From: an uncultured Fastidiosipila sp.
GTDB taxonomy: Bacteria > Bacillota > Clostridia > Saccharofermentanales > Fastidiosipilaceae
DNA: 64,000 nt
Direction of reading: 5' to 3'
NCBI GenBank assembly: GCA_947253875.1
Contig: CAMYAM010000006.1
Coordinates: forward strand, 34,604 to 98,603
In this document: positions 1-64,000 of the stretch, piece after piece
Numbering within the stretch: position 1 is the first letter of the stretch
How the letters are laid out: every line of letters starts with the position of its first letter
Translations under genes and position numbers: made by a program
Notes under the pieces: generated by a model
The model's database searches: none
What the model saw: the letters and a program-made list of their open reading frames with translations, nothing else
Told to the model about the DNA's origin: nothing

Positions 1-232
1 AAGTAGCTAAAAAATAGTAAATAACATTAAGAGCAGAACAAACAAAATCAATAAGTTATAAACAACTAAAGATAGAAGTTTGAAAAAGGCAAAAAGGGTT
101 GACGTTCAAAAGAAAGAAGTAATAAAAACAAAAGTTATTAGAACGAAAAATGTTGAGTTGAAAAGAGTGAGTAGAGTGCAAATAATCTGAAGGTTCGCTG
201 GAGCAAATTTATGCGTTTTTTCCTTTTTTTTA

Positions 233-257
233 AGAGCCGGAAACGGCTCTTTTTTTG
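233..257 (+). terminator. Rho-independent terminator-like hairpin (agagccggaaacggctct + T7)
   Basis: Perfect 7-bp GC-rich stem with GAAA loop followed by a T-run. No ORF upstream in the window, so it may terminate an off-window gene or a small RNA. Confidence 0.45.
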
Positions 258-1143
258 TGCTTAAATTTGGAGAGACTTTTGAAGTAAAAAGTAAAATTGT
301 TTCAAAGAGTCATAACATAAATCAATAAAATAAACATAAATCAATAAAATAAAGCTGGTTTGTGCAGTTTCAACATTTAATAAGCGACATTTTTGTTTAC
401 TTGCCCAAAAATTAGCTCATCTAGCTCACACTACTTGACGAAATAAACAAATCAGGCTATTATTGAACCAAGCTCCAGGGAATACAGAACGAGTATTGAT
501 CCTAGAAATGCTTAACACCGTGATGTGGATACTACGGCACAGAAAATTAATCAGAGCTCTAACTCATAATAATTAAGTCTAAGGAGATCAAAATTTAGAC
601 TACACAAGATTGTAGAGATGATTTGAGTAGAGAGGTTAACGTTCAACTAAATAGTGGAGATGGATTGAGGGTTTATCCATAGAATAATAAGTGTAGACCT
701 TTACAAGATATTTATTATACGTGAAGATTCTTAGTTTACACGAGATAAGTTTTATAAGAGATCAAAATGATCTTTGAATTGCAAGAAAAGCAATAAAGTA
801 GAAGCTATTTAGAGGGATGAAAAGAAGAAAGTATTAAGTTAAGCTAAAGGATAAAAAGACTTCGATGGTTCGCTGGAGTTTTTTTGTGCCTTTTTATTTT
901 GCTTAAATTTAGATATTATCTGCATTTCTGAACAGGGAAACTGGGCGGAAATTTTTTTATGAATTTTTGAAAAAAACACTAGCAATATGCAAACGATAGT
1001 GATAAAATACCATTTAAAAGTTCGTGACTGGCCTTTGCACGTTTGCGCAAAAAAACTTTTTATGGAAATTGAAGGGCTTGAGTTTTTATAAATGCTCAAG
1101 GGGGTTAGCTATTCAATTTACTAAACAAAAAGGAAGGTTGCAA

Positions 1144-2439
1144 ATGAAAAAGGAAGATATGAATAATTTGCTCAGTCAGGATAATTTTTCTGATAATGAT
1201 GCAGTTAGTGTTCAAGACTCTGAGTTTTCTCAAGAAAGAGTTCCATTAAATAAACGTCAAGGTTTTTGGCAATTATTTTTCGTAATGGTTGGATTTACAT
1301 TCTTTTCTCCAAGCATGATCACCGGTGGACAGTTAGGAATAGGATTAAATTTCAGAGATTTCGTCTTAGCAGTTTTAATAGGAAATGGATTTTTGGCCGT
1401 ATATACAGGCCTTTTGGCGCATATAAGTCAGAAAAGCGGTCTTAACTTAGACCTTTTAGCAAAAAAGACTTTCGGAAGCAGTGGTTCAGTTTTGTCATCA
1501 GCTCTCGTGTCATTTACCCAGACTGGTTGGTTTGGAGTAGGAGTTGCGATGTTTGCTTTACCGGTAGCTGGAATATTTGGGATTAATAAATATCTATTAA
1601 TCTTGGTTACAGGCTTATTGATGACTCTAACAGCAGTTTTAGGTATTAAAGCGTTAAGTATATTCGGTGCCATAGCAGTGCCATTGATAGCAATTTTAGG
1701 TTCTTACTCTAGTGCGTTATCAATAAAAGAAGTAGGTGGATGGGCAAATATCTTTTCAGATAACCCAGCACAACCATTAACTTTAACCGTAGCAATAGGA
1801 ATGGTAATTGCAAACTTTGTAAGTGGAGGGACAAGTACTCCTAATTTCACAAGATTTGGAAAAACTAGTAAACAAGCAGTATGGGCGACAGTAATCGCCT
1901 TTTTCTTTGGAAACATTTTGATGATTAGCTTCGGGGCAATTGGTGCATCGGTCTATAATGAGGCTGATATATTCAATGTTTTGATCATTCAAGGCTTAAT
2001 GATTCCAGCAATTTTGACCTTAGGATTTAATATCTGGTCAACTAATAATAATGCTTTATATACTGCAGGTTTAGGAGTTTCAAATATTACAAAATTACCG
2101 ATCAAGTATAGTACTGCGATAATGGGCATAATAGGAACTGTTTCAGCGATTATCTTGTATGAAAACTTTACAAGCTTCTTGACTCTTTTAGGCACATTCA
2201 TTCCACCAGTTGGTGCTGTAATAATTATTCATTACTTCTTGAATAAAGATGATGTAAGCACAGGTAAGTTTGAGCATGGGAACAAACTGAACATTGCAGC
2301 TATTGTAGCTGTAGTTGTGGGAGCTTTATCGGCATTATTAATACCAGTAGGTATTGCAGCAATAAACGGCCTGCTAATTTCAGCAGTATTTTATCTAGTA
2401 CTTGTAAAAGTTATGCCAAGTGCAATTAAAAACAACTAA
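1144..2439 (+). CDS. codB: Cytosine/purine permease (NCS1 family)
   Basis: 12-TM protein with NCS1-like sequence, immediately upstream of cytosine deaminase. Start chosen at ATG 1144 (MKKEDMNN) with RBS aaggaagg 5 nt upstream. The ORF-track start at 1024 has no RBS. Confidence 0.8.
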   Translation: MKKEDMNNLLSQDNFSDNDAVSVQDSEFSQERVPLNKRQGFWQLFFVMVGFTFFSPSMITGGQLGIGLNFRDFVLAVLIGNGFLAVYTGLLAHISQKSGLNLDLLAKKTFGSSGSVLSSALVSFTQTGWFGVGVAMFALPVAGIFGINKYLLILVTGLLMTLTAVLGIKALSIFGAIAVPLIAILGSYSSALSIKEVGGWANIFSDNPAQPLTLTVAIGMVIANFVSGGTSTPNFTRFGKTSKQAVWATVIAFFFGNILMISFGAIGASVYNEADIFNVLIIQGLMIPAILTLGFNIWSTNNNALYTAGLGVSNITKLPIKYSTAIMGIIGTVSAIILYENFTSFLTLLGTFIPPVGAVIIIHYFLNKDDVSTGKFEHGNKLNIAAIVAVVVGALSALLIPVGIAAINGLLISAVFYLVLVKVMPSAIKNN

Positions 2440-2512
2440 CAACAAACAATAACTAATAATTAAAGTAGTTTTAGAATTTAATGTCTAAATAAAAAAGAAG
2501 GGGGATTCAACA

Positions 2513-3748
2513 ATGTTGATAAAAAACGTATATATCGAGAATAGTGAAGATCTATTAGATATAAGAGTAGAGGATGGAAAATTTGCTGAGATAGCAAAAG
2601 AACTAGAAGCAAAAGGTGAGGAAGAAGTTTTAGACCTCGAAGGGAAATTACTTTTACCACCTTTCGTAGAGCCACACGTACACTTGGATAGTGCTTTAAC
2701 ATCAGGAGATCCAAGATTTAATTCCTCAGGTACATTATTTGAAGGTATTGATATTTGGTCAGAACGTAAACCTAGAGTAACTCATGAAGATGCTAAGCAA
2801 AGAGCTCTCGCAGCAATCCGCAAGCAAGTTTCTAATGGTACACAATTTGTACGTTCACACGTTGATGTTACAGATCCTAATCTAACAGCGCTAAAGGCTC
2901 TTTTAGAATTAAGAGATGAGATCAAAGATGATGTAGTTTTACAAATTGTAGCTTTCCCACAAGAAGGAATCTTGAGTTTCCCTCGAGGAAAAGAATTAGT
3001 TGAAGAAGCCCTAAAATTAGGGGCAGATGCAGTTGGGGCAATACCTCACTACGAGTTTACTAGAGAATATAGCGTTGAATCCTTAAACTTCATTATCGAC
3101 TTAGCTCTAAAATATGACAGACTAGTAGATGTTCACTGTGACGAGATTGACGACCCAGCATCCAGAGGTTTGGAAACATTAGCAACTCGTGCTTTAGAAT
3201 CTGGTTTGAAAGGTAGAGTAAACGCATCTCATACAACAGCAATGCATAGCTATAACAATGCTTACTTTAGTAAGTTGACTAAACTACTAAGATTATCTGA
3301 AATTAACTTCGTCTGTAATCCATTAGTAAACACTCACTTACAAGGTCGAATTGATACATATCCTAAACGCCGTGGTACAACTAGAGTTCCAGAGCTTCTA
3401 GCAAACGGTAATAATGTAGCCTTCGGTCATGACGACATTCAGGATCCATGGTACCCAATGGGTGATGGTAACGCTATGGACGTTGTTAGAATGGGTGTTC
3501 ACGTTACACAAATGATGGGTTACGAACAGTTAATGGATAGTTACAAGTTAATTTCTACAAATGGTGCTAAAGTATTGAATGTTCAGGATCAATACGGAAT
3601 TGAAGTTGGAAAACCTGCAAACTTTATCATCTTAAATGCTAAGAACTGGTTTGAAGCAATGAATCTTCATGCAGAAGTACTATATAGTTATCATAATGGT
3701 AAAAAAGTTGCTGAAACTAAACCAAGATCAAAATCAGTTTTGATTTAA
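2513..3748 (+). CDS. codA: Cytosine deaminase (amidohydrolase superfamily)
   Basis: Near-collinear with E. coli CodA: PPFVEPHVHLD metal-binding motif, VHCDEIDD, SHTTAMHSYN, FGHDDIQDPWYP. RBS gaaggggga. Confidence 0.9.
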   Translation: MLIKNVYIENSEDLLDIRVEDGKFAEIAKELEAKGEEEVLDLEGKLLLPPFVEPHVHLDSALTSGDPRFNSSGTLFEGIDIWSERKPRVTHEDAKQRALAAIRKQVSNGTQFVRSHVDVTDPNLTALKALLELRDEIKDDVVLQIVAFPQEGILSFPRGKELVEEALKLGADAVGAIPHYEFTREYSVESLNFIIDLALKYDRLVDVHCDEIDDPASRGLETLATRALESGLKGRVNASHTTAMHSYNNAYFSKLTKLLRLSEINFVCNPLVNTHLQGRIDTYPKRRGTTRVPELLANGNNVAFGHDDIQDPWYPMGDGNAMDVVRMGVHVTQMMGYEQLMDSYKLISTNGAKVLNVQDQYGIEVGKPANFIILNAKNWFEAMNLHAEVLYSYHNGKKVAETKPRSKSVLI

Positions 3749-3792
3749 TTAGAATTAGCTGGTTTTAGCTTGTTAAAATAATCAATTAAAAA

Positions 3793-3838
3793 CAAAAAGC
3801 CTAATGTTCTAGTCTGTACTAGAGCTTAGGCTTTTTGA
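3793..3838. terminator. Bidirectional terminator hairpin between convergent codA and the hpt-like gene
   Basis: aaaaagcctaa...ttaggcttttt: 8-bp outer stem plus inner ctagt/actag pairing, flanked by A-run and T-run. Confidence 0.6.
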
Positions 3839-3872
3839 TTCATATTGAAACTATATTTTTATGAAACTAATA

Positions 3873-4430
3873 TCAATTTTGATTTTCGTCAGGTACCAGC
3901 TGAACTATGTCTTTGAACTGTCTACCTTGACTTTGATAGGAAATACCGTAACCGCAGAGCGAGTCATAGTCAGTTTTAAAACCAATGTATTTAAGAGGGA
4001 AAGGTAATAATTGCTGCTCAGGATTGTGTAATAAGGTACAGATTTCCAGAGAATTTGGATTTTTGCTTTTTAAGTGAGTCAGTAAGAAATGCATTGTAAA
4101 CCCTGTTCTAACTATATCTGTGCAGAGAATGCAGTCTTGCCCATCTAAAATAATTTCTTCGCTTTGGCGCAAAAATAGTAAAGGCGAGGCATCATCTTGT
4201 TGTTTGATACTACCCAAACGAAGAAATTCAATTCTGACATTCGGAATAATCTCTCGCATTAAGTCCGAAGTAAAGACTAATGAAGATTTTTGATTAATCA
4301 AAAGCGTAACTCCATTAGGATAGTCTTTTGAAATTTCTGCACCTAATTCTTTAACTCTTTCAGCGATTTGCTCAGCTGAAAAATTGATTTTTCTATTATA
4401 TTCTTCAGATGTTGGCAGCCTAAAATTCAT
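3873..4430 (-). CDS. Hypoxanthine-guanine phosphoribosyltransferase-like protein with degenerate PRPP-binding loop
   Basis: Aligns to HPRT over its whole length (…ICTLLHNPEQ…, GYGISY). The PRPP loop reads ILCTDIVRTGFT instead of VLIVEDIIDSGNT, so the acidic pair ED and the DSG motif are altered. The 11-nt overlap with the upstream gene suggests translational coupling. Confidence 0.65.
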   Translation of the reverse strand: MNFRLPTSEEYNRKINFSAEQIAERVKELGAEISKDYPNGVTLLINQKSSLVFTSDLMREIIPNVRIEFLRLGSIKQQDDASPLLFLRQSEEIILDGQDCILCTDIVRTGFTMHFLLTHLKSKNPNSLEICTLLHNPEQQLLPFPLKYIGFKTDYDSLCGYGISYQSQGRQFKDIVQLVPDENQN

Positions 4431-5445
4431 TAGAAATTCCTCCCGCTTTGTCTATATCTTCTTCGATTTTACGTTTAAATTTCTTTTTATCACTATGACT
4501 GAGCAATACTGTACTAGCTCTATCTAAGCTTCTGATGAAGTGATCAAAATCTTTTTTCTGTACCAACTTAATATTTATATTTGGATATAGTTCTTTAATT
4601 CTACGAATCTTACGTTTTTTCTCAGTAGAATATTTAGGATTCATTACAGTTAACTCAAGATAAATATCGTAATCTGGCAGATAAAAGTCAGGAGAGAAAG
4701 CAGAAGCTACAGTACCGTCATCATTCTGCTCTAGTTCAAAGGTAGTAGGCTCATAAATCCAACGAATATGGTACATATCTAAAACTTTAGCAAAAGCTAT
4801 TTCAGAAGGGTTTTTCATTAGGGTTGATTCTTCTTGGCGATGTTGAATTTTTTTGTTTTCAGCATCTGAATCATAGAGATATTCTCTAGCAAGACTATCA
4901 TTATATAGCTCTGTTGCCATAAGTACGGCGGCATCGACACTGACTTTTCCCGTGTTAATAGTTATGTGATATAAGAATGGATCTTTTGATTCTTCATCAA
5001 ACAATATCTTACCGTAACGCTTGAAATTCTTATCTGAAAAGTTCATTATTTGCGCTATTTCATCCTTGCTGTACTTCTTAGTCCTTGCCAAACGACGTGC
5101 ACGCAAATCTTTTGGTGCTGTTACATGGATGTGTACTGCGTTTGGATGCTGCGCAAGAAATAATGCAGGAACTGTTCCAAGAATTATAGCATTGCTTTTG
5201 TCAGCCAATTGATTGAGACCACGTAGAATGTTATCACGGAAGCTAATACCATTTTTGGCATTGCGCTCATAGTTTTTGGGGCTCTCGTCCAAGAGCTTTA
5301 GATCATAGTCGGTAGCAATATTTTGCAAAAATAAATTTGCCATGTCCGCCCTCTCGTATACAGGAATACCTAACTTCAGCGATAGGCGCTTAGCAAGTTC
5401 TTTTCCTAGAGTACCAGGTAAATGAGTTATTGTAATTACTGGCAT
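4420..5445 (-). CDS. Cytidylate-kinase-like (degenerate P-loop) protein with C-terminal Vsr/DUF559-like PD-(D/E)xK-type domain
   Basis: The N-terminal ~190 aa resemble the cytidylate-kinase-like family, but the Walker A is PGTLGKE (no GK[ST]). The C-terminal ~120 aa carry FELEQ…SPDFYLPDYDIYLELT, which resembles the DUF559/Vsr endonuclease-like core (F.RQ…DFy.p..lviElDG). Confidence 0.5.
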   Translation of the reverse strand: MPVITITHLPGTLGKELAKRLSLKLGIPVYERADMANLFLQNIATDYDLKLLDESPKNYERNAKNGISFRDNILRGLNQLADKSNAIILGTVPALFLAQHPNAVHIHVTAPKDLRARRLARTKKYSKDEIAQIMNFSDKNFKRYGKILFDEESKDPFLYHITINTGKVSVDAAVLMATELYNDSLAREYLYDSDAENKKIQHRQEESTLMKNPSEIAFAKVLDMYHIRWIYEPTTFELEQNDDGTVASAFSPDFYLPDYDIYLELTVMNPKYSTEKKRKIRRIKELYPNINIKLVQKKDFDHFIRSLDRASTVLLSHSDKKKFKRKIEEDIDKAGGISNEF

Positions 5446-5588
5446 ATATCCTCCATAATATTTAATTTTGGAATTGAGGGTGTCAATAGTATAATGAGAT
5501 TTAGCGTACAGATGTCAATTGCATTTGTATCTAATAATTAATAGTTTAACCTTTTAAAATGTTATTATCAATAAAAAGAGGTGAAGAT

Positions 5589-5843
5589 ATGATTAGAATT
5601 ATTATTACGCGCTCTCCTGAAATGGGATGGGATATGATTACTAGTTTGGAGTATTTAGAGGATAAATATACAGAAGCAGAGAAGCGTGAAATTGAAGCTA
5701 AATATGCAGAAATTGATAGCACTATGCTTGATCCATTTCAATTTGCGGATGCCAAAAATTATTTGAGCGAGAAGTTGGGTGTTCCAGCTGCTGAAATTGA
5801 TGTGCATACTCACATAGCTAATGCATGTATAGATTGCTACTAA
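5589..5843 (+). CDS. Small hypothetical protein (84 aa, C-terminal CIDCY)
   Basis: ORF with a good RBS (agaggtg) before ATG 5589. Divergent from the kinase-like gene. No recognisable domain. Confidence 0.4.
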   Translation: MIRIIITRSPEMGWDMITSLEYLEDKYTEAEKREIEAKYAEIDSTMLDPFQFADAKNYLSEKLGVPAAEIDVHTHIANACIDCY

Positions 5844-5974
5844 TAGTTTAAAACTGTTATATTAATTGACTTTAAAAGTTAGTAAAGCCATGCTGATGAG
5901 CGTGCACAATTAAAATTTATTAGAAAGATAAGTGTTTGGGATAAGAATTAGTATCTTGGGCACAAATAAAATAA

Positions 5975-6943
5975 GTGATTAATATATTATTGGCATTATT
6001 TTGCTTAATTTTATTTTTTTTAGCGATAAAGTATGATAGACGTTCTGTTATTACTGGAGTCGCTCTAAATTGTGCCGTGATTTTCGCATTGGCACACGCT
6101 GACCAAATGGCATATGTGGATGACCACCTAGTATGGTTCATTAATTTTTCTTACTTTGTTTTGCCAATGTTAACCCTGTTCGTTTTAGCTGTTTGGGAAT
6201 ATTTCCGCAAGCGTAAGGATGGTAGTCTACAAGGGTTTGAGAAAGGTCTTATTTTAAAAACTGCATTAACCTTGCTTTTTGTGGCTTTTTATCAAGTTTT
6301 AAAGTCATATGACTTTACCTGGTATATAGATACAAGCCTAGGTGCTATCGATGTTATTTTAAAGGCTTTACTATTTATTTCTCATAGTTACATTGTTACA
6401 GCTTTGATTAATTTTGTGAATTTGGAAACTCGAGACATCGACTATATAGTCGTTTTGGGGGCTAGATTAGATGAGCAATCTAAGGTAAGTGGACAATTGA
6501 AAAATCGTTGTGATGCTGCGATTAATTTTGCTAATAAAAATCCTAAAACAAAAATTATTATGTCTGGAGCAGTTTCAGGGACAGCAGAAATTAGTGAAGC
6601 TGCTGGTATGAAAGCATACGCCGTTACCAGGGGTTTCCCTGCGGAAAGAGTCTTAATTGAAGATAAAGCTGAAAATACTAATGAAAATATTAGATATTCT
6701 GCTGACTTAATGGAAGCTGGTTCAAAATTTGCAATTGTAAGTAATAATTATCATCTCCAAAGAGGTCTACTTATTGCTAGAAAATATAATATGGATTGTA
6801 TAGGAATTCCAGCCAAGGCAGATTGGAGAACAGCATCTTTGGGTTTTATTAATGAGATTTTTAAATATATCAGTAGATCACCTTTGATACCTGGGATAGT
6901 TGTAGCAATTAGCTTAATATTTTATATATTGCAAAGATGGTAA
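5975..6943 (+). CDS. Membrane protein with C-terminal DUF218 (YdcF/ElyC/SanA-like) domain
   Basis: About 4 N-terminal TM helices, then YIVVLGARLD…IIMSGAVSG…TNENIRYSADL, typical of DUF218. Start is GTG 5975 per the ORF track, with a weak RBS, so the start is uncertain. Confidence 0.6.
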   Translation: MINILLALFCLILFFLAIKYDRRSVITGVALNCAVIFALAHADQMAYVDDHLVWFINFSYFVLPMLTLFVLAVWEYFRKRKDGSLQGFEKGLILKTALTLLFVAFYQVLKSYDFTWYIDTSLGAIDVILKALLFISHSYIVTALINFVNLETRDIDYIVVLGARLDEQSKVSGQLKNRCDAAINFANKNPKTKIIMSGAVSGTAEISEAAGMKAYAVTRGFPAERVLIEDKAENTNENIRYSADLMEAGSKFAIVSNNYHLQRGLLIARKYNMDCIGIPAKADWRTASLGFINEIFKYISRSPLIPGIVVAISLIFYILQRW

Positions 6944-7018
6944 TTTCTATATTTTTTATAGAGTGGCGAAAGATTAGAATTATTCATGAAATAATGTAAA
7001 TTGAAATGAGGTAAGTTA

Positions 7019-7519
7019 ATGCAAGATTTTGTTAATTGGGTAGGTCAAATAGATAGCAGGAAGTTAATTATAATTTTAATCCTGATTTATTGGGTTTGGA
7101 CTTTTCTTCTGGAACTAAATAGAAAGAAACAAGTTACAGATAGATTGAAACGTTGGGATGAGATTAAACAAGAGCAGAAAGAAGCTACAGCTGAAGTAGA
7201 AGCTAATTACGTAAATAAATTCTCAATGTCCGCTAGAAAATCTGTTGATGATAATATTTATATAGATTATAAATTTAAAGCTGGTAAACAAGAGCATAGA
7301 GAAAGAGTAAAAGCTACTATTTTGCCAAAAGAGTTTCATCCGGAGAGAACCCGAAAAGTTTTTTATAAGAATTCAGATCCAAGTATCAATTTATTCGAAG
7401 TTGAAGTAGAACACAAAGACGAATTAATAAAAAAAGCTGAAAAGATCTTCAAAATAGATCTAATTGTAGCTTTTGTCTTGGGAGTATTGGCTATTATTTT
7501 GGTATTCATGTTTTTCTAA
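7019..7519 (+). CDS. Hypothetical membrane protein (TM at both ends, charged middle)
   Basis: RBS aaatgaggtaag before ATG. No recognisable domain. Confidence 0.45.
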   Translation: MQDFVNWVGQIDSRKLIIILILIYWVWTFLLELNRKKQVTDRLKRWDEIKQEQKEATAEVEANYVNKFSMSARKSVDDNIYIDYKFKAGKQEHRERVKATILPKEFHPERTRKVFYKNSDPSINLFEVEVEHKDELIKKAEKIFKIDLIVAFVLGVLAIILVFMFF

Positions 7520-7597
7520 GAGCAAAATTTTATCAAAGAAGTAATCGTTGATAGAGTAGAAGTGAGAGGTTTTTGTAAAAATTGAGGAGATGTAACT

Positions 7598-10500
7598 ATG
7601 TCAGTAATTAATATAAATAGTAACTGGAGCTTTAAACTGAACGAGAAAGTAAATCCAACTTCTTTGAATATAGAGGAGTTAAAAGAGTGGAGAAAACTTG
7701 ATCTTCCTCACGATTGGAGTATAGAGTTTGAATTCAATTCGCAATCTCTAGCTAATAATGAAGGCGGTTTACTTGATGGTGGTACTGCCTATTATGCCAA
7801 AGTATTAGATGTACCAGAGTCTTTGCGTAACAAAGATATTCGTATCCGCTTCGGTGGTATATACATGGATTCAACTTGTTACATTAATGGGAAATTTGTA
7901 GGAAATTATCCATTTGGTTATAACACTTTTTCATATAACATAAATGAGTACCTAAATATTGGTGAGCAAAACTTAATTTTAATCAAAGTAGAGCATCCCC
8001 AACCTTCTTCGAGATGGTATTCAGGCTCAGGTATTTATAGAGATGTAGATTTAATAGTTAAAGACAAAATTCATATTAAAGAAAATGGAGTATTTATTAC
8101 AACACCAAATATAGCTGAACAATATGGCAGCGGCGCGGGTGTTGAAACTCGAATTGAAAATAAGATTATTAATAGTTGCATAGAGAAGAGTGGTTTTGTA
8201 GAGAATGGCGCAACTATAATTTTGCAACAGTCGATTGAAGATGCTGATGGTAATGCAATTTCAGAACTAGCAGAAATGAAGTTGTCACTAGACAGAAGAG
8301 AATCTAAGGTAATCCAGAGCATATGGGTTAATGATATTGAATTATGGTCAATTGATTCTCCTAAGCTTTATTATGTAACTACAAGAATTTATGATGCGAA
8401 TGACAAGAGCTTATTAGATGAACGCAAAGATAGATTTGGTTATAGATATTTTGATTGGGACGTTGAGACTGGGTTTAGTTTAAATGGGCAGCACTTAGAT
8501 ATTCAAGGTGTCTGTATGCATTCAGATCAAGGAGCCTTGGGTGCAGTTGCTAATAAGAAAGCTTTTGTAAGGCAGCTTAAGATCATGAAGAATATGGGAG
8601 TAAACGCTATAAGAACTGCTCATAATCCTCACGATAAGAAGTTTATTGAAGCGTGTGATGAACTAGGCTTGCTGGTTCAAGAAGAGTCGTTTGATACGTG
8701 GAGTGGAAAACCTAAGAAAGCTTATGATTATAATCGTTTCTTTAACCAATTAGCTACACATCCAGATGCTGAAGCAGGACAAACCTGGGCAGAGTTTGAT
8801 GTAAAAGCTATGGTTAATAGAGACAAGAACTCGCCATCCGTATTTATGTGGTCTATTGGGAATGAGATCTGGGAGACTTCAGAAGATTATGGATTAGAAC
8901 AAGCTGCAAATCTAGTCAAATGGGTTAAAGAAATAGATCAAACTCGATATGTAACTATGGGAGAAGATAAGTTCCGCTTTGACCTGGAAAATGAAAACTT
9001 CCAAGAGATTGCAGATCTTCTAGATATAGTAGGGATTAATTATGCAGAAGATAATTTTGAACTTATTAGAGAGATGCATCCGCATTGGAAAATATATGGT
9101 TCTGAAACAGCTTCCGCAGTAAGTAGTAGAGGAATTTATTACGAACCAGCTGTTAAAGATAAAGCTATTACAGGTAATCCAGAGAAGCCATTAAGAAATT
9201 ACCAAACTTCTGACTATGGTAATGATAGGGTTGGTTGGGGCAAAACAGCTAGTGCAGTTTTAATATTTGACAGAGATAATCAAGACTATGCAGGTCAATT
9301 TATCTGGACTGGGTTTGACTATATTGGCGAACCGACACCGTGGCATAATGAGCCAGATACTCCAGCTAAATCCTCATATTTTGGAATTGTAGATACAGCT
9401 GGTTTCCCGAAGAGTGAGTACTACTTATATCAGTCGCAATGGGCTAATCCGAATAAGAAAATGGTACATATCTTGCCTCATTGGAACTGGAGCCAAGAAG
9501 ATAGAGAGATAACTTTTGCACAAGGAACAGACTTGAAGCGTGATGATAATAATATTCCCGTTAGGATTTACTCTAATGCCAATGCTGTTGAACTTTATCT
9601 CAATGGCGAATCTTTAGGCGAGAAGCGATTTAAGAAGAAAATTACTAGTTTTGGTAGGGAGTACCAAGAAGGACAAAGTGCTGATGAGCTTTATCTTGAG
9701 TGGATAATTCCTTGGGAAGCAGGAGAGTTATTAGCTATAGCCAAGGATGAAGCTTCCAATGAAGTAGCTAGTGATGCAGTTGTTACTGCGGGAGTGCCTG
9801 TAGCAATTAGGTTATTAGCTGAAACAGATGAGCTTAATATAGCCAAAGCAGACCTAGCCTACGTTCAGTTCGAAATAGTGGATGCTAAAGGTAATGTTGT
9901 TCCATATGCAGATGATTTAATTAATTTTGAGGTTATTGGAGCAGCAGATATTCTTGGTGTAGATAATGGTAATGCCAGCTCACAAGAACGTTATAAGTAC
10001 TTGGAATCTGATTGGAAGCGTAAAGCGTTTAGTGGTAAAGGTTTAGTAATACTAGGATCCAAGAAAGAAGCTGGCGATATACTCCTAAAAGCCAGTGGAG
10101 AAGGATTAGAATCTGCTGAAATAAAATTGACTGCAGTTGGTGAGTTTAAAGAAGATATTTTGGGCTACGATCTAAGTGAAATGTTTGTAGATTTAGACGG
10201 TGAGTTGAGTTTGCCTGAAACTATTGAGCTTTTATTTGCAGATGGAAGCAGTTTTATATCAAGAGTTAAGTGGGAAAATTTTTCTAAAGAGAATTTAAGT
10301 GAGCTTGGTAGCTTTGTTATTGAAGGAGAGTTAGAGTACGAACAATATCCTGTTGAAGTAAAAATTAATGTAGTTGATTTTTCAGATAGAACTGTAGATA
10401 GTGTTGTAAAAGATAAAGTAGTTATTAATCTTGGTGACTATTTGCAGTTGCCAGATACTGCTGAAGTTGTTTTTGCTAATGGGTTAAGAGAAGAACATGA

Positions 10501-11647
10501 TTTAAGCTGGAGCATCTCAAACAAAGAAGTTAAAGACTTAGCTAAACAGGTAGGAATTAAGCAACTGCAAGCAACTTTGAATATTGATAAGCAAGAATAT
10601 ACGTATGACTTAGATCTCATTGTAAATGACTTTGCGGAAGTAGAAGATTTTTCAATGGCTTGTCTAGATAATTATTTACCGGAACTACCAAAGAGTGCCC
10701 ATGTTTATGATTTGTTGGGACAGAGTGAAGTTCTAGAACTTGAGAATTGGATTAATTTAGAAACTGGTAAAGAGCTAGAGATTGCGGACTTAATTGCTGG
10801 TAAAGTTATTAATCTTGTGGCGAAAGTAAAAGGCAATGTTTTGCAGTCTCGCTTAAGTCTCAGAATCACTGCAGAGAAAACACTTTCGTATAATAAGGCA
10901 CAGGAGTGGAATGGGTCCGAGTTACCTGCAGGAATTGCCAGTCACACTAATCCAGAAACTAAGATTTCTGTGTTGAATAACAACCAGATTGATTATGGAC
11001 TGAATGATTTATGGAACAACAATAATAGTAATAATTTAGAAGATTGGGTTGGTATTTTGCTTGGTAGAGCAGGAGAATTAGAACTGACAAAAATAGATAA
11101 TATTGGAGTTCATTTTGCTGGAGAAAATCTAGTAGATGATTTCCATGTTGAGTATTACGTTGGTGAAAATCCTGGTACGATCAAGAATTACGCAAATGTA
11201 GAGCAGGAGAGCACCCCTCTAAATAACTCAAATAATTGGCGAGCAATTACAGACTATAAGATTACAGATTTATCGAATGGAGAAACCAGAGAACAGTTGT
11301 TAGCAGGACAAGAGAATAATTTGATCTTTGCACCTGTTGAAACATATGCGTTTAGAATAAGAAGTAAAGAAAGTTTGAGTTTAACTGAAATTAGAGCTCA
11401 TGCATTTGAAGCCAAAGCCAAGAACAATTTTGATCTTAAAGCAACTACGCCAGTTGGTGAAGTTGAGTTGAATCCACTGCAATATGCCTATGTGTTTTCT
11501 AAGGAGATGAGAGAAGGGTTCAGATTGGTCAGTAATAATAATTCTGTTCTAATAAAATTACCAAGCCTGGATGATAATGAACTAAAATATTTAATAAAGA
11601 ATGAGGCAAACACTAGCGAAAGTGTTTACACAGTTAAATTTGAATAA
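7598..11647 (+). CDS. Large GH2-family beta-galactosidase (1349 aa) with C-terminal Ig-like/accessory domains, no signal peptide
   Basis: N-terminus begins directly in the GH2 sugar-binding domain (NWSFKLNE…DLPHDWSIE). Contains the GH2 TIM-barrel (NAIRTAHNPH, WSIGNE nucleophile region) and a long repeat-rich C-terminal region. RBS gaggagatg. Confidence 0.8.
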   Translation: MSVININSNWSFKLNEKVNPTSLNIEELKEWRKLDLPHDWSIEFEFNSQSLANNEGGLLDGGTAYYAKVLDVPESLRNKDIRIRFGGIYMDSTCYINGKFVGNYPFGYNTFSYNINEYLNIGEQNLILIKVEHPQPSSRWYSGSGIYRDVDLIVKDKIHIKENGVFITTPNIAEQYGSGAGVETRIENKIINSCIEKSGFVENGATIILQQSIEDADGNAISELAEMKLSLDRRESKVIQSIWVNDIELWSIDSPKLYYVTTRIYDANDKSLLDERKDRFGYRYFDWDVETGFSLNGQHLDIQGVCMHSDQGALGAVANKKAFVRQLKIMKNMGVNAIRTAHNPHDKKFIEACDELGLLVQEESFDTWSGKPKKAYDYNRFFNQLATHPDAEAGQTWAEFDVKAMVNRDKNSPSVFMWSIGNEIWETSEDYGLEQAANLVKWVKEIDQTRYVTMGEDKFRFDLENENFQEIADLLDIVGINYAEDNFELIREMHPHWKIYGSETASAVSSRGIYYEPAVKDKAITGNPEKPLRNYQTSDYGNDRVGWGKTASAVLIFDRDNQDYAGQFIWTGFDYIGEPTPWHNEPDTPAKSSYFGIVDTAGFPKSEYYLYQSQWANPNKKMVHILPHWNWSQEDREITFAQGTDLKRDDNNIPVRIYSNANAVELYLNGESLGEKRFKKKITSFGREYQEGQSADELYLEWIIPWEAGELLAIAKDEASNEVASDAVVTAGVPVAIRLLAETDELNIAKADLAYVQFEIVDAKGNVVPYADDLINFEVIGAADILGVDNGNASSQERYKYLESDWKRKAFSGKGLVILGSKKEAGDILLKASGEGLESAEIKLTAVGEFKEDILGYDLSEMFVDLDGELSLPETIELLFADGSSFISRVKWENFSKENLSELGSFVIEGELEYEQYPVEVKINVVDFSDRTVDSVVKDKVVINLGDYLQLPDTAEVVFANGLREEHDLSWSISNKEVKDLAKQVGIKQLQATLNIDKQEYTYDLDLIVNDFAEVEDFSMACLDNYLPELPKSAHVYDLLGQSEVLELENWINLETGKELEIADLIAGKVINLVAKVKGNVLQSRLSLRITAEKTLSYNKAQEWNGSELPAGIASHTNPETKISVLNNNQIDYGLNDLWNNNNSNNLEDWVGILLGRAGELELTKIDNIGVHFAGENLVDDFHVEYYVGENPGTIKNYANVEQESTPLNNSNNWRAITDYKITDLSNGETREQLLAGQENNLIFAPVETYAFRIRSKESLSLTEIRAHAFEAKAKNNFDLKATTPVGEVELNPLQYAYVFSKEMREGFRLVSNNNSVLIKLPSLDDNELKYLIKNEANTSESVYTVKFE

Positions 11648-11686
11648 TATTTGCTTTGTGTATAAATTAACGTCCACTAAAATATT

Positions 11687-11720
11687 GAACCGCATTAAGA
11701 ATTATTGATGCGGTTCTTTT
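11687..11720 (+). terminator. Rho-independent terminator after the GH2 gene
   Basis: gaaccgcattaagaattattgatgcggttc followed by tttt. Confidence 0.6.
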
Positions 11721-11853
11721 CCGCAAATATTAAAATAAAAACTTCAAAATTTAGTTATGCGATTAACTACAAGCTGTGGCTAGATTTGCAAACAATAATT
11801 TTAAATATTAATTTGGTTAAGCGGTTAACCTATAAAAACACTGTATTTATCGC

Positions 11854-11883
11854 CTTGACAAAGATTTGTTAACCTATTATTAT
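11854..11883 (+). promoter_or_regulatory. Near-consensus sigma-A promoter (TTGACA-N17-TATTAT) about 370 nt upstream of the next ORF
   Basis: ttgacaaagatttgttaacctattattat read directly. Only tiny ORFs lie downstream before the metallopeptidase gene at 12250. Confidence 0.4.
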
Positions 11884-12249
11884 ATTTACTCATAGGATTA
11901 ATTCAGAGTAATGTACTGTCTCCTATACAGAAATATTTAAATGCTTATATTACTGAAAATTTGGACTTACTCTTAGAATTATTCACTAATTTCTTTTCTC
12001 CGTCGAAGGTGTGGCGTTCCCAAACTATTCCATACCTTCTTTTTTTATGCAATTTTAGGATAGTTGGGGAGTGTAATATTGTGTCTATAGTATTTCAACT
12101 GTTAGCAATTATTATAATTTGCTAGGAAACTATCTCTTTAAACATTCGGAGAAAATAATTGCTTGAGATAAGATGTTTAGAATTACTATGTAAGCTACAT
12201 ATAAATGATATTATTAGATGTATTAATAAGCCTCGAAAGGAAAATATAT

Positions 12250-13203
12250 ATGAGATGGAGAGATAGACAAGGTAGTAAGAATGTGCAGTCAAGCAGTGGT
12301 AGAGCGCCCCGAGGAAATGGGGGTTTCGGAAGAGGCGGCGGTAGAATACCACTACCTATAGGTGGTCTGCTTGGTGGAGGCGGAGGCATTGGTTTAATTA
12401 TTTTACTTGTAGTCTTTCTCATGCTCTCAGATGGATTCGGCGGTGGTGTTGCTCAAAATAATAATGGAGTTCAGCCAAATTCAAGTAAGTACGAGCAGAA
12501 TCAGGATTTTACAGGCAAAGAAGGTGATCCTCAGACGGCAGAAGAGATGCGTCATTTCTTAGCGGTTTCACTTAAAGATAGTGAGGACACATGGGAAGAA
12601 ATATTTGCTAAGCATAATTCTAGATATAATGCACCAACCCTACATACCTTTACAGAATATGTGCAGAGTGGATGTGGTGGAGCAAGTAAGGCTGTAGGAC
12701 CATTTTATTGCTCACTCGATAGAACTATTTATATAGATATGTCTTTTTATAGTGAATTAAAAAATAAATTTGGCGCTTCAGGTGATTTTACCATGTCTTA
12801 TGTGCTTTCTCATGAGGTAGGGCATCATGTACAAAATGAGTTAGGGATTCTTGAAGAAGCACATAAAATGATGCGTAATGTCAGTAAGAAAGAAGCTAAT
12901 GAAATTAGTGTCCGTTTAGAGCTACAAGCAGATTATTTTGCTGGAGTTGTTGCTAAGTATCAGGATCAAAAAGGATATTTAAGTAATGGAGATATCAAAG
13001 AAGCTATCACTGCAGCTCAAGCTATTGGTGATGATGTAATTCAAAAGAAAGCTCAAGGATACGTAGTTCCGGAAAACTTCACGCATGGTTCTGCAGCTCA
13101 ACGTATGTACTGGTATAAGCTAGGTTTCGAACATGGAGATTTGGAACATGGCGATACATTTAGTATGTCATTCTCTGAATTGCAAGAAAAAGTAAGCCGT
13201 TGA
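12250..13203 (+). CDS. YpfJ-family putative neutral zinc metallopeptidase (HExxH), Gly-rich N-terminus + TM
   Basis: G-rich N-terminus (GNGGFGRGGG), one TM, HEVGHH zinc motif, and C-terminal region typical of the YpfJ/KPN_02809 family. Start moved to ATG 12250 (MRWRDRQ), downstream of the AT-rich ORF-track start. Confidence 0.7.
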   Translation: MRWRDRQGSKNVQSSSGRAPRGNGGFGRGGGRIPLPIGGLLGGGGGIGLIILLVVFLMLSDGFGGGVAQNNNGVQPNSSKYEQNQDFTGKEGDPQTAEEMRHFLAVSLKDSEDTWEEIFAKHNSRYNAPTLHTFTEYVQSGCGGASKAVGPFYCSLDRTIYIDMSFYSELKNKFGASGDFTMSYVLSHEVGHHVQNELGILEEAHKMMRNVSKKEANEISVRLELQADYFAGVVAKYQDQKGYLSNGDIKEAITAAQAIGDDVIQKKAQGYVVPENFTHGSAAQRMYWYKLGFEHGDLEHGDTFSMSFSELQEKVSR

Positions 13204-13390
13204 ATTTGGTTAAATATAGAATTTGAAATGAATGTTTTTCAAGAACATGAAATTGTATCCAAAAATCTATGAATTACCTATTTATTTTGCTTTTCAGAAT
13301 TGTTATAAACAGTTAAAATACATAGGATAAGTTTAACTTCTTAAATGCTTTAATATGAGTATTAACTTTTATTATATGAAAGGTAATGTA

Positions 13391-14236
13391 ATGAATAATT
13401 TTAACGTAGAAAATGGTACGAAAATAAATGAAGTTGCTGATGTAATTGATACAGAAATAAATGATGAAGGCTCTTCTAGAGTTTCAAGATTAAATGTAAA
13501 TAACAAGTTTGTTCCAGAAGTATATTCAAGGCTTAGAAAAGCTAACAGACAGGCTACACCTAAGATTATTAGAAATGCTAGTGGTATCAATATTTTTGGT
13601 AGAAGAATTAAATCTTTAGTTTTTTCTACCGATGTTGCAACACTTTGCTATACGGATGCTGATGCGATTTTGGCAGTATATCCACATACACCACATCCGG
13701 CAATTATTGAAGCAATCACAGGAGTTGCTTCTCAACCTGTTTTTGCAGGAGTTGGTGGTGGAATTACTAAAGGAAGTAGAAGTGCTACAATTGCTCAATT
13801 TGCGGAAGCTCGTGGAGCTATGGGAATTGTTGTTAACTCTCCAACTACAGTAGAAACAATTGCTTTAATAGATGAAATGGTAGACTCCCCGATTGTGGCT
13901 ACCGTTGTTAGCCAGTATGATGATATCGCAGGTAAATTAGCTGCTGGTGTAGATATTTTGAATGTTGCTAATGGAAAAAACACAGCCAACCTAGTACGTT
14001 GGATTCGTAAACATTACCCAACAGTTCCAATTATAGCAACAGGTGGTGGTAATGATGAGTCAATTCAAGAAACAATCGATGCTGGTGCAAATGCAATAAG
14101 TTTCGCTCCACCTACAAATGCAGAACTGTTTAAAGAATTAATGGGCAAGTATAGAACTGAGCGTAAAGAAGATTTTATGGCAGAACATGATGGAATGACT
14201 ATAACTGAATTTGAAAAGCTGAATGAAGATAATTAA
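13391..14236 (+). CDS. TIM-barrel (ribulose-phosphate-binding-barrel-like) protein, function unclear
   Basis: Alternating beta/alpha pattern with Gly-rich phosphate-binding-like loops (AGVGGGITKGS, IIATGGGNDE). Start at ATG 13391 after RBS aaagg. Family assignment by eye is uncertain. Confidence 0.45.
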   Translation: MNNFNVENGTKINEVADVIDTEINDEGSSRVSRLNVNNKFVPEVYSRLRKANRQATPKIIRNASGINIFGRRIKSLVFSTDVATLCYTDADAILAVYPHTPHPAIIEAITGVASQPVFAGVGGGITKGSRSATIAQFAEARGAMGIVVNSPTTVETIALIDEMVDSPIVATVVSQYDDIAGKLAAGVDILNVANGKNTANLVRWIRKHYPTVPIIATGGGNDESIQETIDAGANAISFAPPTNAELFKELMGKYRTERKEDFMAEHDGMTITEFEKLNEDN

Positions 14237-14338
14237 GTAAATTTAGTTAATGAATAAGTGAATTAAGTCAATTAAATTAAACAAGTTAAGTTATTGAAGC
14301 TATTTAATTAAATTAAAAATGAGAGTGAGGGTAATGCG

Positions 14339-15766
14339 TTGACATCAACATGGCAAAATGACAAGGCAGATATAAGGCAAAATATTTTACAGATTATTTT
14401 GCCAGTTATATTGGAAAATGTTTTGAGTATGCTTGCAGCTTTAATTGCATCGAGTATGCTTGGACACTTAGATGATTTTGGCATGTCTAGTGTTACAGCA
14501 GTTTCAGCTCAAGGGATTTCAACTCAAGTTACAAATATAGTCTGGCACCTTTTCAAAGGTGTTTCTATTGGTGGAACAATCATGATCGCCCAGGCGAGAG
14601 GTAGAGAAGACGAGATTCGTATGCAAAACTTGAGTCGTACAGTCATAAAGTCATTGCTTTTATTCTCGATTCCTGCTGCAATATTTTTATTTGTATTCGG
14701 AGAAAATATACTTAAAGCATTTTACAATCCCGATCCTGAAGTCTTAAGAATGGGTACTCGATATCTAAGAATATCTGTAATGGGCTTCCCAGCTTTGGCT
14801 GTCATGCTATCTACAACAGGTATTTATCAAGGACGTGGAGATACCAAGACCCCAATGTTCCTGACCTTGTTTTTTAACGTGGTCAATATAATTGTAGCGG
14901 TTCCGCTGGTGCTAGGTTTACCGTTTGGCCCAAGAATTGGTTCTACAGGTGCGGCAATTGCGCTAATAGTGGCACAATACGCTACGGCAACATTTGCTCT
15001 CGTGGGAATGTTTAGACCAGGTGGTATTTTAAACCTGGAAATGATCAGTAGAGATGTTATTAATCCTATTTTTTCTTTGAGAGGTGGAGGAAAAATTTGG
15101 AGCAAAGGTCTTCCTTCAAGTTTTGAGACTATATTCTGGCAAGTATCTTCTATTATTATGGGATCGATTTTTATGTCTTTCGGAAAGACTGCCTATACTG
15201 CTAACCAATTAGGACTTCAAGCAGAAGGATTGGCAGATATGCCAGCTATCGGTTTTGGTATTGCAAGTACAACTTTAGTTGGAAGTTTAATAGGTGCTAG
15301 ACAATTTGTTTTGGGCAAAGAGTATACCAAAGAAATTCGTAACATGGCTATTGCAGTTATGACCGTTGGTACTTTTGTATTAATAACTTTCCCAGAACAG
15401 TTAATGGGACTATTAACAAGCAATCAAGAAGTTATAGACTTAGGTAGTAAATATGTAAGAATAATGGGATTTATCCAAATACCTCAAAATCTACAGAGAA
15501 TTTATACAGGTGCTTTGAAAGGCGTTGGCAAAACTATTTGGCCAATGATTATTGCAGGTATTGGAATTTGGCTAATAAGAGTGCCATTCTCGCTAATGAT
15601 TTATAATTTTACTTCTTGGCCTGTTTGGACAATCTGGTTTGTTGTTGCAATTGACCAGGTCTCAAGGTTTGTTATTAGTTTGATAATTTATAAGAAACTC
15701 GACATTTGGAACCCTAAACATTATGAAGAGGAAGAGCTAGAGGAATTGACTGAAAAAGTTTCGTAA
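14339..15766 (+). CDS. MATE-family multidrug/oligosaccharidyl-lipid efflux transporter
   Basis: 12-TM protein with MATE-like bipartite repeat. The ORF-track start is TTG 14339 with gagggt upstream. No in-frame ATG lies before TM1. Confidence 0.65.
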   Translation: MTSTWQNDKADIRQNILQIILPVILENVLSMLAALIASSMLGHLDDFGMSSVTAVSAQGISTQVTNIVWHLFKGVSIGGTIMIAQARGREDEIRMQNLSRTVIKSLLLFSIPAAIFLFVFGENILKAFYNPDPEVLRMGTRYLRISVMGFPALAVMLSTTGIYQGRGDTKTPMFLTLFFNVVNIIVAVPLVLGLPFGPRIGSTGAAIALIVAQYATATFALVGMFRPGGILNLEMISRDVINPIFSLRGGGKIWSKGLPSSFETIFWQVSSIIMGSIFMSFGKTAYTANQLGLQAEGLADMPAIGFGIASTTLVGSLIGARQFVLGKEYTKEIRNMAIAVMTVGTFVLITFPEQLMGLLTSNQEVIDLGSKYVRIMGFIQIPQNLQRIYTGALKGVGKTIWPMIIAGIGIWLIRVPFSLMIYNFTSWPVWTIWFVVAIDQVSRFVISLIIYKKLDIWNPKHYEEEELEELTEKVS

Positions 15767-15847
15767 TTTAAACGTAATCGGAAATCATCAAACAAGGGAA
15801 GTATGCTTGACTTAAATTGAAGAGACTACTAGATTGGAGGAAAGTTA

Positions 15848-16966
15848 ATGACAAAGAATAGTAGTTTAGGACAGGGTAGATTTAAAAAGTTTCTTGAGAA
15901 GCAAGGAATAGAGCTTTCTTGGAAACATTATTTAGTTGATGCATTGGGGGCAATGGCTTTGGGGCTATTTGCCTCTTTATTAATTGGTACAATAATGAAT
16001 ACAGTAGGTAGCCTATTGCCAGGGGATACTGAGTTTGCTCAATTCCTGATCAAAGCAGGTGAGTTTGCAAGCAAAGCTTCTGGAGCTGCGATGAGTATTG
16101 CAATAGCATATAGTTTGAATGCTCCACCATTAGTGTTGTATTCAATGGTTGCAGTAGGGATTTCAGCCAATCAATTAGGTGGTGCAGGCGGACCATTAGC
16201 CGTATTTATTATTGCAATTATCACTACTGAGTTAGGTAAATTAGTTTCCAAAACTACACCAGTAGATGTCATTGTTACACCTACAGTAACTATATTATCA
16301 GGTGTGGGCTTATCCTATGGAATTGCCCCAACAGTAGGTTATTTAGCAAGTTTAGTTGGAGCAGCAATTATTCAAGCCACTAATATAGCACCATTCTTGA
16401 TGGGAATAGTTGTTTCAGTTCTAATGGGTATTGCCCTTACGTTACCAATAAGTTCCGCAGCTATTGCAGCAGCTTTTGGTTTAACAGGTTTGGCTGGTGG
16501 AGCGGCATATGCAGGTTGTTGTGCTCAAATGGTAGGCTTCGCAGTAATGAGTTTCAAAGAGAATCGCTGGAGTGGTTTATTATCTCAAGGTATTGGAACA
16601 TCAATGTTGCAAATGCCTAATATAGTAAAAAATCCAAAAATCTGGATACCACCAATTTTAGCCTCAGCAGTAACAGGGCCTCTAGCTACAACTTTATTTA
16701 AATTGGAGATGAATGGTGCGCCAATTTCTTCAGGTATGGGTACATCTGGTTTAGTAGGTCAAATAGGTCTTATTACAGGCTGGATAAATCCATCTGAAGC
16801 AGCGCTAGCACATGGAGCAACTATAGTTACCCCAGGAGTTTGGGAGTATAGTGGAATGCTATTAATTGGTTTCATTTTACCTGCTATTTTAACTTTATTA
16901 TTTGCATACCCAATGCGCAAGAAGTCCTGGATTAAGTCGGAAGATTTGAAGTTGAATTTGGGTTAG
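15848..16966 (+). CDS. PTS EIIC-like membrane protein (PTS_EIIC_2-type), orphan
   Basis: N-terminus KKFLEKQGIELSWKHYLVDALGAMALGLFASLLIGTI is typical of the EIIC_2 family. No EIIA/EIIB is nearby. RBS ggagga. Confidence 0.55.
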   Translation: MTKNSSLGQGRFKKFLEKQGIELSWKHYLVDALGAMALGLFASLLIGTIMNTVGSLLPGDTEFAQFLIKAGEFASKASGAAMSIAIAYSLNAPPLVLYSMVAVGISANQLGGAGGPLAVFIIAIITTELGKLVSKTTPVDVIVTPTVTILSGVGLSYGIAPTVGYLASLVGAAIIQATNIAPFLMGIVVSVLMGIALTLPISSAAIAAAFGLTGLAGGAAYAGCCAQMVGFAVMSFKENRWSGLLSQGIGTSMLQMPNIVKNPKIWIPPILASAVTGPLATTLFKLEMNGAPISSGMGTSGLVGQIGLITGWINPSEAALAHGATIVTPGVWEYSGMLLIGFILPAILTLLFAYPMRKKSWIKSEDLKLNLG

Positions 16967-17080
16967 AAAAATCTAAAAATACACTGCTCTATAGAAACTT
17001 TTAGCATATATTTATCCGAGCATTTAACATATTATTGATATACAATAAAATACATAAAAAAATTTTTGAGGGCGAGGGAC

Positions 17081-19480
17081 ATGTTTAAATTAAATCACGA
17101 TAAATTCAATCCAATGGCAAGGGCTAATTCAGTAATTCAAGGCGACAAATATAGAATAACTGTTTTGAGCAAGAATTTACTCCGCTTCGAGTATCAAGAA
17201 GATGGAAATTTTCAAGATGAAGTTACCACAATGGTAATCAACAGAGATTTCCCAGAAGTAGAGTTTAAAACCTACAGAAAAGACGGACTTCTATATGTTG
17301 ATACTGGCGATTTGTTGCTCAGTTATGATGAAGAAGAACCTACAGCATATGGCTTACAAATAAGAGTTCTAAGTAGTGCAGTTAACTGGAACTATGGTAA
17401 ACAAGAAGACGGTAATCTCGGTGGTACAGCAAGGACTCTTGATACAATAGATGGTGCTGTAGATGTTGGTCGTGGTGTGATTTCAAGATCTGGTTATGTA
17501 GTCATTGATGATGCTAATTCTGCAATGATTGATGGTGATGGTTGGTTCCAAGCTTCAGATAACGCTAGAGTCGATCTTTATTTCTTTGGACATGGTAGAG
17601 ATTACCAAGGGGCAATTGATGATTTCTATAGATTGTCAGGTCCTACACCATTATTGCCCAGGTTTGTTTTTGGTAACTGGTGGAGCCGCTACCATAGATA
17701 TGATGAAGAAGAGTATATGGACTTGATGCAGAAGTTTGCTGACAAAGACATTCCTTTATCTGTTGCAGTTATCGATATGGACTGGCATATTACCGAAGTT
17801 GAGCCGCAATATTTGACCGGTTGGACAGGTTATACCTGGAATCAAGACTTGTTCCCAGATCCAGAGAGATTCCTGGCTAAGCTCCATGATTTAGGACTCA
17901 AGACAACTTTAAACGTGCACCCAGCGGAGGGTATAAGACCTTTTGAAGTTCAGTATGACAACATGTGTAAACGTCTTGGCAAAAATCCAGCAGATGATGA
18001 AATAATTGAGTTTGATTTCACAGATCAGGATTTTGTCGAAGCGTATTTTGAAGAGATTAATCATCGTTATGAAGAGATTGGTGTAGATTTTTGGTGGATT
18101 GATTGGCAACAAGGTACAGTTTCTAGAATGGAAGGCTTAGATCCGTTATGGGCGCTTAACCATTTCTATTACTTGGATAGTTGCAAATCTGAATTTATTG
18201 ATAATGAAGCTGGTGAAAGAGGATTAACTTTCTCACGTTATGCTGGCTTAGGAAGTCATAGGTATCCTGTTGGATTCTCAGGCGATACAGTTATAAGTTG
18301 GGAGAGTTTAGATTTCCAACCTTACTTCACTGCTACTGCAAGTAATGTAGGCTACACTTGGTGGAGTCACGATGTTGGCGGTCACTTCTTAGGGGTCAAG
18401 AATGACGAACTTACATCACGTTGGGTACAGTACTCTGTATTTTCTCCAATATTCAGATTGCATAGTAGTGATAATCCGTTTATGTCCAAAGAACCTTGGA
18501 ACTATAGTGAGCCGTTTGAGACAATTATTTCTGAGTCAATGCGTTTGAGACAAAGGTTGATTCCATATCTCTACACAATGAACTATAGAACTGCCTTGGA
18601 AAACAAAGCCATAGTAATGCCAATGTACTACGTTCATCCGGAGAAAGAAGCAGCTTATCAGGTGCCAAATGAGTATTATTTCGGTTCAGAATTAATTGCT
18701 TGTCCAATAACTAGTCCAATAGATCCGGAAACTCAAGTGGCTAAATTCTCAGTTTGGTTACCAGAAGGTGAGTACTTTGATATCTTTAACCACCGTTGCT
18801 ATGAGGGTGATAAGAATATAAATGTCTATAGAAATATTTATGATATCCCTGTGTTTGCCAAAGCAGGTGCGATTTTACCATTAGATAATGCAGAGAAGTT
18901 AGAAAATGGTACTGCAAATCCAGAGAATTTATTGTTAAAAGTATTTACTGGTGCAGACGGAGAGTTCAACTTAATTGAAGATAATTACGAGCTAATAGAC
19001 CCAAGTGAAAATGACTATGCATGTACAGAGATTAAATATACCTACAACGATGGTGTGAATTCAGTTCTCTCAGTCGACTTAAGTGGTGATTTTGCTGCAA
19101 TCCCAGCAAATAGAAATATAACAGTAGAGTTAGTTGGTGTGAGCGATACAGATGTATATCTAAATGGTGAATTAATCAAAAATACAGAATACAAAGCAGA
19201 TAGACAAAGTTTGCTAGTTAATCTTGGACAGATTGGTAATGAAGCATTTGAGCTAGTATTTACTAATAGCAAAATAGCAGAAGTTTCTGATGAATCTGCG
19301 TTAGAAGATGTGTTCAATATTCTTAATAGAATGCAAATCGATAATGAAATGAAACGTAGAATTTTCAACGAATATAGACGTAATGGTAATAGCAATAAGA
19401 CTTTGAGCAATCTCTATGCAAGTAACGCAGACCAAAAAGTTATAGATGTTCTGGCAGAGTTGTTTTACGCAGGAATTTAA
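17081..19480 (+). CDS. GH31-family glycoside hydrolase (alpha-glucosidase/alpha-xylosidase-like), cytoplasmic
   Basis: 799 aa with GH31-like N-terminal beta-sandwich and TIM-barrel segment (FWWIDWQQG, GFSGDT…). Start at ATG 17081 after gagggcgaggg. The ORF-track start is TTG 17066. Confidence 0.65.
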   Translation: MFKLNHDKFNPMARANSVIQGDKYRITVLSKNLLRFEYQEDGNFQDEVTTMVINRDFPEVEFKTYRKDGLLYVDTGDLLLSYDEEEPTAYGLQIRVLSSAVNWNYGKQEDGNLGGTARTLDTIDGAVDVGRGVISRSGYVVIDDANSAMIDGDGWFQASDNARVDLYFFGHGRDYQGAIDDFYRLSGPTPLLPRFVFGNWWSRYHRYDEEEYMDLMQKFADKDIPLSVAVIDMDWHITEVEPQYLTGWTGYTWNQDLFPDPERFLAKLHDLGLKTTLNVHPAEGIRPFEVQYDNMCKRLGKNPADDEIIEFDFTDQDFVEAYFEEINHRYEEIGVDFWWIDWQQGTVSRMEGLDPLWALNHFYYLDSCKSEFIDNEAGERGLTFSRYAGLGSHRYPVGFSGDTVISWESLDFQPYFTATASNVGYTWWSHDVGGHFLGVKNDELTSRWVQYSVFSPIFRLHSSDNPFMSKEPWNYSEPFETIISESMRLRQRLIPYLYTMNYRTALENKAIVMPMYYVHPEKEAAYQVPNEYYFGSELIACPITSPIDPETQVAKFSVWLPEGEYFDIFNHRCYEGDKNINVYRNIYDIPVFAKAGAILPLDNAEKLENGTANPENLLLKVFTGADGEFNLIEDNYELIDPSENDYACTEIKYTYNDGVNSVLSVDLSGDFAAIPANRNITVELVGVSDTDVYLNGELIKNTEYKADRQSLLVNLGQIGNEAFELVFTNSKIAEVSDESALEDVFNILNRMQIDNEMKRRIFNEYRRNGNSNKTLSNLYASNADQKVIDVLAELFYAGI

Positions 19481-19638
19481 CAGGGACTTAGTTAGAAAAC
19501 AAGGAGTTAGTTAGAAAAAATATTTTCTGTTATACTAGCTTTTACCAAGTAAAGATATTATTTAAAGTGCTCTTAGATAACTGTGGCTTAATAGATTGGC
19601 TGCAGATGATTTAGGAGCATCTTTAGTTAGGAGACAAA

Positions 19639-20601
19639 ATGGAAAAAACGAAGATGAATACAAATGAAGTTATGAGTGAGCAAAATCAGTCAAAAGGAAG
19701 ACGCAAAGCTAGTCTAGGATACTTGAAAATTTTGTTGGCAGGTATGATCTGGGGTACAGGTGGTTACTATGTTATGCAGATGAATAGGCTTGGTGGTGAT
19801 CCGACCATAACTGCATTTACTAATCATATTTTTGCCCTGATTCCAATTGCTATAGTTATGCTAATTACTAGAGGAAAAGAAGCGTTCAAGATTTCTAAGC
19901 AAGGTTTAATTTTTGCCATAATTATGGGTGTTTTTACCAAGGCACTATTTAAGCTGGCCTATGACACCTCAGTTAGTCAGGTCGGACAGAGCACAGGTGC
20001 AGTCTTACTTTATACAGCTCCGATATTTATTGCGATTATGTCAGTAGTTTTCTTGAAAGAGAAAATTAGACTCACTAATTATGTAGCTTTAGCACTTAAT
20101 CTAGTTGGTGTATTTCTAATGGTAACTGGTGGTAATATACATGAGTTGAATTTACAACCTTTGGGAGTGATTTTAGGAATTACAGCAGCAGCTTTACACG
20201 CCTTGAATACTATTCTTGGCAGGTTAGTAGGTAAAGGCGATAACCCACTTACTACAAGTTTTTACATGTTATTGTCTAGTAGTATATTTTTAATCTTTTT
20301 CGCAAAACCTTGGCAAGCAGAAACTATTGCATTGCTAAAAGACGGTAAGTTCTTATTCTGGGCTTTGGTTAGTTCTTTCTTAACTGGAGCAGCAGCTAAT
20401 ATGTTGTATCTAGGTGGTTTATCCCATGACATCGATACTTCCAAAGCTCCTATATTCTCATCTATTGAGGTTATTATTGCTGTCTTAATGGGAGTAGTAT
20501 TGTTAAACGAGAGTATTAATTTGGTTGGAATCTTTGGTATTTTTCTAATGGTGATTTCGATTCTTTTAATGAATCTTAAGAAAAGTAAGTCAGTTGAATA
20601 A
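19639..20601 (+). CDS. EamA/DMT-family transporter (paralogue 1)
   Basis: 10-TM protein with two EamA-like halves. N-terminus MEKTKM… parallels the paralogue at 22171. RBS aggaga. Confidence 0.7.
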   Translation: MEKTKMNTNEVMSEQNQSKGRRKASLGYLKILLAGMIWGTGGYYVMQMNRLGGDPTITAFTNHIFALIPIAIVMLITRGKEAFKISKQGLIFAIIMGVFTKALFKLAYDTSVSQVGQSTGAVLLYTAPIFIAIMSVVFLKEKIRLTNYVALALNLVGVFLMVTGGNIHELNLQPLGVILGITAAALHALNTILGRLVGKGDNPLTTSFYMLLSSSIFLIFFAKPWQAETIALLKDGKFLFWALVSSFLTGAAANMLYLGGLSHDIDTSKAPIFSSIEVIIAVLMGVVLLNESINLVGIFGIFLMVISILLMNLKKSKSVE

Positions 20602-20762
20602 TTAGGGTCTCTAAACCAAAGAATTGAATAATAGGAAAAATTTTTAGACTGAAATATTTAAATAAACTGCTATAGTTTATAATGCATGAAAATTTTATGT
20701 GATAAGTTGTAAAATAAAGTGCGATAGAAATAAAAAATACAAATAAAAATAGGAGGACAAGT

Positions 20763-22037
20763 ATGGTAAAGAAATTTATAAATGCAGTAATTTACAGACA
20801 TCCAGAAGCTAATGAAATTTTGGTAGAAGATGGTAAATTTAAAAAAATTGGTACTAATCTTGGAGAAGCAGATGAGATCATTGATTTAGAAGGCAAATTT
20901 GTATTGCCACCTTATGTAGACTCACACTTGCATTTAGATTATGTGTATACACTCAGTGATATGGCTGAGATTGGTGCATCTTCAGGTACTTTATTCGAAG
21001 CTATAGAGTTATGGCCAAAATACAAGAACCAAAGAATGACCATGGATAGTGTTAAACGTCTAGCTAAGAAAGGTATTCTTGATGAAGTTTCTCAAGGTAC
21101 ACAATATATTAGAGCTCAAACAGACGTAACTGATCCAGAATTCAAAGGCCTAAAAGCTATGCTTGAACTCAAAGAAGAAATGAAAGATATTGTTGATATT
21201 CAAGTTGTAGCTTTCCCACAAAATGGTATGTACGCTTACAGAACTGAAGATGGTGTAATTGGTAGAGACTTAGTTGAAGAAGCTCTGAAAATGGGTGCAG
21301 ACGTTGTCGGTGGTATTCCACACTATGAACCAGCAAGAGAATTCGGCGAAAAATCTGTTCACGATATTGTTAACTTAGCTGTTAAATATGATAAATTAAT
21401 CGACTCTCATACAGACGAAACAGATGACGATCAAGCTAGATTTGTTGAGTTGCTCAATGCTTTAGCCTGGATGGAAGGTATAGGCGAGAAGACGACTGCT
21501 TCCCATGTGGTTTCATTTGGTAAAAATAATAATGCCTACGTTTATAGAATGTTAGACTGGTTCAAGAAATCAGGTATTAATATTGTTTCTAACCCTACAG
21601 AAAATGCATATCTTCAAGGGCGCTTAGATACAGAAAATAAGTTCAGAGGTATTACGAGAATTAAGGATTTAACAGAAGCAGGAGTAAACGTATCATTCGG
21701 ACAAGATTCCATTAATGACGCTTGGTACCCAATGGGTAGCGGTAACTTGATGAACGTCCTAGATAACGGTATTCACCTAGCTCAAACAATGAGTCACGCA
21801 GAAGTTGATAGAGCTTTTGACTACATTACTTATAATGGTGCTAAGACTTTACATATTCATAATGAATACGGCATTGAAGTTGGCAAGAGAGCAAACTTTG
21901 TTGTTCTAGATGGAGATAGTGCCTGGGATTCAATTAGAAGAAGAGTTCAAGTATTGGCATCTGTTCGTGATGGTGAATTCTTGTTCAAGAAGAAAGCCAC
22001 AGAGTATGATGTAGCTTTGGATATGGATAGATTCTAG
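20763..22037 (+). CDS. CodA-family amidohydrolase paralogue (cytosine-deaminase-like, altered active site)
   Basis: PPYVDSHLHLD, SHTDETDD, AFPQNG and IEVGKRANFVVL all align to CodA. The CodA FGHDDxxDPWYP loop reads FGQDSINDAWYP and SHTTAM reads SHVVSF. RBS aggagga. Confidence 0.75.
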   Translation: MVKKFINAVIYRHPEANEILVEDGKFKKIGTNLGEADEIIDLEGKFVLPPYVDSHLHLDYVYTLSDMAEIGASSGTLFEAIELWPKYKNQRMTMDSVKRLAKKGILDEVSQGTQYIRAQTDVTDPEFKGLKAMLELKEEMKDIVDIQVVAFPQNGMYAYRTEDGVIGRDLVEEALKMGADVVGGIPHYEPAREFGEKSVHDIVNLAVKYDKLIDSHTDETDDDQARFVELLNALAWMEGIGEKTTASHVVSFGKNNNAYVYRMLDWFKKSGINIVSNPTENAYLQGRLDTENKFRGITRIKDLTEAGVNVSFGQDSINDAWYPMGSGNLMNVLDNGIHLAQTMSHAEVDRAFDYITYNGAKTLHIHNEYGIEVGKRANFVVLDGDSAWDSIRRRVQVLASVRDGEFLFKKKATEYDVALDMDRF

Positions 22038-22104
22038 TAAATTTATTCATGCTGATAAAAAACACTAGACTTATAACATATTTAAATATATAAATATAAG
22101 AAAT

Positions 22105-22134
22105 AAAACGGCTGCTAAAAAGTAGCCGTTTTGT
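22105..22134 (+). terminator. Rho-independent terminator after the amidohydrolase
   Basis: aaacggctgctaaaaagtagccgtttt. Confidence 0.6.
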
Positions 22135-22170
22135 TAAGTTATACTGACTTGTGAAAATAAATATTTTTAA

Positions 22171-23097
22171 GTGGAGAAAATAAAAATGGGTAAGACATTA
22201 AAAAATGAGGCGATGAAAGGTTATATATTAATACTTTTATCGGGTATTCTTTGGGGGACAGGTGGTTATTGGGTTATCCAATTAAACGCATTTGGTGTTG
22301 GACCTGCAATGACCTCACTTTCGGCACATCTTTTGTCATTAATTCCTATTGGATTAACTATTTTATTTAAGAAAGGGATTTCTGGATTTAAGATATCTAA
22401 ACGTGGACTAATCTTTGCAATAGTGCTAGGAATATTTGGTAAAGGTATTTTAAAAATAGCTTATGATGCAGCTACTATTGAGGTAGGGCAAAGTACTGCT
22501 TGTGTCCTACTCTATACTGCTCCTATTTTTGTAACAGTTTTATCAGTGTTATTTTTGAAGAATAAAGTACGTTGGAATACTTATATAGCTTTGGCATTGA
22601 ACCTTATAGGCGTAATTTTAATAGTTACAGGAGGGAATTTTAGAGAATTTAACTTAAGCAGTTGGGGAATTGTTCTGGGATTAATTTCAGCCTTTACTTA
22701 TGCTCTGAACACTATCTTGGGAAGAGTTGCAGGGGAAAATGCTGATCCGCTGGTAGCATCCTTCTATATGATGTTGACTAGTACTACTTTTTTATTCTTT
22801 GTGGCTAAACCTTGGCAAATGGCTAATTTAGACGTTATATTTAATGGCAAATTTATTTTTTGGGCAGTTATAAATTCAGTTTTGACTGCAGCTGTACCTA
22901 ATATGATTTATTTGCAAGGTCTGTCATATGATATAGAAGTTCCAAAAGCAGGTATACTTTCATCTGTTGAAGTCATAGTTGCAACATTTATGGGTGTGTT
23001 CCTGTTGGGAGAAAACATGAACCTAGTAAGTGTCATAGGTCTTTTAGTAATGCTTGGTTCAATAGTCTTGCTAAATTCTAAAGTAGAAGAAGCCTAG
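22171..23097 (+). CDS. EamA/DMT-family transporter (paralogue 2)
   Basis: Homologous along its length to the 19639 gene, including the N-terminal MEKIKM. Start is GTG 22171, preceded by a purine-rich stretch. Alternative start is ATG 22186. Confidence 0.65.
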   Translation: MEKIKMGKTLKNEAMKGYILILLSGILWGTGGYWVIQLNAFGVGPAMTSLSAHLLSLIPIGLTILFKKGISGFKISKRGLIFAIVLGIFGKGILKIAYDAATIEVGQSTACVLLYTAPIFVTVLSVLFLKNKVRWNTYIALALNLIGVILIVTGGNFREFNLSSWGIVLGLISAFTYALNTILGRVAGENADPLVASFYMMLTSTTFLFFVAKPWQMANLDVIFNGKFIFWAVINSVLTAAVPNMIYLQGLSYDIEVPKAGILSSVEVIVATFMGVFLLGENMNLVSVIGLLVMLGSIVLLNSKVEEA

Positions 23098-23255
23098 TAA
23101 AGTTGGCAAAAACCTAGTTATTGAACTGACCCTCTGAATCTGAAATATGGATGAAGGGGGTTTTCTATAGTCTGGCAAAGCGAGACATTTTATTGGATTT
23201 ACTCAAAGAACTGTGACATACTTTTTACTGTAAAACTAAGGAGATATTAAAATAA

Positions 23256-23639
23256 ATGCAAGATAATTATAATAATTTTAATAATAATCAATATTCTAAT
23301 AATAGTGGATTTTATCCAGGCTATGCCGTAAACAATGGAGTCTCATACTTTGACGGCGGACTGTTTGAGTTGGTAGTATTACGCATTATAGGGACAATAG
23401 TTACAGTGTTAAGTTTAGGTATATTGTTACCATGGGCTTATTGTAGGGTATATAGCTGGGAGGCAAAGCATACAGTAATTGACGGAAGAAGATTAGCGTT
23501 TACAGGAAGTGCAGTAGGTCTCTTTGGGCAATGGATTAAATGGCTAATTTTATCTTTCATAACCTTTGGTATTTATGGTTTCTGGGTAAATATTAAATTG
23601 AAAAAATGGAGAACTAAACACACTCACTTTGTGAATTAA
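23256..23639 (+). CDS. DUF898/YjgN-like small membrane protein
   Basis: Asn/Tyr-rich N-terminus followed by two TM helices and a KKWRTKHTHF tail. RBS aaggaga. 66-nt gap with no terminator before the next gene. Confidence 0.5.
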   Translation: MQDNYNNFNNNQYSNNSGFYPGYAVNNGVSYFDGGLFELVVLRIIGTIVTVLSLGILLPWAYCRVYSWEAKHTVIDGRRLAFTGSAVGLFGQWIKWLILSFITFGIYGFWVNIKLKKWRTKHTHFVN

Positions 23640-23705
23640 AAATTTCTTAGAACTTTTAATTTTTTAGATAAAGGCAAAAAACTTAGACAATAAGAAAGGA
23701 TAGCA

Positions 23706-26420
23706 ATGGTCAGGGAAAATATTGCACTAGGTATAATCGCTCACGTTGATGCGGGCAAGACAACTCTGTCTGAATCTATCCTTTATCATGCTGGAGTAAT
23801 TAGGGAAAAAGGTCGTGTTGATCATGGTGATGCACATCTAGATACGGATCATCTGGAGAGACAGCGAGGAATTACCATTTATTCTAAACAGGCATTTTTT
23901 CAACTAAGTAATAAGGACTTTTATCTCTTAGATACACCTGGGCACGTTGACTTTACTACCGAGATGGAGAGAGTCCTGTTCGTCCTGGACTACTGCATCT
24001 TGATAATTAGTGCACCAGAATCTGTTAGTCCCAAGGTCAAAGATCTATGGGAGCTTCTAAAATACTATCAAGTGCCAACTTTTATTTTTGTCAATAAAAT
24101 GGATCAAGATGGCATGGATAGAGACAAAATTTTTGCAGAAATACAGACTGAATTAGGTAGTAGGTGCATTGCCTTCCCTGATGATCTCGGAAATTTCACT
24201 GATGAGCAATGGGAAGATATTGCAGTCAATGACGAGCTTTTGCTAGAGAAATATCTGGAAGCAAAAGCAATAGAAGTACAAGACATTGCTAGACTTATCA
24301 AAGAACGTAAACTTTTCCCAGTGTACTTCGGTTCTGCACTAAAAGAGTTAGGCATAGAGACTTTCTTAAATGCCATGAAAAGTTACATGAAGCCTAGAGA
24401 ATATCCACGAGAGTTTGGCGCACGAGTATTTAAGATTAGTCGAGATGAGCAAAATGCTAGATTGACCTGGATGAAAATTACTGGTGGTAGACTTGAGACC
24501 AAGAAGAATCTTGAATATCCTGCTTTAACTAATGATAGTGCTGAGAATCAGGATGAGTCAGAGCAGAACAAATTGATTAGCGAGAAAGTCGAGCAAATCA
24601 GAGTCTATTCAGGCACTAAATATGAAGCAATCCAAACTGCAGAAGCTGGTGCAGTCGTTGCGGTAACTGGATTAAAAGATTCATATATAGGTTTAGATAT
24701 TGGTGGAGAACAAGAACGTTTAAATGCTACCAATAGTCCAGTTTTAAAATACAAAATAATTCTTACGGATGGAGAAGATGCTTATAGAGCACTTAAGTTG
24801 TTGAGGACATTTGAAGATCAAGATCCATCACTTAATTTCCAGTATGAGCAAAGAACACAAGAAATAACTGTCAATATTATGGGGCAGGTGCAGATGGAGA
24901 CCTTGCAGAGTAGAGCTCAAGAAGAGTTTAATTTAGCAATTGACTTCTCTGATCCGGATGTAATTTACAAAGAAACTATAAGAGAACCTGTATTTGGTAT
25001 TGGGCACTTCGAACCACTGCGACATTACGCTGAAGTAATTGTGAAACTAGAACCATTAGAGAGAGGTAGTGGGATAGTTATAGAGAATCAGTGCTCTAGA
25101 GATACACTCAAGGCTAATTGGCAGAGTTTAATTCTCTCAACTCTCAAAAGTAAACGACACAAGGGTGTACTGACTGGTAGTGACCTCACGGATGTGAAAA
25201 TCACTCTAATGCATGGTATTGCTCATGAGAAACATACTTCAAGTGGGGACTTCAAGCAGGCAAGTATTCGTGCTGTAAGACAAGCCTTGATGCAGGCTGA
25301 ATCTATTTTGCTAGAACCAATGTATGAATTGAACTTGAACATTCCTCAGAATTACTTGGGCAAAGTCATGACAGAAATTGACCTCTTAGGTGGAACTTTG
25401 GATGCACCTGAAATAGAGGGAGATTTTGCTACGGTTAAGGGCAGTATTCCTGCGAGAAATTTAGGAGAGTTTACCAGAGACCTGCAAGCATATACTGGAG
25501 ATGAAGCTAGAATTTCTTTCAAGTTAGGGGGATACTCTGAGTTAAAAGCTGCGGAGTCAATAGTTGAAGCGCATAATTATGACCCAGAAGCAGACTTGAA
25601 CAACCCTGTAGATTCTGTCTTTTGTGCGAATGGAGCAGGATTTATTGTGCCATGGGATGAGGTGGAAGAGTTTTTCCACTCTAAAGATAAACTTAGAGAA
25701 TTCAAGCTGGCTGAGTTAAATGACAAGGATTTTTCAAAGTCATATCCAACTACAAATATCATACGAAATCCATTGCAAGGTACCTCAAAAGAAGCTGGTA
25801 TAGATCACGCTGAGCGTCAAAGGCGTATAGTCAAAGAGGATAGTGAACTTAAACAGATTTTCGAAAGGACCTACGGAGCAGTAGATAAGCCAAAGAAAAG
25901 ACCCGAGCGAAGAGAAAATAAGCCGGCAAAAACTGCTGCAAGAAATTTCAACGATAAAGAGAAAGCTGCCTTAGCTAATAAACTTAATGAAGGCCGAAAG
26001 TCTTATCTTTTAGTTGATGGATATAATGTTTTGCATGCTTTGCCAGAACTTAAGAAATTATCTGAGACTGATATCAATGCTGCTCGAGACAAGTTAATTG
26101 ACATTCTTATAAACTACCAAGGCTTCAGGTCGGAGAAGGTCATCTTAGTATTCAATGCCTACAAGGTCAGAGGTGGTCGAGAGAGTGTTGAAGATTACTC
26201 CGGACTATCCGTTGTCTACACCAAAGAAGCCGAAACAGCAGATAAGTATATTGAACGAGCTACTCATGAAAAAGTTAAGCAAAACGCTATTGTTAGGGTT
26301 GCTAGCTCTGATGCCTTGGAGCAGGCGATTGTGTTTGGTGCAGGAGCCTTGCGTATGTCAGCAAGAGAGTTCTGGCTGCATATTGCTTCTGTTGAAGATG
26401 AGATTAGAGAGATGTTGTAG
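23706..26420 (+). CDS. Translational GTPase (EF-G/TetM-like ribosome-binding) fused to C-terminal NYN (YacP/Rae1-type) ribonuclease domain
   Basis: N-terminal 640 aa: G1 AHVDAGKTTL, DTPGH, NKMD, then EF-G/TetM-like domains II-V. A Lys/Arg-rich linker follows. C-terminal 150 aa align with B. subtilis YacP/Rae1: LLVDGYNVLHA, VFNAYKV, ETADKYIE, VASSD, QAIVFGAGALRMSAREF. RBS aaaggatag. Confidence 0.8.
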   Translation: MVRENIALGIIAHVDAGKTTLSESILYHAGVIREKGRVDHGDAHLDTDHLERQRGITIYSKQAFFQLSNKDFYLLDTPGHVDFTTEMERVLFVLDYCILIISAPESVSPKVKDLWELLKYYQVPTFIFVNKMDQDGMDRDKIFAEIQTELGSRCIAFPDDLGNFTDEQWEDIAVNDELLLEKYLEAKAIEVQDIARLIKERKLFPVYFGSALKELGIETFLNAMKSYMKPREYPREFGARVFKISRDEQNARLTWMKITGGRLETKKNLEYPALTNDSAENQDESEQNKLISEKVEQIRVYSGTKYEAIQTAEAGAVVAVTGLKDSYIGLDIGGEQERLNATNSPVLKYKIILTDGEDAYRALKLLRTFEDQDPSLNFQYEQRTQEITVNIMGQVQMETLQSRAQEEFNLAIDFSDPDVIYKETIREPVFGIGHFEPLRHYAEVIVKLEPLERGSGIVIENQCSRDTLKANWQSLILSTLKSKRHKGVLTGSDLTDVKITLMHGIAHEKHTSSGDFKQASIRAVRQALMQAESILLEPMYELNLNIPQNYLGKVMTEIDLLGGTLDAPEIEGDFATVKGSIPARNLGEFTRDLQAYTGDEARISFKLGGYSELKAAESIVEAHNYDPEADLNNPVDSVFCANGAGFIVPWDEVEEFFHSKDKLREFKLAELNDKDFSKSYPTTNIIRNPLQGTSKEAGIDHAERQRRIVKEDSELKQIFERTYGAVDKPKKRPERRENKPAKTAARNFNDKEKAALANKLNEGRKSYLLVDGYNVLHALPELKKLSETDINAARDKLIDILINYQGFRSEKVILVFNAYKVRGGRESVEDYSGLSVVYTKEAETADKYIERATHEKVKQNAIVRVASSDALEQAIVFGAGALRMSAREFWLHIASVEDEIREML

Positions 26421-26457
26421 GGTGGAGACGTTTTCGTTCCACGCTCACTAAAAATTG

Positions 26458-26561
26458 AACAAAATAAAACTCCTCAAGTTTGAGGAGTTAAAATGCTCCA
26501 ACGAGCTACTGAAAAACAGCGATTTCCAAAAATTGTTATTTGAACTCGATGTGTATTTCTA
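26458..26561 (-). ncRNA. tracrRNA: Predicted tracrRNA of the type II-A system
   Basis: The minus-strand transcript would begin AGAAAUACACAUCGAGUUCAAAU, an imperfect anti-repeat to the first 22 nt of the CRISPR repeat. It gives a lower stem GUUUGA/UCAAAU, a bulge, and an upper stem GAUGUG/CACAUC plus UAUUUCU/AGAAAUA. The transcript ends in the hairpin aactcctcaaacttgaggagtt plus UUUUAUUUU. Confidence 0.7.
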
Positions 26562-26595
26562 TGTTTATTATTAAGCATAATTTTAATAATGTCAA
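26562..26595 (-). promoter_or_regulatory. Promoter for tracrRNA (TTGACA-N17-AATAAT on the minus strand)
   Basis: The reverse complement of 26567-26595 reads TTGACA ttattaaaattatgctt AATAAT. The predicted TSS falls at the anti-repeat. Confidence 0.55.
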
Positions 26596-26676
26596 GTTTG
26601 TTCTCTTGCATAAATTTCTAGTTAATATAAAATTAAAATTAGTGAAATTGACAAATAGAGTTTTGCGGAGGGTGAC

Positions 26677-29600
26677 ATGGCGAAAAAAGATAATAAAGTT
26701 CTCTTTAAATTCAATGAAGATAAAATGAAAAATGTAAAAGAATACTATCTAGGATTAGACATGGGTGTTGGTTCAGTTGGTTGGGCCGTTACTGATACTA
26801 ACTATAATGTTATTAAAAAATCTCAAAAGAGTTTATGGGGTTCTCGTTTATTCGAAGAAGCAGAAACTGCAGCAGGTAGAAGAACTTATAGATCTAGTAG
26901 ACGACGACTAAATAGAAGAAATCAAAGGATTAAACTTCTTCAAGAATATTTTGCTCCAGCTATTTCAAAAATAGATCCAGGTTTCTATATTAGATTAAAA
27001 GATAGTTTCTTCTATGAAGAAGATAAGACTGAGCAACAGAAAAATACTCTTTTTAATGATTCTAGTTTCACAGACAAAGATTATCACTTAGCGTATCCAA
27101 CTATTTACCATTTACGCAAAGAACTGATTGATAATCCTAAATATCATGATCCACGCTTAGTGTATTTAGCATGTGCTCATATACTTAAAAATAGAGGACA
27201 TTTCCTTTACGGTGCACAGAAATTTAATACCGAAGCTTTGTTAGAGGAAAGTATTAAAGACTTTAACGAGTTATATTATGAATACTTTGACATTAAATTA
27301 TTTAATGATGAAAAAATTTATGAGATTGAAAGCGCAATTCTTGAGAAAAATCTTAGCAGATCAGGTAGGGCTAAGACATTAGAAGGTCTATTGAATGATA
27401 AAGATAAAAGAGCTAAAAAGTATTGCAATCTGCTAGTTGGAAATTTGGCAAAGATAGAAGATCTTTTCCCAGAAGAGCTTGAAATAGAGGAAAGTCAAAG
27501 TAAACCTAAATTCTCTGAGGGTAATTATGATGAGCCTGATACTCAGGACTACTTACTGGAAAATCTGAATGAAGAACAACTAGCTATTGTTGATGAAGCA
27601 TATAAAATTTACAGCGCTGCAATTTTGCAAGATTTATTATCCAACAAGAGCGGTCACAAATTCAGCACAATTTCAGAAGCTAGAATTGATACTTATAATC
27701 AACATAAGAAAGATTTAAAGCTTCTTAAAGAAGTTGTGAAAGGGATTGAAAAAGAGAACCCTTCAGCCAAAGGTCTATACAACAAAATATTCAAAGAAAA
27801 CACAAAAAAGTATAAAAACTATGTTGCCTACTCAGGACATACCAGCTCTGATGATAAGAAAGAGAAAATAGGTGTCGAAGAAAAAACTTCATACGAAGAT
27901 TTCTCTAAGTTCCTAAAAAATAACTTGTCAAAATATGAAAAGCAAGATGAACGAATTGAAGAAATTATCGAACAACTTGATCTAAATAATTTTCTGCCTA
28001 AAATTACAACTACCGATAATGGTGTAATTCCTTATCAACTGCATCTAGATGAATTAGAGAAAATTCTTGATAATGCTAAAAAATACATTGAAGAATTAAA
28101 TGAGAAAAAAGCTGATGAAATTAAACAGATATTTACATTTAGGATACCTTACTATGTAGGACCTTTTGACACAAGGTCAGAATTTTCATGGATAAAGAGA
28201 GAAAGTTTCGAATCAATTAGGCCTTGGAATTTCAATGAAGTTGTTGATTTAGACTTGAGTTCAGAACGTTTTATTAAAGAAATGACCAATAAATGTACTT
28301 ACTTGATAGGTGAAGATGTTCTGGCGAAAAATTCAATCCTTTATTCAGAGTACATGATTAGAAATCAGCTCAATACATTAAATTACGTAAGTCCTGTGAC
28401 TAAAGACATTAAACGTTTTGACCATGAGACAATAGAATATTTGTATGAAAAGTTATTCGTTGAGAATACAAGTGTAAGAGTAACTAAAAAAGCTATAGCT
28501 AATACATTGAAGAACTATAATTCAATTTTCGCTGATATTACAAGTGATTCAATTGGAGGTATGGATTTAGAAATACCTCATAAATTAAAGGCACTACAAG
28601 ATTTCAATAGAATATGTTCTGGAAAACTTAACAATAAAGAAATAGATAAGATTGTAGAGAAGATAACAGTATTCCCTGATGACAGTGAAATGGTGGCTAG
28701 ATTTATTCGCAAGGAAGAATTCTCTGACAAACTGACAGAGGAAGAAATCAAAAAGCTCTCTCGCTTAAGATATACAGATTGGGCTCCATTGTCTGAAAAG
28801 TTTTTAACCGGTATTAAAACAGAATTAAATAATGGAAGAAAATACAGCATAATCGATATATTACGAAAAAATCCATTAAATCCAAATAGTCCATTGAATC
28901 TAATGCAGATTATCAATTTAAAAGAATTTAATTTTTCTGAATTAATTGAAGAGCATAACCTTGGTGAAACAAATGATCCTTATGTTGTAGATGAGGAGTT
29001 ACTAGACTCTCTAAGATTGTCTGCTCCTGTAAGAAGGTCAATTAATCAAACTCTATTAGTATGCGAAGATATTTTCAAGATTATGGGTGGAACGCCTAAG
29101 AAAATATTTGTCGAAATGACAAGGTCAGAAGGTGAAAAGGGCAAGAGAACCACTTCTAGAAAAAAACAGATTGAAAAATTATATGAAAGTATAAAAACAG
29201 ATCTTAAGGATTGGTATTCAATTTGGAAAGATAAATTAAAGAGTATTGATGATAGTGAATATCAAGCAAAAAGTATTTATCTATATGCGATGCAGGCGGG
29301 TAGAGATATGTATAGTGGACAGGTTATAGATGAACCTCGCAATCTAGAGGCTTATGATATTGACCATATTTATCCAAGATCAAAGACCAAGGATGATAGC
29401 TGGAATAACTTAGTTCTTGTATCCAAGAAATCTAATGCGATGAAAGGGGACAAGGTATTATCTGAAGAAATTCAGAATAAAAATAAAGACTACTGGCAGA
29501 TGTTATTAGATAAAGGCTTCATGAGTGAAGAGAAATATAGACGCTTAACTAGAAAAACTGAGCTAGATGGTGAAGAGTTAAGATCATTTGTTAACAGACA

Positions 29601-30831
29601 AATTGTAGAGACTGGTCAATCTACCAAGGCAATTACAACTATCTTTAATAGAATTTTACCAGAGTCAAAATTGGTATTTGTCAAAGCAAATCTAGTCTCA
29701 GATTTTAGATATAACGATGGTAAAAAATCTAAGGTTATTTCAGATCTAAACTTCCCTAAAGTTAGAGATCTAAATAGTTATCACCATGCTAAAGATGCCT
29801 ACTTAAATATTGTCGTAGGTAATGTTTATGATACTAAATTTACTGAAGGATTCTTCGAAAGTCTGAGAAACAAAGAACATCCTAAATATAACTTAGAAAG
29901 AATTTATGACAAAAATATAGCTGACAAAAATGGTGAACTGGTTTGGATTGCTGGCGAGAATGGTACAGTTGCAACTGTTAAGAAGTTCATGAACAGGAAT
30001 AATATTTTTGTTACATACAGGACTTTCAAGAGAACAGGCAAACTTTACGATGTTAATTTAAATAAGAAAGGTAGCGGTCAATATCCTATAAAAACTTCGG
30101 ATAAAAGACTTATGAACTTAGATAAATATGGTGGTTACAATGGTACTAAGGGAAGTCATTATTGTTTAGCAAAAATTAAAAAAGGTAAAAAGATTGAGTA
30201 TAAATTATTAACAGTACCAATGATTTTTGAAAATAGGAAAAGTATAAATGGTGAAACTTTAATTGAATATTATAAAAATCAAGGAGAAAATATTGCTGAA
30301 ATTGTAACTGATGATATAAAGATTAATACGATACTAGAAATTGAAGAAAATTTATATAGAATACAGAGCGATCATGATAAAAGTAGAATTATTTCGCCTG
30401 AATATTGTGTAGCTCATTATGGATTAAAGGAAGAAAAAATTATAAAAGATATTGAGAGAATTACATTAGGCAAAACAATAAGGAACGATATAAATGATAA
30501 AGTCTTGGATGATATTTATGATGGAATTAGATTAAAGTTAAACTCTGAAAAATTAAAAAAATATAGTTTCTATGAAGAATTGAATAACGATATGTTAGAT
30601 AATAAAGGTATATTTAATAAATTAACTATTAAAGAAAAATGTGAATGTATTATGAAAATAGTACAAATTATTAGTGGTATTAATCAAGAAACAGATTTAA
30701 GAATGATAAATTTGAAGAAAACAATAGGGAGAAAGGCTAGAAGTAGAACAATTAAAGGGAATAAATTACGTATCCTACACCAATCACCAACAGGATTCTA
30801 TAGTAGTTGGGAAGAGGTGAGTTTGGAGTAG
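26677..30831 (+). CDS. cas9: Cas9, type II-A (1384 aa)
   Basis: RuvC-I YYLGLDMGVGSVGWAV, arginine-rich bridge helix, HNH (DIDHIYPRSKTKDDSWNNLVLVSKKSNAMK), RuvC-III (HHAKDAYL). RBS ggaggg 5 nt before ATG 26677. An alternative ATG at 26725 is closer to the canonical Cas9 N-terminus. Confidence 0.93.
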   Translation: MAKKDNKVLFKFNEDKMKNVKEYYLGLDMGVGSVGWAVTDTNYNVIKKSQKSLWGSRLFEEAETAAGRRTYRSSRRRLNRRNQRIKLLQEYFAPAISKIDPGFYIRLKDSFFYEEDKTEQQKNTLFNDSSFTDKDYHLAYPTIYHLRKELIDNPKYHDPRLVYLACAHILKNRGHFLYGAQKFNTEALLEESIKDFNELYYEYFDIKLFNDEKIYEIESAILEKNLSRSGRAKTLEGLLNDKDKRAKKYCNLLVGNLAKIEDLFPEELEIEESQSKPKFSEGNYDEPDTQDYLLENLNEEQLAIVDEAYKIYSAAILQDLLSNKSGHKFSTISEARIDTYNQHKKDLKLLKEVVKGIEKENPSAKGLYNKIFKENTKKYKNYVAYSGHTSSDDKKEKIGVEEKTSYEDFSKFLKNNLSKYEKQDERIEEIIEQLDLNNFLPKITTTDNGVIPYQLHLDELEKILDNAKKYIEELNEKKADEIKQIFTFRIPYYVGPFDTRSEFSWIKRESFESIRPWNFNEVVDLDLSSERFIKEMTNKCTYLIGEDVLAKNSILYSEYMIRNQLNTLNYVSPVTKDIKRFDHETIEYLYEKLFVENTSVRVTKKAIANTLKNYNSIFADITSDSIGGMDLEIPHKLKALQDFNRICSGKLNNKEIDKIVEKITVFPDDSEMVARFIRKEEFSDKLTEEEIKKLSRLRYTDWAPLSEKFLTGIKTELNNGRKYSIIDILRKNPLNPNSPLNLMQIINLKEFNFSELIEEHNLGETNDPYVVDEELLDSLRLSAPVRRSINQTLLVCEDIFKIMGGTPKKIFVEMTRSEGEKGKRTTSRKKQIEKLYESIKTDLKDWYSIWKDKLKSIDDSEYQAKSIYLYAMQAGRDMYSGQVIDEPRNLEAYDIDHIYPRSKTKDDSWNNLVLVSKKSNAMKGDKVLSEEIQNKNKDYWQMLLDKGFMSEEKYRRLTRKTELDGEELRSFVNRQIVETGQSTKAITTIFNRILPESKLVFVKANLVSDFRYNDGKKSKVISDLNFPKVRDLNSYHHAKDAYLNIVVGNVYDTKFTEGFFESLRNKEHPKYNLERIYDKNIADKNGELVWIAGENGTVATVKKFMNRNNIFVTYRTFKRTGKLYDVNLNKKGSGQYPIKTSDKRLMNLDKYGGYNGTKGSHYCLAKIKKGKKIEYKLLTVPMIFENRKSINGETLIEYYKNQGENIAEIVTDDIKINTILEIEENLYRIQSDHDKSRIISPEYCVAHYGLKEEKIIKDIERITLGKTIRNDINDKVLDDIYDGIRLKLNSEKLKKYSFYEELNNDMLDNKGIFNKLTIKEKCECIMKIVQIISGINQETDLRMINLKKTIGRKARSRTIKGNKLRILHQSPTGFYSSWEEVSLE

Positions 30832-30837
30832 TTTAAC

Positions 30838-31719
30838 ATGTCTTGGAGAACAGTATACATTAGTAATCACTGTAAACTTGAGTATCGTATGGGATACATG
30901 GTGATAAGGACAAAAGATATTAAGAGGATCCATATAAGCGAGATAGGTACTCTTTTAATTGATAGCACTGCTGTATCAATGACCACATCTTTAATTAACG
31001 AGCTAATTAAGGCTAAGGTTAAGCTCATATTTTGTGATGAAGCTCATAATCCAAGTGGTGAATTAGTGCCTTATTATGGTGCATATGATTCTAGTAGAGC
31101 TTTACGAAAACAATTAGCATGGTCAGAAGATATCAAGGGAAAGCTATGGCAAGCTATAGTTAGAGATAAAATACTAAAACAATCTCAACTATTATCGAGG
31201 CACAATCTATTGTCAGAGTCTGAATTAATTAAATCGTATATACCTTTTGTCGAACCAGGGGATGAAAGCAATAGGGAAGGACATGCTGCGAAAGTCTATT
31301 TTAATATCATATTTGGTCAAGATTTTGTAAGACATGAAGATGGAATAATTAATGCTGCCTTAGACTATGGATATTCATTATTGCTATCAAGTTTTAATAA
31401 AGAAGTTGTGGCAAAAGGTAGACTCACTCAGCTAGGTATATGGCATGATAACACCTTTAACTATTTCAATTTATCTTCAGACTTAATGGAAGCTTTTAGA
31501 CCGTTGATAGACAATTATATTCTCAATATGGGATTTGAAGATGGATCCGAATTAACTGTTGAAGACAAAATTAATCTAGTTGGAGTATTAGAGTCTGAAG
31601 TAATGATAAATGGAAGGATATTTAAACTTCCTGATGCAATCAAACTGTATGTAAATGAAGTAATGAAAGTTTTGGATAAAGAGGACATGGCTTATATGCC
31701 AGTTATAACTTATGGCTAG
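30838..31719 (+). CDS. cas1: Cas1 (type II)
   Basis: MSWRTVYISNHCKLEY…, typical type II Cas1 N-terminus and length. Immediately downstream of cas9. Confidence 0.9.
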   Translation: MSWRTVYISNHCKLEYRMGYMVIRTKDIKRIHISEIGTLLIDSTAVSMTTSLINELIKAKVKLIFCDEAHNPSGELVPYYGAYDSSRALRKQLAWSEDIKGKLWQAIVRDKILKQSQLLSRHNLLSESELIKSYIPFVEPGDESNREGHAAKVYFNIIFGQDFVRHEDGIINAALDYGYSLLLSSFNKEVVAKGRLTQLGIWHDNTFNYFNLSSDLMEAFRPLIDNYILNMGFEDGSELTVEDKINLVGVLESEVMINGRIFKLPDAIKLYVNEVMKVLDKEDMAYMPVITYG

Positions 31720-32029
31720 ATATATGAGAGTAATAGTGTTTTTTGATTTACCTTCAGTAACAAAGACGGATAAAAAAGAATACCTTAATTTTAGGAAGTT
31801 CTTAATAAATTCAGGATTTCAGATGATGCAAGAATCTGTTTATATAAAACTGACGCTGAACACTACTAGTGCAGATGTTGTAATTAAACAGATAAAGAAT
31901 AATAAGCCTAAAAAAGGTCTAGTCCAAGCAATGATAATCACCGAGAAACAATATTCAAGGATAGAGAATATTGTTGGAGAGGTAGAGAAAGAAGTACTCG
32001 ATACTGGTGATAGATTGGTAATTATATGA
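31712..32029 (+). CDS. cas2: Cas2
   Basis: (MARY)MRVIVFFDLPSVTKTDKKEYLNFRKFL, a Cas2 signature. Overlaps the cas1 stop. The true start may be ATG 31724. Confidence 0.88.
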   Translation: MARYMRVIVFFDLPSVTKTDKKEYLNFRKFLINSGFQMMQESVYIKLTLNTTSADVVIKQIKNNKPKKGLVQAMIITEKQYSRIENIVGEVEKEVLDTGDRLVII

Positions 32030-32724
32030 GTTATAGATTGATTTATAGTGATTTTGATAAGCCTATCCTTCTAGAAGAAGATAAGTTCACGGTCCTAAAA
32101 ATAGAAGACAAAGACATTTATTATAAGTTTTTAAAAGACTTGTACTCTCAATATAATCGAGGTGGTGAGTGTTTTAATTTATCCAAAAATAATAAGAGCT
32201 TGAGACTTGAGAAGGAATCTTTATGGATTAACAATTTATTTGATTTAGAAGTTAACTCTCGTACTAGATTAAGGAAACTCTATGCTGAGTTAGAACAAAA
32301 TATTAATCGTACAGAATTAAATGAAAAGGTTCTGAATCTATGGTTGAATATAGAGGAGCTTATAAATAATTATATTATCCTAGAAGGAAACTTAGAAAGC
32401 AAAGATGAGTTTCTAGGAATAGCTCCAATTCTTGAGCTTATGGGAGTTCAATTCTATGATGATTTCGATGAAAGCCTAATAGATAGATTAGAAAACTTTA
32501 TGATATTAAACAGAGATTATTCTAGCATTAAGCTTTTTGTATTAAATAATGCATCTAGTGTTTTAAATATAGAAGAGATTCAAGAGTTACAAATGTTCTC
32601 AAATAGAGAAGATATTAGTATTTTGTATTTAGATTCTGAATTTGATTTTAATACTTTAAGTAGTGGCTATAGAGGCTTAATTGTTGATGAAGATCTCTGT
32701 TATATAGAGATAACTGAACCTTGA
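32026..32724 (+). CDS. csn2: Csn2 (short form), type II-A signature protein
   Basis: 232-aa protein in the csn2 position, with 4-nt overlap with cas2. N-terminus MSYRLIYSDFDKPILLEEDKF is typical of the Csn2 family. Confidence 0.8.
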   Translation: MSYRLIYSDFDKPILLEEDKFTVLKIEDKDIYYKFLKDLYSQYNRGGECFNLSKNNKSLRLEKESLWINNLFDLEVNSRTRLRKLYAELEQNINRTELNEKVLNLWLNIEELINNYIILEGNLESKDEFLGIAPILELMGVQFYDDFDESLIDRLENFMILNRDYSSIKLFVLNNASSVLNIEEIQELQMFSNREDISILYLDSEFDFNTLSSGYRGLIVDEDLCYIEITEP

Positions 32725-32782
32725 AAATTTAATATAAGCTAGATATAATTACACTATTAGTTTTAACAATCTCTTATTTGAG
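32725..32782 (+). promoter_or_regulatory. CRISPR leader (AT-rich, between csn2 and first repeat)
   Basis: 58-bp AT-rich segment abutting repeat 1. The degenerate terminal repeat is at the far end, consistent with the leader being here. Confidence 0.6.
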
Positions 32783-33969
32783 GTTTGAGAGATGTGTTAT
32801 TTCTAATAGGTCTTAAACATCGCATTCTCCACTGAATCGCCTTTCGTAGTTTGAGAGATGTGTTATTTCTAATAGGTCTTAAACTAAGTTTATTTTGTAA
32901 TTGTCACGCTCTAAGTTTGAGAGATGTGTTATTTCTAATAGGTCTTAAACTCATTCTTTCTGGATCATCTAAGAAGGCTTTGTTTGAGAGATGTGTTATT
33001 TCTAATAGGTCTTAAACAGTACACCTTATGCTAGACGTCTATATTTGTTTGAGAGATGTGTTATTTCTAATAGGTCTTAAACTACAAAACTAAGTAAGCT
33101 ACTTGAAGCAGAGTTTGAGAGATGTGTTATTTCTAATAGGTCTTAAACAGCTGTTTTAAACGGATAATGAAAAAGATTGTTTGAGAGATGTGTTATTTCT
33201 AATAGGTCTTAAACGTAAGTGGTGTCTTGGTAGTGTTCGTTATAGTTTGAGAGATGTGTTATTTCTAATAGGTCTTAAACTTTATCTTTTACCACACCAT
33301 CTTTAAACATGTTTGAGAGATGTGTTATTTCTAATAGGTCTTAAACTTAATGAGTTAAAAGAGGGTGGCAGGAATCGTTTGAGAGATGTGTTATTTCTAA
33401 TAGGTCTTAAACTCTATAACTGAAATTAGAAGTTGGTCTTCTGTTTGAGAGATGTGTTATTTCTAATAGGTCTTAAACAATGGCAGGAATGCATACGTTA
33501 TGGAACTAGTTTGAGAGATGTGTTATTTCTAATAGGTCTTAAACCTTTAGCTTTAATTTGTTCTTGCATTTGGTGTTTGAGAGATGTGTTATTTCTAATA
33601 GGTCTTAAACTTGATAAGATGGGTCCAGCTGGTGCTGCAGGTTTGAGAGATGTGTTATTTCTAATAGGTCTTAAACTCACATCCAACTGACATAGGTCTT
33701 AAACTCACATCCAACTGACAATAGAAATTTTTTCTGTTTGAGAGATGTGTTATTTCTAATAGGTCTTAAACAGAGAGAGAGGGAGAGATAGATAAAAAGT
33801 CGTTTGAGAGATGTGTTATTTCTAATAGGTCTTAAACTCGTTGTATCCTGTTCTATCTATATGGTTTGTTTGAGAGATGTGTTATTTCTAGTAGGTCTTA
33901 AACTGGTTAATCTATCGGCTCGGTCTTGACCGTGTTTGAGAGATGTGTTATTTCTCACTTGGTTTCTCC
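32783..33969 (+). CRISPR. CRISPR array, 36-bp repeat GTTTGAGAGATGTGTTATTTCTAATAGGTCTTAAAC; 17 full repeats + degenerate terminal repeat; spacers 29-31 bp plus one aberrant 59-bp unit
   Basis: Repeat starts read at 32783, 32849, 32915, 32982, 33047, 33113, 33179, 33245, 33311, 33377, 33443, 33509, 33575, 33641, 33736, 33802 and 33868 (A-to-G variant ctaGtagg). The terminal repeat at 33934 matches only the first ~22 nt. Confidence 0.95.
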
Positions 33970-34204
33970 CAGTATCTTAAAAACACCTCACTCCACCCCA
34001 ATTCGATAGAAAAATCAACTCCAGGTTGATAAAAATTTCAAAAATTAAATTACCAGTCGCTTTTTAAAAAATTTTAATCGCATATAATTAAAGACAATAA
34101 AACAGTTGTAAAGATAAATTTATCTAAGTGACATAAAAACTCAAAAGACAGGAACAACAACCAGCGAGGAATAGTTCTAGATCCACATAGAAAAGGAGAA
34201 AACC

Positions 34205-36007
34205 ATGAGAAAAAGCGACTTAAATACAAAAACAAATCAGCTTTCTCAAGAAAGTTTAAAAGCAAAAGCAAATCAGCCTGCTCAAGAATCTTTACACAAA
34301 AAAGATACTTCGACCAAGAAAACTTTAATTAGTCAATTCTATAGGAGCAATAAAAAATATTACGCTGCATCAATATTAACAGCAATACTATCAGCATCAT
34401 TAGGTATTATCTTATCTTGGATATTGCAACAATTAGCTGACGTAGCAACGAATTCCTCATTGTTAAGTTTCCAGCAAGTGATTATAGTTTTAGCGATATT
34501 TGTGCTGTTCGTAGTAGTTATTGAATTTAGCGATGCTCGCATATTTCCTAAATATGTAAGAAATGCCTCAGTTAATTATAAGAATTATATTTTGGCAAGG
34601 ATTATGAACAAAGGCATTACAGATTTCAGTAGCGAAGATTCATCTAGATATGTTACAACGTTGACTACAGATGCTACCTCAATAGAAGATAAGTACATTA
34701 AGAGCAACATTAACATTTTGACATATGTAGTTAATTTCTTTGGTGCCTTGGGAATGATGATTTATTACTCACCATTATTGACTTTAGTTTCTGCAGTCTT
34801 AACGGTCTTGCCAATCATTGCTTCCATGATTACAGGTAACAAATTAATCGAGGTAGAGAAAAATATTTCTCAGAGAAATGCGGGTTTTATTGCTACAATT
34901 TCAGACTTTACCAAAGGTTTCCCACTTGTAAAAAACTTCAAGGCAGAAGCTCCAGTCTTAAATAATCTCCTGAAAAGCAATATCGAATTAGAAAATGACA
35001 AAGAGTCTGGATATATTACCAAACTTAATGTAAGAGCAATTTCTGGTATCGCGGGAATAATTTCTCAACTAGGGGTAGCTTTGTTTTCCGTTTACTTAGT
35101 TCTACAGAATGATGGTTTCACTCTAGGTATGATGATAGTTTTCGTTAACCTAATGAACTATATAATTCAGCCTATAGCTAATCTTCCTGGAATTATTTCT
35201 GAGAGAAAAGCAGCCTTAGCACTGGTAGAAAAAGCTGCTGATTTAATTGATTCAAGTGCAGTTGTTGAAGGCGATGAAGATCTAGAAAAATTACAAAATT
35301 CAATTCGCTTAGAAGATGTAAACTTCGCCTATGAAGAAGATAGGACAATTCTCAAAAATGTTAATCTGCAGTTCAAAAAAGGCAAAAGTTACGCCTTGGT
35401 AGGAGCGAGTGGCTCTGGTAAATCAACGTTGCTTAAGCTATTAATGAGCGAAGTTAGACCAGATGCAGGCAGAATTCTCTATGACGATATAGATTTAAAT
35501 ACTGCTAGACTTGACTCAGTTTACGAAGAGATCAGTATGATCCAACAAAACGTGTTTATTTTCAACGCTTCTATATTGGATAACATTACAATGTTCCAGG
35601 ATTTCCCTGCAGCTGAAGTTCAAGAAGTTATTAAAAGATCTTCTCTAGATAAATTGATTGCAGAGAAGGGTATGGATTACCTTTGTGGTGAAAATGGTAA
35701 AAATCTCTCCGGTGGTGAGAAGCAAAGGATTTCTATAGCGAGAGCCTTGCTCAAAGATTCATCAATAATTCTAACTGATGAAGCTACTTCTTCCTTGGAC
35801 AAAGAAACTAGTTACCAAATTACCAAGGATATTTTAAGCTTGACTGAGAAGACAAGAATTATGGTTACACATACTTTGGATGAAAGCTTATTGAAAATGT
35901 ATGATCAGATAGTAGTTCTTAGAGATGGAAAAGTAGTAGAACAAGGAAGTTTCGAAGAGTTACTTGCTAATGACAATTACTTCAAGAGCTTCTATAGCAT
36001 ATCCTAA
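34205..36007 (+). CDS. ABC exporter, fused TMD-NBD, with N-terminal repeat-containing extension
   Basis: 6 TM, then Walker A GASGSGKST, signature LSGGEKQRISIARAL, Walker B ILTDEATSSLD. The N-terminal ~60 aa contain NQLSQESL/NQPAQESL repeats. RBS aaaggaga. Confidence 0.8.
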   Translation: MRKSDLNTKTNQLSQESLKAKANQPAQESLHKKDTSTKKTLISQFYRSNKKYYAASILTAILSASLGIILSWILQQLADVATNSSLLSFQQVIIVLAIFVLFVVVIEFSDARIFPKYVRNASVNYKNYILARIMNKGITDFSSEDSSRYVTTLTTDATSIEDKYIKSNINILTYVVNFFGALGMMIYYSPLLTLVSAVLTVLPIIASMITGNKLIEVEKNISQRNAGFIATISDFTKGFPLVKNFKAEAPVLNNLLKSNIELENDKESGYITKLNVRAISGIAGIISQLGVALFSVYLVLQNDGFTLGMMIVFVNLMNYIIQPIANLPGIISERKAALALVEKAADLIDSSAVVEGDEDLEKLQNSIRLEDVNFAYEEDRTILKNVNLQFKKGKSYALVGASGSGKSTLLKLLMSEVRPDAGRILYDDIDLNTARLDSVYEEISMIQQNVFIFNASILDNITMFQDFPAAEVQEVIKRSSLDKLIAEKGMDYLCGENGKNLSGGEKQRISIARALLKDSSIILTDEATSSLDKETSYQITKDILSLTEKTRIMVTHTLDESLLKMYDQIVVLRDGKVVEQGSFEELLANDNYFKSFYSIS

Positions 36008-36054
36008 TTTTGTGTAGCTCAACAAAATTTCTCCAACATATCTATTAGCAAAAA

Positions 36055-36096
36055 CAAAGAAGCTCAACCTACAAGTTGAGCTTCCTCATTCTTTTA
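36055..36096. terminator. Terminator hairpin between convergent ABC exporter and ligase genes
   Basis: gaagctcaacctacaagttgagcttc followed by ctcattctttt. Confidence 0.55.
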
Positions 36097-36134
36097 ATAT
36101 AAAAAACTACATTGAGATATTAATGATATTTAGA

Positions 36135-37982
36135 TTAAATATTTCTTTGTTCTTTATTTCTAAGTATCTTACGTGAGGTGTTTCTTGGGAAAGGTTCTGC
36201 ACGTAGGACTATATTTTTAATTTTCTTGAAGTTTTGTAGTTCTTTATTGGTTTTGTCTACTGCTGCTTTGACTATTTCTCTGGCAACATTCCCTGTTAAT
36301 ATGGCAATGTCTATATCTCTAGTATTTAACTCTAGAAGCTTAGCGAGTTCGTCAGCATTAGGGAATACCTCTGCAGTAATAATTTGCTCGCCGTATTCAT
36401 CTCTTTCGCCATAGACAACTACTTCTTCTATAATTTTTTCTTTAAGAAGTACGAATTCAATTTCTTCAGGGAAAATATTTTTACCGTTTTTGGTAACAAT
36501 AATGTTTGCCTTACGACCAGTAATATAGATGAAACCTCTATCATCAATATAGCCGTAGTCACCTGTATGGTAAAAACCCTCTGAGTCAATAGCTTCTGCA
36601 GTTTTTTCAGGATCTTCGTAGTAACCGAGCATGACGTTTGGTCCACGAGCGATAATTTCTCCTACACCATTCTCATCTTCGTTGATTATTTTAACTTCGA
36701 CATTTGGTGCTGGTAAACCAGCTGATGCGTGATCTTTGTAATCAGGGCGGTTATTAGCAATTAGAGGGGAGCACTCAGTTACACCATAACCTTGAATTGC
36801 TGTAATTCCCCAGTCATTGAAATCTGCTAAGATTTGAGGCTCAATCGCTGCACCACCACAGATGAGTAAGCGTAAATGTCCACCTAAACCCTCATGGATT
36901 TCTGCGAAAATTTTATCGCTGAAATTTAGTTTAATTTTATTTAAAGCTTTGGCCAAGGTTAAACCTAGTTTGTACTTCTTAGCTATCTTAGCGTTGCCTG
37001 TAGCTTTACGTAAAATTGTTTTGTGTAGATTTTCTAACAACAAAGGAACTGCAATTAGGACTGAAGTTTTGGATTGCTTTAAGTTTTTGGCAATATAGCG
37101 TAAACCATCATTAATTGCAATTTTGCAACCAATTGATAGTGGTAGAAGGAAACCTCCTGTAGCTTCGAAGCTGTGATGAAGTGGGAGAACTGACAATAGA
37201 GTATCATTTTTATCAAAATATACAGTTTGACTTGCATTATACACATTAACACAGAGGTTATCATGGCAGAGCATTACGGCTTTTGATTTAGCAGTTGTAC
37301 CAGAGGTAAATAGCAATACAGCTAAGGCACGAGGGTCAATAAGCAAGTTATCGTATTGTGTATTTCCGTTTTCTCTTATTGAATTGCCGGTATTAATTAA
37401 GTCCCAGAAGAAGAATAGATTTTTGTCCGCACCAGCCAAGCTAGAGCTTTTCTCTGTTGGCAGGTTATAAGAAATTAAATTTTTGATTTGCTTAATATTA
37501 TCAGCAATGTTTATTAATTTATCCTCTTGTGAGCGTGAGAAGAATATTGTGTTTGCACCTGAACGGTTGATCAAGTTTTCAACTTCATTAGCAGGGAGCT
37601 CTTTGTCCATCGGTACAATAACAGCCAACCCACAGACAGTTGCCAGATAAGTAACATACCACTCGTAGCGAGTCTCTGCGAGGATAATTACTTTATCATC
37701 TTTCTTTATGCCTAAGTTGAGTAGAGCAGAGCCCAAAGCTTTACGATCCTCATTAAATTGTCGATATGTTAGAGCACGATACTCATCATCTGGATTTACT
37801 TTGAAGTTCATTGCTGATTCAGATCTAGGATTTAATTCACGTAAGGCAACTGGATCTTTGAGCAGAAAGGCAATTTCATCTGCATATAAGTTTGCACTTC
37901 TCTCTATCATTTCTCGTAAATCTCTTGATCTATAGGCTTCATATAATGGATATGCATATATTTTTTCGTCGTTTTGGAACAC
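36135..37982 (-). CDS. Long-chain fatty-acid--CoA ligase-like AMP-binding enzyme (paralogue 1 of 3)
   Basis: ACSL/FadD-like: AMP-binding motif LFTSGTTAKSKAVML, YGVTE, GYYEDPEKTAEAI, YHTGDYGYIDDRGFIYITGRKANIIVTKNGKNIFPEEIE. Confidence 0.75.
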   Translation of the reverse strand: MFQNDEKIYAYPLYEAYRSRDLREMIERSANLYADEIAFLLKDPVALRELNPRSESAMNFKVNPDDEYRALTYRQFNEDRKALGSALLNLGIKKDDKVIILAETRYEWYVTYLATVCGLAVIVPMDKELPANEVENLINRSGANTIFFSRSQEDKLINIADNIKQIKNLISYNLPTEKSSSLAGADKNLFFFWDLINTGNSIRENGNTQYDNLLIDPRALAVLLFTSGTTAKSKAVMLCHDNLCVNVYNASQTVYFDKNDTLLSVLPLHHSFEATGGFLLPLSIGCKIAINDGLRYIAKNLKQSKTSVLIAVPLLLENLHKTILRKATGNAKIAKKYKLGLTLAKALNKIKLNFSDKIFAEIHEGLGGHLRLLICGGAAIEPQILADFNDWGITAIQGYGVTECSPLIANNRPDYKDHASAGLPAPNVEVKIINEDENGVGEIIARGPNVMLGYYEDPEKTAEAIDSEGFYHTGDYGYIDDRGFIYITGRKANIIVTKNGKNIFPEEIEFVLLKEKIIEEVVVYGERDEYGEQIITAEVFPNADELAKLLELNTRDIDIAILTGNVAREIVKAAVDKTNKELQNFKKIKNIVLRAEPFPRNTSRKILRNKEQRNI

Positions 37983-38189
37983 GGTTCACCTTCTTTCTGG
38001 TAGAAAAATTATCTTAAATTCGTAGGTCTTTAATTCATTAAAGTATTTATTGTTAATGTTTAAATTATTCTAAATATAATTATAACAAATTACTTTGACT
38101 ATCAAAGTAATTTTCATGCGGAATAAAACTCCATACTCATAAATTCATGAAAATTTAATAAATATGGAGTTGAGGTTAATCACTTAATC

Positions 38190-39992
38190 TTAAACGTTTT
38201 TCTGATGTCTATTACGCAAGATCTTGTTAGAAGTATTTCTTGGGAAAGGTTCTGTTCTAACATGGAAGTCGCGAACTTTTTGTTGTGTGTTTAATTCTTT
38301 ATTAGAATTTTTAATAGCTTGATCTATAGTTTCCTTAACTTCTGGAGCATTAAGATCTGTTGTTCCAAGTACAGATTTTACATAATCAGCATCTGGGAAA
38401 ACTTCGGCAGTAATAATTTGCTCTGCTTTCTCATCACGCTCACCATAAACTACAACTTCTTTAATAATCTCGTTACGTTCTAGTACAAATTCGACTTCTT
38501 CAGGGAAGACATTTTCACCATTTTTGGCAACAATGATATTTGCCTTACGACCTGTGATGAAAATGAAACCTCTGTCATCAATGTAGCCGTAGTCACCGGT
38601 GTGGTAGAAACCTTCCGTGTCAATAGCTTCTGCGGTTCTCTCAGGATCTTGGTAGTAGCCTAACATAATGCTTGGACCTCGACCGATAATTTCTCCAATA
38701 CCATTAGCATCCTTGTTAATGATTTTGGCTTCTATTGATGGGATTGGTAAACCAGCAGAGGCTGAGTCGTAATACTTTTCACGGTTTAGAGCAAATATAG
38801 GTGATGACTCAGTCAGACCATATCCTTGAATTGCAGCAAAACCTAGATCATTGAAAAAGTCCAAAATTTTTGGTTCAATAGCCGCACCACCGATAATAAT
38901 GTGTGTCAATTTGCCACCAAACATATCGTGAACGGATTTGAAGACTTTTTTGCGGATATCAATACCAAATTTTCTTAGGAAACGGGTTAGTTTCAAACCA
39001 AATGAGAATTTCTTGGCTAATTTAGGATCAGCGTTTAGTTTGCCTTGAATTGTTTTGTAGATAGCTTCAAGGATTGCAGGAACCATCAGGAACAATGTTA
39101 CTTTTGCTTGGGCTGCATTTTTGACTATGTGTCGCAGACCGTCGCCTACAGCAATTGTGTTACCTAGATAAATCTGAATAAGGAAGCCACAAGTAGCTTC
39201 GTAGGTGTGGTGCAAAGGTAAAATTGATAAGCAAGTAGCTTCTTTTAGGTCAACCATACGTGGGGCACCATTAACAACTGTACAGATATTTTTGTGACTA
39301 AGCATTACGGCTTTGGACTTGGAAGTTGTACCAGATGTGAAAAGCAAAATACTAAATGCTTCTGGATCTAGTTCTAGTTCATCGTAGGATTTATCATGCT
39401 CTCTAATTGCGTAACCTTTTGCCAGTGCGTCCCAGAAATAAACTTCGGTATTATCATTACCTTCTGATTTCTCAGGAACATAATCCATATTTATGAAGTT
39501 TTTGACAAAATCGATCTTACCTAAGTTGGCCTCAATTTTTTCAGAAGTGGCTTTAGAATAGATTACGGTGTTGCATTGGGCTCTCTCAAGGTTATTTAGA
39601 ATCTCAGCTGAGCCTAAGTTTTTATCGAGTGGCACAACAATAGCTAAACCATTAACTGTTGCAAGATATGCTATATACCATTCATAGCGCGTTTCAGCGA
39701 CGATTGCGACTTTATCACTAGCTTGAATGCCTAAAGATTTTAGATAAGAACCAAAGGCTCTGACATCATTTGCATATTGTTTGAAACTAATAGATCTATA
39801 CTCATCGTTAGGGTTGGGTTTATACGCTAAAGCAGCTTCAGATTTAGGCTCTACTTCACGTAGTGCAACCGGGTCCTTGACCAAAAAAGCAGATCTTTCT
39901 CCGTACAACTCTTCTGATGTATTTAGCATCTCACGTAAATCTCTAACCTGGCGTAAATCCATAAGAGGATATTTATAAATACCGTATGACAT
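38190..39992 (-). CDS. Long-chain fatty-acid--CoA ligase-like AMP-binding enzyme (paralogue 2 of 3)
   Basis: Same architecture: LFTSGTTSKSKAVML, GYGLTESSP, YHTGDYGYIDDRGFIFITGRKANIIVAKNGENVFPEEVE. Confidence 0.75.
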   Translation of the reverse strand: MSYGIYKYPLMDLRQVRDLREMLNTSEELYGERSAFLVKDPVALREVEPKSEAALAYKPNPNDEYRSISFKQYANDVRAFGSYLKSLGIQASDKVAIVAETRYEWYIAYLATVNGLAIVVPLDKNLGSAEILNNLERAQCNTVIYSKATSEKIEANLGKIDFVKNFINMDYVPEKSEGNDNTEVYFWDALAKGYAIREHDKSYDELELDPEAFSILLFTSGTTSKSKAVMLSHKNICTVVNGAPRMVDLKEATCLSILPLHHTYEATCGFLIQIYLGNTIAVGDGLRHIVKNAAQAKVTLFLMVPAILEAIYKTIQGKLNADPKLAKKFSFGLKLTRFLRKFGIDIRKKVFKSVHDMFGGKLTHIIIGGAAIEPKILDFFNDLGFAAIQGYGLTESSPIFALNREKYYDSASAGLPIPSIEAKIINKDANGIGEIIGRGPSIMLGYYQDPERTAEAIDTEGFYHTGDYGYIDDRGFIFITGRKANIIVAKNGENVFPEEVEFVLERNEIIKEVVVYGERDEKAEQIITAEVFPDADYVKSVLGTTDLNAPEVKETIDQAIKNSNKELNTQQKVRDFHVRTEPFPRNTSNKILRNRHQKNV

Positions 39993-40103
39993 ACAATACT
40001 CCTTAAAATTACAATTTAGTACTTAAAATTAGATTTATATTAATCTTTGGTTTTGCCGGAATCAACTAATTTTACTGAATTTATTGATTCTATATTGACT
40101 TAA

Positions 40104-41981
40104 TTAATTCTCAGGTTTTGCAGGCTCGACTGTATCAACATTTCTTTGAGCTTTATTTCTTAGAATTTTTCTGGATGTGTTTCTTGGGAACGGTTCATCT
40201 CTTAGTTCTAAAGCCTTGACGCGCTTGTAAGGAACTAGGTTTAGATTAGCCGAATTAATAACTTCGTGAACCCTTTTCCTTACTTTATCTGAGGTCAAAG
40301 CTTCGCCTTTAAGATGAGGGTCTTTCTCAATAATTTCTGCATTTGGATAAACTTCTGCAGTGATAACTTGATCACCGGAAGCGTCACGCTCTCCATAAAC
40401 GACTATTTCAGCGATTATTGGATCTTCTTGTTGCATGATAGACTCAATCTCTTCTGGGAAGATGTTTTTACCATTTTTGGTAACAATTATATTGGCCTCA
40501 CGACCTGTAATGTAGACGAAATTTCTATCATCTATATATCCATAGTCTCCAGTGTGATAGAAGCCGTCTTCGTCAATAGCTTTTCTTGTTAAAGCTTCAT
40601 CTTGATAGTAGCCAATCATTATACTTGGACCACGACCAATGATTTCACCTATACCTCTGTCATCTGGATTAATAATCTTGACTTCAGTACTTGGCATTGG
40701 CAATCCTGTAGCTGCATCTTCATGATAATAAGGTCTGTTAACTGCGAAAATTGGAGAGGATTCAGTTAATCCATAGCCTTGGAAAGCATTTAAGCCCCAC
40801 TCATTTAACTCACGTAGAATTTGTGGTTCTATTGCTGCACCACCACAAATTATGTAACGTAACTTACCACCAAAAGTATCGTGGATGTTTTTAAAAACTT
40901 TTTTACGAATGTCAACGTTGAAACGATTTAAGAATCTTGTAACTCTTACGGCTAGGTTGAATTTCTTTTCTAAGTTTTCGTCAGCTTCAATTTTCTTTTT
41001 GACTTGCTTATATATAGTTTCTAATAGTAAAGGCACTGCAATCATGACAGTTACTTGGGCTTGTTGCATGTTGTGGGTAATATGACGCAGACCATCACAT
41101 ATAGCAACTGTACCGCCGAAATAATGTGGGATTAAAAACCCAGCTGTAGCTTCATATGTATGGTGCAATGGTAATACAGAAAGTACGGAGTCATTCTCAT
41201 CAAACTGAATCATTCTAACTGAGTCCATAATGTTGGTGATTAAGTTCTTGTGACTGAGCATTACCGCTTTGGCAGTTGATGTAGTTCCTGATGTGAAGAG
41301 GAGTACTGCCAGAGATTCTCTATTTATTGGAAGTTTGTCATATTCAAAGTTAGCCTTGTCACGGAGTAAATTACCTTCATCAATTAAATCCCAGAAAAAG
41401 TCTAACTTGGCACCTTCAGGCAAAGCTGCCTTGGTGTCTTCACTTGGTAAATCATAAGAAATGAAGTGTTTAGCAAATTTAAGCTTATCTTTAATGGCTT
41501 TAAGCTTGCTTTCTTGCTTGCGTGTGAAGAATATAGTGCTTGCTTCAGATCTATTAAGTAAGTTTTCTAACTCATTTTCCATTAGAGCAATATCCATTGG
41601 ACAGACAACAGCGAGCCCAGAAACAACAGTTAAATAACTAACATACCATTCGTAACGAGTCTCGGATAAAATTACAACTTTTTCATTCATATTGAGGCCT
41701 TGGTTGTGCAAAGATGTTCCAAGTGCAAGTCTGTCATTATTGAACTCTGAGTAGCTTATACCTCGATATTCATCCTTAGGATTGATCTTGAATTTCTGTG
41801 CCTCTTCCGATCTAGGGTCAAGTTCACGCAAAGCTACAGGATCTTTGAGAAAATATGCGTTTCTGTCTGCAAATTTCTCAGCGCTGTTCTCAGCCATTTC
41901 ACGTAAGTCATTCAATTCAGTAACTTGGTGCAAAGGATATTTATATATTCTTTCATCATTTCTAAACATAATTTTCTCCAT
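40104..41981 (-). CDS. Long-chain fatty-acid--CoA ligase-like AMP-binding enzyme (paralogue 3 of 3)
   Basis: Same architecture: LFTSGTTSTAKAVML, GYGLTESSP, YHTGDYGYIDDRNFVYITGREANIIVTKNGKNIFPEEIE. About 20 aa longer at the C-terminus. Confidence 0.75.
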   Translation of the reverse strand: MEKIMFRNDERIYKYPLHQVTELNDLREMAENSAEKFADRNAYFLKDPVALRELDPRSEEAQKFKINPKDEYRGISYSEFNNDRLALGTSLHNQGLNMNEKVVILSETRYEWYVSYLTVVSGLAVVCPMDIALMENELENLLNRSEASTIFFTRKQESKLKAIKDKLKFAKHFISYDLPSEDTKAALPEGAKLDFFWDLIDEGNLLRDKANFEYDKLPINRESLAVLLFTSGTTSTAKAVMLSHKNLITNIMDSVRMIQFDENDSVLSVLPLHHTYEATAGFLIPHYFGGTVAICDGLRHITHNMQQAQVTVMIAVPLLLETIYKQVKKKIEADENLEKKFNLAVRVTRFLNRFNVDIRKKVFKNIHDTFGGKLRYIICGGAAIEPQILRELNEWGLNAFQGYGLTESSPIFAVNRPYYHEDAATGLPMPSTEVKIINPDDRGIGEIIGRGPSIMIGYYQDEALTRKAIDEDGFYHTGDYGYIDDRNFVYITGREANIIVTKNGKNIFPEEIESIMQQEDPIIAEIVVYGERDASGDQVITAEVYPNAEIIEKDPHLKGEALTSDKVRKRVHEVINSANLNLVPYKRVKALELRDEPFPRNTSRKILRNKAQRNVDTVEPAKPEN

Positions 41982-42076
41982 AAGTTTTTTGTAAATTACC
42001 TGTTTTAATTGCCCTTTTAGAGATCATCTAAGTGCTCTCTAAGAGCTCAACGCCTTTTATTGTTTTATATTTAAAT

Positions 42077-43003
42077 TTATTTTCTAATTTTAATCAATGC
42101 TTTAAATGAATCGTGTGTCTTTTGCTTTTTGTATTCGATTCCTCGAGTGCTAGTTCCGATTAGATTATCTAAGAATTTAATGTAGACTGCAAGGGAATAA
42201 TGTTCATCAGTTTCTTCAAGTATGCCTGCCTCCACTGCAACTAGATCGCCTTTGACCAATTCACTAGTGTAATTGACTTCGATACTTTCTATATCTAAGC
42301 CTATATTGAGGAAATCTACAGCGTTTGTAACCATATTTATATAGCGTGTATTATTTACGTGGTTATTGGCATCTAGATCACTGTAACCGATTAGGTGTTT
42401 ATAGCTAATTTTATTGTCAGTCTCTGGTAAAGTTATTTTAATGCTTTTTAGTTTTGCTTTTGTAGTTTTGATGGGGAGGATGAACGGGTTCTCTTTGTTT
42501 GCGATTATCTCGTTACTTGGAATAATTGTCCTAGAGTTTAGATCCATAATTGACCAGAAACTTCTAGCGGCAATTATTGCCTCATTATTCTCATTAATGA
42601 CCAAGAATTCACGGTAAAAGCCAACGGCACTTTGCTTAGATTGCCAGGTGTATACTGCAATATCATCATATTTATTAGGCAAATCTTTAATATCTAAAGC
42701 AATTCTATTCAATATCCAAGTCTGGTTTTTGTCACGCATGTCAGCATAATGGATGCCAACGCTTTCGCTGTGCTCACCTGCAATTGCTTCGAAAAAAGAA
42801 AACATATAAGCTAGATGAACTTTATTTTTGTTGTCACTCTGACTAGATTCAATATGAAATTTTTGGTAAGTAAGCAGATTCTTTTGAGCAAAGTAATCCT
42901 CAATATTTCCAGAGCTTAAGTATTCTTTATCAGAACTACAGCCATTGTTAGTAGCTACTTGCTGGAGAGCTTCTCTAAATTCTTCAAGATTGTTTAGCTT
43001 CAT
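42077..43003 (-). CDS. Acyl-ACP thioesterase family protein (double hotdog) with N-terminal extension
   Basis: Second hotdog motif YSDLDANNHVNNTRYINMV (compare DLDxNxHVNNxKYI of FatA/B-type thioesterases). First hotdog region …NQTWILNRIALD…. First gene of the minus-strand operon. Confidence 0.65.
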   Translation of the reverse strand: MKLNNLEEFREALQQVATNNGCSSDKEYLSSGNIEDYFAQKNLLTYQKFHIESSQSDNKNKVHLAYMFSFFEAIAGEHSESVGIHYADMRDKNQTWILNRIALDIKDLPNKYDDIAVYTWQSKQSAVGFYREFLVINENNEAIIAARSFWSIMDLNSRTIIPSNEIIANKENPFILPIKTTKAKLKSIKITLPETDNKISYKHLIGYSDLDANNHVNNTRYINMVTNAVDFLNIGLDIESIEVNYTSELVKGDLVAVEAGILEETDEHYSLAVYIKFLDNLIGTSTRGIEYKKQKTHDSFKALIKIRK

Positions 43004-43217
43004 ACGTCGATTCCTCTAAATAAAATACTAATGAGAATTCTAACATAGAGTGAATGCTATTAGTGTTGGTTTGCACTCACTTCACAATTGTTAAAGAAAA
43101 TGTAAAATATCTGAACCGCACTAATCTCCAGAAATTATTGCCAAAATTATTATGGTAAAATATAATTAAACAAGGAAAACAAAACTCTTCCTTAATTCTT
43201 AGGATAGGAGGTTATTT

Positions 43218-43655
43218 ATGGATCAAGCTTGGATTTTTTGGTTAGTTTTAAGTCTGATATTTTTAGCAGTTGAACTGGGAACAGTTGCACTAGTAAGTAT
43301 CTGGTTTGTACTAGGAAGTGTAGTTGCTTTATGCGCTGCTCTTGCAGGCATGAGTCTAACTTGGCAAATAGTTCTGATGCTAATTGTTTCTGGAATAGGT
43401 TTAATTATTTTCTTGATGGTTAAAGATAAGCTAAACATTGGCAAAAATTCACACGTTCCAACTAATTTAGATGCTCTAATCGGCGAAGAAGCTGTTGTAA
43501 TTGAAAAGATTAATGCACTAGATAATAAAGGTTTGGTAAGAGTAAAAGGCAGAGAATGGAGAGCGGTTGCAAACCCAGAATCTGAGGAAATAGAAGTAGG
43601 TGAGATAGTTAAAATTCTATCTATACAAGGGGTTAAATTAATAGTTTCGAAGTAA
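43218..43655 (+). CDS. NfeD-like membrane protein (SPFH partner)
   Basis: Three TM helices plus a C-terminal OB-like segment (EEAVVIEKI…GLVRVKGREWRAVA). Directly upstream of the SPFH gene. Confidence 0.7.
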   Translation: MDQAWIFWLVLSLIFLAVELGTVALVSIWFVLGSVVALCAALAGMSLTWQIVLMLIVSGIGLIIFLMVKDKLNIGKNSHVPTNLDALIGEEAVVIEKINALDNKGLVRVKGREWRAVANPESEEIEVGEIVKILSIQGVKLIVSK

Positions 43656-43721
43656 AAAAGAGAGAAGAAACAAAAGTAAAAAGAAACATAAACAAAGAGC
43701 GAGAAGCAAAGGAGGTAATTA

Positions 43722-44741
43722 ATGAGTTTATTAATATTTGGAATAGGTGCCATGGATATATTCCTCTTGATACTATTAGTGTTGGTAGTATATTTGGTTT
43801 TATCCTGTGTAAAGATTGTTCCACAAGCACACGTCAAGATTATTGAGAGATTAGGTTCATACCTGACAACTTGGGAGGCAGGCTTGCACTTCAAGATGCC
43901 TTTTGTCGATAAGGCAGTTCACACAGTTTCTCTCAAAGAGCAAGTTGCAGATTTCAATCCACAAGCGGTTATTACAAAAGATAACGTTACTATGAGGATT
44001 GATACGGTTATTTTCTACCAAGTAACAGATCCTAAATTGTTTACTTATGGTATAGATAATCCAATCAACGCTATTGATAATTTATCATCAACAACCTTAC
44101 GTAACATTATTGGTGATTTAGAGCTTGATGAGACTTTGACATCTAGAGATGTTATTAATACTAAGATGCGTGAAATTCTTGATGATGCTACAGATCCATG
44201 GGGCATTAAGGTTAATCGAGTTGAGTTGAAGAATATTTTGCCACCTCCAGAGATACAAGATGCAATGGAGAAGCAGATGAAGGCTGAGCGTGAGAAACGT
44301 AAGAGTGTCTTGATTGCCCAAGGTGAGAAAGAATCTGCAATTCTAAGAGCTGAAGGTGAAAAAGAATCTGCAGTCTTGAGAGCGGAGGCTAACAAGGAAT
44401 CACAAATTCGTATTGCTGAAGGTGAGGCCCAAGCTATTCTTAAAGTTTACGAAGCACGTGCTCGAGGTATGGAATTACTTAAAGCAGCTAAAGCCGATGA
44501 AGCAGTTCTAAGCTTACGCGCTATGGAAGCTATGGAGAAGGTCGCTGATGGTAGAGCAACTAAGATTATTGTTCCATCAGAGCTACAAAATATGGCAGGT
44601 TTAGTTTCTGCAGTGAAATCTATAGCAGATACTCCAGATCCTGAACTAGACGAATCTGCAGTAGAAGAGCTCAAAGAAGACACATCTAAGAGTCATATTC
44701 CTAATGTAAGTTTGGATATGGATAGAGAAGAAGACCAATAG
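43722..44741 (+). CDS. SPFH/band-7 (stomatin/paraslipin-like) protein
   Basis: N-terminal TM, SPFH core (VKIIERLGSY…VTMRIDTVIFYQVTDP), then a coiled-coil with tandem AILRAEGEKESA repeats. Confidence 0.8.
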   Translation: MSLLIFGIGAMDIFLLILLVLVVYLVLSCVKIVPQAHVKIIERLGSYLTTWEAGLHFKMPFVDKAVHTVSLKEQVADFNPQAVITKDNVTMRIDTVIFYQVTDPKLFTYGIDNPINAIDNLSSTTLRNIIGDLELDETLTSRDVINTKMREILDDATDPWGIKVNRVELKNILPPPEIQDAMEKQMKAEREKRKSVLIAQGEKESAILRAEGEKESAVLRAEANKESQIRIAEGEAQAILKVYEARARGMELLKAAKADEAVLSLRAMEAMEKVADGRATKIIVPSELQNMAGLVSAVKSIADTPDPELDESAVEELKEDTSKSHIPNVSLDMDREEDQ

Positions 44742-44779
44742 GAAGAAAATCAATAGTTATTAGTTTGAATTAGATGTTG

Positions 44780-44814
44780 AAAGGAGCAGATTTTTGAACT
44801 GCTCCTTTTTATTT
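44780..44814 (+). terminator. Rho-independent terminator after the SPFH gene
   Basis: aaaggagcagatttttgaactgctccttttt. Confidence 0.65.
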
Positions 44815-44919
44815 GCAATGAATTTATTTTGTCTATGATATGTTTAATCTTTACTTAAACTATTTATAGTTCAATATATTGTATAATGGACTAGCTTAAG
44901 TATAGGAGAGACTTGTTAA

Positions 44920-45657
44920 ATGGCTAAGGATGGTTACAAACATAATAGTGAAGAGAGATTCGATTCAAAGATGGATGCAGTTGAATTTACAGATGCAGAT
45001 TATGAAAAGACTAATCCTGTTCTAGAAGAATTTCTCAAGAAGCGTAGAGCTAGAAGATTCTTGCTACTTGTACTAGTAATTTTTGTTTTAGCATTTTTAA
45101 TATTTACAATTCCAGTAAAAAAAGGCGAGATTCAGAGAACCTATACTGCCTACGATGTTATTAATGATAAAGAAATAACTGTCTACCTTAATATTTGGCA
45201 AGAATATAAACTGCTTGGCAAAAATGAAATAAATGGTCATATAACATTATATGAAGATGCAGATGAAGCGAAACAAAAGAGCTTAATGTTTACTGGCCAA
45301 AGTGCTTACGATATCTATATTCAGAATCGTGACTTGCAAAATGCGAAACTTCCTGGAACAACAAACCGAACAGATAGAGTAGAAGCTGCTTTGGAGGCTA
45401 ATTCTAAAATTGTAGATAATGAGGTGCAAGTCAAATCAAGGTATTCCTACTTGTACGCAGATAAAGGTTTAGAGAATTTGATTTTGCTTGGCGATGCTGA
45501 AAAAGCTGAAAATGATATTTTCATTATTGCTAAAATAAATGATACGATTACAAATGCAGAGGTAATAGAGAAAATGCAAAAATCTATTGAACTTTATCCT
45601 GCAGATGTAAAATTTATGCGAGAAATACTAGCTGCAAATACTCAAGTAATGAAATAA
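44920..45657 (+). CDS. Hypothetical single-pass membrane protein
   Basis: KKRRARRF followed by one TM and a soluble domain of unknown function. RBS aggagag. Confidence 0.45.
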   Translation: MAKDGYKHNSEERFDSKMDAVEFTDADYEKTNPVLEEFLKKRRARRFLLLVLVIFVLAFLIFTIPVKKGEIQRTYTAYDVINDKEITVYLNIWQEYKLLGKNEINGHITLYEDADEAKQKSLMFTGQSAYDIYIQNRDLQNAKLPGTTNRTDRVEAALEANSKIVDNEVQVKSRYSYLYADKGLENLILLGDAEKAENDIFIIAKINDTITNAEVIEKMQKSIELYPADVKFMREILAANTQVMK

Positions 45658-45704
45658 CTCAGGTAATTAAATAGCTCAAGTAATTAAATAATGCGAGGTT
45701 ATGA

Positions 45705-46226
45705 GTGGAAAGATTAGAATTATATGATGCAAGACTATTAATAGCAATCCAACAATTGTTCAAGAATAAATATTTGGACAAGTTTTTTAAAAATTATACT
45801 CACCTAGGAGATGCAGGAGCGATCTGGATTGTTCTAGGCTTAGCGTTTATGTCATTTAAACAAACCAGAAGATCAGGAATTTTAATGATCGGAGCTTTAA
45901 TAACAACCTGGTTATTTTGTAGCTATATTATTAAGACAAGTCTGAAGAGAGTTAGACCATATGAGAAACACAAAGAAGTAAGATTGTTAATTAGAACTCA
46001 AAAAGATACATCATTCCCTTCCGGACACGCAGCTTCATCAATAGCTTGTGCCACAGTAGTAATGATCACTGCTGGGGGTAGTATAGGTATTTTTTGTCTA
46101 GTGTTGGCAGTTTTAATGGCATTTTCTAGAATTTATGTTGGAGTACACTATCCTTTAGATGTAATAGTTGGTAGCTTGTTAGGATTTATAATAGCATCTT
46201 TAACCTGCTTGATTTTTTATTTGTAA
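45705..46226 (+). CDS. PAP2-family membrane phosphatase (undecaprenyl-diphosphatase/PgpB-like)
   Basis: KRVRPY…SFPSGHAASS…SRIYVGVHYPLDV are PAP2 motifs. Start is GTG 45705 after gcgagg. Confidence 0.7.
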   Translation: MERLELYDARLLIAIQQLFKNKYLDKFFKNYTHLGDAGAIWIVLGLAFMSFKQTRRSGILMIGALITTWLFCSYIIKTSLKRVRPYEKHKEVRLLIRTQKDTSFPSGHAASSIACATVVMITAGGSIGIFCLVLAVLMAFSRIYVGVHYPLDVIVGSLLGFIIASLTCLIFYL

Positions 46227-46478
46227 AATATCTTTGTAAAGTATCTTAAGATATATTTTTTTTAATACGATTTAATGCCTATAACCAAGGCATCAAGCAG
46301 GAAAAAGCGAACTTTTGCATGCACAAGCGAAATAAACTTATAGTATAATGAGTTCTAATCGTAAGAGTAGATTTACCTGTCTTGGTTTTAATAACTTGAA
46401 TTTTATTTAGAACAATAGGGTAAAATACATAAGATGTTAGATTTTTCATGAAATCCAAAAAATATCAAGGAGACAGAT

Positions 46479-47492
46479 ATGAGAAACGCAAAAAGTATTA
46501 ATAAGAATATAAAGTTAGTTTTAGAGCAGAAGGGTATTGATACAGTATCTTTCGCTGAAGAATTACAAGTAGATCCAACTCTCGTAGAGACCTGGTTAAA
46601 TGGAACTGAGTTACCTAACTTAGAAATCTTACCTGCCATAGCTGAAGCTCTTTCGGTAGATATTGATGATTTATTTAGAGAAAATTTAGAGCCAGAAAAA
46701 ACTGAGTCTCATTCTGTTAGCGACAAAAGTATCATTTACGCAGAGGACGAACGTGATCGTTATAGGATCGACTTAATCAATGAGATCAAGAATGTAGACT
46801 TAATCCTAGATAGCTCTAACAAAGTTATAATTAGAGAATCAGAAGATGGTAGATCTCGCTTACACGTATATGGTGATGATGATTTTAGAGATGCAGTTTC
46901 ATTCTCTGAAGATGAAGATACACTTAAACTTAAGGTTATGAGTGGTGTTGATAAGGGCACTTTCTTAGGCATTAGCTTTGACTTCTCAAGTAGTGGTTCA
47001 AACAATCTCGTAGTAGTAGAATTACCAGAAGAGGTAGAGAAAGTAGTAAGAGCTAGTATTTCTGGCGCTCCAGAACTAGAAATTGAGACCAATTTAGAAA
47101 AATTAGAAGTTGAAATTAGTGGTTCAGCTGATGTTAAAGCAGATCAAGTTACAGATTTTATTAGCACAATTTATGGTGCAGCTGATATAGAGGTAGATAA
47201 AGTGGATAACTTTGATCTGGATATTTTGGGCTCTGGTGATGTTAAGATAAACTACGCACGTGGAAATGGTAATGTTAGAATTCAAGGTTCTGGTGACGTA
47301 AGATTAGGTGACAGTGTTATGGAAGATTTGGATATTTCTATCAGTGGTTCTGGTGAGTTCAAATCTGATCTCAGCGTAAATAACGTTATAGCTAATGTAA
47401 TTGGTAGTGGTGACATTGTAGTTAGAGAAATTCGTGGCGAAAGAAGTTTCCATAATTTAGCCGAAGAAAACTTCACTGTTAAATCAGAATAG
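46479..47492 (+). CDS. XRE-type HTH regulator fused to DUF4097-like (beta-helix 'adhesin-like') domain
   Basis: N-terminal HTH (IDTVSFAEELQVDPTLVETWLNG). The C-terminal half has repeated SGSxDVK/GSGDV motifs typical of DUF4097 (YvlB/LiaG-like). Confidence 0.6.
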   Translation: MRNAKSINKNIKLVLEQKGIDTVSFAEELQVDPTLVETWLNGTELPNLEILPAIAEALSVDIDDLFRENLEPEKTESHSVSDKSIIYAEDERDRYRIDLINEIKNVDLILDSSNKVIIRESEDGRSRLHVYGDDDFRDAVSFSEDEDTLKLKVMSGVDKGTFLGISFDFSSSGSNNLVVVELPEEVEKVVRASISGAPELEIETNLEKLEVEISGSADVKADQVTDFISTIYGAADIEVDKVDNFDLDILGSGDVKINYARGNGNVRIQGSGDVRLGDSVMEDLDISISGSGEFKSDLSVNNVIANVIGSGDIVVREIRGERSFHNLAEENFTVKSE

Positions 47493-47511
47493 AAAGTGAG
47501 TAGTTTCATTG

Positions 47512-47634
47512 ATGAAACGAAATGATAGAAATCAAGTTGCAAAAATAATTTCAATAGTACTGGTCGGGGTTCTAGGTTTAGGACTAATATCAGGTGCAGT
47601 TATTAGTATGGCTGCAATGCTTGGAAGATAAAAA
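47512..47634 (+). CDS. Possible 40-aa small membrane peptide (not in ORF track)
   Basis: atgaaacgaaatgatagaaatcaagttgcaaaaataatttca… encodes MKRNDRNQVAKIISIVLVGVLGLGLISGAVISMAAMLGR, a charged N-terminus plus one TM, 20 nt after the stop of the upstream gene. Weak RBS. Confidence 0.3.
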
Positions 47635-47687
47635 TTTAATAAACTGGCTAAAAGTAAATGAGCACAAAAAAATGCTGAGAGGTTGAT

Positions 47688-50177
47688 ATGCAAAGCTTCG
47701 AGAATTTAGGAGAATTTTATTTAGGTAAAGTAGTAGACCTAGAAACAATGAAGAGCACTGAGCAGTATTACCTTTACAAATCAAAAGATCTGACTACCCA
47801 TGCAATCTGCGTGGGTATGACAGGTTCAGGTAAGACTGGTCTATGTATAGACTTGTTGGAGGAAGCAGCCATAGATGGTATTCCTGCTTTGGTCATTGAT
47901 CCCAAAGGTGATATGGGCAATCTCATGTTAGCCTTTCCGGATTTTTTAGCAGAAAACTTCGAACCTTGGATTGACACAGTAGAAGCAAGTAGACAAGGAT
48001 TAACTGCTAAAGAAGCTGCAGCACAAGTAGCCTCTAACTGGAAAAATGGTTTGGCAGATTCAGGCATTGACGCTGCGAGAGTTCAAAAATATTTAGATAG
48101 TGTTGAACTAAATATTTACACACCAGGCAGTAATGCAGGTAAGCAATTATCAATAATTGATGTGACAGACTTACCTAGTGATGCAATCTTAAATGATGAA
48201 GAGGCTCTTAATAACTATGTAAGTTCGACCGTCTCTAACATATTATCTCTCTTAAAGATTGATAGTGATCCTTTGACCTCAAGAGAGCATATTTTATTAT
48301 CATATATTTTCTTAAACAAATATAAAAAACGTGAGAGTTTAGATATCACGGAATTAATTCAAGCAATACAGAACCCAGGTTTTGATAAGTTGGGTGCCTT
48401 GGACTTGGAGTCTTTTTATCCAGAAAAAGATAGATTCAGACTTGCAGTTCAACTTAATAATTTAATGGCATCACCAAGTTTTGCTTCTTGGCTAAAAGGT
48501 GAAGCCCTAGATGTTCAAAATCTCTTATACACAAAAGCAGGCAAACCAAAAATATCTATAATCTCAATTAACCACCTATCTGATGAAGATAGAATGTTTA
48601 TTGTAACCGCTATTCTTAATAAGGTTATTTCTTGGACAAGAGCTCAAGCTGGTACATCTAGTTTGCGTGCAATTCTATACATGGATGAGATTTTCGGATA
48701 CTTCCCACCAGTCAGCAATCCTAGTTCAAAACAAGCTTTACTAACTCTGTTAAAACAGGCTAGAGCTTTTGGTTTGGCAGTAGTTTTGGCAACTCAGAAC
48801 CCAGTCGACTTAGATTACAAAGGTTTATCTAATATTGGATCGTGGTTCATAGGAAGACTGCAGACCGAGCAGGATAAAAACAGATTACTTGATGGTCTAC
48901 AAAGTGTGTCTAATGAATCCGGAATGAACTTCGATAGGAATCAATTATCTGAGTTGATATCAGCTTTACCAAAGAGAACTTTCTTAGTAAATAATGTGCA
49001 TGAGTCTGGACCAGAGCTGTTTAAGACACGTTGGACTATGTCTTATTTAGCCGGACCTTTGACCAGAGAATCTATAAGCAGATTAAGTCCTGCAGATGAG
49101 GTAGTTACAGAGCAAGCTGCTAAGGCGATAGAAGGAAATGATAGTTTAGGTGTTTCAGAGACTGAACTTGCTGGTAAAGTGGAAGTCAGAGAGAATACAA
49201 ACTCTGCTGAGAACAGCTCTTTAGCAAGTTCCAATAATGCCAATAATATCAGGAAAAAAGTCCCTGACAACATAGATATTTACTATCAAAAGTCAGATGA
49301 GCAAGAAGAAGTTATTTATAAACCAGGCTTGCTTGCCCATGTTGATGTAAGTTTTGTAGATAAGAAACATAATATTAGCGAGGTCAAGAGTTTAAGTTTC
49401 ATAAGTGAACTTAAAGATGAAGTAATTGCTGTAGATTGGTCAGAAAATCTAGCTGAAGATTCCAAGATAGAAACAGTAAATATTCCAGCCAGTTCAGCAA
49501 AATTCCTTGAGATTCCAGATTCTGCTGGCAAGAAAACTAGCTATACTCAATGGGAAAAAGATCTTAAGGATATGGTTTATAGAGATGCAAGATTAGAGTT
49601 ATTCTCTCATGATGCAAGTGGTTTAGTGTCTAGACCGGGTGAATCAGAGAGTGAATTTAGTCTACGAATAGAGCAATCTGTGCGTGAAGCAAGAGATAAG
49701 GCTGTAGAAGATCTAAAAGCAAAGTATGAGAAAAAACTTCAAGCGGCTGAAGAGAAAATTAGAAAAGCTGAATCTAGATTACAGCGAGAAGAAGCTGAAG
49801 CAAAACAATCTAAATTATCTTCATGGATAGATATAGGCTCAACTGTGCTAGATAGTTTCCTCGGACGTAAGAAGTTTGGGAAAACTACCATGAACAAGGC
49901 TGCACGTTCTGCAAGATCAGTGGGAAGAGCTAATCAACAAGCTGCTGATGTTCATAGAGCTGAAGCAGATTTAGAAACATACCAGGCAGATTTAGAAAAA
50001 CTTGAACAAGAATTAAGCGCTGAATTGGAGAAGTTAAGTGATAACTTCAAAGAAACAACTAATAATATTGGTAAGTTTGATATAGCTCCAACAAAAGGTA
50101 ATATTAATGTCAAAGTATTAGCAGTAATTATGCTGCCTTACGCCGAAACAGCAAATGGTCTAGTACCGTTATTCTAG
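47688..50177 (+). CDS. YjgR/DUF853-family (HerA-like) P-loop ATPase with long coiled-coil C-terminal region
   Basis: Walker A GMTGSGKTG plus IDPKGDMG, Walker B LYMDEIFGYFPP, LATQNPVDLDYKGLSNIGSWFIGRLQ. These align with the E. coli YjgR arrangement. The C-terminus has KAKYEKKLQAAEEKIRKAESRLQREEAEAK. Confidence 0.65.
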   Translation: MQSFENLGEFYLGKVVDLETMKSTEQYYLYKSKDLTTHAICVGMTGSGKTGLCIDLLEEAAIDGIPALVIDPKGDMGNLMLAFPDFLAENFEPWIDTVEASRQGLTAKEAAAQVASNWKNGLADSGIDAARVQKYLDSVELNIYTPGSNAGKQLSIIDVTDLPSDAILNDEEALNNYVSSTVSNILSLLKIDSDPLTSREHILLSYIFLNKYKKRESLDITELIQAIQNPGFDKLGALDLESFYPEKDRFRLAVQLNNLMASPSFASWLKGEALDVQNLLYTKAGKPKISIISINHLSDEDRMFIVTAILNKVISWTRAQAGTSSLRAILYMDEIFGYFPPVSNPSSKQALLTLLKQARAFGLAVVLATQNPVDLDYKGLSNIGSWFIGRLQTEQDKNRLLDGLQSVSNESGMNFDRNQLSELISALPKRTFLVNNVHESGPELFKTRWTMSYLAGPLTRESISRLSPADEVVTEQAAKAIEGNDSLGVSETELAGKVEVRENTNSAENSSLASSNNANNIRKKVPDNIDIYYQKSDEQEEVIYKPGLLAHVDVSFVDKKHNISEVKSLSFISELKDEVIAVDWSENLAEDSKIETVNIPASSAKFLEIPDSAGKKTSYTQWEKDLKDMVYRDARLELFSHDASGLVSRPGESESEFSLRIEQSVREARDKAVEDLKAKYEKKLQAAEEKIRKAESRLQREEAEAKQSKLSSWIDIGSTVLDSFLGRKKFGKTTMNKAARSARSVGRANQQAADVHRAEADLETYQADLEKLEQELSAELEKLSDNFKETTNNIGKFDIAPTKGNINVKVLAVIMLPYAETANGLVPLF

Positions 50178-50285
50178 TTTAGGTTGAAGATTGCTTTTTC
50201 GAGTGCAATTCAAAAACAAATTAAAAATATAACTGTTATACTGTTATCTAACAAAAAATAGTTAAAGCAAAGAAAGGAAGAAACG

Positions 50286-51695
50286 ATGCTTACAGTAAAA
50301 TTAAATCAAGATACTGGACTAAAAGTTCATTTACGTCCAATAAATAGTGGCTGTGATATGGTTAAGTTCGCAAGTGAAGTTTCAAACTTTACAGCAAAGA
50401 AAGGTGAACTTTTCTTCTGGCCAAAAGAAAATTCAGAATCTGTATTGCTAGCAGGTCTAGGTGAATTATCTGAATTAAAAGCAGATGACTTGCGTACATT
50501 AGCTTTCAAGATTGTTAAAGAATTGGAATTACACAAAGTTAAAGAGGCTAGCGTAAAACTTCCAGAATTAGAGCTAGACGCAGAACAAGTTTTAGCAGCA
50601 TTTATCGAAGGTCTAATTCATTCTGAATATAAATTCAACAAAGGTACAAGAGACAAAGAAGAGCACGATCTTACAATTAGTGTAGAAACCGAAGTTGCAG
50701 ATGCAGAGAAAGTTTTAGAAGAAGTTAAAAATATCATGGAAGGTGTATTCCTAGCTCGTGACTTAACAAACTTGACCTCGAACGATATGCACCCAGCAGA
50801 CTTGGCTAACTGCGCAAAAGAAAAATTGGAACCACTAGGTGTTAAGGTAACAATTTTTAACGAAGAAGAAATGCTAGAAAAAGGCATGGAAGCTGCCTAC
50901 GCAGTTGGTAAAGGTTCTAGCTACCGACCACAATTCGTAGTCTTAGAATATAACGGTGATGACAGTACCAAGGAAAGAACAGCTTTAGTAGGTAAGGCAA
51001 TTTGTTATGACTCAGGTGGTTACAGCTTGAAACCATCAAGAAGCATGATCACAATGCAATCTGACATGGGTGGCTCAGCAAGTGTTATTGGGGCTTTCTT
51101 AGCTTTAGCAAAGAATAAAGTAAAAGCAAATGTAATTGGTACATTCGCTCCAGTAGAAAACTTAGTTTCTGGAACAAGTTACAGAGTTGGTGATATTATT
51201 GGTTCAATGTCAGGACAAACAATTGAAGTCCAAAATACAGATGCTGAAGGTCGTGTAACTCTAGCAGATGCTATTTACTATGCAACCTCACAAGATAATG
51301 TTACACGTGTAATTGATATCGCTACATTGACAGGTGCATGTCTATCAGCTTTAGGCGAAGAGTTCACAGGTGCTATTACAAATAATCAAGAATTCTATAA
51401 TGAATTTGTTGAAGCTGCAGACTTAGCAGGTGAGAAAGTCTGGCAATTACCTATAGCAGATGCATTCAAGAATGCTAATAAATCTAAGGTAGCTGACTTC
51501 ACAAACTCTGCAGGTGGTGGAGCAGGTACAGTTACAGCAGGTCTATTCGTAGGTGAGTTCTTGGCTGATAAGGATCTACCATGGATCCATTTGGATATCG
51601 CAGGAACAGCATATTTGAGCAAACCATGTGGTTACTTACCAGAGCGTGCAACAGGTGTTCACGTTAAAGCTTTCTACAACTTGCTAGCAAAATAA
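50286..51695 (+). CDS. pepA: Leucyl/cytosol aminopeptidase (M17 family)
   Basis: NTDAEGRVTLADA motif, metal ligands in …VGKAICYDSGGYSLKP…. RBS aaaggaag. Confidence 0.85.
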   Translation: MLTVKLNQDTGLKVHLRPINSGCDMVKFASEVSNFTAKKGELFFWPKENSESVLLAGLGELSELKADDLRTLAFKIVKELELHKVKEASVKLPELELDAEQVLAAFIEGLIHSEYKFNKGTRDKEEHDLTISVETEVADAEKVLEEVKNIMEGVFLARDLTNLTSNDMHPADLANCAKEKLEPLGVKVTIFNEEEMLEKGMEAAYAVGKGSSYRPQFVVLEYNGDDSTKERTALVGKAICYDSGGYSLKPSRSMITMQSDMGGSASVIGAFLALAKNKVKANVIGTFAPVENLVSGTSYRVGDIIGSMSGQTIEVQNTDAEGRVTLADAIYYATSQDNVTRVIDIATLTGACLSALGEEFTGAITNNQEFYNEFVEAADLAGEKVWQLPIADAFKNANKSKVADFTNSAGGGAGTVTAGLFVGEFLADKDLPWIHLDIAGTAYLSKPCGYLPERATGVHVKAFYNLLAK

Positions 51696-51835
51696 TTGTG
51701 TATACAATTTATATGCGTAATTTTGTACGCATTCTGATGTAGATAGAGAAAAAATCTTAATACAAGGCTTCCCAGAGTATTTTAACTTACTGCTATTGGG
51801 GAGCCTTTATTTTATAAAGAAAAGGAGAAGGCTGA

Positions 51836-52699
51836 GTGAAAGAAAATATAAACGCTGCGATGTTTGCAGCATCTAATGCTTTGAAGCCAGGTCAAACGGA
51901 AGATATTTACAGGTTAAGAGATTTATTAGCTGGATTAGACGAGAGGGTTATCTTATCGGAATTTTTGTTTACGGAATCTACATGCTCAGAGGAAAAATTA
52001 TCCTCTGTCTGTTCAGGAAGTCCAGAAGCAAAGGCTGCAGAGCTTAACACTTACTTTGCTAATTCTGAAATTAAAAATATCTACGATGTCTCTGGTGGAG
52101 ATTTAGCGAATGGAATTCTGCCATATCTTGATTATGATGTGATTAAGGCGAGTCCAGCTAAGTACTGGGGTTATAGTGACAATACAACGGTTATCAATGC
52201 TATTTACAAAATGACAGGTAAGTCCTCAATTCTTTATCAGATTAGAAATTTAATTGGTGAAGCTGGTGAACAGCAAACGCAAAATTTCGTTGAAGAAGAT
52301 AGACTTTTTGATTTCAACTATGAATTTATAAGAGGCAGTCAGATTGAGGGAGTAGTTTTGGGTGGTAATATTCGTTGTTTATTGAAGCTGGCAGGTACGA
52401 AATTCATGCCGGACTTCAGTGGTAAAGTTCTTTTCTTAGAATCTTACAGTGGTAGAACGGCAAGGATACGTAGTTATTTTTATCAACTGGAGCAACTGGG
52501 AGTTTTTGCAGAGATTTCTGGACTGATTTTGGGGAGTTTTACAGAACTATTCGAAAAAGATGGCAAGACTTCATTGCTTGAAATTGTTGAGGAGATAGTT
52601 CCAGATAGAATTCCTATAGCAAGTACTGACGAGATAGGTCATGGAGCAAATAGTAAGGCTCTTAGAATTGGAGAAAGTTTGAACCTGAGCAGAGATTAG
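51836..52699 (+). CDS. LD-carboxypeptidase (S66 family, LdcA/MccF-like)
   Basis: YWGYSDNTTVINAIY (Ser nucleophile motif GxSDxT). C-terminal EIGHGANS. Start is GTG 51836 after aaaggaga. Confidence 0.65.
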   Translation: MKENINAAMFAASNALKPGQTEDIYRLRDLLAGLDERVILSEFLFTESTCSEEKLSSVCSGSPEAKAAELNTYFANSEIKNIYDVSGGDLANGILPYLDYDVIKASPAKYWGYSDNTTVINAIYKMTGKSSILYQIRNLIGEAGEQQTQNFVEEDRLFDFNYEFIRGSQIEGVVLGGNIRCLLKLAGTKFMPDFSGKVLFLESYSGRTARIRSYFYQLEQLGVFAEISGLILGSFTELFEKDGKTSLLEIVEEIVPDRIPIASTDEIGHGANSKALRIGESLNLSRD

Positions 52700-52716
52700 T
52701 TGTTTTTATGAAATAG

Positions 52717-52750
52717 AAAAGTGTAGCCTTAAGACTACACTTTCTTTATT
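52717..52750. terminator. Bidirectional terminator between convergent genes
   Basis: aaaagtgtagccttaagactacacttt followed by ctttatt. Confidence 0.55.
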
Positions 52751-52772
52751 AATATTCTATTATATTTGTAGG

Positions 52773-53759
52773 CTAATCATTATTTTTCTTACTTAATAAA
52801 TTAGTAATTGTAATAACTATTGGGAATAAAACACCTGCAATTAACAGTACAATCCAGGAAATCTTCCAAGCGTTAGTCAAGAAACTATAGAGAAGGTAGA
52901 TTGCTGTAGAGATTGACCAGAAACTTGTATACACTGTGATTTTAAGGGATGAATTAGCTTTTTTGACTTTTGTATAATTGCCTTCTTTTAATAATTTCTC
53001 ATAGCTTTTCCATCTGACATCTGCTTGAACAAGGAAATATACGCCAATCGCTATTAGTAATAAAGTAACCGCTAGCATGATAACGCTTAATATATCATTT
53101 TTTTCATCAATAATGGCCCCAATAAAGATAGGTATTACTGAGGTTACACACAACATAATTCCTGTTAAATTCAATTTATTGTAGGTATCTCTATAATTTT
53201 CTTGTTTTTCTTTCGCCAAACCTCTAACTCCATAAGCAGTTTCTATTACTTCTTTATCCAAGAAATCATATTTCTCACTCTGATTGCCACCGACAATAAG
53301 TAAAGCCACACCTGCCGCTACAAATATAAATAGTACGATTAAGCCAATACCAGAGGCAACGTTTTCGTTCATGAAGTTAGGATTAGACTCACTTATTTGA
53401 CCAAGTATAAGTAGAACTATAGGGGAAAGAATAAATAAGGATACAGCTAGTGCTATTAGTTTAGAGCCAGCTTCTTGAATCCTCAGGAAATCATTTGCTT
53501 CTTCTAACGTAACTGTTCTTACATCTAAGTTATCTGAAATATTTACATTTTCTTCTATCTCTATATTCTCTTTTAGGAGATAGTCAGTACTTACACCGAA
53601 AAGTTGTGAAAGTTTAATTATTTTCTCTAAATCTGGAATAGATTGAGCACCTTCCCACTTGGATATTGATTGTCTCGTGACATTCATTTGCTCAGCTAGT
53701 TCTTCTTGTGACCAGCCAGCTTTTTTGCGTAATAAGATAAGTTTATCTGCAAAAATCAT
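52773..53759 (-). CDS. XRE-family HTH protein with multi-TM C-terminal domain
   Basis: N-terminus LRKKAGWSQEELAEQMNVTRQSISKWEGAQSIPDLEKIIKLSQLFGVSTDYLL is a classic XRE HTH. At least 5 TM helices follow. Confidence 0.65.
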   Translation of the reverse strand: MIFADKLILLRKKAGWSQEELAEQMNVTRQSISKWEGAQSIPDLEKIIKLSQLFGVSTDYLLKENIEIEENVNISDNLDVRTVTLEEANDFLRIQEAGSKLIALAVSLFILSPIVLLILGQISESNPNFMNENVASGIGLIVLFIFVAAGVALLIVGGNQSEKYDFLDKEVIETAYGVRGLAKEKQENYRDTYNKLNLTGIMLCVTSVIPIFIGAIIDEKNDILSVIMLAVTLLLIAIGVYFLVQADVRWKSYEKLLKEGNYTKVKKANSSLKITVYTSFWSISTAIYLLYSFLTNAWKISWIVLLIAGVLFPIVITITNLLSKKNND

Positions 53760-54021
53760 ATTATTATCCTCCCATATGATTAATATGCTCTAATGATAGA
53801 GTTTCAAGGGGTTGCAGACCACCAATTGGAGCGGTCAATTTGTCAACTTGCAGTTGCATGCTGGTGTTATCTTGTTAAATAGTAGTTTTAGTATAATAAC
53901 CAATATAATTCTGTGTAATATAATTTTAGCGAATGCAGAGAAGCTTATGGTGTTATTTATGTTAAAAAATAATTATTTTTGTGTGATAATAAAAACAACT
54001 CAAATTTTGTGGAGGTATTTA

Positions 54022-55328
54022 TGGATTATCAAGAATACATGAGAATAAGAGATGAACGCACTCGAGAATTTATGAAGGCTAGGTTTGGACTTTTTATCCA
54101 TTGGGGATTATATGCAATTTCTGCACGTGGTGAATGGTATATGACCAATCATGAGATCCCAAGAACCGAGTACGAGAAGTATGCAGAAGAATGGAATCCG
54201 TATCATTTCGATGCGAAAGAGTGGGCAAAGTTGGCGAAAGAAGCCGGCATGAAATATGCCGTTATTACGACTAAACACCATGATGGTTTCTGCCTATTTG
54301 ATAGTAAATTAACTGATTATAAGTCAACTAATACTCCGTTTGGAAGAGATATAATACGTGAGTTTGTGGATGCATTTAGAGCGGAAGGCCTTAAGGTAGG
54401 ATTTTACTACTCACTTCTAGATTGGCATCATCCTGATTACCCGGTCAAAGGAGACCAATTCCATCCAGAAAGAAACCACGAAGGTTTGAATGAAAATGAA
54501 GGCAATTTCCCACGCTACTTAGATTATTTGCACGGTCAAGTAGAGGAGTTAATGAGTAATTATGGCAAAATTGATTTGCTCTGGTTCGACTTTTCTTATG
54601 GAGATAAATTTGGTGAAGCTTGGAGGGGTAAGGAGCTGCTTGACATGATCCGTTCTAAACAACCTGACATTATCGTTAATGGAAGACTAGAAGGTAGTGG
54701 GGAAACTCATGGGTCAATATTGAGCGATGAACCTAGTATTTTCTCAGGTGATTTTGCCAATCCAGAGATGATTATTCCACCTGCAGGTATGACTACAGAT
54801 TCAGGTAGAGTTGTCCCTTGGGAAGCTTGTTTAACTATTAATAATAGCTGGGGATATAATGCCTGGGATAGAAGCTTCAAATCTTCAGAGCAACTAATAC
54901 GTAAATTAGTAGAATGTGTAAGCAAGAATGGAAATATGCTCCTTAACGTGGGACCTAATGCAAAAGGAGAAATCCAGAAAGAACAAAAACAGATCCTAAA
55001 AGAAATTGGAGAGTGGATGTACTGTAATTCAGATAGTATTTACGGATGTGCTGCAGCAGAGCTTGCTAAACCTGAATGGGGACGTTTCACGCAAAAAGGC
55101 AATACTATTTATGCTCACGTATTTGAAGAGCCAATTGGTCCAGTAATTATTCAGAATTTCGACAAAAAGATTAAGAGGATTAGAAGAGTACGTGATGGTT
55201 TGGAGTTACATAACAATAAACCGTGGAACGCAGCTAATGGCTACGATCAACATGTATTCATTGAATATTTATATACAGATGAGTTAGACAAGATTGATAG
55301 TGTAATTGCAATTGAAGTTGAAGAATAG
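54022..55328 (+). CDS. GH29-family alpha-L-fucosidase, cytoplasmic
   Basis: FGLFIHWGLYA…TTKHHDGFCLFDS…YYSLLDWHHPDY are GH29 signatures. Start at ATG 54022 after gtggagg. The ORF-track start at 53979 lacks an RBS. Confidence 0.8.
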
Positions 55329-55462
55329 AAAAATTAAGGAACTTAGGCTGTGATGTTAAAGCAGCTTTGCCGTTTAGAAAATTTAAGGTGTGTAAGATAG
55401 TGATTATCTTGCACACCTTCTTGTTTGTTCAAAATACAAAAATATATTTGTGAGTATAGGAA

Positions 55463-56746
55463 TTATTTTTTCAATAAAAGCTCATATAGCTTGTCATAGA
55501 AAGGTTTAGATTTGCAAACTTCAGCAACGCTATATGCTACAAGACTTACTACAGCAAGACCTAATAAGTAATTAAATGCTCCTCCAGTCATTTCGAGGAT
55601 TAATATAATTGCTGTAATCGGTGTTCTGACAATAGCTGAGAAGTGTCCACACATAGCTAGCATTGTAAAAGCTAAGATATATGAAGCATCAAGTAAGCCT
55701 AACATTACAAAGCTTGTGGCAACTATGTTTCCCAGAAGAGATCCTATAACTAGCAGTGGAACAAGACTTCCGCCAGGTACACCTACGCCGAAAGCGCATG
55801 ATAAGAGCAAAATTTTCAGAATATATATAATAATAAGTTCTATCAATTTCTTATTTCCAGTTAATGGTAAGAATATAAAAGGCTCACTTGAAGAAAAGAG
55901 TTCAATATCGAGCAACAAGACAACAGCGGTAAGTACAAAAGGGATAAGATACTTAATGTATGGATGAATTTTTATCTTGGCAAAAACTTTTTTGGAAGAG
56001 ATAACAACATAATTAAACAATACTCCTGAAAGACCAGCAAAAATACCAAGAATGACTATAAGTCCAAGCATGGATATATCAATTACTTCAAAATTCGGAA
56101 TATCTATAAGTGCAGGTCTATTACCAAAGCAAAGATCAGCAGTAACAACGGCAGAGAATACAGTTAAAGTTGAGAATACAAAAACCTTTCTATTAGTTTT
56201 TTTGAAAATTTCTTCGATAGTAAAAAGCAATCCTGCCATAGGAGCATTAAAAGCCACTGCAATTCCGGCACCAGCGGATGAACCGATAAAGTATCTTTTG
56301 TTTTCTTTTGATTGGCTAAATTTATGAGAAATATCACCAATAAGTCCAGCTATTTGAACAGAAGGACCTTCCCTACCTAAAGTTAGTCCAGAACCTATTG
56401 TAAGTGTACTAGCTACGAATTTATTAATGAGAGTTTTAAGGGGACTGACTTCAATTTTATCATCGATCATACCGTAGACGACAGGAATACCAGAACCATT
56501 AATATTTGGATCTTTTTTTGTTAAAAAGTAGATTAATGTACCAAGCAATATGAAAGCTACTACGATAAGGACTGAATAAAGAATGTTACCTGAAGAGGTT
56601 TTTAATAGCTCCATAACGTGTTTTGCTATAAAGTGTATCGCCTCTTTGAAAAGACCTATCACAATACCAGTAGCCATTCCTGTTAAAACTAAAATAAAAA
56701 CGGTTCTAAGATATTTCAATTGTTTTGAAAAATTTTCTTTCGTCAT
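55463..56746 (-). CDS. ClC-family chloride channel / H+-Cl- antiporter
   Basis: GSGIP, GREGPSVQIAG and GxFAP-like motifs, about 11 TM. Confidence 0.8.
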   Translation of the reverse strand: MTKENFSKQLKYLRTVFILVLTGMATGIVIGLFKEAIHFIAKHVMELLKTSSGNILYSVLIVVAFILLGTLIYFLTKKDPNINGSGIPVVYGMIDDKIEVSPLKTLINKFVASTLTIGSGLTLGREGPSVQIAGLIGDISHKFSQSKENKRYFIGSSAGAGIAVAFNAPMAGLLFTIEEIFKKTNRKVFVFSTLTVFSAVVTADLCFGNRPALIDIPNFEVIDISMLGLIVILGIFAGLSGVLFNYVVISSKKVFAKIKIHPYIKYLIPFVLTAVVLLLDIELFSSSEPFIFLPLTGNKKLIELIIIYILKILLLSCAFGVGVPGGSLVPLLVIGSLLGNIVATSFVMLGLLDASYILAFTMLAMCGHFSAIVRTPITAIILILEMTGGAFNYLLGLAVVSLVAYSVAEVCKSKPFYDKLYELLLKK

Positions 56747-56963
56747 AAACTTTGCCTCTCAATAATTACAGTTGAGTATTTAAACCATGACAGTTATATG
56801 CCTGGAGAAATACGTGCACATTCAAGTGTACTCCTATGTAAGCTGAATTTAAAGTTTTTGTTGAAGATTAAGAATGTTTTACAAGGTAAAGTTAAGCAAT
56901 AAGAAACGGAGTTTTACGATATTGCAAAGCTCCGTTTCTGCTTTTCGAGTTAATAAATTCTGT

Positions 56964-57641
56964 TTACACGTATACATAAATCGAGATAAACATTGCTACA
57001 GCTGCTAGGAAGACAAATATGTGCCAGACTACATGTGCGTATGGAATATTTCGCCTTTTGCCTAAGCCATAAAAAATAATTCCTAAAGTATAGATTAAGC
57101 CGCCGCCAAATAGCCAAAGAGCACCACCAAGACCCATGGTTTCAAATATAGGCTTAAGCGCAAAGAGCGCAACCCAGCCCATGGCTACATAAATCCAAGT
57201 AGAGTATTTCATTACAAATTTCCAATGGAAAATTTTACCTAAAATACCTGTGATCGCTAAAACCCATTCAATGACAAAAATTGTGATTCCGAGTGCTCCA
57301 CCAATGCTAATTAATGTGTAAGGGGTATAAGTTCCTGCGATTAAGAAGAAAATTCCACTATGGTCAAGGACATGAAGAACTTTTTCTGCTTTGGTAAATT
57401 TCAAGCTGTGATATAAAGTTGAGAATAAGAACATTAAACACATGCTAACGCCGTAGATTGTATATGCAGTTACTTCCAAGGCACTTCCATGAGCTACACC
57501 TTTAATTATAAGGAATACAGTTGCAGTTACAGCTGCTCCAAATCCAAACCCATGAGTTACAGAGTTTAGAACTTCATTCAAGATGCGATAAAAATGAGTA
57601 TCTCTGTGACGGATGGGGGTTTTTGTATCGTTATTTGGCAT
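56964..57641 (-). CDS. Hemolysin-III / PAQR-family membrane protein
   Basis: 7-TM protein with YRILNE…HGFG N-terminus and HxxxH-containing C-terminus (HVVWHIFV), typical of the HlyIII/YqfA family. Terminator hairpin at 56904-56940. Confidence 0.75.
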   Translation of the reverse strand: MPNNDTKTPIRHRDTHFYRILNEVLNSVTHGFGFGAAVTATVFLIIKGVAHGSALEVTAYTIYGVSMCLMFLFSTLYHSLKFTKAEKVLHVLDHSGIFFLIAGTYTPYTLISIGGALGITIFVIEWVLAITGILGKIFHWKFVMKYSTWIYVAMGWVALFALKPIFETMGLGGALWLFGGGLIYTLGIIFYGLGKRRNIPYAHVVWHIFVFLAAVAMFISIYVYV

Positions 57642-57760
57642 TTCATACTCCTTCTGTAATTAAAAGATAAGACAATTGTAGCACTTAATTAATTAAAGTT
57701 TGTAAAACATGAAAGCAAAAGTAATTTATAATTAAATTTAATATCAAACTGAGGTGTGCA

Positions 57761-58723
57761 ATGAATATTGATAAAGGTCAAAATCGTCAAGCTACAATGA
57801 AAGATGTTGCCAAAAGAGCTAATGTTTCAACTGCAACGGTTTCTTATGTTTTGAACTATTCAGATAAAAAGAAAATTAGTCATGAAACCAGGCTGAAAGT
57901 TTTTGAAGCTGCTGAAGAGTTGAATTATGTTACAGATAAATCTGCGAGAAGTCTTGCCCTTAAGAGATATCAAGATGTAAAGCATGAGAAAGGTACAGTT
58001 GGGTTAATCGTAGATATTGATGAACATACTTCTTGGTCAAAAAAATCCATTTACTTTGAACTCTTTAACCTTCTCTCAGCTGGTCTGAAAAAAAGTGGCT
58101 ATGAACTGGTTGAAATTCTTTATGAAAATGTAGATCAGGCACTTAAAGAAAAACATGATTTTGACTTAATCCTTATTTATGAACTGACACTGGAAGATGC
58201 GCAAGCGCTGACTCAAGAATTTTTCGTTCCGGTTGCAAGCATAGAAACTCCTCTTTTTAATATTTTGTTTCATGAAATAAACTTTGATTTTCTGCACTTG
58301 TTCGAAGCTCTTAGCCTAAAAGCAGAATATCTCTGTATAGAGGATTATGTAAACGATAGAGTTTATGAATTGGCTAGTAAATTTATTTCACAAGATAATA
58401 TCCTGGTTAATACCAATGAGAATAGTTTAAAGCACTTCTTTGACAAGGAAAATATTCAAAATAATAAGATGATTGTTGTAGGAGAAGCATTGGCTCTTGA
58501 AGTTCAGCAGTTTGTTGATGCAAAGCAAATGATTGTTGTGTGTTATAGCCAGAGTGGGGTCAGGTTATTCCCTAATAGTGAAGTATTACTTTTGGACCTT
58601 AATAAAATTGTTAAAGAGACTTGCTTTTTAGTGGAGAAATTACTTGATTTAAAGGGACGTGAAGTGGATCACATAATTTATATTCCTGCAGAGACTGTGG
58701 ATGTTAAAGACATTAAAGTCTAA
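57761..58723 (+). CDS. LacI-family transcriptional regulator
   Basis: ATMKDVAKRANVSTATVSYVLN HTH after a 12-aa extension. RBS gaggtg before ATG 57761. The periplasmic-binding-protein-like C-terminal region is divergent. Confidence 0.65.
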   Translation: MNIDKGQNRQATMKDVAKRANVSTATVSYVLNYSDKKKISHETRLKVFEAAEELNYVTDKSARSLALKRYQDVKHEKGTVGLIVDIDEHTSWSKKSIYFELFNLLSAGLKKSGYELVEILYENVDQALKEKHDFDLILIYELTLEDAQALTQEFFVPVASIETPLFNILFHEINFDFLHLFEALSLKAEYLCIEDYVNDRVYELASKFISQDNILVNTNENSLKHFFDKENIQNNKMIVVGEALALEVQQFVDAKQMIVVCYSQSGVRLFPNSEVLLLDLNKIVKETCFLVEKLLDLKGREVDHIIYIPAETVDVKDIKV

Positions 58724-58895
58724 ACTCGTCAACAGGAAATATCAACAGGAGAATTGTCCTTAAAAAAGGTATAGGAACTAAATGTCATTTGTAATAACTT
58801 ATACCGAAGTGATAGAATACCTAGAGAAAAAACGAATTAATAAAAGATAATAAGAAACGCAAAAATAAAAAGGAAAAGGAAAAGGAAAAACGCAA

Positions 58896-60092
58896 ATGTC
58901 TAGCAAATTTAATTTTGATGAGCTTGTAGATAGAAGAGGTACTACAGCTTCTAAATGGAATATTAATGAAGGTGAATTGCCAATGTGGGTTGCGGATATG
59001 GACTTCAAGGCAGCCCCAGTAGTAATTGAAACTATGCAAAAAATTGTCGATCACGGAATTTTTGGTTATGATTACGTTCCAAAAAGCTTTTATGAATCAG
59101 TTCAAGATTGGTTAAAGCGTAAACATAATGTTGATGTAGAAACTTGGGAAATAATATACACCGATGGTGTTATACCTGCTATACGCTCTTCTTTACGTGC
59201 TTTGACAAATGAAGGCGATGGAGTGGTAATGTTTACTCCAACTTATAATAATTTTTATACTTCAATTTTTTACAATAATTTAGAATTAGTAGATTGCCCA
59301 TTAGATTACAAAGAGGGTGTTTATACTATTAATTGGGAGAAATTGGAAGACGCTTTGTCAAAAGATGAGAACAAGATTTTCTTATTCTGTAATCCACAAA
59401 ACCCAATTGGTATGAACTACAATCTTGATGATTTAGAGAGAATTGCTAAACTTTGCAAAAAACATGACGTTTATATGTTCTGTGATGAAATTCATGCTGA
59501 CCTTATCCATCCGGGAGAAGAACATTTCTCAGCAAGCAATGTTGCTTTAGACGCTCAAGATAATTTATTAGTATTTAATTCTGTAACGAAGTCATTCAAT
59601 TTGGCTGGTATGAAAGCTGCTTATGTTATCTGTAGAAATCAAGATCTAAAAGCTAAATTGGAAAGAAGATTTGAACAGGATAAAGCTATGGAGATTAACT
59701 CCTTTGGTGTAAAAGTTAGTGAAGCTTGTTACAGTAAGGAAGGTGAAGAGTGGTTGGATGCCTTGAATGAATACTTGGCAGAAAACAGAAAACTTCTAGA
59801 AACTAGATTGACAGAGGCTTTACCAGACTTAGTATTTAGTCCGGCTAATGCTACGTATCTAGCTTGGATTAATACATCTAATTACGCACAAGATAGTAAA
59901 CATATGGCTGATTTCATGAGATATAAAACAGGTCTATTTGTTCAAGCTGGTGAGATTTATGGTCAATCTGGTTACAAATTTATTCGTTGGAACTATGCTT
60001 GTCCAAGAGAAATGCTGGAAGATGGAATTAATAGATTTATTGAAGGCATGAAAGAATACCAAGAATTAGGAATCAGCTACGTAATGGAATAA
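58896..60092 (+). CDS. PatB/MalY-family PLP-dependent C-S lyase (cystathionine beta-lyase-like)
   Basis: DRRGTTASKW…WVADMDF near the N-terminus and SVTKSFNLAGMK (PLP lysine) are typical of MalY/PatB. Confidence 0.8.
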   Translation: MSSKFNFDELVDRRGTTASKWNINEGELPMWVADMDFKAAPVVIETMQKIVDHGIFGYDYVPKSFYESVQDWLKRKHNVDVETWEIIYTDGVIPAIRSSLRALTNEGDGVVMFTPTYNNFYTSIFYNNLELVDCPLDYKEGVYTINWEKLEDALSKDENKIFLFCNPQNPIGMNYNLDDLERIAKLCKKHDVYMFCDEIHADLIHPGEEHFSASNVALDAQDNLLVFNSVTKSFNLAGMKAAYVICRNQDLKAKLERRFEQDKAMEINSFGVKVSEACYSKEGEEWLDALNEYLAENRKLLETRLTEALPDLVFSPANATYLAWINTSNYAQDSKHMADFMRYKTGLFVQAGEIYGQSGYKFIRWNYACPREMLEDGINRFIEGMKEYQELGISYVME

Positions 60093-60146
60093 TAAAATCT
60101 TCTTAAAATCTAAGTATGATTATAAAATGATTTATTGAAAATTAAA

Positions 60147-60190
60147 TAATCCCTTTTTCAGCTTTAGAAAAAGGGATTATTTTTATTGTA
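60147..60190 (+). terminator. Host terminator hairpin immediately before the ICE end
   Basis: aataatccctttttcagctttagaaaaagggattatt followed by tttatt. Confidence 0.65.
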
Positions 60191-60428
60191 AAAATAGCAT
60201 AAAAATCTAGTTATCCGCATAAAAACTGGACTTATCACACTTTATCAAGGTCAAAACCACTCAATTTACTACTAATTTACTACTTATGAATGAGCTTTGA
60301 TACGACGATTTATCCTTGAAAAGTGAAGATATAAAGATACTTCCAATAAAATTTGAATATTTAATAGGTAGACACTTCAAAAAATGAGGTGTCTATTTTT
60401 TTACCCGATTTTGAAAGGAAGTGAACTT

Positions 60429-60503
60429 ATGAAAACAAAAAATCAAGAATCAAAAGGTCGTTCCCCACTCTTTAAGACCATCAAACATTCATTCAGCCAA
60501 TAA
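60429..60503 (+). CDS. Tn916 orf24-like small ORF (24 aa)
   Basis: MKTKNQESKGRSPLFKTIKHSFSQ with a strong RBS gaaaggaag. Too short for the ORF track. Confidence 0.4.
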   Translation: MKTKNQESKGRSPLFKTIKHSFSQ

Positions 60504-60525
60504 AAAAGAAAGGATAGGTAAAAAT

Positions 60526-60840
60526 ATGGAACTTAAATTTGTGATTCCCAACATGGAAAAAACATTCGGCAATTTAGAATTTGCTGGCGAGGATAAAGTC
60601 GTTCAGCGAAGAATCAACGGACGGCTAACTGTCTTATCAAGAAGCTATAATCTCTATTCTGATGTTCAAAGAGCAGATGATATTGTGGTGGTGCTTCCTG
60701 CTGAAGCTGGCGAAAAACATTTCGGCTTTGAGGAACGTGTGAAGTTAGTCAATCCACGTATTACCGCAGAGGGCTACAAAATCGGCACTCGTGGTTTTAC
60801 AAATTACCTTTTACATGCTGACGACATGATAAAAGAATAA
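60526..60840 (+). CDS. Tn916 orf23-like protein (104 aa)
   Basis: Position and size match Tn916 orf23. RBS aaaggatagg. Confidence 0.65.
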   Translation: MELKFVIPNMEKTFGNLEFAGEDKVVQRRINGRLTVLSRSYNLYSDVQRADDIVVVLPAEAGEKHFGFEERVKLVNPRITAEGYKIGTRGFTNYLLHADDMIKE

Positions 60841-60855
60841 AGAAAGAGAGGAAAA

Positions 60856-61242
60856 ATGATGAGATTAGCAAATGGCATTGTATTAGATAAAGACACGACT
60901 TTTGGAGAATTGAAATTCTCTGCTCTACGTCGTGAAGTGAGAATCCAAAATGAAGACGGGTCGGTTTCAGATGAAATCAAGGAACGTACCTATGACTTAA
61001 AATCCAAAGGACAAGGACGCATGATTCAAGTAAGTATTCCTGCCAGCGTGCCTTTGAAAGAGTTTGATTATAACGCACGGGTGGAACTTATCAATCCCAT
61101 TGCGGACACCGTTGCTACTGCCACCTATCAAGGAGCAGATGTTGACTGGTATATCAAGGCAGACGATATTGTGCTGACAAAGGATTCTAGTTCATTCAAA
61201 GCTCAACCACAAGCAAAGAAAGAACCGACACAAGACAAATAG
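60856..61242 (+). CDS. Tn916 orf22-like protein (128 aa)
   Basis: Position and size match Tn916 orf22. Paralogous in fold to orf23 (…VELINP…/…VKLVNP…). Confidence 0.65.
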   Translation: MMRLANGIVLDKDTTFGELKFSALRREVRIQNEDGSVSDEIKERTYDLKSKGQGRMIQVSIPASVPLKEFDYNARVELINPIADTVATATYQGADVDWYIKADDIVLTKDSSSFKAQPQAKKEPTQDK

Positions 61243-61270
61243 TCGCTAGGTAGAAAGGAGACTTTTTCGC

Positions 61271-62656
61271 ATGAAACAGCGTGGTAAAAGGATTCGCCCA
61301 TCTGGTAAAGATTTAGTCTTTCATTTTACGATAGCGTCACTCCTGCCTGTTTTCCTGCTGGTTGTCGGACTGTTTCATGTGAAGACAATCCAGCAGATCA
61401 ACTGGCAGGATTTTAACCTATCACAAGCAGATAAGATTGACATTCCCTATTTAATTATCAGTTTCAGTGTCGCAATTCTTATCTGCTTGCTGGTAGCGTT
61501 TGTATTCAAACGGGTTCGCTATGATACGGTTAAACAACTTTACCACCGTCAAAAACTGGCAAAGATGATACTTGAAAACAAGTGGTATGAATCTGAACAG
61601 GTCAAAACAGAGGGTTTCTTTAAAGATAGTGCTGGTCGTACAAAGGAAAAGATAACCTACTTCCCTAAAATGTATTATCGACTTAAAAATGGCTTGATAC
61701 AGATACGGGTGGAAATCACGCTGGGAAAATATCAAGACCAACTCTTACACTTGGAAAAGAAATTAGAGAGTGGCTTGTACTGTGAGCTGACGGATAAAGA
61801 GTTAAAGGATTCCTATGTGGAATATACTTTGCTCTATGACACCATAGCCAGTCGTATTTCTATTGATGAAGTAGAAGCTAAAGATGGTAAACTTCGCTTA
61901 ATGAAAAACGTATGGTGGGAATATGATAAGCTCCCTCATATGTTGATTGCTGGTGGTACAGGTGGCGGTAAAACTTACTTTATACTGACACTGATTGAAG
62001 CCTTGCTTCATACAGATTCAAAACTGTATATTCTTGACCCGAAAAATGCTGATCTTGCGGACTTAGGTTCTGTGATGGCAAATGTCTACTATAGAAAAGA
62101 AGACTTGCTTTCTTGCATTGAAACATTCTATGAAGAAATGATGAAACGTAGTGAGGAAATGAAGCAGATGAAGAACTATAAGACTGGCAAAAATTATGCT
62201 TACTTAGGTCTCCCGGCACACTTCTTAATCTTTGATGAATACGTCGCTTTCATGGAAATGCTGGGAACAAAAGAAAACACCGCAGTTATGAATAAGCTGA
62301 AACAGATTGTCATGTTAGGTCGTCAAGCTGGCTTCTTTCTAATACTGGCTTGTCAACGTCCAGACGCAAAATATTTAGGCGACGGAATCCGTGACCAGTT
62401 TAATTTCAGAGTGGCACTTGGAAGAATGTCTGAAATGGGCTATGGCATGATGTTTGGCAGTGATGTACAAAAAGATTTCTTCTTAAAACAAATCAAAGGT
62501 CGTGGCTATGTTGATGTGGGAACAAGTGTCATATCAGAATTTTACACTCCCTTAGTACCAAAAGGTCATGACTTTTTGGAGGAAATAAAAAAACTAACCA
62601 ACAGCAGACAGTCCACGCAGGCGACGTGCGAAGCGAAAGTCGCAGGTGTGGACTGA
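61271..62656 (+). CDS. FtsK/SpoIIIE-family DNA translocase (Tn916 orf21-like coupling protein)
   Basis: Two N-terminal TM helices. Walker A AGGTGGGKT, Walker B FLIFDEY. RBS aaaggagac. Confidence 0.8.
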   Translation: MKQRGKRIRPSGKDLVFHFTIASLLPVFLLVVGLFHVKTIQQINWQDFNLSQADKIDIPYLIISFSVAILICLLVAFVFKRVRYDTVKQLYHRQKLAKMILENKWYESEQVKTEGFFKDSAGRTKEKITYFPKMYYRLKNGLIQIRVEITLGKYQDQLLHLEKKLESGLYCELTDKELKDSYVEYTLLYDTIASRISIDEVEAKDGKLRLMKNVWWEYDKLPHMLIAGGTGGGKTYFILTLIEALLHTDSKLYILDPKNADLADLGSVMANVYYRKEDLLSCIETFYEEMMKRSEEMKQMKNYKTGKNYAYLGLPAHFLIFDEYVAFMEMLGTKENTAVMNKLKQIVMLGRQAGFFLILACQRPDAKYLGDGIRDQFNFRVALGRMSEMGYGMMFGSDVQKDFFLKQIKGRGYVDVGTSVISEFYTPLVPKGHDFLEEIKKLTNSRQSTQATCEAKVAGVD

Positions 62657-62705
62657 TCTTGCTGGCTGGTGTGGCGATAGCCACGCCAGCACCTAACCCC
62701 CCGTA
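62650..62705. other. oriT-like GC-rich imperfect inverted repeat between orf21-like and orf20-like genes
   Basis: ggctggtgtggcgatagccacgccagcacc. Tn916 oriT is known to lie in the orf20-orf21 intergenic region. Confidence 0.5.
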
Positions 62706-62846
62706 TCTAACAGGGGGGTACAAATCGACAGGAAACAGTCAAAAAAATAGCAGAAAATTCTTTGGTTACAAGGAGTTTAGAAAATTTCGTGGTATGTCAA
62801 ATGAGCTTCAATAGTTGACATACCTTTTTTAATTGGAGGGATTTAA

Positions 62847-64000
62847 CTGAATGAACAAACTTTGATACAGCATTTAAAGGAAAAACGGTTGGCTTATGGG
62901 CTATCTCAAAACCGACTGGCTATTGCTACAGGCATTACAAGGCAATATCTTAGCGACATTGAAACTGGCAAGGTTAAGCCATCAGACGAGTTGCAACAAT
63001 CCCTTTGGGAAACTCTGGAACGCTTCAATCCCGATGCCCCACTTGAAATGCTCTTTGACTATGTAAGGATTCGCTTTCCCACAATGGACGTACAGCATGT
63101 GGTTGAAGAAATATTGCAATTGAAACTTTCCTATTTTCTTCATGAAGACTATGGCTTTTATTCTTATTCAGAACATTATGCCTTAGGCGATATATTCGTT
63201 CTCTGCTCTCATGAGATAGACAAAGGTGTTCTGGTGGAATTAAAAGGTCGTGGGTGCAGACAATTTGAAAGCTATCTTCTAGCACAACAAAGAAGCTGGT
63301 ATGAGTTCTTTATGGACGCTTTGGTGGCTGGTGGCGTGATGAAACGCCTTGACCTTGCCATCAACGATAAAACAGGGATTTTGAATATTCCCACACTGAC
63401 GGAAAAATGCCTACAGGAAGAGTGTATTTCGGTGTTCCGCAGTTTCAAGAGCTATCGCAGTGGCGAACTGGTACGCAAAGATGAAAAGGAATGTATGGGA
63501 AACACGCTTTATATCGGTTCATTACAAAGCGAAGTCTATTTCTGTATCTATGAAAAGGACTATGAGCAGTACAAGAAAAATGATATTCCCATTGAAGACG
63601 CAGAGGTTAAAAACCGTTTTGAAATCCGACTAAAAAATGAGCGTGCCTATTATGCAGTACGTGATTTACTTGTCTATGATAATCCAGAGCATACAGCTTT
63701 TAAGATTATCAATCGGTATATCCGCTTTGTGGATAAGGACGATTCAAAAGCACGTTCCGATTGGAAACTCAATGAAGAATGGGCATGGTTTATTGGAAAC
63801 AATCGTGAACGATTAAAGCTAACCACAAAACCAGAGCCTTACTCTTTCCAAAGGACACTAAACTGGCTATCTCATCAAGTCGCCCCGACCTTAAAGGTTG
63901 CTATTACACTTGATGAAATTAACCAGACGCAGGTTGTGAAAGACATTCTCGACCATGCGAAACTGACAGACCGACACAAGCAGATTTTAAAGCAACAGTC
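62847..64000 (+). CDS. Tn916 orf20-like relaxase with N-terminal XRE-HTH (partial; runs off window)
   Basis: Continuous open frame from 62847 to the window end encoding (L/M)NEQTLIQHLKEKRLAYGLSQNRLAIATGITRQYLSDIETG… There is no in-frame ATG, and the ATG at 62851 hits TGA after 4 codons. GGAGGG sits 6 nt before CTG 62847. Confidence 0.65.
   Translation, partial: MNEQTLIQHLKEKRLAYGLSQNRLAIATGITRQYLSDIETGKVKPSDELQQSLWETLERFNPDAPLEMLFDYVRIRFPTMDVQHVVEEILQLKLSYFLHEDYGFYSYSEHYALGDIFVLCSHEIDKGVLVELKGRGCRQFESYLLAQQRSWYEFFMDALVAGGVMKRLDLAINDKTGILNIPTLTEKCLQEECISVFRSFKSYRSGELVRKDEKECMGNTLYIGSLQSEVYFCIYEKDYEQYKKNDIPIEDAEVKNRFEIRLKNERAYYAVRDLLVYDNPEHTAFKIINRYIRFVDKDDSKARSDWKLNEEWAWFIGNNRERLKLTTKPEPYSFQRTLNWLSHQVAPTLKVAITLDEINQTQVVKDILDHAKLTDRHKQILKQQ

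Follow-up and report, generated by a model that had tools for sequence, protein, structure and literature searches.

The locus described here raises the question of what a translational GTPase, joined in a single polypeptide to a Rae1-type nuclease, does beside a CRISPR-Cas system. In the window (the whole 64,000-nucleotide stretch of Fastidiosipila sp. DNA that was analysed), the gene is an unbroken ORF with an ATG start codon, which an AAAGGA ribosome-binding site precedes by about 6 nt. Its 904-aa product is identical to a protein, designated P0001, that occurs in publicly available assemblies from the Fastidiosipila sanguinis lineage. Profile searches matched all of GTP_EFTU, EFG_III, EFG_IV, EFG_C and NYN_YacP, and together with the PDB matches they bore out the original prediction of a complete ribosome-binding GTPase (G domain and domains II to V) fused to a Rae1/YacP NYN domain. 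The intact GTPase is followed by a tether of about 95 residues and then by the C-terminal NYN_YacP domain, with the features located as follows:

23706..26420, + strand: whole gene, 904-aa Tet/EF-G-like translational GTPase plus NYN_YacP (Rae1-type) nuclease (ORF, Pfam)
23706..24395, + strand: G domain, aa 1-230, with G1 AHVDAGKT, G2 RGITI, G3 DTPGH and G4 NKMD intact (Pfam GTP_EFTU)
24414..24710, + strand: domain II, aa 237-335, including an acidic insert of low conservation, aa 271-290 (weak EF-G_D2, AF2 beta-barrel)
24738..24947, + strand: domain III, aa 345-414 (Pfam EFG_III, E 2e-7)
24954..25301, + strand: domain IV, aa 417-532 (Pfam EFG_IV, E 5e-21; alignments to EF-G and Tet(O))
25308..25550, + strand: domain V, aa 535-615 (Pfam EFG_C, E 6e-14)
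25551..25721, + strand: module specific to the subfamily, following domain V, aa 616-672, with NPxxSVFCxxGAGxxVPW (alignments, AF2)
25722..26000, + strand: Lys/Arg-rich tether, aa 673-765 (stretches of AF2 pLDDT <50, composition)
26001..26414, + strand: NYN_YacP nuclease domain, aa 766-903 (Pfam, E 2.4e-45; PDB 5mq8/5mq9, E 8e-24)
26154..26156, + strand: codon 817, AAT (Asn), Asp in the family and aligned with Rae1 D53 (DNA read, alignments)

The G domain matched Pfam GTP_EFTU over aa 6-229 (E 8e-49) and contains the G1 to G4 motifs of a translational GTPase, including the catalytic His of DTPGH; the G-motif residues are invariant in the other full-length members having the column (67/67, with two gapped, or 69/69). 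Domains III, IV and V scored above their cut-offs and lie in the EF-G order, and the AF2 model of the protein has an EF-G-like five-domain fold that matched ribosome-bound EF-G structures in Foldseek (E 1e-49). Domain II gave a weak EF-G_D2 match over aa 237-325 (20.2 bits against a curated cut-off of 27), and its acidic insert, modelled with pLDDT below 50, is also the place in which the stop codon of the type strain falls. The best-conserved region of the family is domain IV (mean conservation 0.88-0.90), which retains the His aligned with His573 of Thermus thermophilus EF-G and has the tip loops GHFEPLRHY, 4 aa shorter than the EF-G counterpart, and AHEKHTSSGDF.

The solved structures closest to the N-terminal 610 aa were TetO (E 4e-82, the best full-length PDB match) and TetM (E 4e-80), followed by EF-G; GTPase length and domain layout are also like those of Tet(O)/Tet(M), and the best NCBIfam likeness was tet_protect. 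Several members of the family are named TetM/TetW/TetO/TetS-family proteins by NCBI, and Atkinson 2015 assigned the fusions to the Tet subfamily (PMC4342817), the suggestion, shared by some NCBI annotations, being that of a tetracycline ribosomal-protection protein with an acquired nuclease domain, i.e. an antibiotic-resistance determinant. We regard this as quite improbable, given that the scores fall far under the curated NCBIfam cut-offs (432 against 775 for tet_protect, NF012153; 320 against 1100 for tet_protect_M_W, NF033148; 269 against 1420 for NF012155) and that identity to Tet(O) is just 32-33%. The YSPVSTP segment of Tet domain IV is the loop that displaces tetracycline. In the fusion it is replaced by the conserved AHxKHTxxG: the Tet(O) segment YGLYYSPVSTPADFR aligns with HGIAHEKHTSSGDFK, which is conserved in the family as AHxKHTxxGDF. 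Further against a resistance determinant, domains IV and V give a slightly better score with EF-G than with Tet, and the gene is chromosomal, is set in non-mobile contexts and occurs family-wide. The EF-G cut-offs were not reached either (284.5 against 659.4 for TIGR00484; 329 against 583 for NF009381), the similarity to EF-G is split into two stretches around aa 160-170, and the GGRGQ tip loop of EF-G domain IV is missing, GHFEP----LRHY standing opposite GKFIRQTGGRGQY with a 4-residue deletion. By the curated cut-offs, this GTPase falls outside both the Tet protection proteins and EF-G.

Careful examination of the region after domain V revealed a module (aa 616-672) with invariant S637, F639, C640, G643, G645, W650 and H658, modelled by AF2 as a helix, a hairpin and further helices. 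About 19 of its residues are missing from Tet(O), so that the fusion differs from Tet(O)/Tet(M) by a 19-aa insert at this point, in addition to the domain IV loop and the nuclease domain, which Tet proteins lack. The same module is present in an unfused sister GTPase from Bacilli, encoded on Ligilactobacillus salivarius megaplasmids (WP_049770576.1, 644 aa), which is 43% identical over aa 4-660, carries the GHFEPLRHY and SVFCAHGAG..W motifs of the subfamily, and stops just past the module with neither tether nor NYN domain. The Lys/Arg-rich linker of the original prediction was confirmed, K and R making up 26% of aa 660-765 compared with 13% of the whole protein. Within the tether, disorder is predicted at aa 673-700 and 726-753 (AF2 pLDDT <50), with one conserved helix at aa 701-723 (ELxxIFERTYG). 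Across all 70 members of the family, a spacer of 86-155 aa separates W650 from D771; at 120 aa, compared with a family median of 96, that of the 904-aa protein is longer and its tether more basic than usual. The AF2 model has a pTM of 0.46, at which the relative position of the NYN domain is not reliable.

The C-terminal domain passed the NYN profile search with ease, matching NYN_YacP (PF05991) over aa 768-902 with 155 bits against a gathering score of 24.6, and it aligned with residues 3-136 of Bacillus subtilis YacP/Rae1 (5mq8/5mq9). It has the GYN that follows the first Asp (LLVDGYN), a motif defined in PMC5499597, and shares the fold and the motifs LLVDGYN, ETAD, SSD and GxGA with Rae1; every motif quoted for this domain in the original prediction is present in the translation. 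By this likeness, ribosome-dependent action would be likely for the fusion as well. Several differences from Rae1 were also found. Rae1 is a free protein (solved chain of 181 residues), whereas the NYN domain of the fusion is tethered to a factor-site GTPase. Moreover, only positions 1-136 of the 166 in the NYN_YacP profile are covered, the last ~30 (~137-166), corresponding to the basic C-terminal helices, being absent from the clade of the protein. The protein ends 18 aa past GAGALRMSA, whereas in most of the remaining family the tail is 35-62 aa long; tail lengths are bimodal in the family, and the Fastidiosipila clade of the gene, together with about a quarter of the family, belongs to the short class without the long Rae1 C-terminal tail.

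The original prediction left it undecided whether this architecture had been catalogued. It has: the GTPase/NYN_YacP fusion was already recorded as a Clostridial feature with no role assigned (Atkinson 2015, PMC4342817; Matelska 2017, PMC5499597), and a literature search for experiments on any member of the fusion family found none. Being a single polypeptide from Clostridia with the same domain order, the present protein is a member of this family, in which it forms a divergent Fastidiosipila branch distinguished by its short C-terminal tail, its longer and more basic tether and an Asn in place of the invariant Asp817. Identity is about 90% within its own lineage, 54-55% to one homologue and 49% or less to the other members; many members outside the lineage fall at 40-55% over nearly the full length. 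At 50% identity the family falls into at least 150 clusters, nearly all of 800-1,160 aa and most of them aligning end-to-end with the query, and at least 590 relatives were confirmed in a one-genome-per-species collection, the best 80 of which all span domain IV through NYN and come from Lachnospiraceae, Oscillospiraceae, Ruminococcus and others. The family is large and vertically inherited, its members being chromosomal proteins of gut Clostridia with a distinct Tet/EF-G-like GTPase. A widespread housekeeping protein with a known function unrelated to RNA cleavage had been named as the finding that would undo the original prediction; the family is indeed widespread and housekeeping-like, but no such function is known for it. 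In 69 other species the P-loop Lys, the switch I Thr, the DTPGH His and NKxD of the GTPase are invariant (the few missing entries are gapped columns), as are D771, D846 and D869 of the NYN domain, gapped columns aside. Judged by these alignments, selection is acting on the GTPase and nuclease activities alike across the family, and since the catalytic residues of both are invariant, a ribosome-targeted nuclease would be the natural reading of the fusion.

The neighbourhood of the gene bears on a further possibility, and it contains:

23256..23639, + strand: small protein of 127 aa, matching DUF898 and DUF4234 in part, with a gap of 66 nt to the gene (Pfam)
26460..26595, - strand: type II-A system, probable tracrRNA unit (promoter-like site, anti-repeat-like region, terminator)
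26677..33955, + strand: type II-A CRISPR-Cas, with cas9, cas1, cas2, csn2 and a 36-nt-repeat array (Pfam, array detection)
34205-36007: ABC-transporter gene on the far side of the CRISPR slot

The original prediction had set the gene between a DUF898 membrane-protein gene, at a gap of 66 nt without terminator, and a tracrRNA/cas9 locus. The gap was confirmed, with no terminator-like site in it, and an upstream gene is present, but its DUF898 match is only partial, as is that to DUF4234; this gene is conserved in the Fastidiosipila lineage only and is absent from the neighbourhoods in other species. On the downstream side, cas9-cas1-cas2-csn2 and the array were found as described, and the probable tracrRNA unit is consistent with the claim: it has a promoter-like site at bp 26595-26567 and a hairpin with a T-run terminator at bp 26489-26468, while an Rfam search of the region gave no match.

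From this position it had been proposed that the protein is an anti-phage or abortive-infection effector of a defence island, the GTPase bringing the nuclease to ribosomes upon infection and so stopping translation. The gene does border a defence hotspot, since it abuts type II-A CRISPR-Cas here and a type I restriction-modification system in relatives, and a role in defence fits the speculation in a preprint that Rae1 could act on stalling phage mRNAs (PMC13622287). Nevertheless, we consider such an effector very improbable. Close Fastidiosipila relatives, about 90% identical, carry the restriction-modification system, and not CRISPR-Cas, in the slot that follows the gene, and both flanks are conserved (the ABC transporter beyond the slot is 81% identical to its counterpart in a relative); since the defence cargo is swapped while the gene stays, the gene belongs to the conserved flank. 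The comparison of 71 loci from other species, which looked for recurring neighbour genes, found no conserved neighbour, defence-related or other, and the three loci read gene by gene were all housekeeping in context (PolC/AhpC; CCA-adding enzyme/folate genes; purC/desulfoferrodoxin). No PADLOC model was matched by the fusion protein at E up to 0.01, the sole "phage" records carrying the gene are UNVERIFIED contigs with housekeeping genes, and the at least 590 matches in the one-genome-per-species collection are unlike the patchy spread expected of a defence gene. Recurrent association with defence genes across lineages was thus not found in the loci compared, the adjacency being seen in Fastidiosipila only. 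The CRISPR adjacency is local and accidental, and the fusion protein does not belong to the CRISPR-Cas system next to it; the original prediction is weakened on its defence side, while its core is not refuted.

A second premise of that prediction, namely that Rae1 is an A-site nuclease, has been superseded. Rae1 needs translation, and its discoverers have given up the A-site model, now reporting a cut at the tail of stalled ribosomes, 12 nt upstream of the A site (PMC12407103); it acts on collisions, generating tmRNA substrates (PMC13622287). The NYN domain of the fusion would likewise not be expected in the A site, because domain IV would occupy it and no family member has a spacer below 86 aa. 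We regard it as somewhat probable, by analogy with Rae1, that the fusion is a self-targeting Rae1, i.e. a housekeeping-type mRNA/ribosome surveillance factor for stalled or collided ribosomes. By homology to EF-G and TetM, the GTPase body in its GTP form would dock at the ribosomal factor site with domain IV at the decoding centre. Binding would presumably be preferred on ribosomes that can go no further, whether these have stalled with the A site accessible or have collided and are stuck in the pre-translocation state. From the cut position of Rae1, the NYN domain, on its tether of 86-155 aa and outside the A site, would then cut mRNA at the ribosome boundary or the inter-ribosome junction. 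Finally, GTP hydrolysis would free the factor, and the shortened mRNA would pass to trans-translation and decay, as in the published Rae1-tmRNA 'CART' pathway. The substrate, the stall preference and the GTP dependence of the fusion are in this scheme inferred.

A different substrate is also conceivable: the protein could be a ribosome-directed RNase acting on rRNA or tRNA instead of mRNA, in ribosome maturation, in quality control of defective ribosomes or in stress inactivation/turnover, with the GTPase probing the functional state of the ribosome. Before the work on Rae1, the operon shared with mrnC and rlmB had led to the prediction that NYN_YacP functions in rRNA/tRNA processing (PMC5499597), which favours such a substrate. 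The tether would also let the nuclease get to rRNA elements close to the factor site, and the gene of the unfused L. salivarius sister GTPase adjoins rpsN (S14). Ribosome biogenesis involves other EF-G-type GTPases, such as BipA and LepA. No linkage to rRNA/tRNA-processing genes was found in the 71 loci, and we consider an rRNA or tRNA substrate unlikely.

The surveillance reading can be taken one step further, as a tentative possibility by which the EF-G-like GTPase would sense a non-translocating (collided or stalled) ribosome from the factor site and leash the NYN domain at the inter-ribosome mRNA, making the fusion a one-protein sensor and effector of bacterial no-go decay; the unfused Lactobacillales sister would then work in trans with free Rae1. 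The logic is that of the collision nucleases SmrB of Escherichia coli and Cue2 of yeast and of the mRNA-decay GTPases Hbs1/Ski7/GTPBP1, i.e. to recognise ribosomes that have stalled or collided, to cut or degrade their mRNA and to pass it to rescue. These, however, have unrelated folds or are separate polypeptides, and none of them joins an EF-G-type GTPase covalently to a nuclease. If true, the fusion would be a natural 'Rosetta stone' for the way in which Rae1-type nucleases find their target. Ribosome recognition by Rae1 is transient, and there is as yet no structure of ribosome-bound Rae1 (PMC13622287); since ribosomes can be made to retain a locked GTPase, the fusion would offer structural work a means of capturing a Rae1-type domain in its ribosome-bound state.

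Whether the copy in the window itself still cuts RNA is a separate matter, on which codon 817 bears. Position 817 is Asp in 16/16 other aligned homologues and in 69/69 other species, so that in VFNAYKV, one of the motifs quoted in the original prediction, the Asn sits where the family has an invariant Asp. As to the catalytic aspartates, by which the original prediction was to be judged, the D817N allele has three, D771, D846 and D869, of the four that correspond to Rae1 D7, D53, D81 and D104, whereas the family as a whole has all. For NYN_YacP the predicted number of Asp residues in use is at least four (PMC5499597), which would favour an allele that is decaying or nuclease-dead, D817N crippling metal binding and leaving at most a ribosome-binding, non-cutting GTPase. 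Such a state, compatible with any functional model of the family, appears somewhat unlikely to us. The gene in the Fastidiosipila lineage shows signs of relaxed or negative selection: besides D817N, an in-frame TAG interrupts the copy of the type strain, which is of the same species, at about codon 286, one allele carries G772R, and other truncated gene calls are present in the 90% cluster. From the first three of these, the function may be dispensable in this organism, and from its sequence the nuclease may be weakened or inactive in this strain. Against decay, the reading frame of the gene is fully intact, and D771 and D846, the equivalents of Rae1 D7 and D81, are retained, the published catalytic-dead Rae1 being D7N D81N. 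Asn can, moreover, sometimes still coordinate metal. Within the 90% cluster, Asn817 occurs only in P0001 and P0125, on at least 6 contigs, which makes a sequencing error unlikely and indicates that the allele persists in a lineage.

The ORF at 23706-26420 (+ strand) encodes a 904-aa protein, for which the original prediction of a translational GTPase fused to a Rae1-type NYN domain was borne out by Pfam searches, matches to solved structures, a structural model and a Foldseek comparison.

Pfam domains of the 904-aa protein
aa 6-229, GTP_EFTU, E 8e-49
aa 237-325, EF-G_D2, weak match under the cut-off
aa 345-414, EFG_III, E 2e-7
aa 417-532, EFG_IV, E 5e-21
aa 535-615, EFG_C, E 6e-14
aa 768-902, NYN_YacP, E 2.4e-45

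Over approximately the first 610 residues, the nearest solved structures were TetO and TetM, followed by EF-G, and that of the C-terminal domain was B. subtilis YacP/Rae1 (5mq8/5mq9; E 8e-24). The GTPase motifs AHVDAGKT, RGITI, DTPGH and NKMD were all intact. An AlphaFold2 model made from 17 family sequences (mean pLDDT 72) contained five EF-G-like domains, all folded, a small folded module following domain V (aa 616-672), regions of predicted disorder at 673-700 and 726-753 flanking one conserved helix (701-723), and a folded NYN domain (aa 766-903); Foldseek matched the model to ribosome-bound EF-G with an E value of 1e-49. The linker was, as expected, rich in Lys and Arg (26% K+R). Because the pTM was 0.46 and the tether is disordered, the position of the NYN domain relative to the GTPase body cannot be read from the model, and the inter-domain placement is not interpretable.

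The GTPase part was compared with curated models of the two families to which it is nearest.

Scores of the GTPase part against curated models
tet_protect, score 432, cut-off 775
tet_protect_M_W, score 320, cut-off 1100
EF-G (TIGR00484), score 284, cut-off 659

Judged by these cut-offs, the GTPase part is neither a Tet protection protein nor an EF-G. It was 32-33% identical to Tet(O), had AHEKHTSSG in place of the domain IV loop YSPVSTP, and carried about 19 extra residues past domain V. Compared with EF-G, the GGRGQ-bearing loop of domain IV was four residues shorter, whereas a His aligned with His573 of Thermus thermophilus EF-G was kept. Membership in the Tet protection group was therefore rejected, since neither the scores against the curated models nor the sequence of the domain IV loop supports it or the tetracycline-resistance label that fusion proteins frequently carry. 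An unfused sister GTPase of 644 aa, annotated as a Tet-family protection protein, was located in Ligilactobacillus salivarius pHN3 (GenBank:NC_017499.1; bp 5983-7917 of its locus). It was 43% identical to the window protein over residues 4-660, had the motifs GHFEPLRHY and SVFCAHGAG..W in common with the fusion family, and stopped just past the post-V module. The GTPase part thus represents a distinct subfamily that occurs with and without the nuclease. The unfused gene is conserved on L. salivarius megaplasmids, where its transcription diverges from that of an rpsN (S14) gene and of a gene for a "putative metal homeostasis protein"; its annotation as a resistance gene may be wrong.

Among 1.84 billion representative proteins, at least 150 clusters at 50% identity matched the query; nearly all of those listed were 800-1,160 aa long, most aligned with it between residues 5 and 900 or thereabouts, and the 150th cluster still scored 570 bits. 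Scanning one genome per species gave at least 590 confirmed relatives, the best 80 of which all covered domain IV through the NYN domain and included Butyrivibrio, Blautia, Dorea, Roseburia, Coprococcus and Lachnospira, together with Oscillibacter, Lawsonibacter, Dysosmobacter, Ruminococcus, Eubacterium and others. The fusion is very widespread and occurs in Lachnospiraceae and Oscillospiraceae, which are dominant families in the gut. A protein identical to that of the window, and others sharing about 90% identity with it, belonged to Fastidiosipila sanguinis and its close kin (Clostridia).

In an alignment of the window protein with 69 other full-length members, each from a different species, the P-loop Lys and Thr, the switch I Thr, the Asp, Gly and His of DTPGH, and NKxD were invariant in these 69 wherever a residue was present. 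The same held for the NYN aspartates corresponding to D7, D53, D81 and D104 of Rae1; the window protein itself, however, has Asn at the D53 site. The most highly conserved stretch was domain IV (mean column identity 0.88-0.90). These invariant residues, and the conservation of domain IV, indicate purifying selection on the GTPase and nuclease activities alike, and on the region that in EF-G extends to the decoding centre. In every member, a spacer of 86-155 aa separated the invariant Trp650 from the first NYN Asp. The C-terminal tail past the NYN core was bimodal in length, being 17-27 aa in about a quarter of the family (window protein included) and 35-62 aa with a KNYLLDG..EE motif in the remainder, which suggests two sub-types, maybe with different RNA or ribosome contacts. 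In a metagenomic homologue of 1040 aa (P0008), about 120 internal residues, comprising the last part of domain IV and some of domain V, were duplicated in tandem and showed as a large insertion in the family alignment; the duplication may be genuine or an artefact of assembly.

The architecture is already known, having been noticed twice (PMC4342817, PMC5499597), and no functional study of the fusion was found in the literature searched. The model for Rae1 has been revised since those two papers: this Gram-positive nuclease was recently shown to cleave the mRNA of ribosomes that have stalled or collided, feeding trans-translation, and according to a 2026 preprint makes tmRNA substrates on collided ribosomes (PMC13622287). 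The authors of the preprint state that the mode of ribosome recognition by Rae1 is unknown and that there is no ribosome-bound structure. The fusion family combines a complete, conserved factor-site GTPase with a conserved NYN nuclease through an obligatory long tether, and has no partner genes. By homology, the GTPase would bind the ribosomal factor site and place domain IV at the decoding centre, which would keep the NYN domain out of the A site. A ribosome-targeted nuclease is a reasonable idea. Delivery of the nuclease to the A site, as first proposed, is without support, since domain IV would be there and Rae1 is now reported to cut 12 nt upstream of the A site (PMC12407103). The NYN domain would instead reach mRNA some way off, at the edge of the ribosome or where two collided ribosomes meet, a position that coincides with the reported cut site of free Rae1; GTP hydrolysis would set the timing of release, and the cut mRNA would pass to trans-translation. 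Judging from sequence, the substrate of the fusion may alternatively be rRNA or tRNA. A natural fusion of the Rae1 nuclease to a factor-site GTPase provides a concrete hypothesis, open to test, of how the nuclease is recruited and what GTP does, as well as a possible experimental handle on Rae1; its main value is in pointing to a very common, unstudied protein of gut bacteria that bears on how Rae1 reaches ribosomes.

Codon 817 in the window is AAT (Asn), whereas Asp was present in all 69 other species and in the nearest relatives of the window protein. Within the 90% cluster, Asn817 was confined to two proteins, one identical to the window protein (P0001) and a second homologue (P0125), on at least six contigs. 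Position 817 aligns with Rae1 D53. A survey of the PIN superfamily predicted at least four Asp in the NYN_YacP active site (PMC5499597), and the catalytically dead Rae1 in later papers of its original group is D7N D81N; the counterparts of D7 and D81 are both kept in the window protein. In the F. sanguinis type strain (GenBank:CP027226; bp 9131-11845 of its locus), an in-frame TAG replaced the GAG of the window at about codon 286, and the split gene was annotated as two products of 285 and 614 aa; being a substitution and not an indel, this stop is unlikely to be a sequencing artefact. Another allele of the cluster carried G772R in the GYN motif. Further gene calls of 540 aa in the same cluster hint at more N-terminally disrupted alleles. 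In contrast to the strict conservation in the family at large, these alleles suggest that selection is relaxed or negative in the Fastidiosipila lineage, and the natural D817N and nonsense alleles suggest that the function is dispensable or costly there. The window protein is a divergent member of the family, with a nuclease that is possibly crippled.

The placement of the gene had been likened to that of a defence island, and its surroundings were compared with those in relatives.

Genes around the fusion gene, and the slot between it and the ABC-transporter gene
Upstream, PTS EIIC gene, GH31 glycosidase, two EamA transporters, amidohydrolase, small protein with partial DUF898 similarity
Downstream, probable tracrRNA (- strand), cas9-cas1-cas2-csn2, array of 36-nt repeats, then ABC transporter
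Slot in the window, 26421-34204, type II-A CRISPR-Cas
Slot in the relative about 90% identical (L001), 12716-21670, type I restriction-modification, integrase, second hsdS
Slot in the F. sanguinis type strain (L092), 11846-21845, truncated hsdM, five unknown genes, hsdM-hsdS-DUF3800-hsdR

In the relative about 90% identical, both flanks matched the window (ABC transporter 81% identical), and the type I system with its integrase and second hsdS looks like a phase-variable specificity shufflon. The slot is a variable defence hotspot. Since the flanks are constant and the content of the slot varies among relatives, the fusion gene lies on the conserved flank and is not hotspot cargo, and no functional link is to be read from its proximity to CRISPR. 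Three distant contexts inspected gene by gene were housekeeping.

Distant contexts of the fusion gene
Context 1, PolC and AhpC
Context 2, CCA-adding enzyme and folate genes
Context 3, purC, desulfoferrodoxin and tRNA methyltransferase

When the four neighbours on each side were clustered by similarity over 71 loci, no conserved partner gene emerged; the largest clusters, of 7 members, consisted of generic transporters or regulators and were scattered in position over 5-7 loci. A PADLOC search with the fusion protein gave no matching model. The defence reading was rejected on the basis of the two relatives, the distant contexts, the clustered loci and PADLOC.

Carriage by phage was considered for two records from human faeces with a full-length fusion gene (GenBank:MT835563.1 and MT835514.1), which are unannotated and labelled "UNVERIFIED: Bacteriophage sp.". 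The one inspected encodes NAD(P)H-hydrate dehydratase, DAP epimerase and a peptidoglycan-binding protein, housekeeping genes that make it look bacterial, and both are probably bacterial DNA labelled phage in error. Carriage by plasmid was likewise rejected, as the full fusion occurred only on two very large replicons (517 kb in Monoglobus and 252 kb in Agathobacter), which does not amount to evidence that it is mobile.

One further element lies between the fusion gene and cas9.

26460-26595, - strand, probable tracrRNA unit

A promoter-like TTGACA-17-AATAAT, a hairpin followed by a T-run terminator, and one stretch able to pair in part with the CRISPR repeat make this unit a probable tracrRNA; an Rfam search around the fusion gene for tracrRNA or any structured RNA gave no match. 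The CRISPR array (32783-33955) appeared to be split into a block at 32783-33677 and another at 33735-33955, the junction between them being irregular, and a 28-nt segment including the repeat end was duplicated at 33664-33720.
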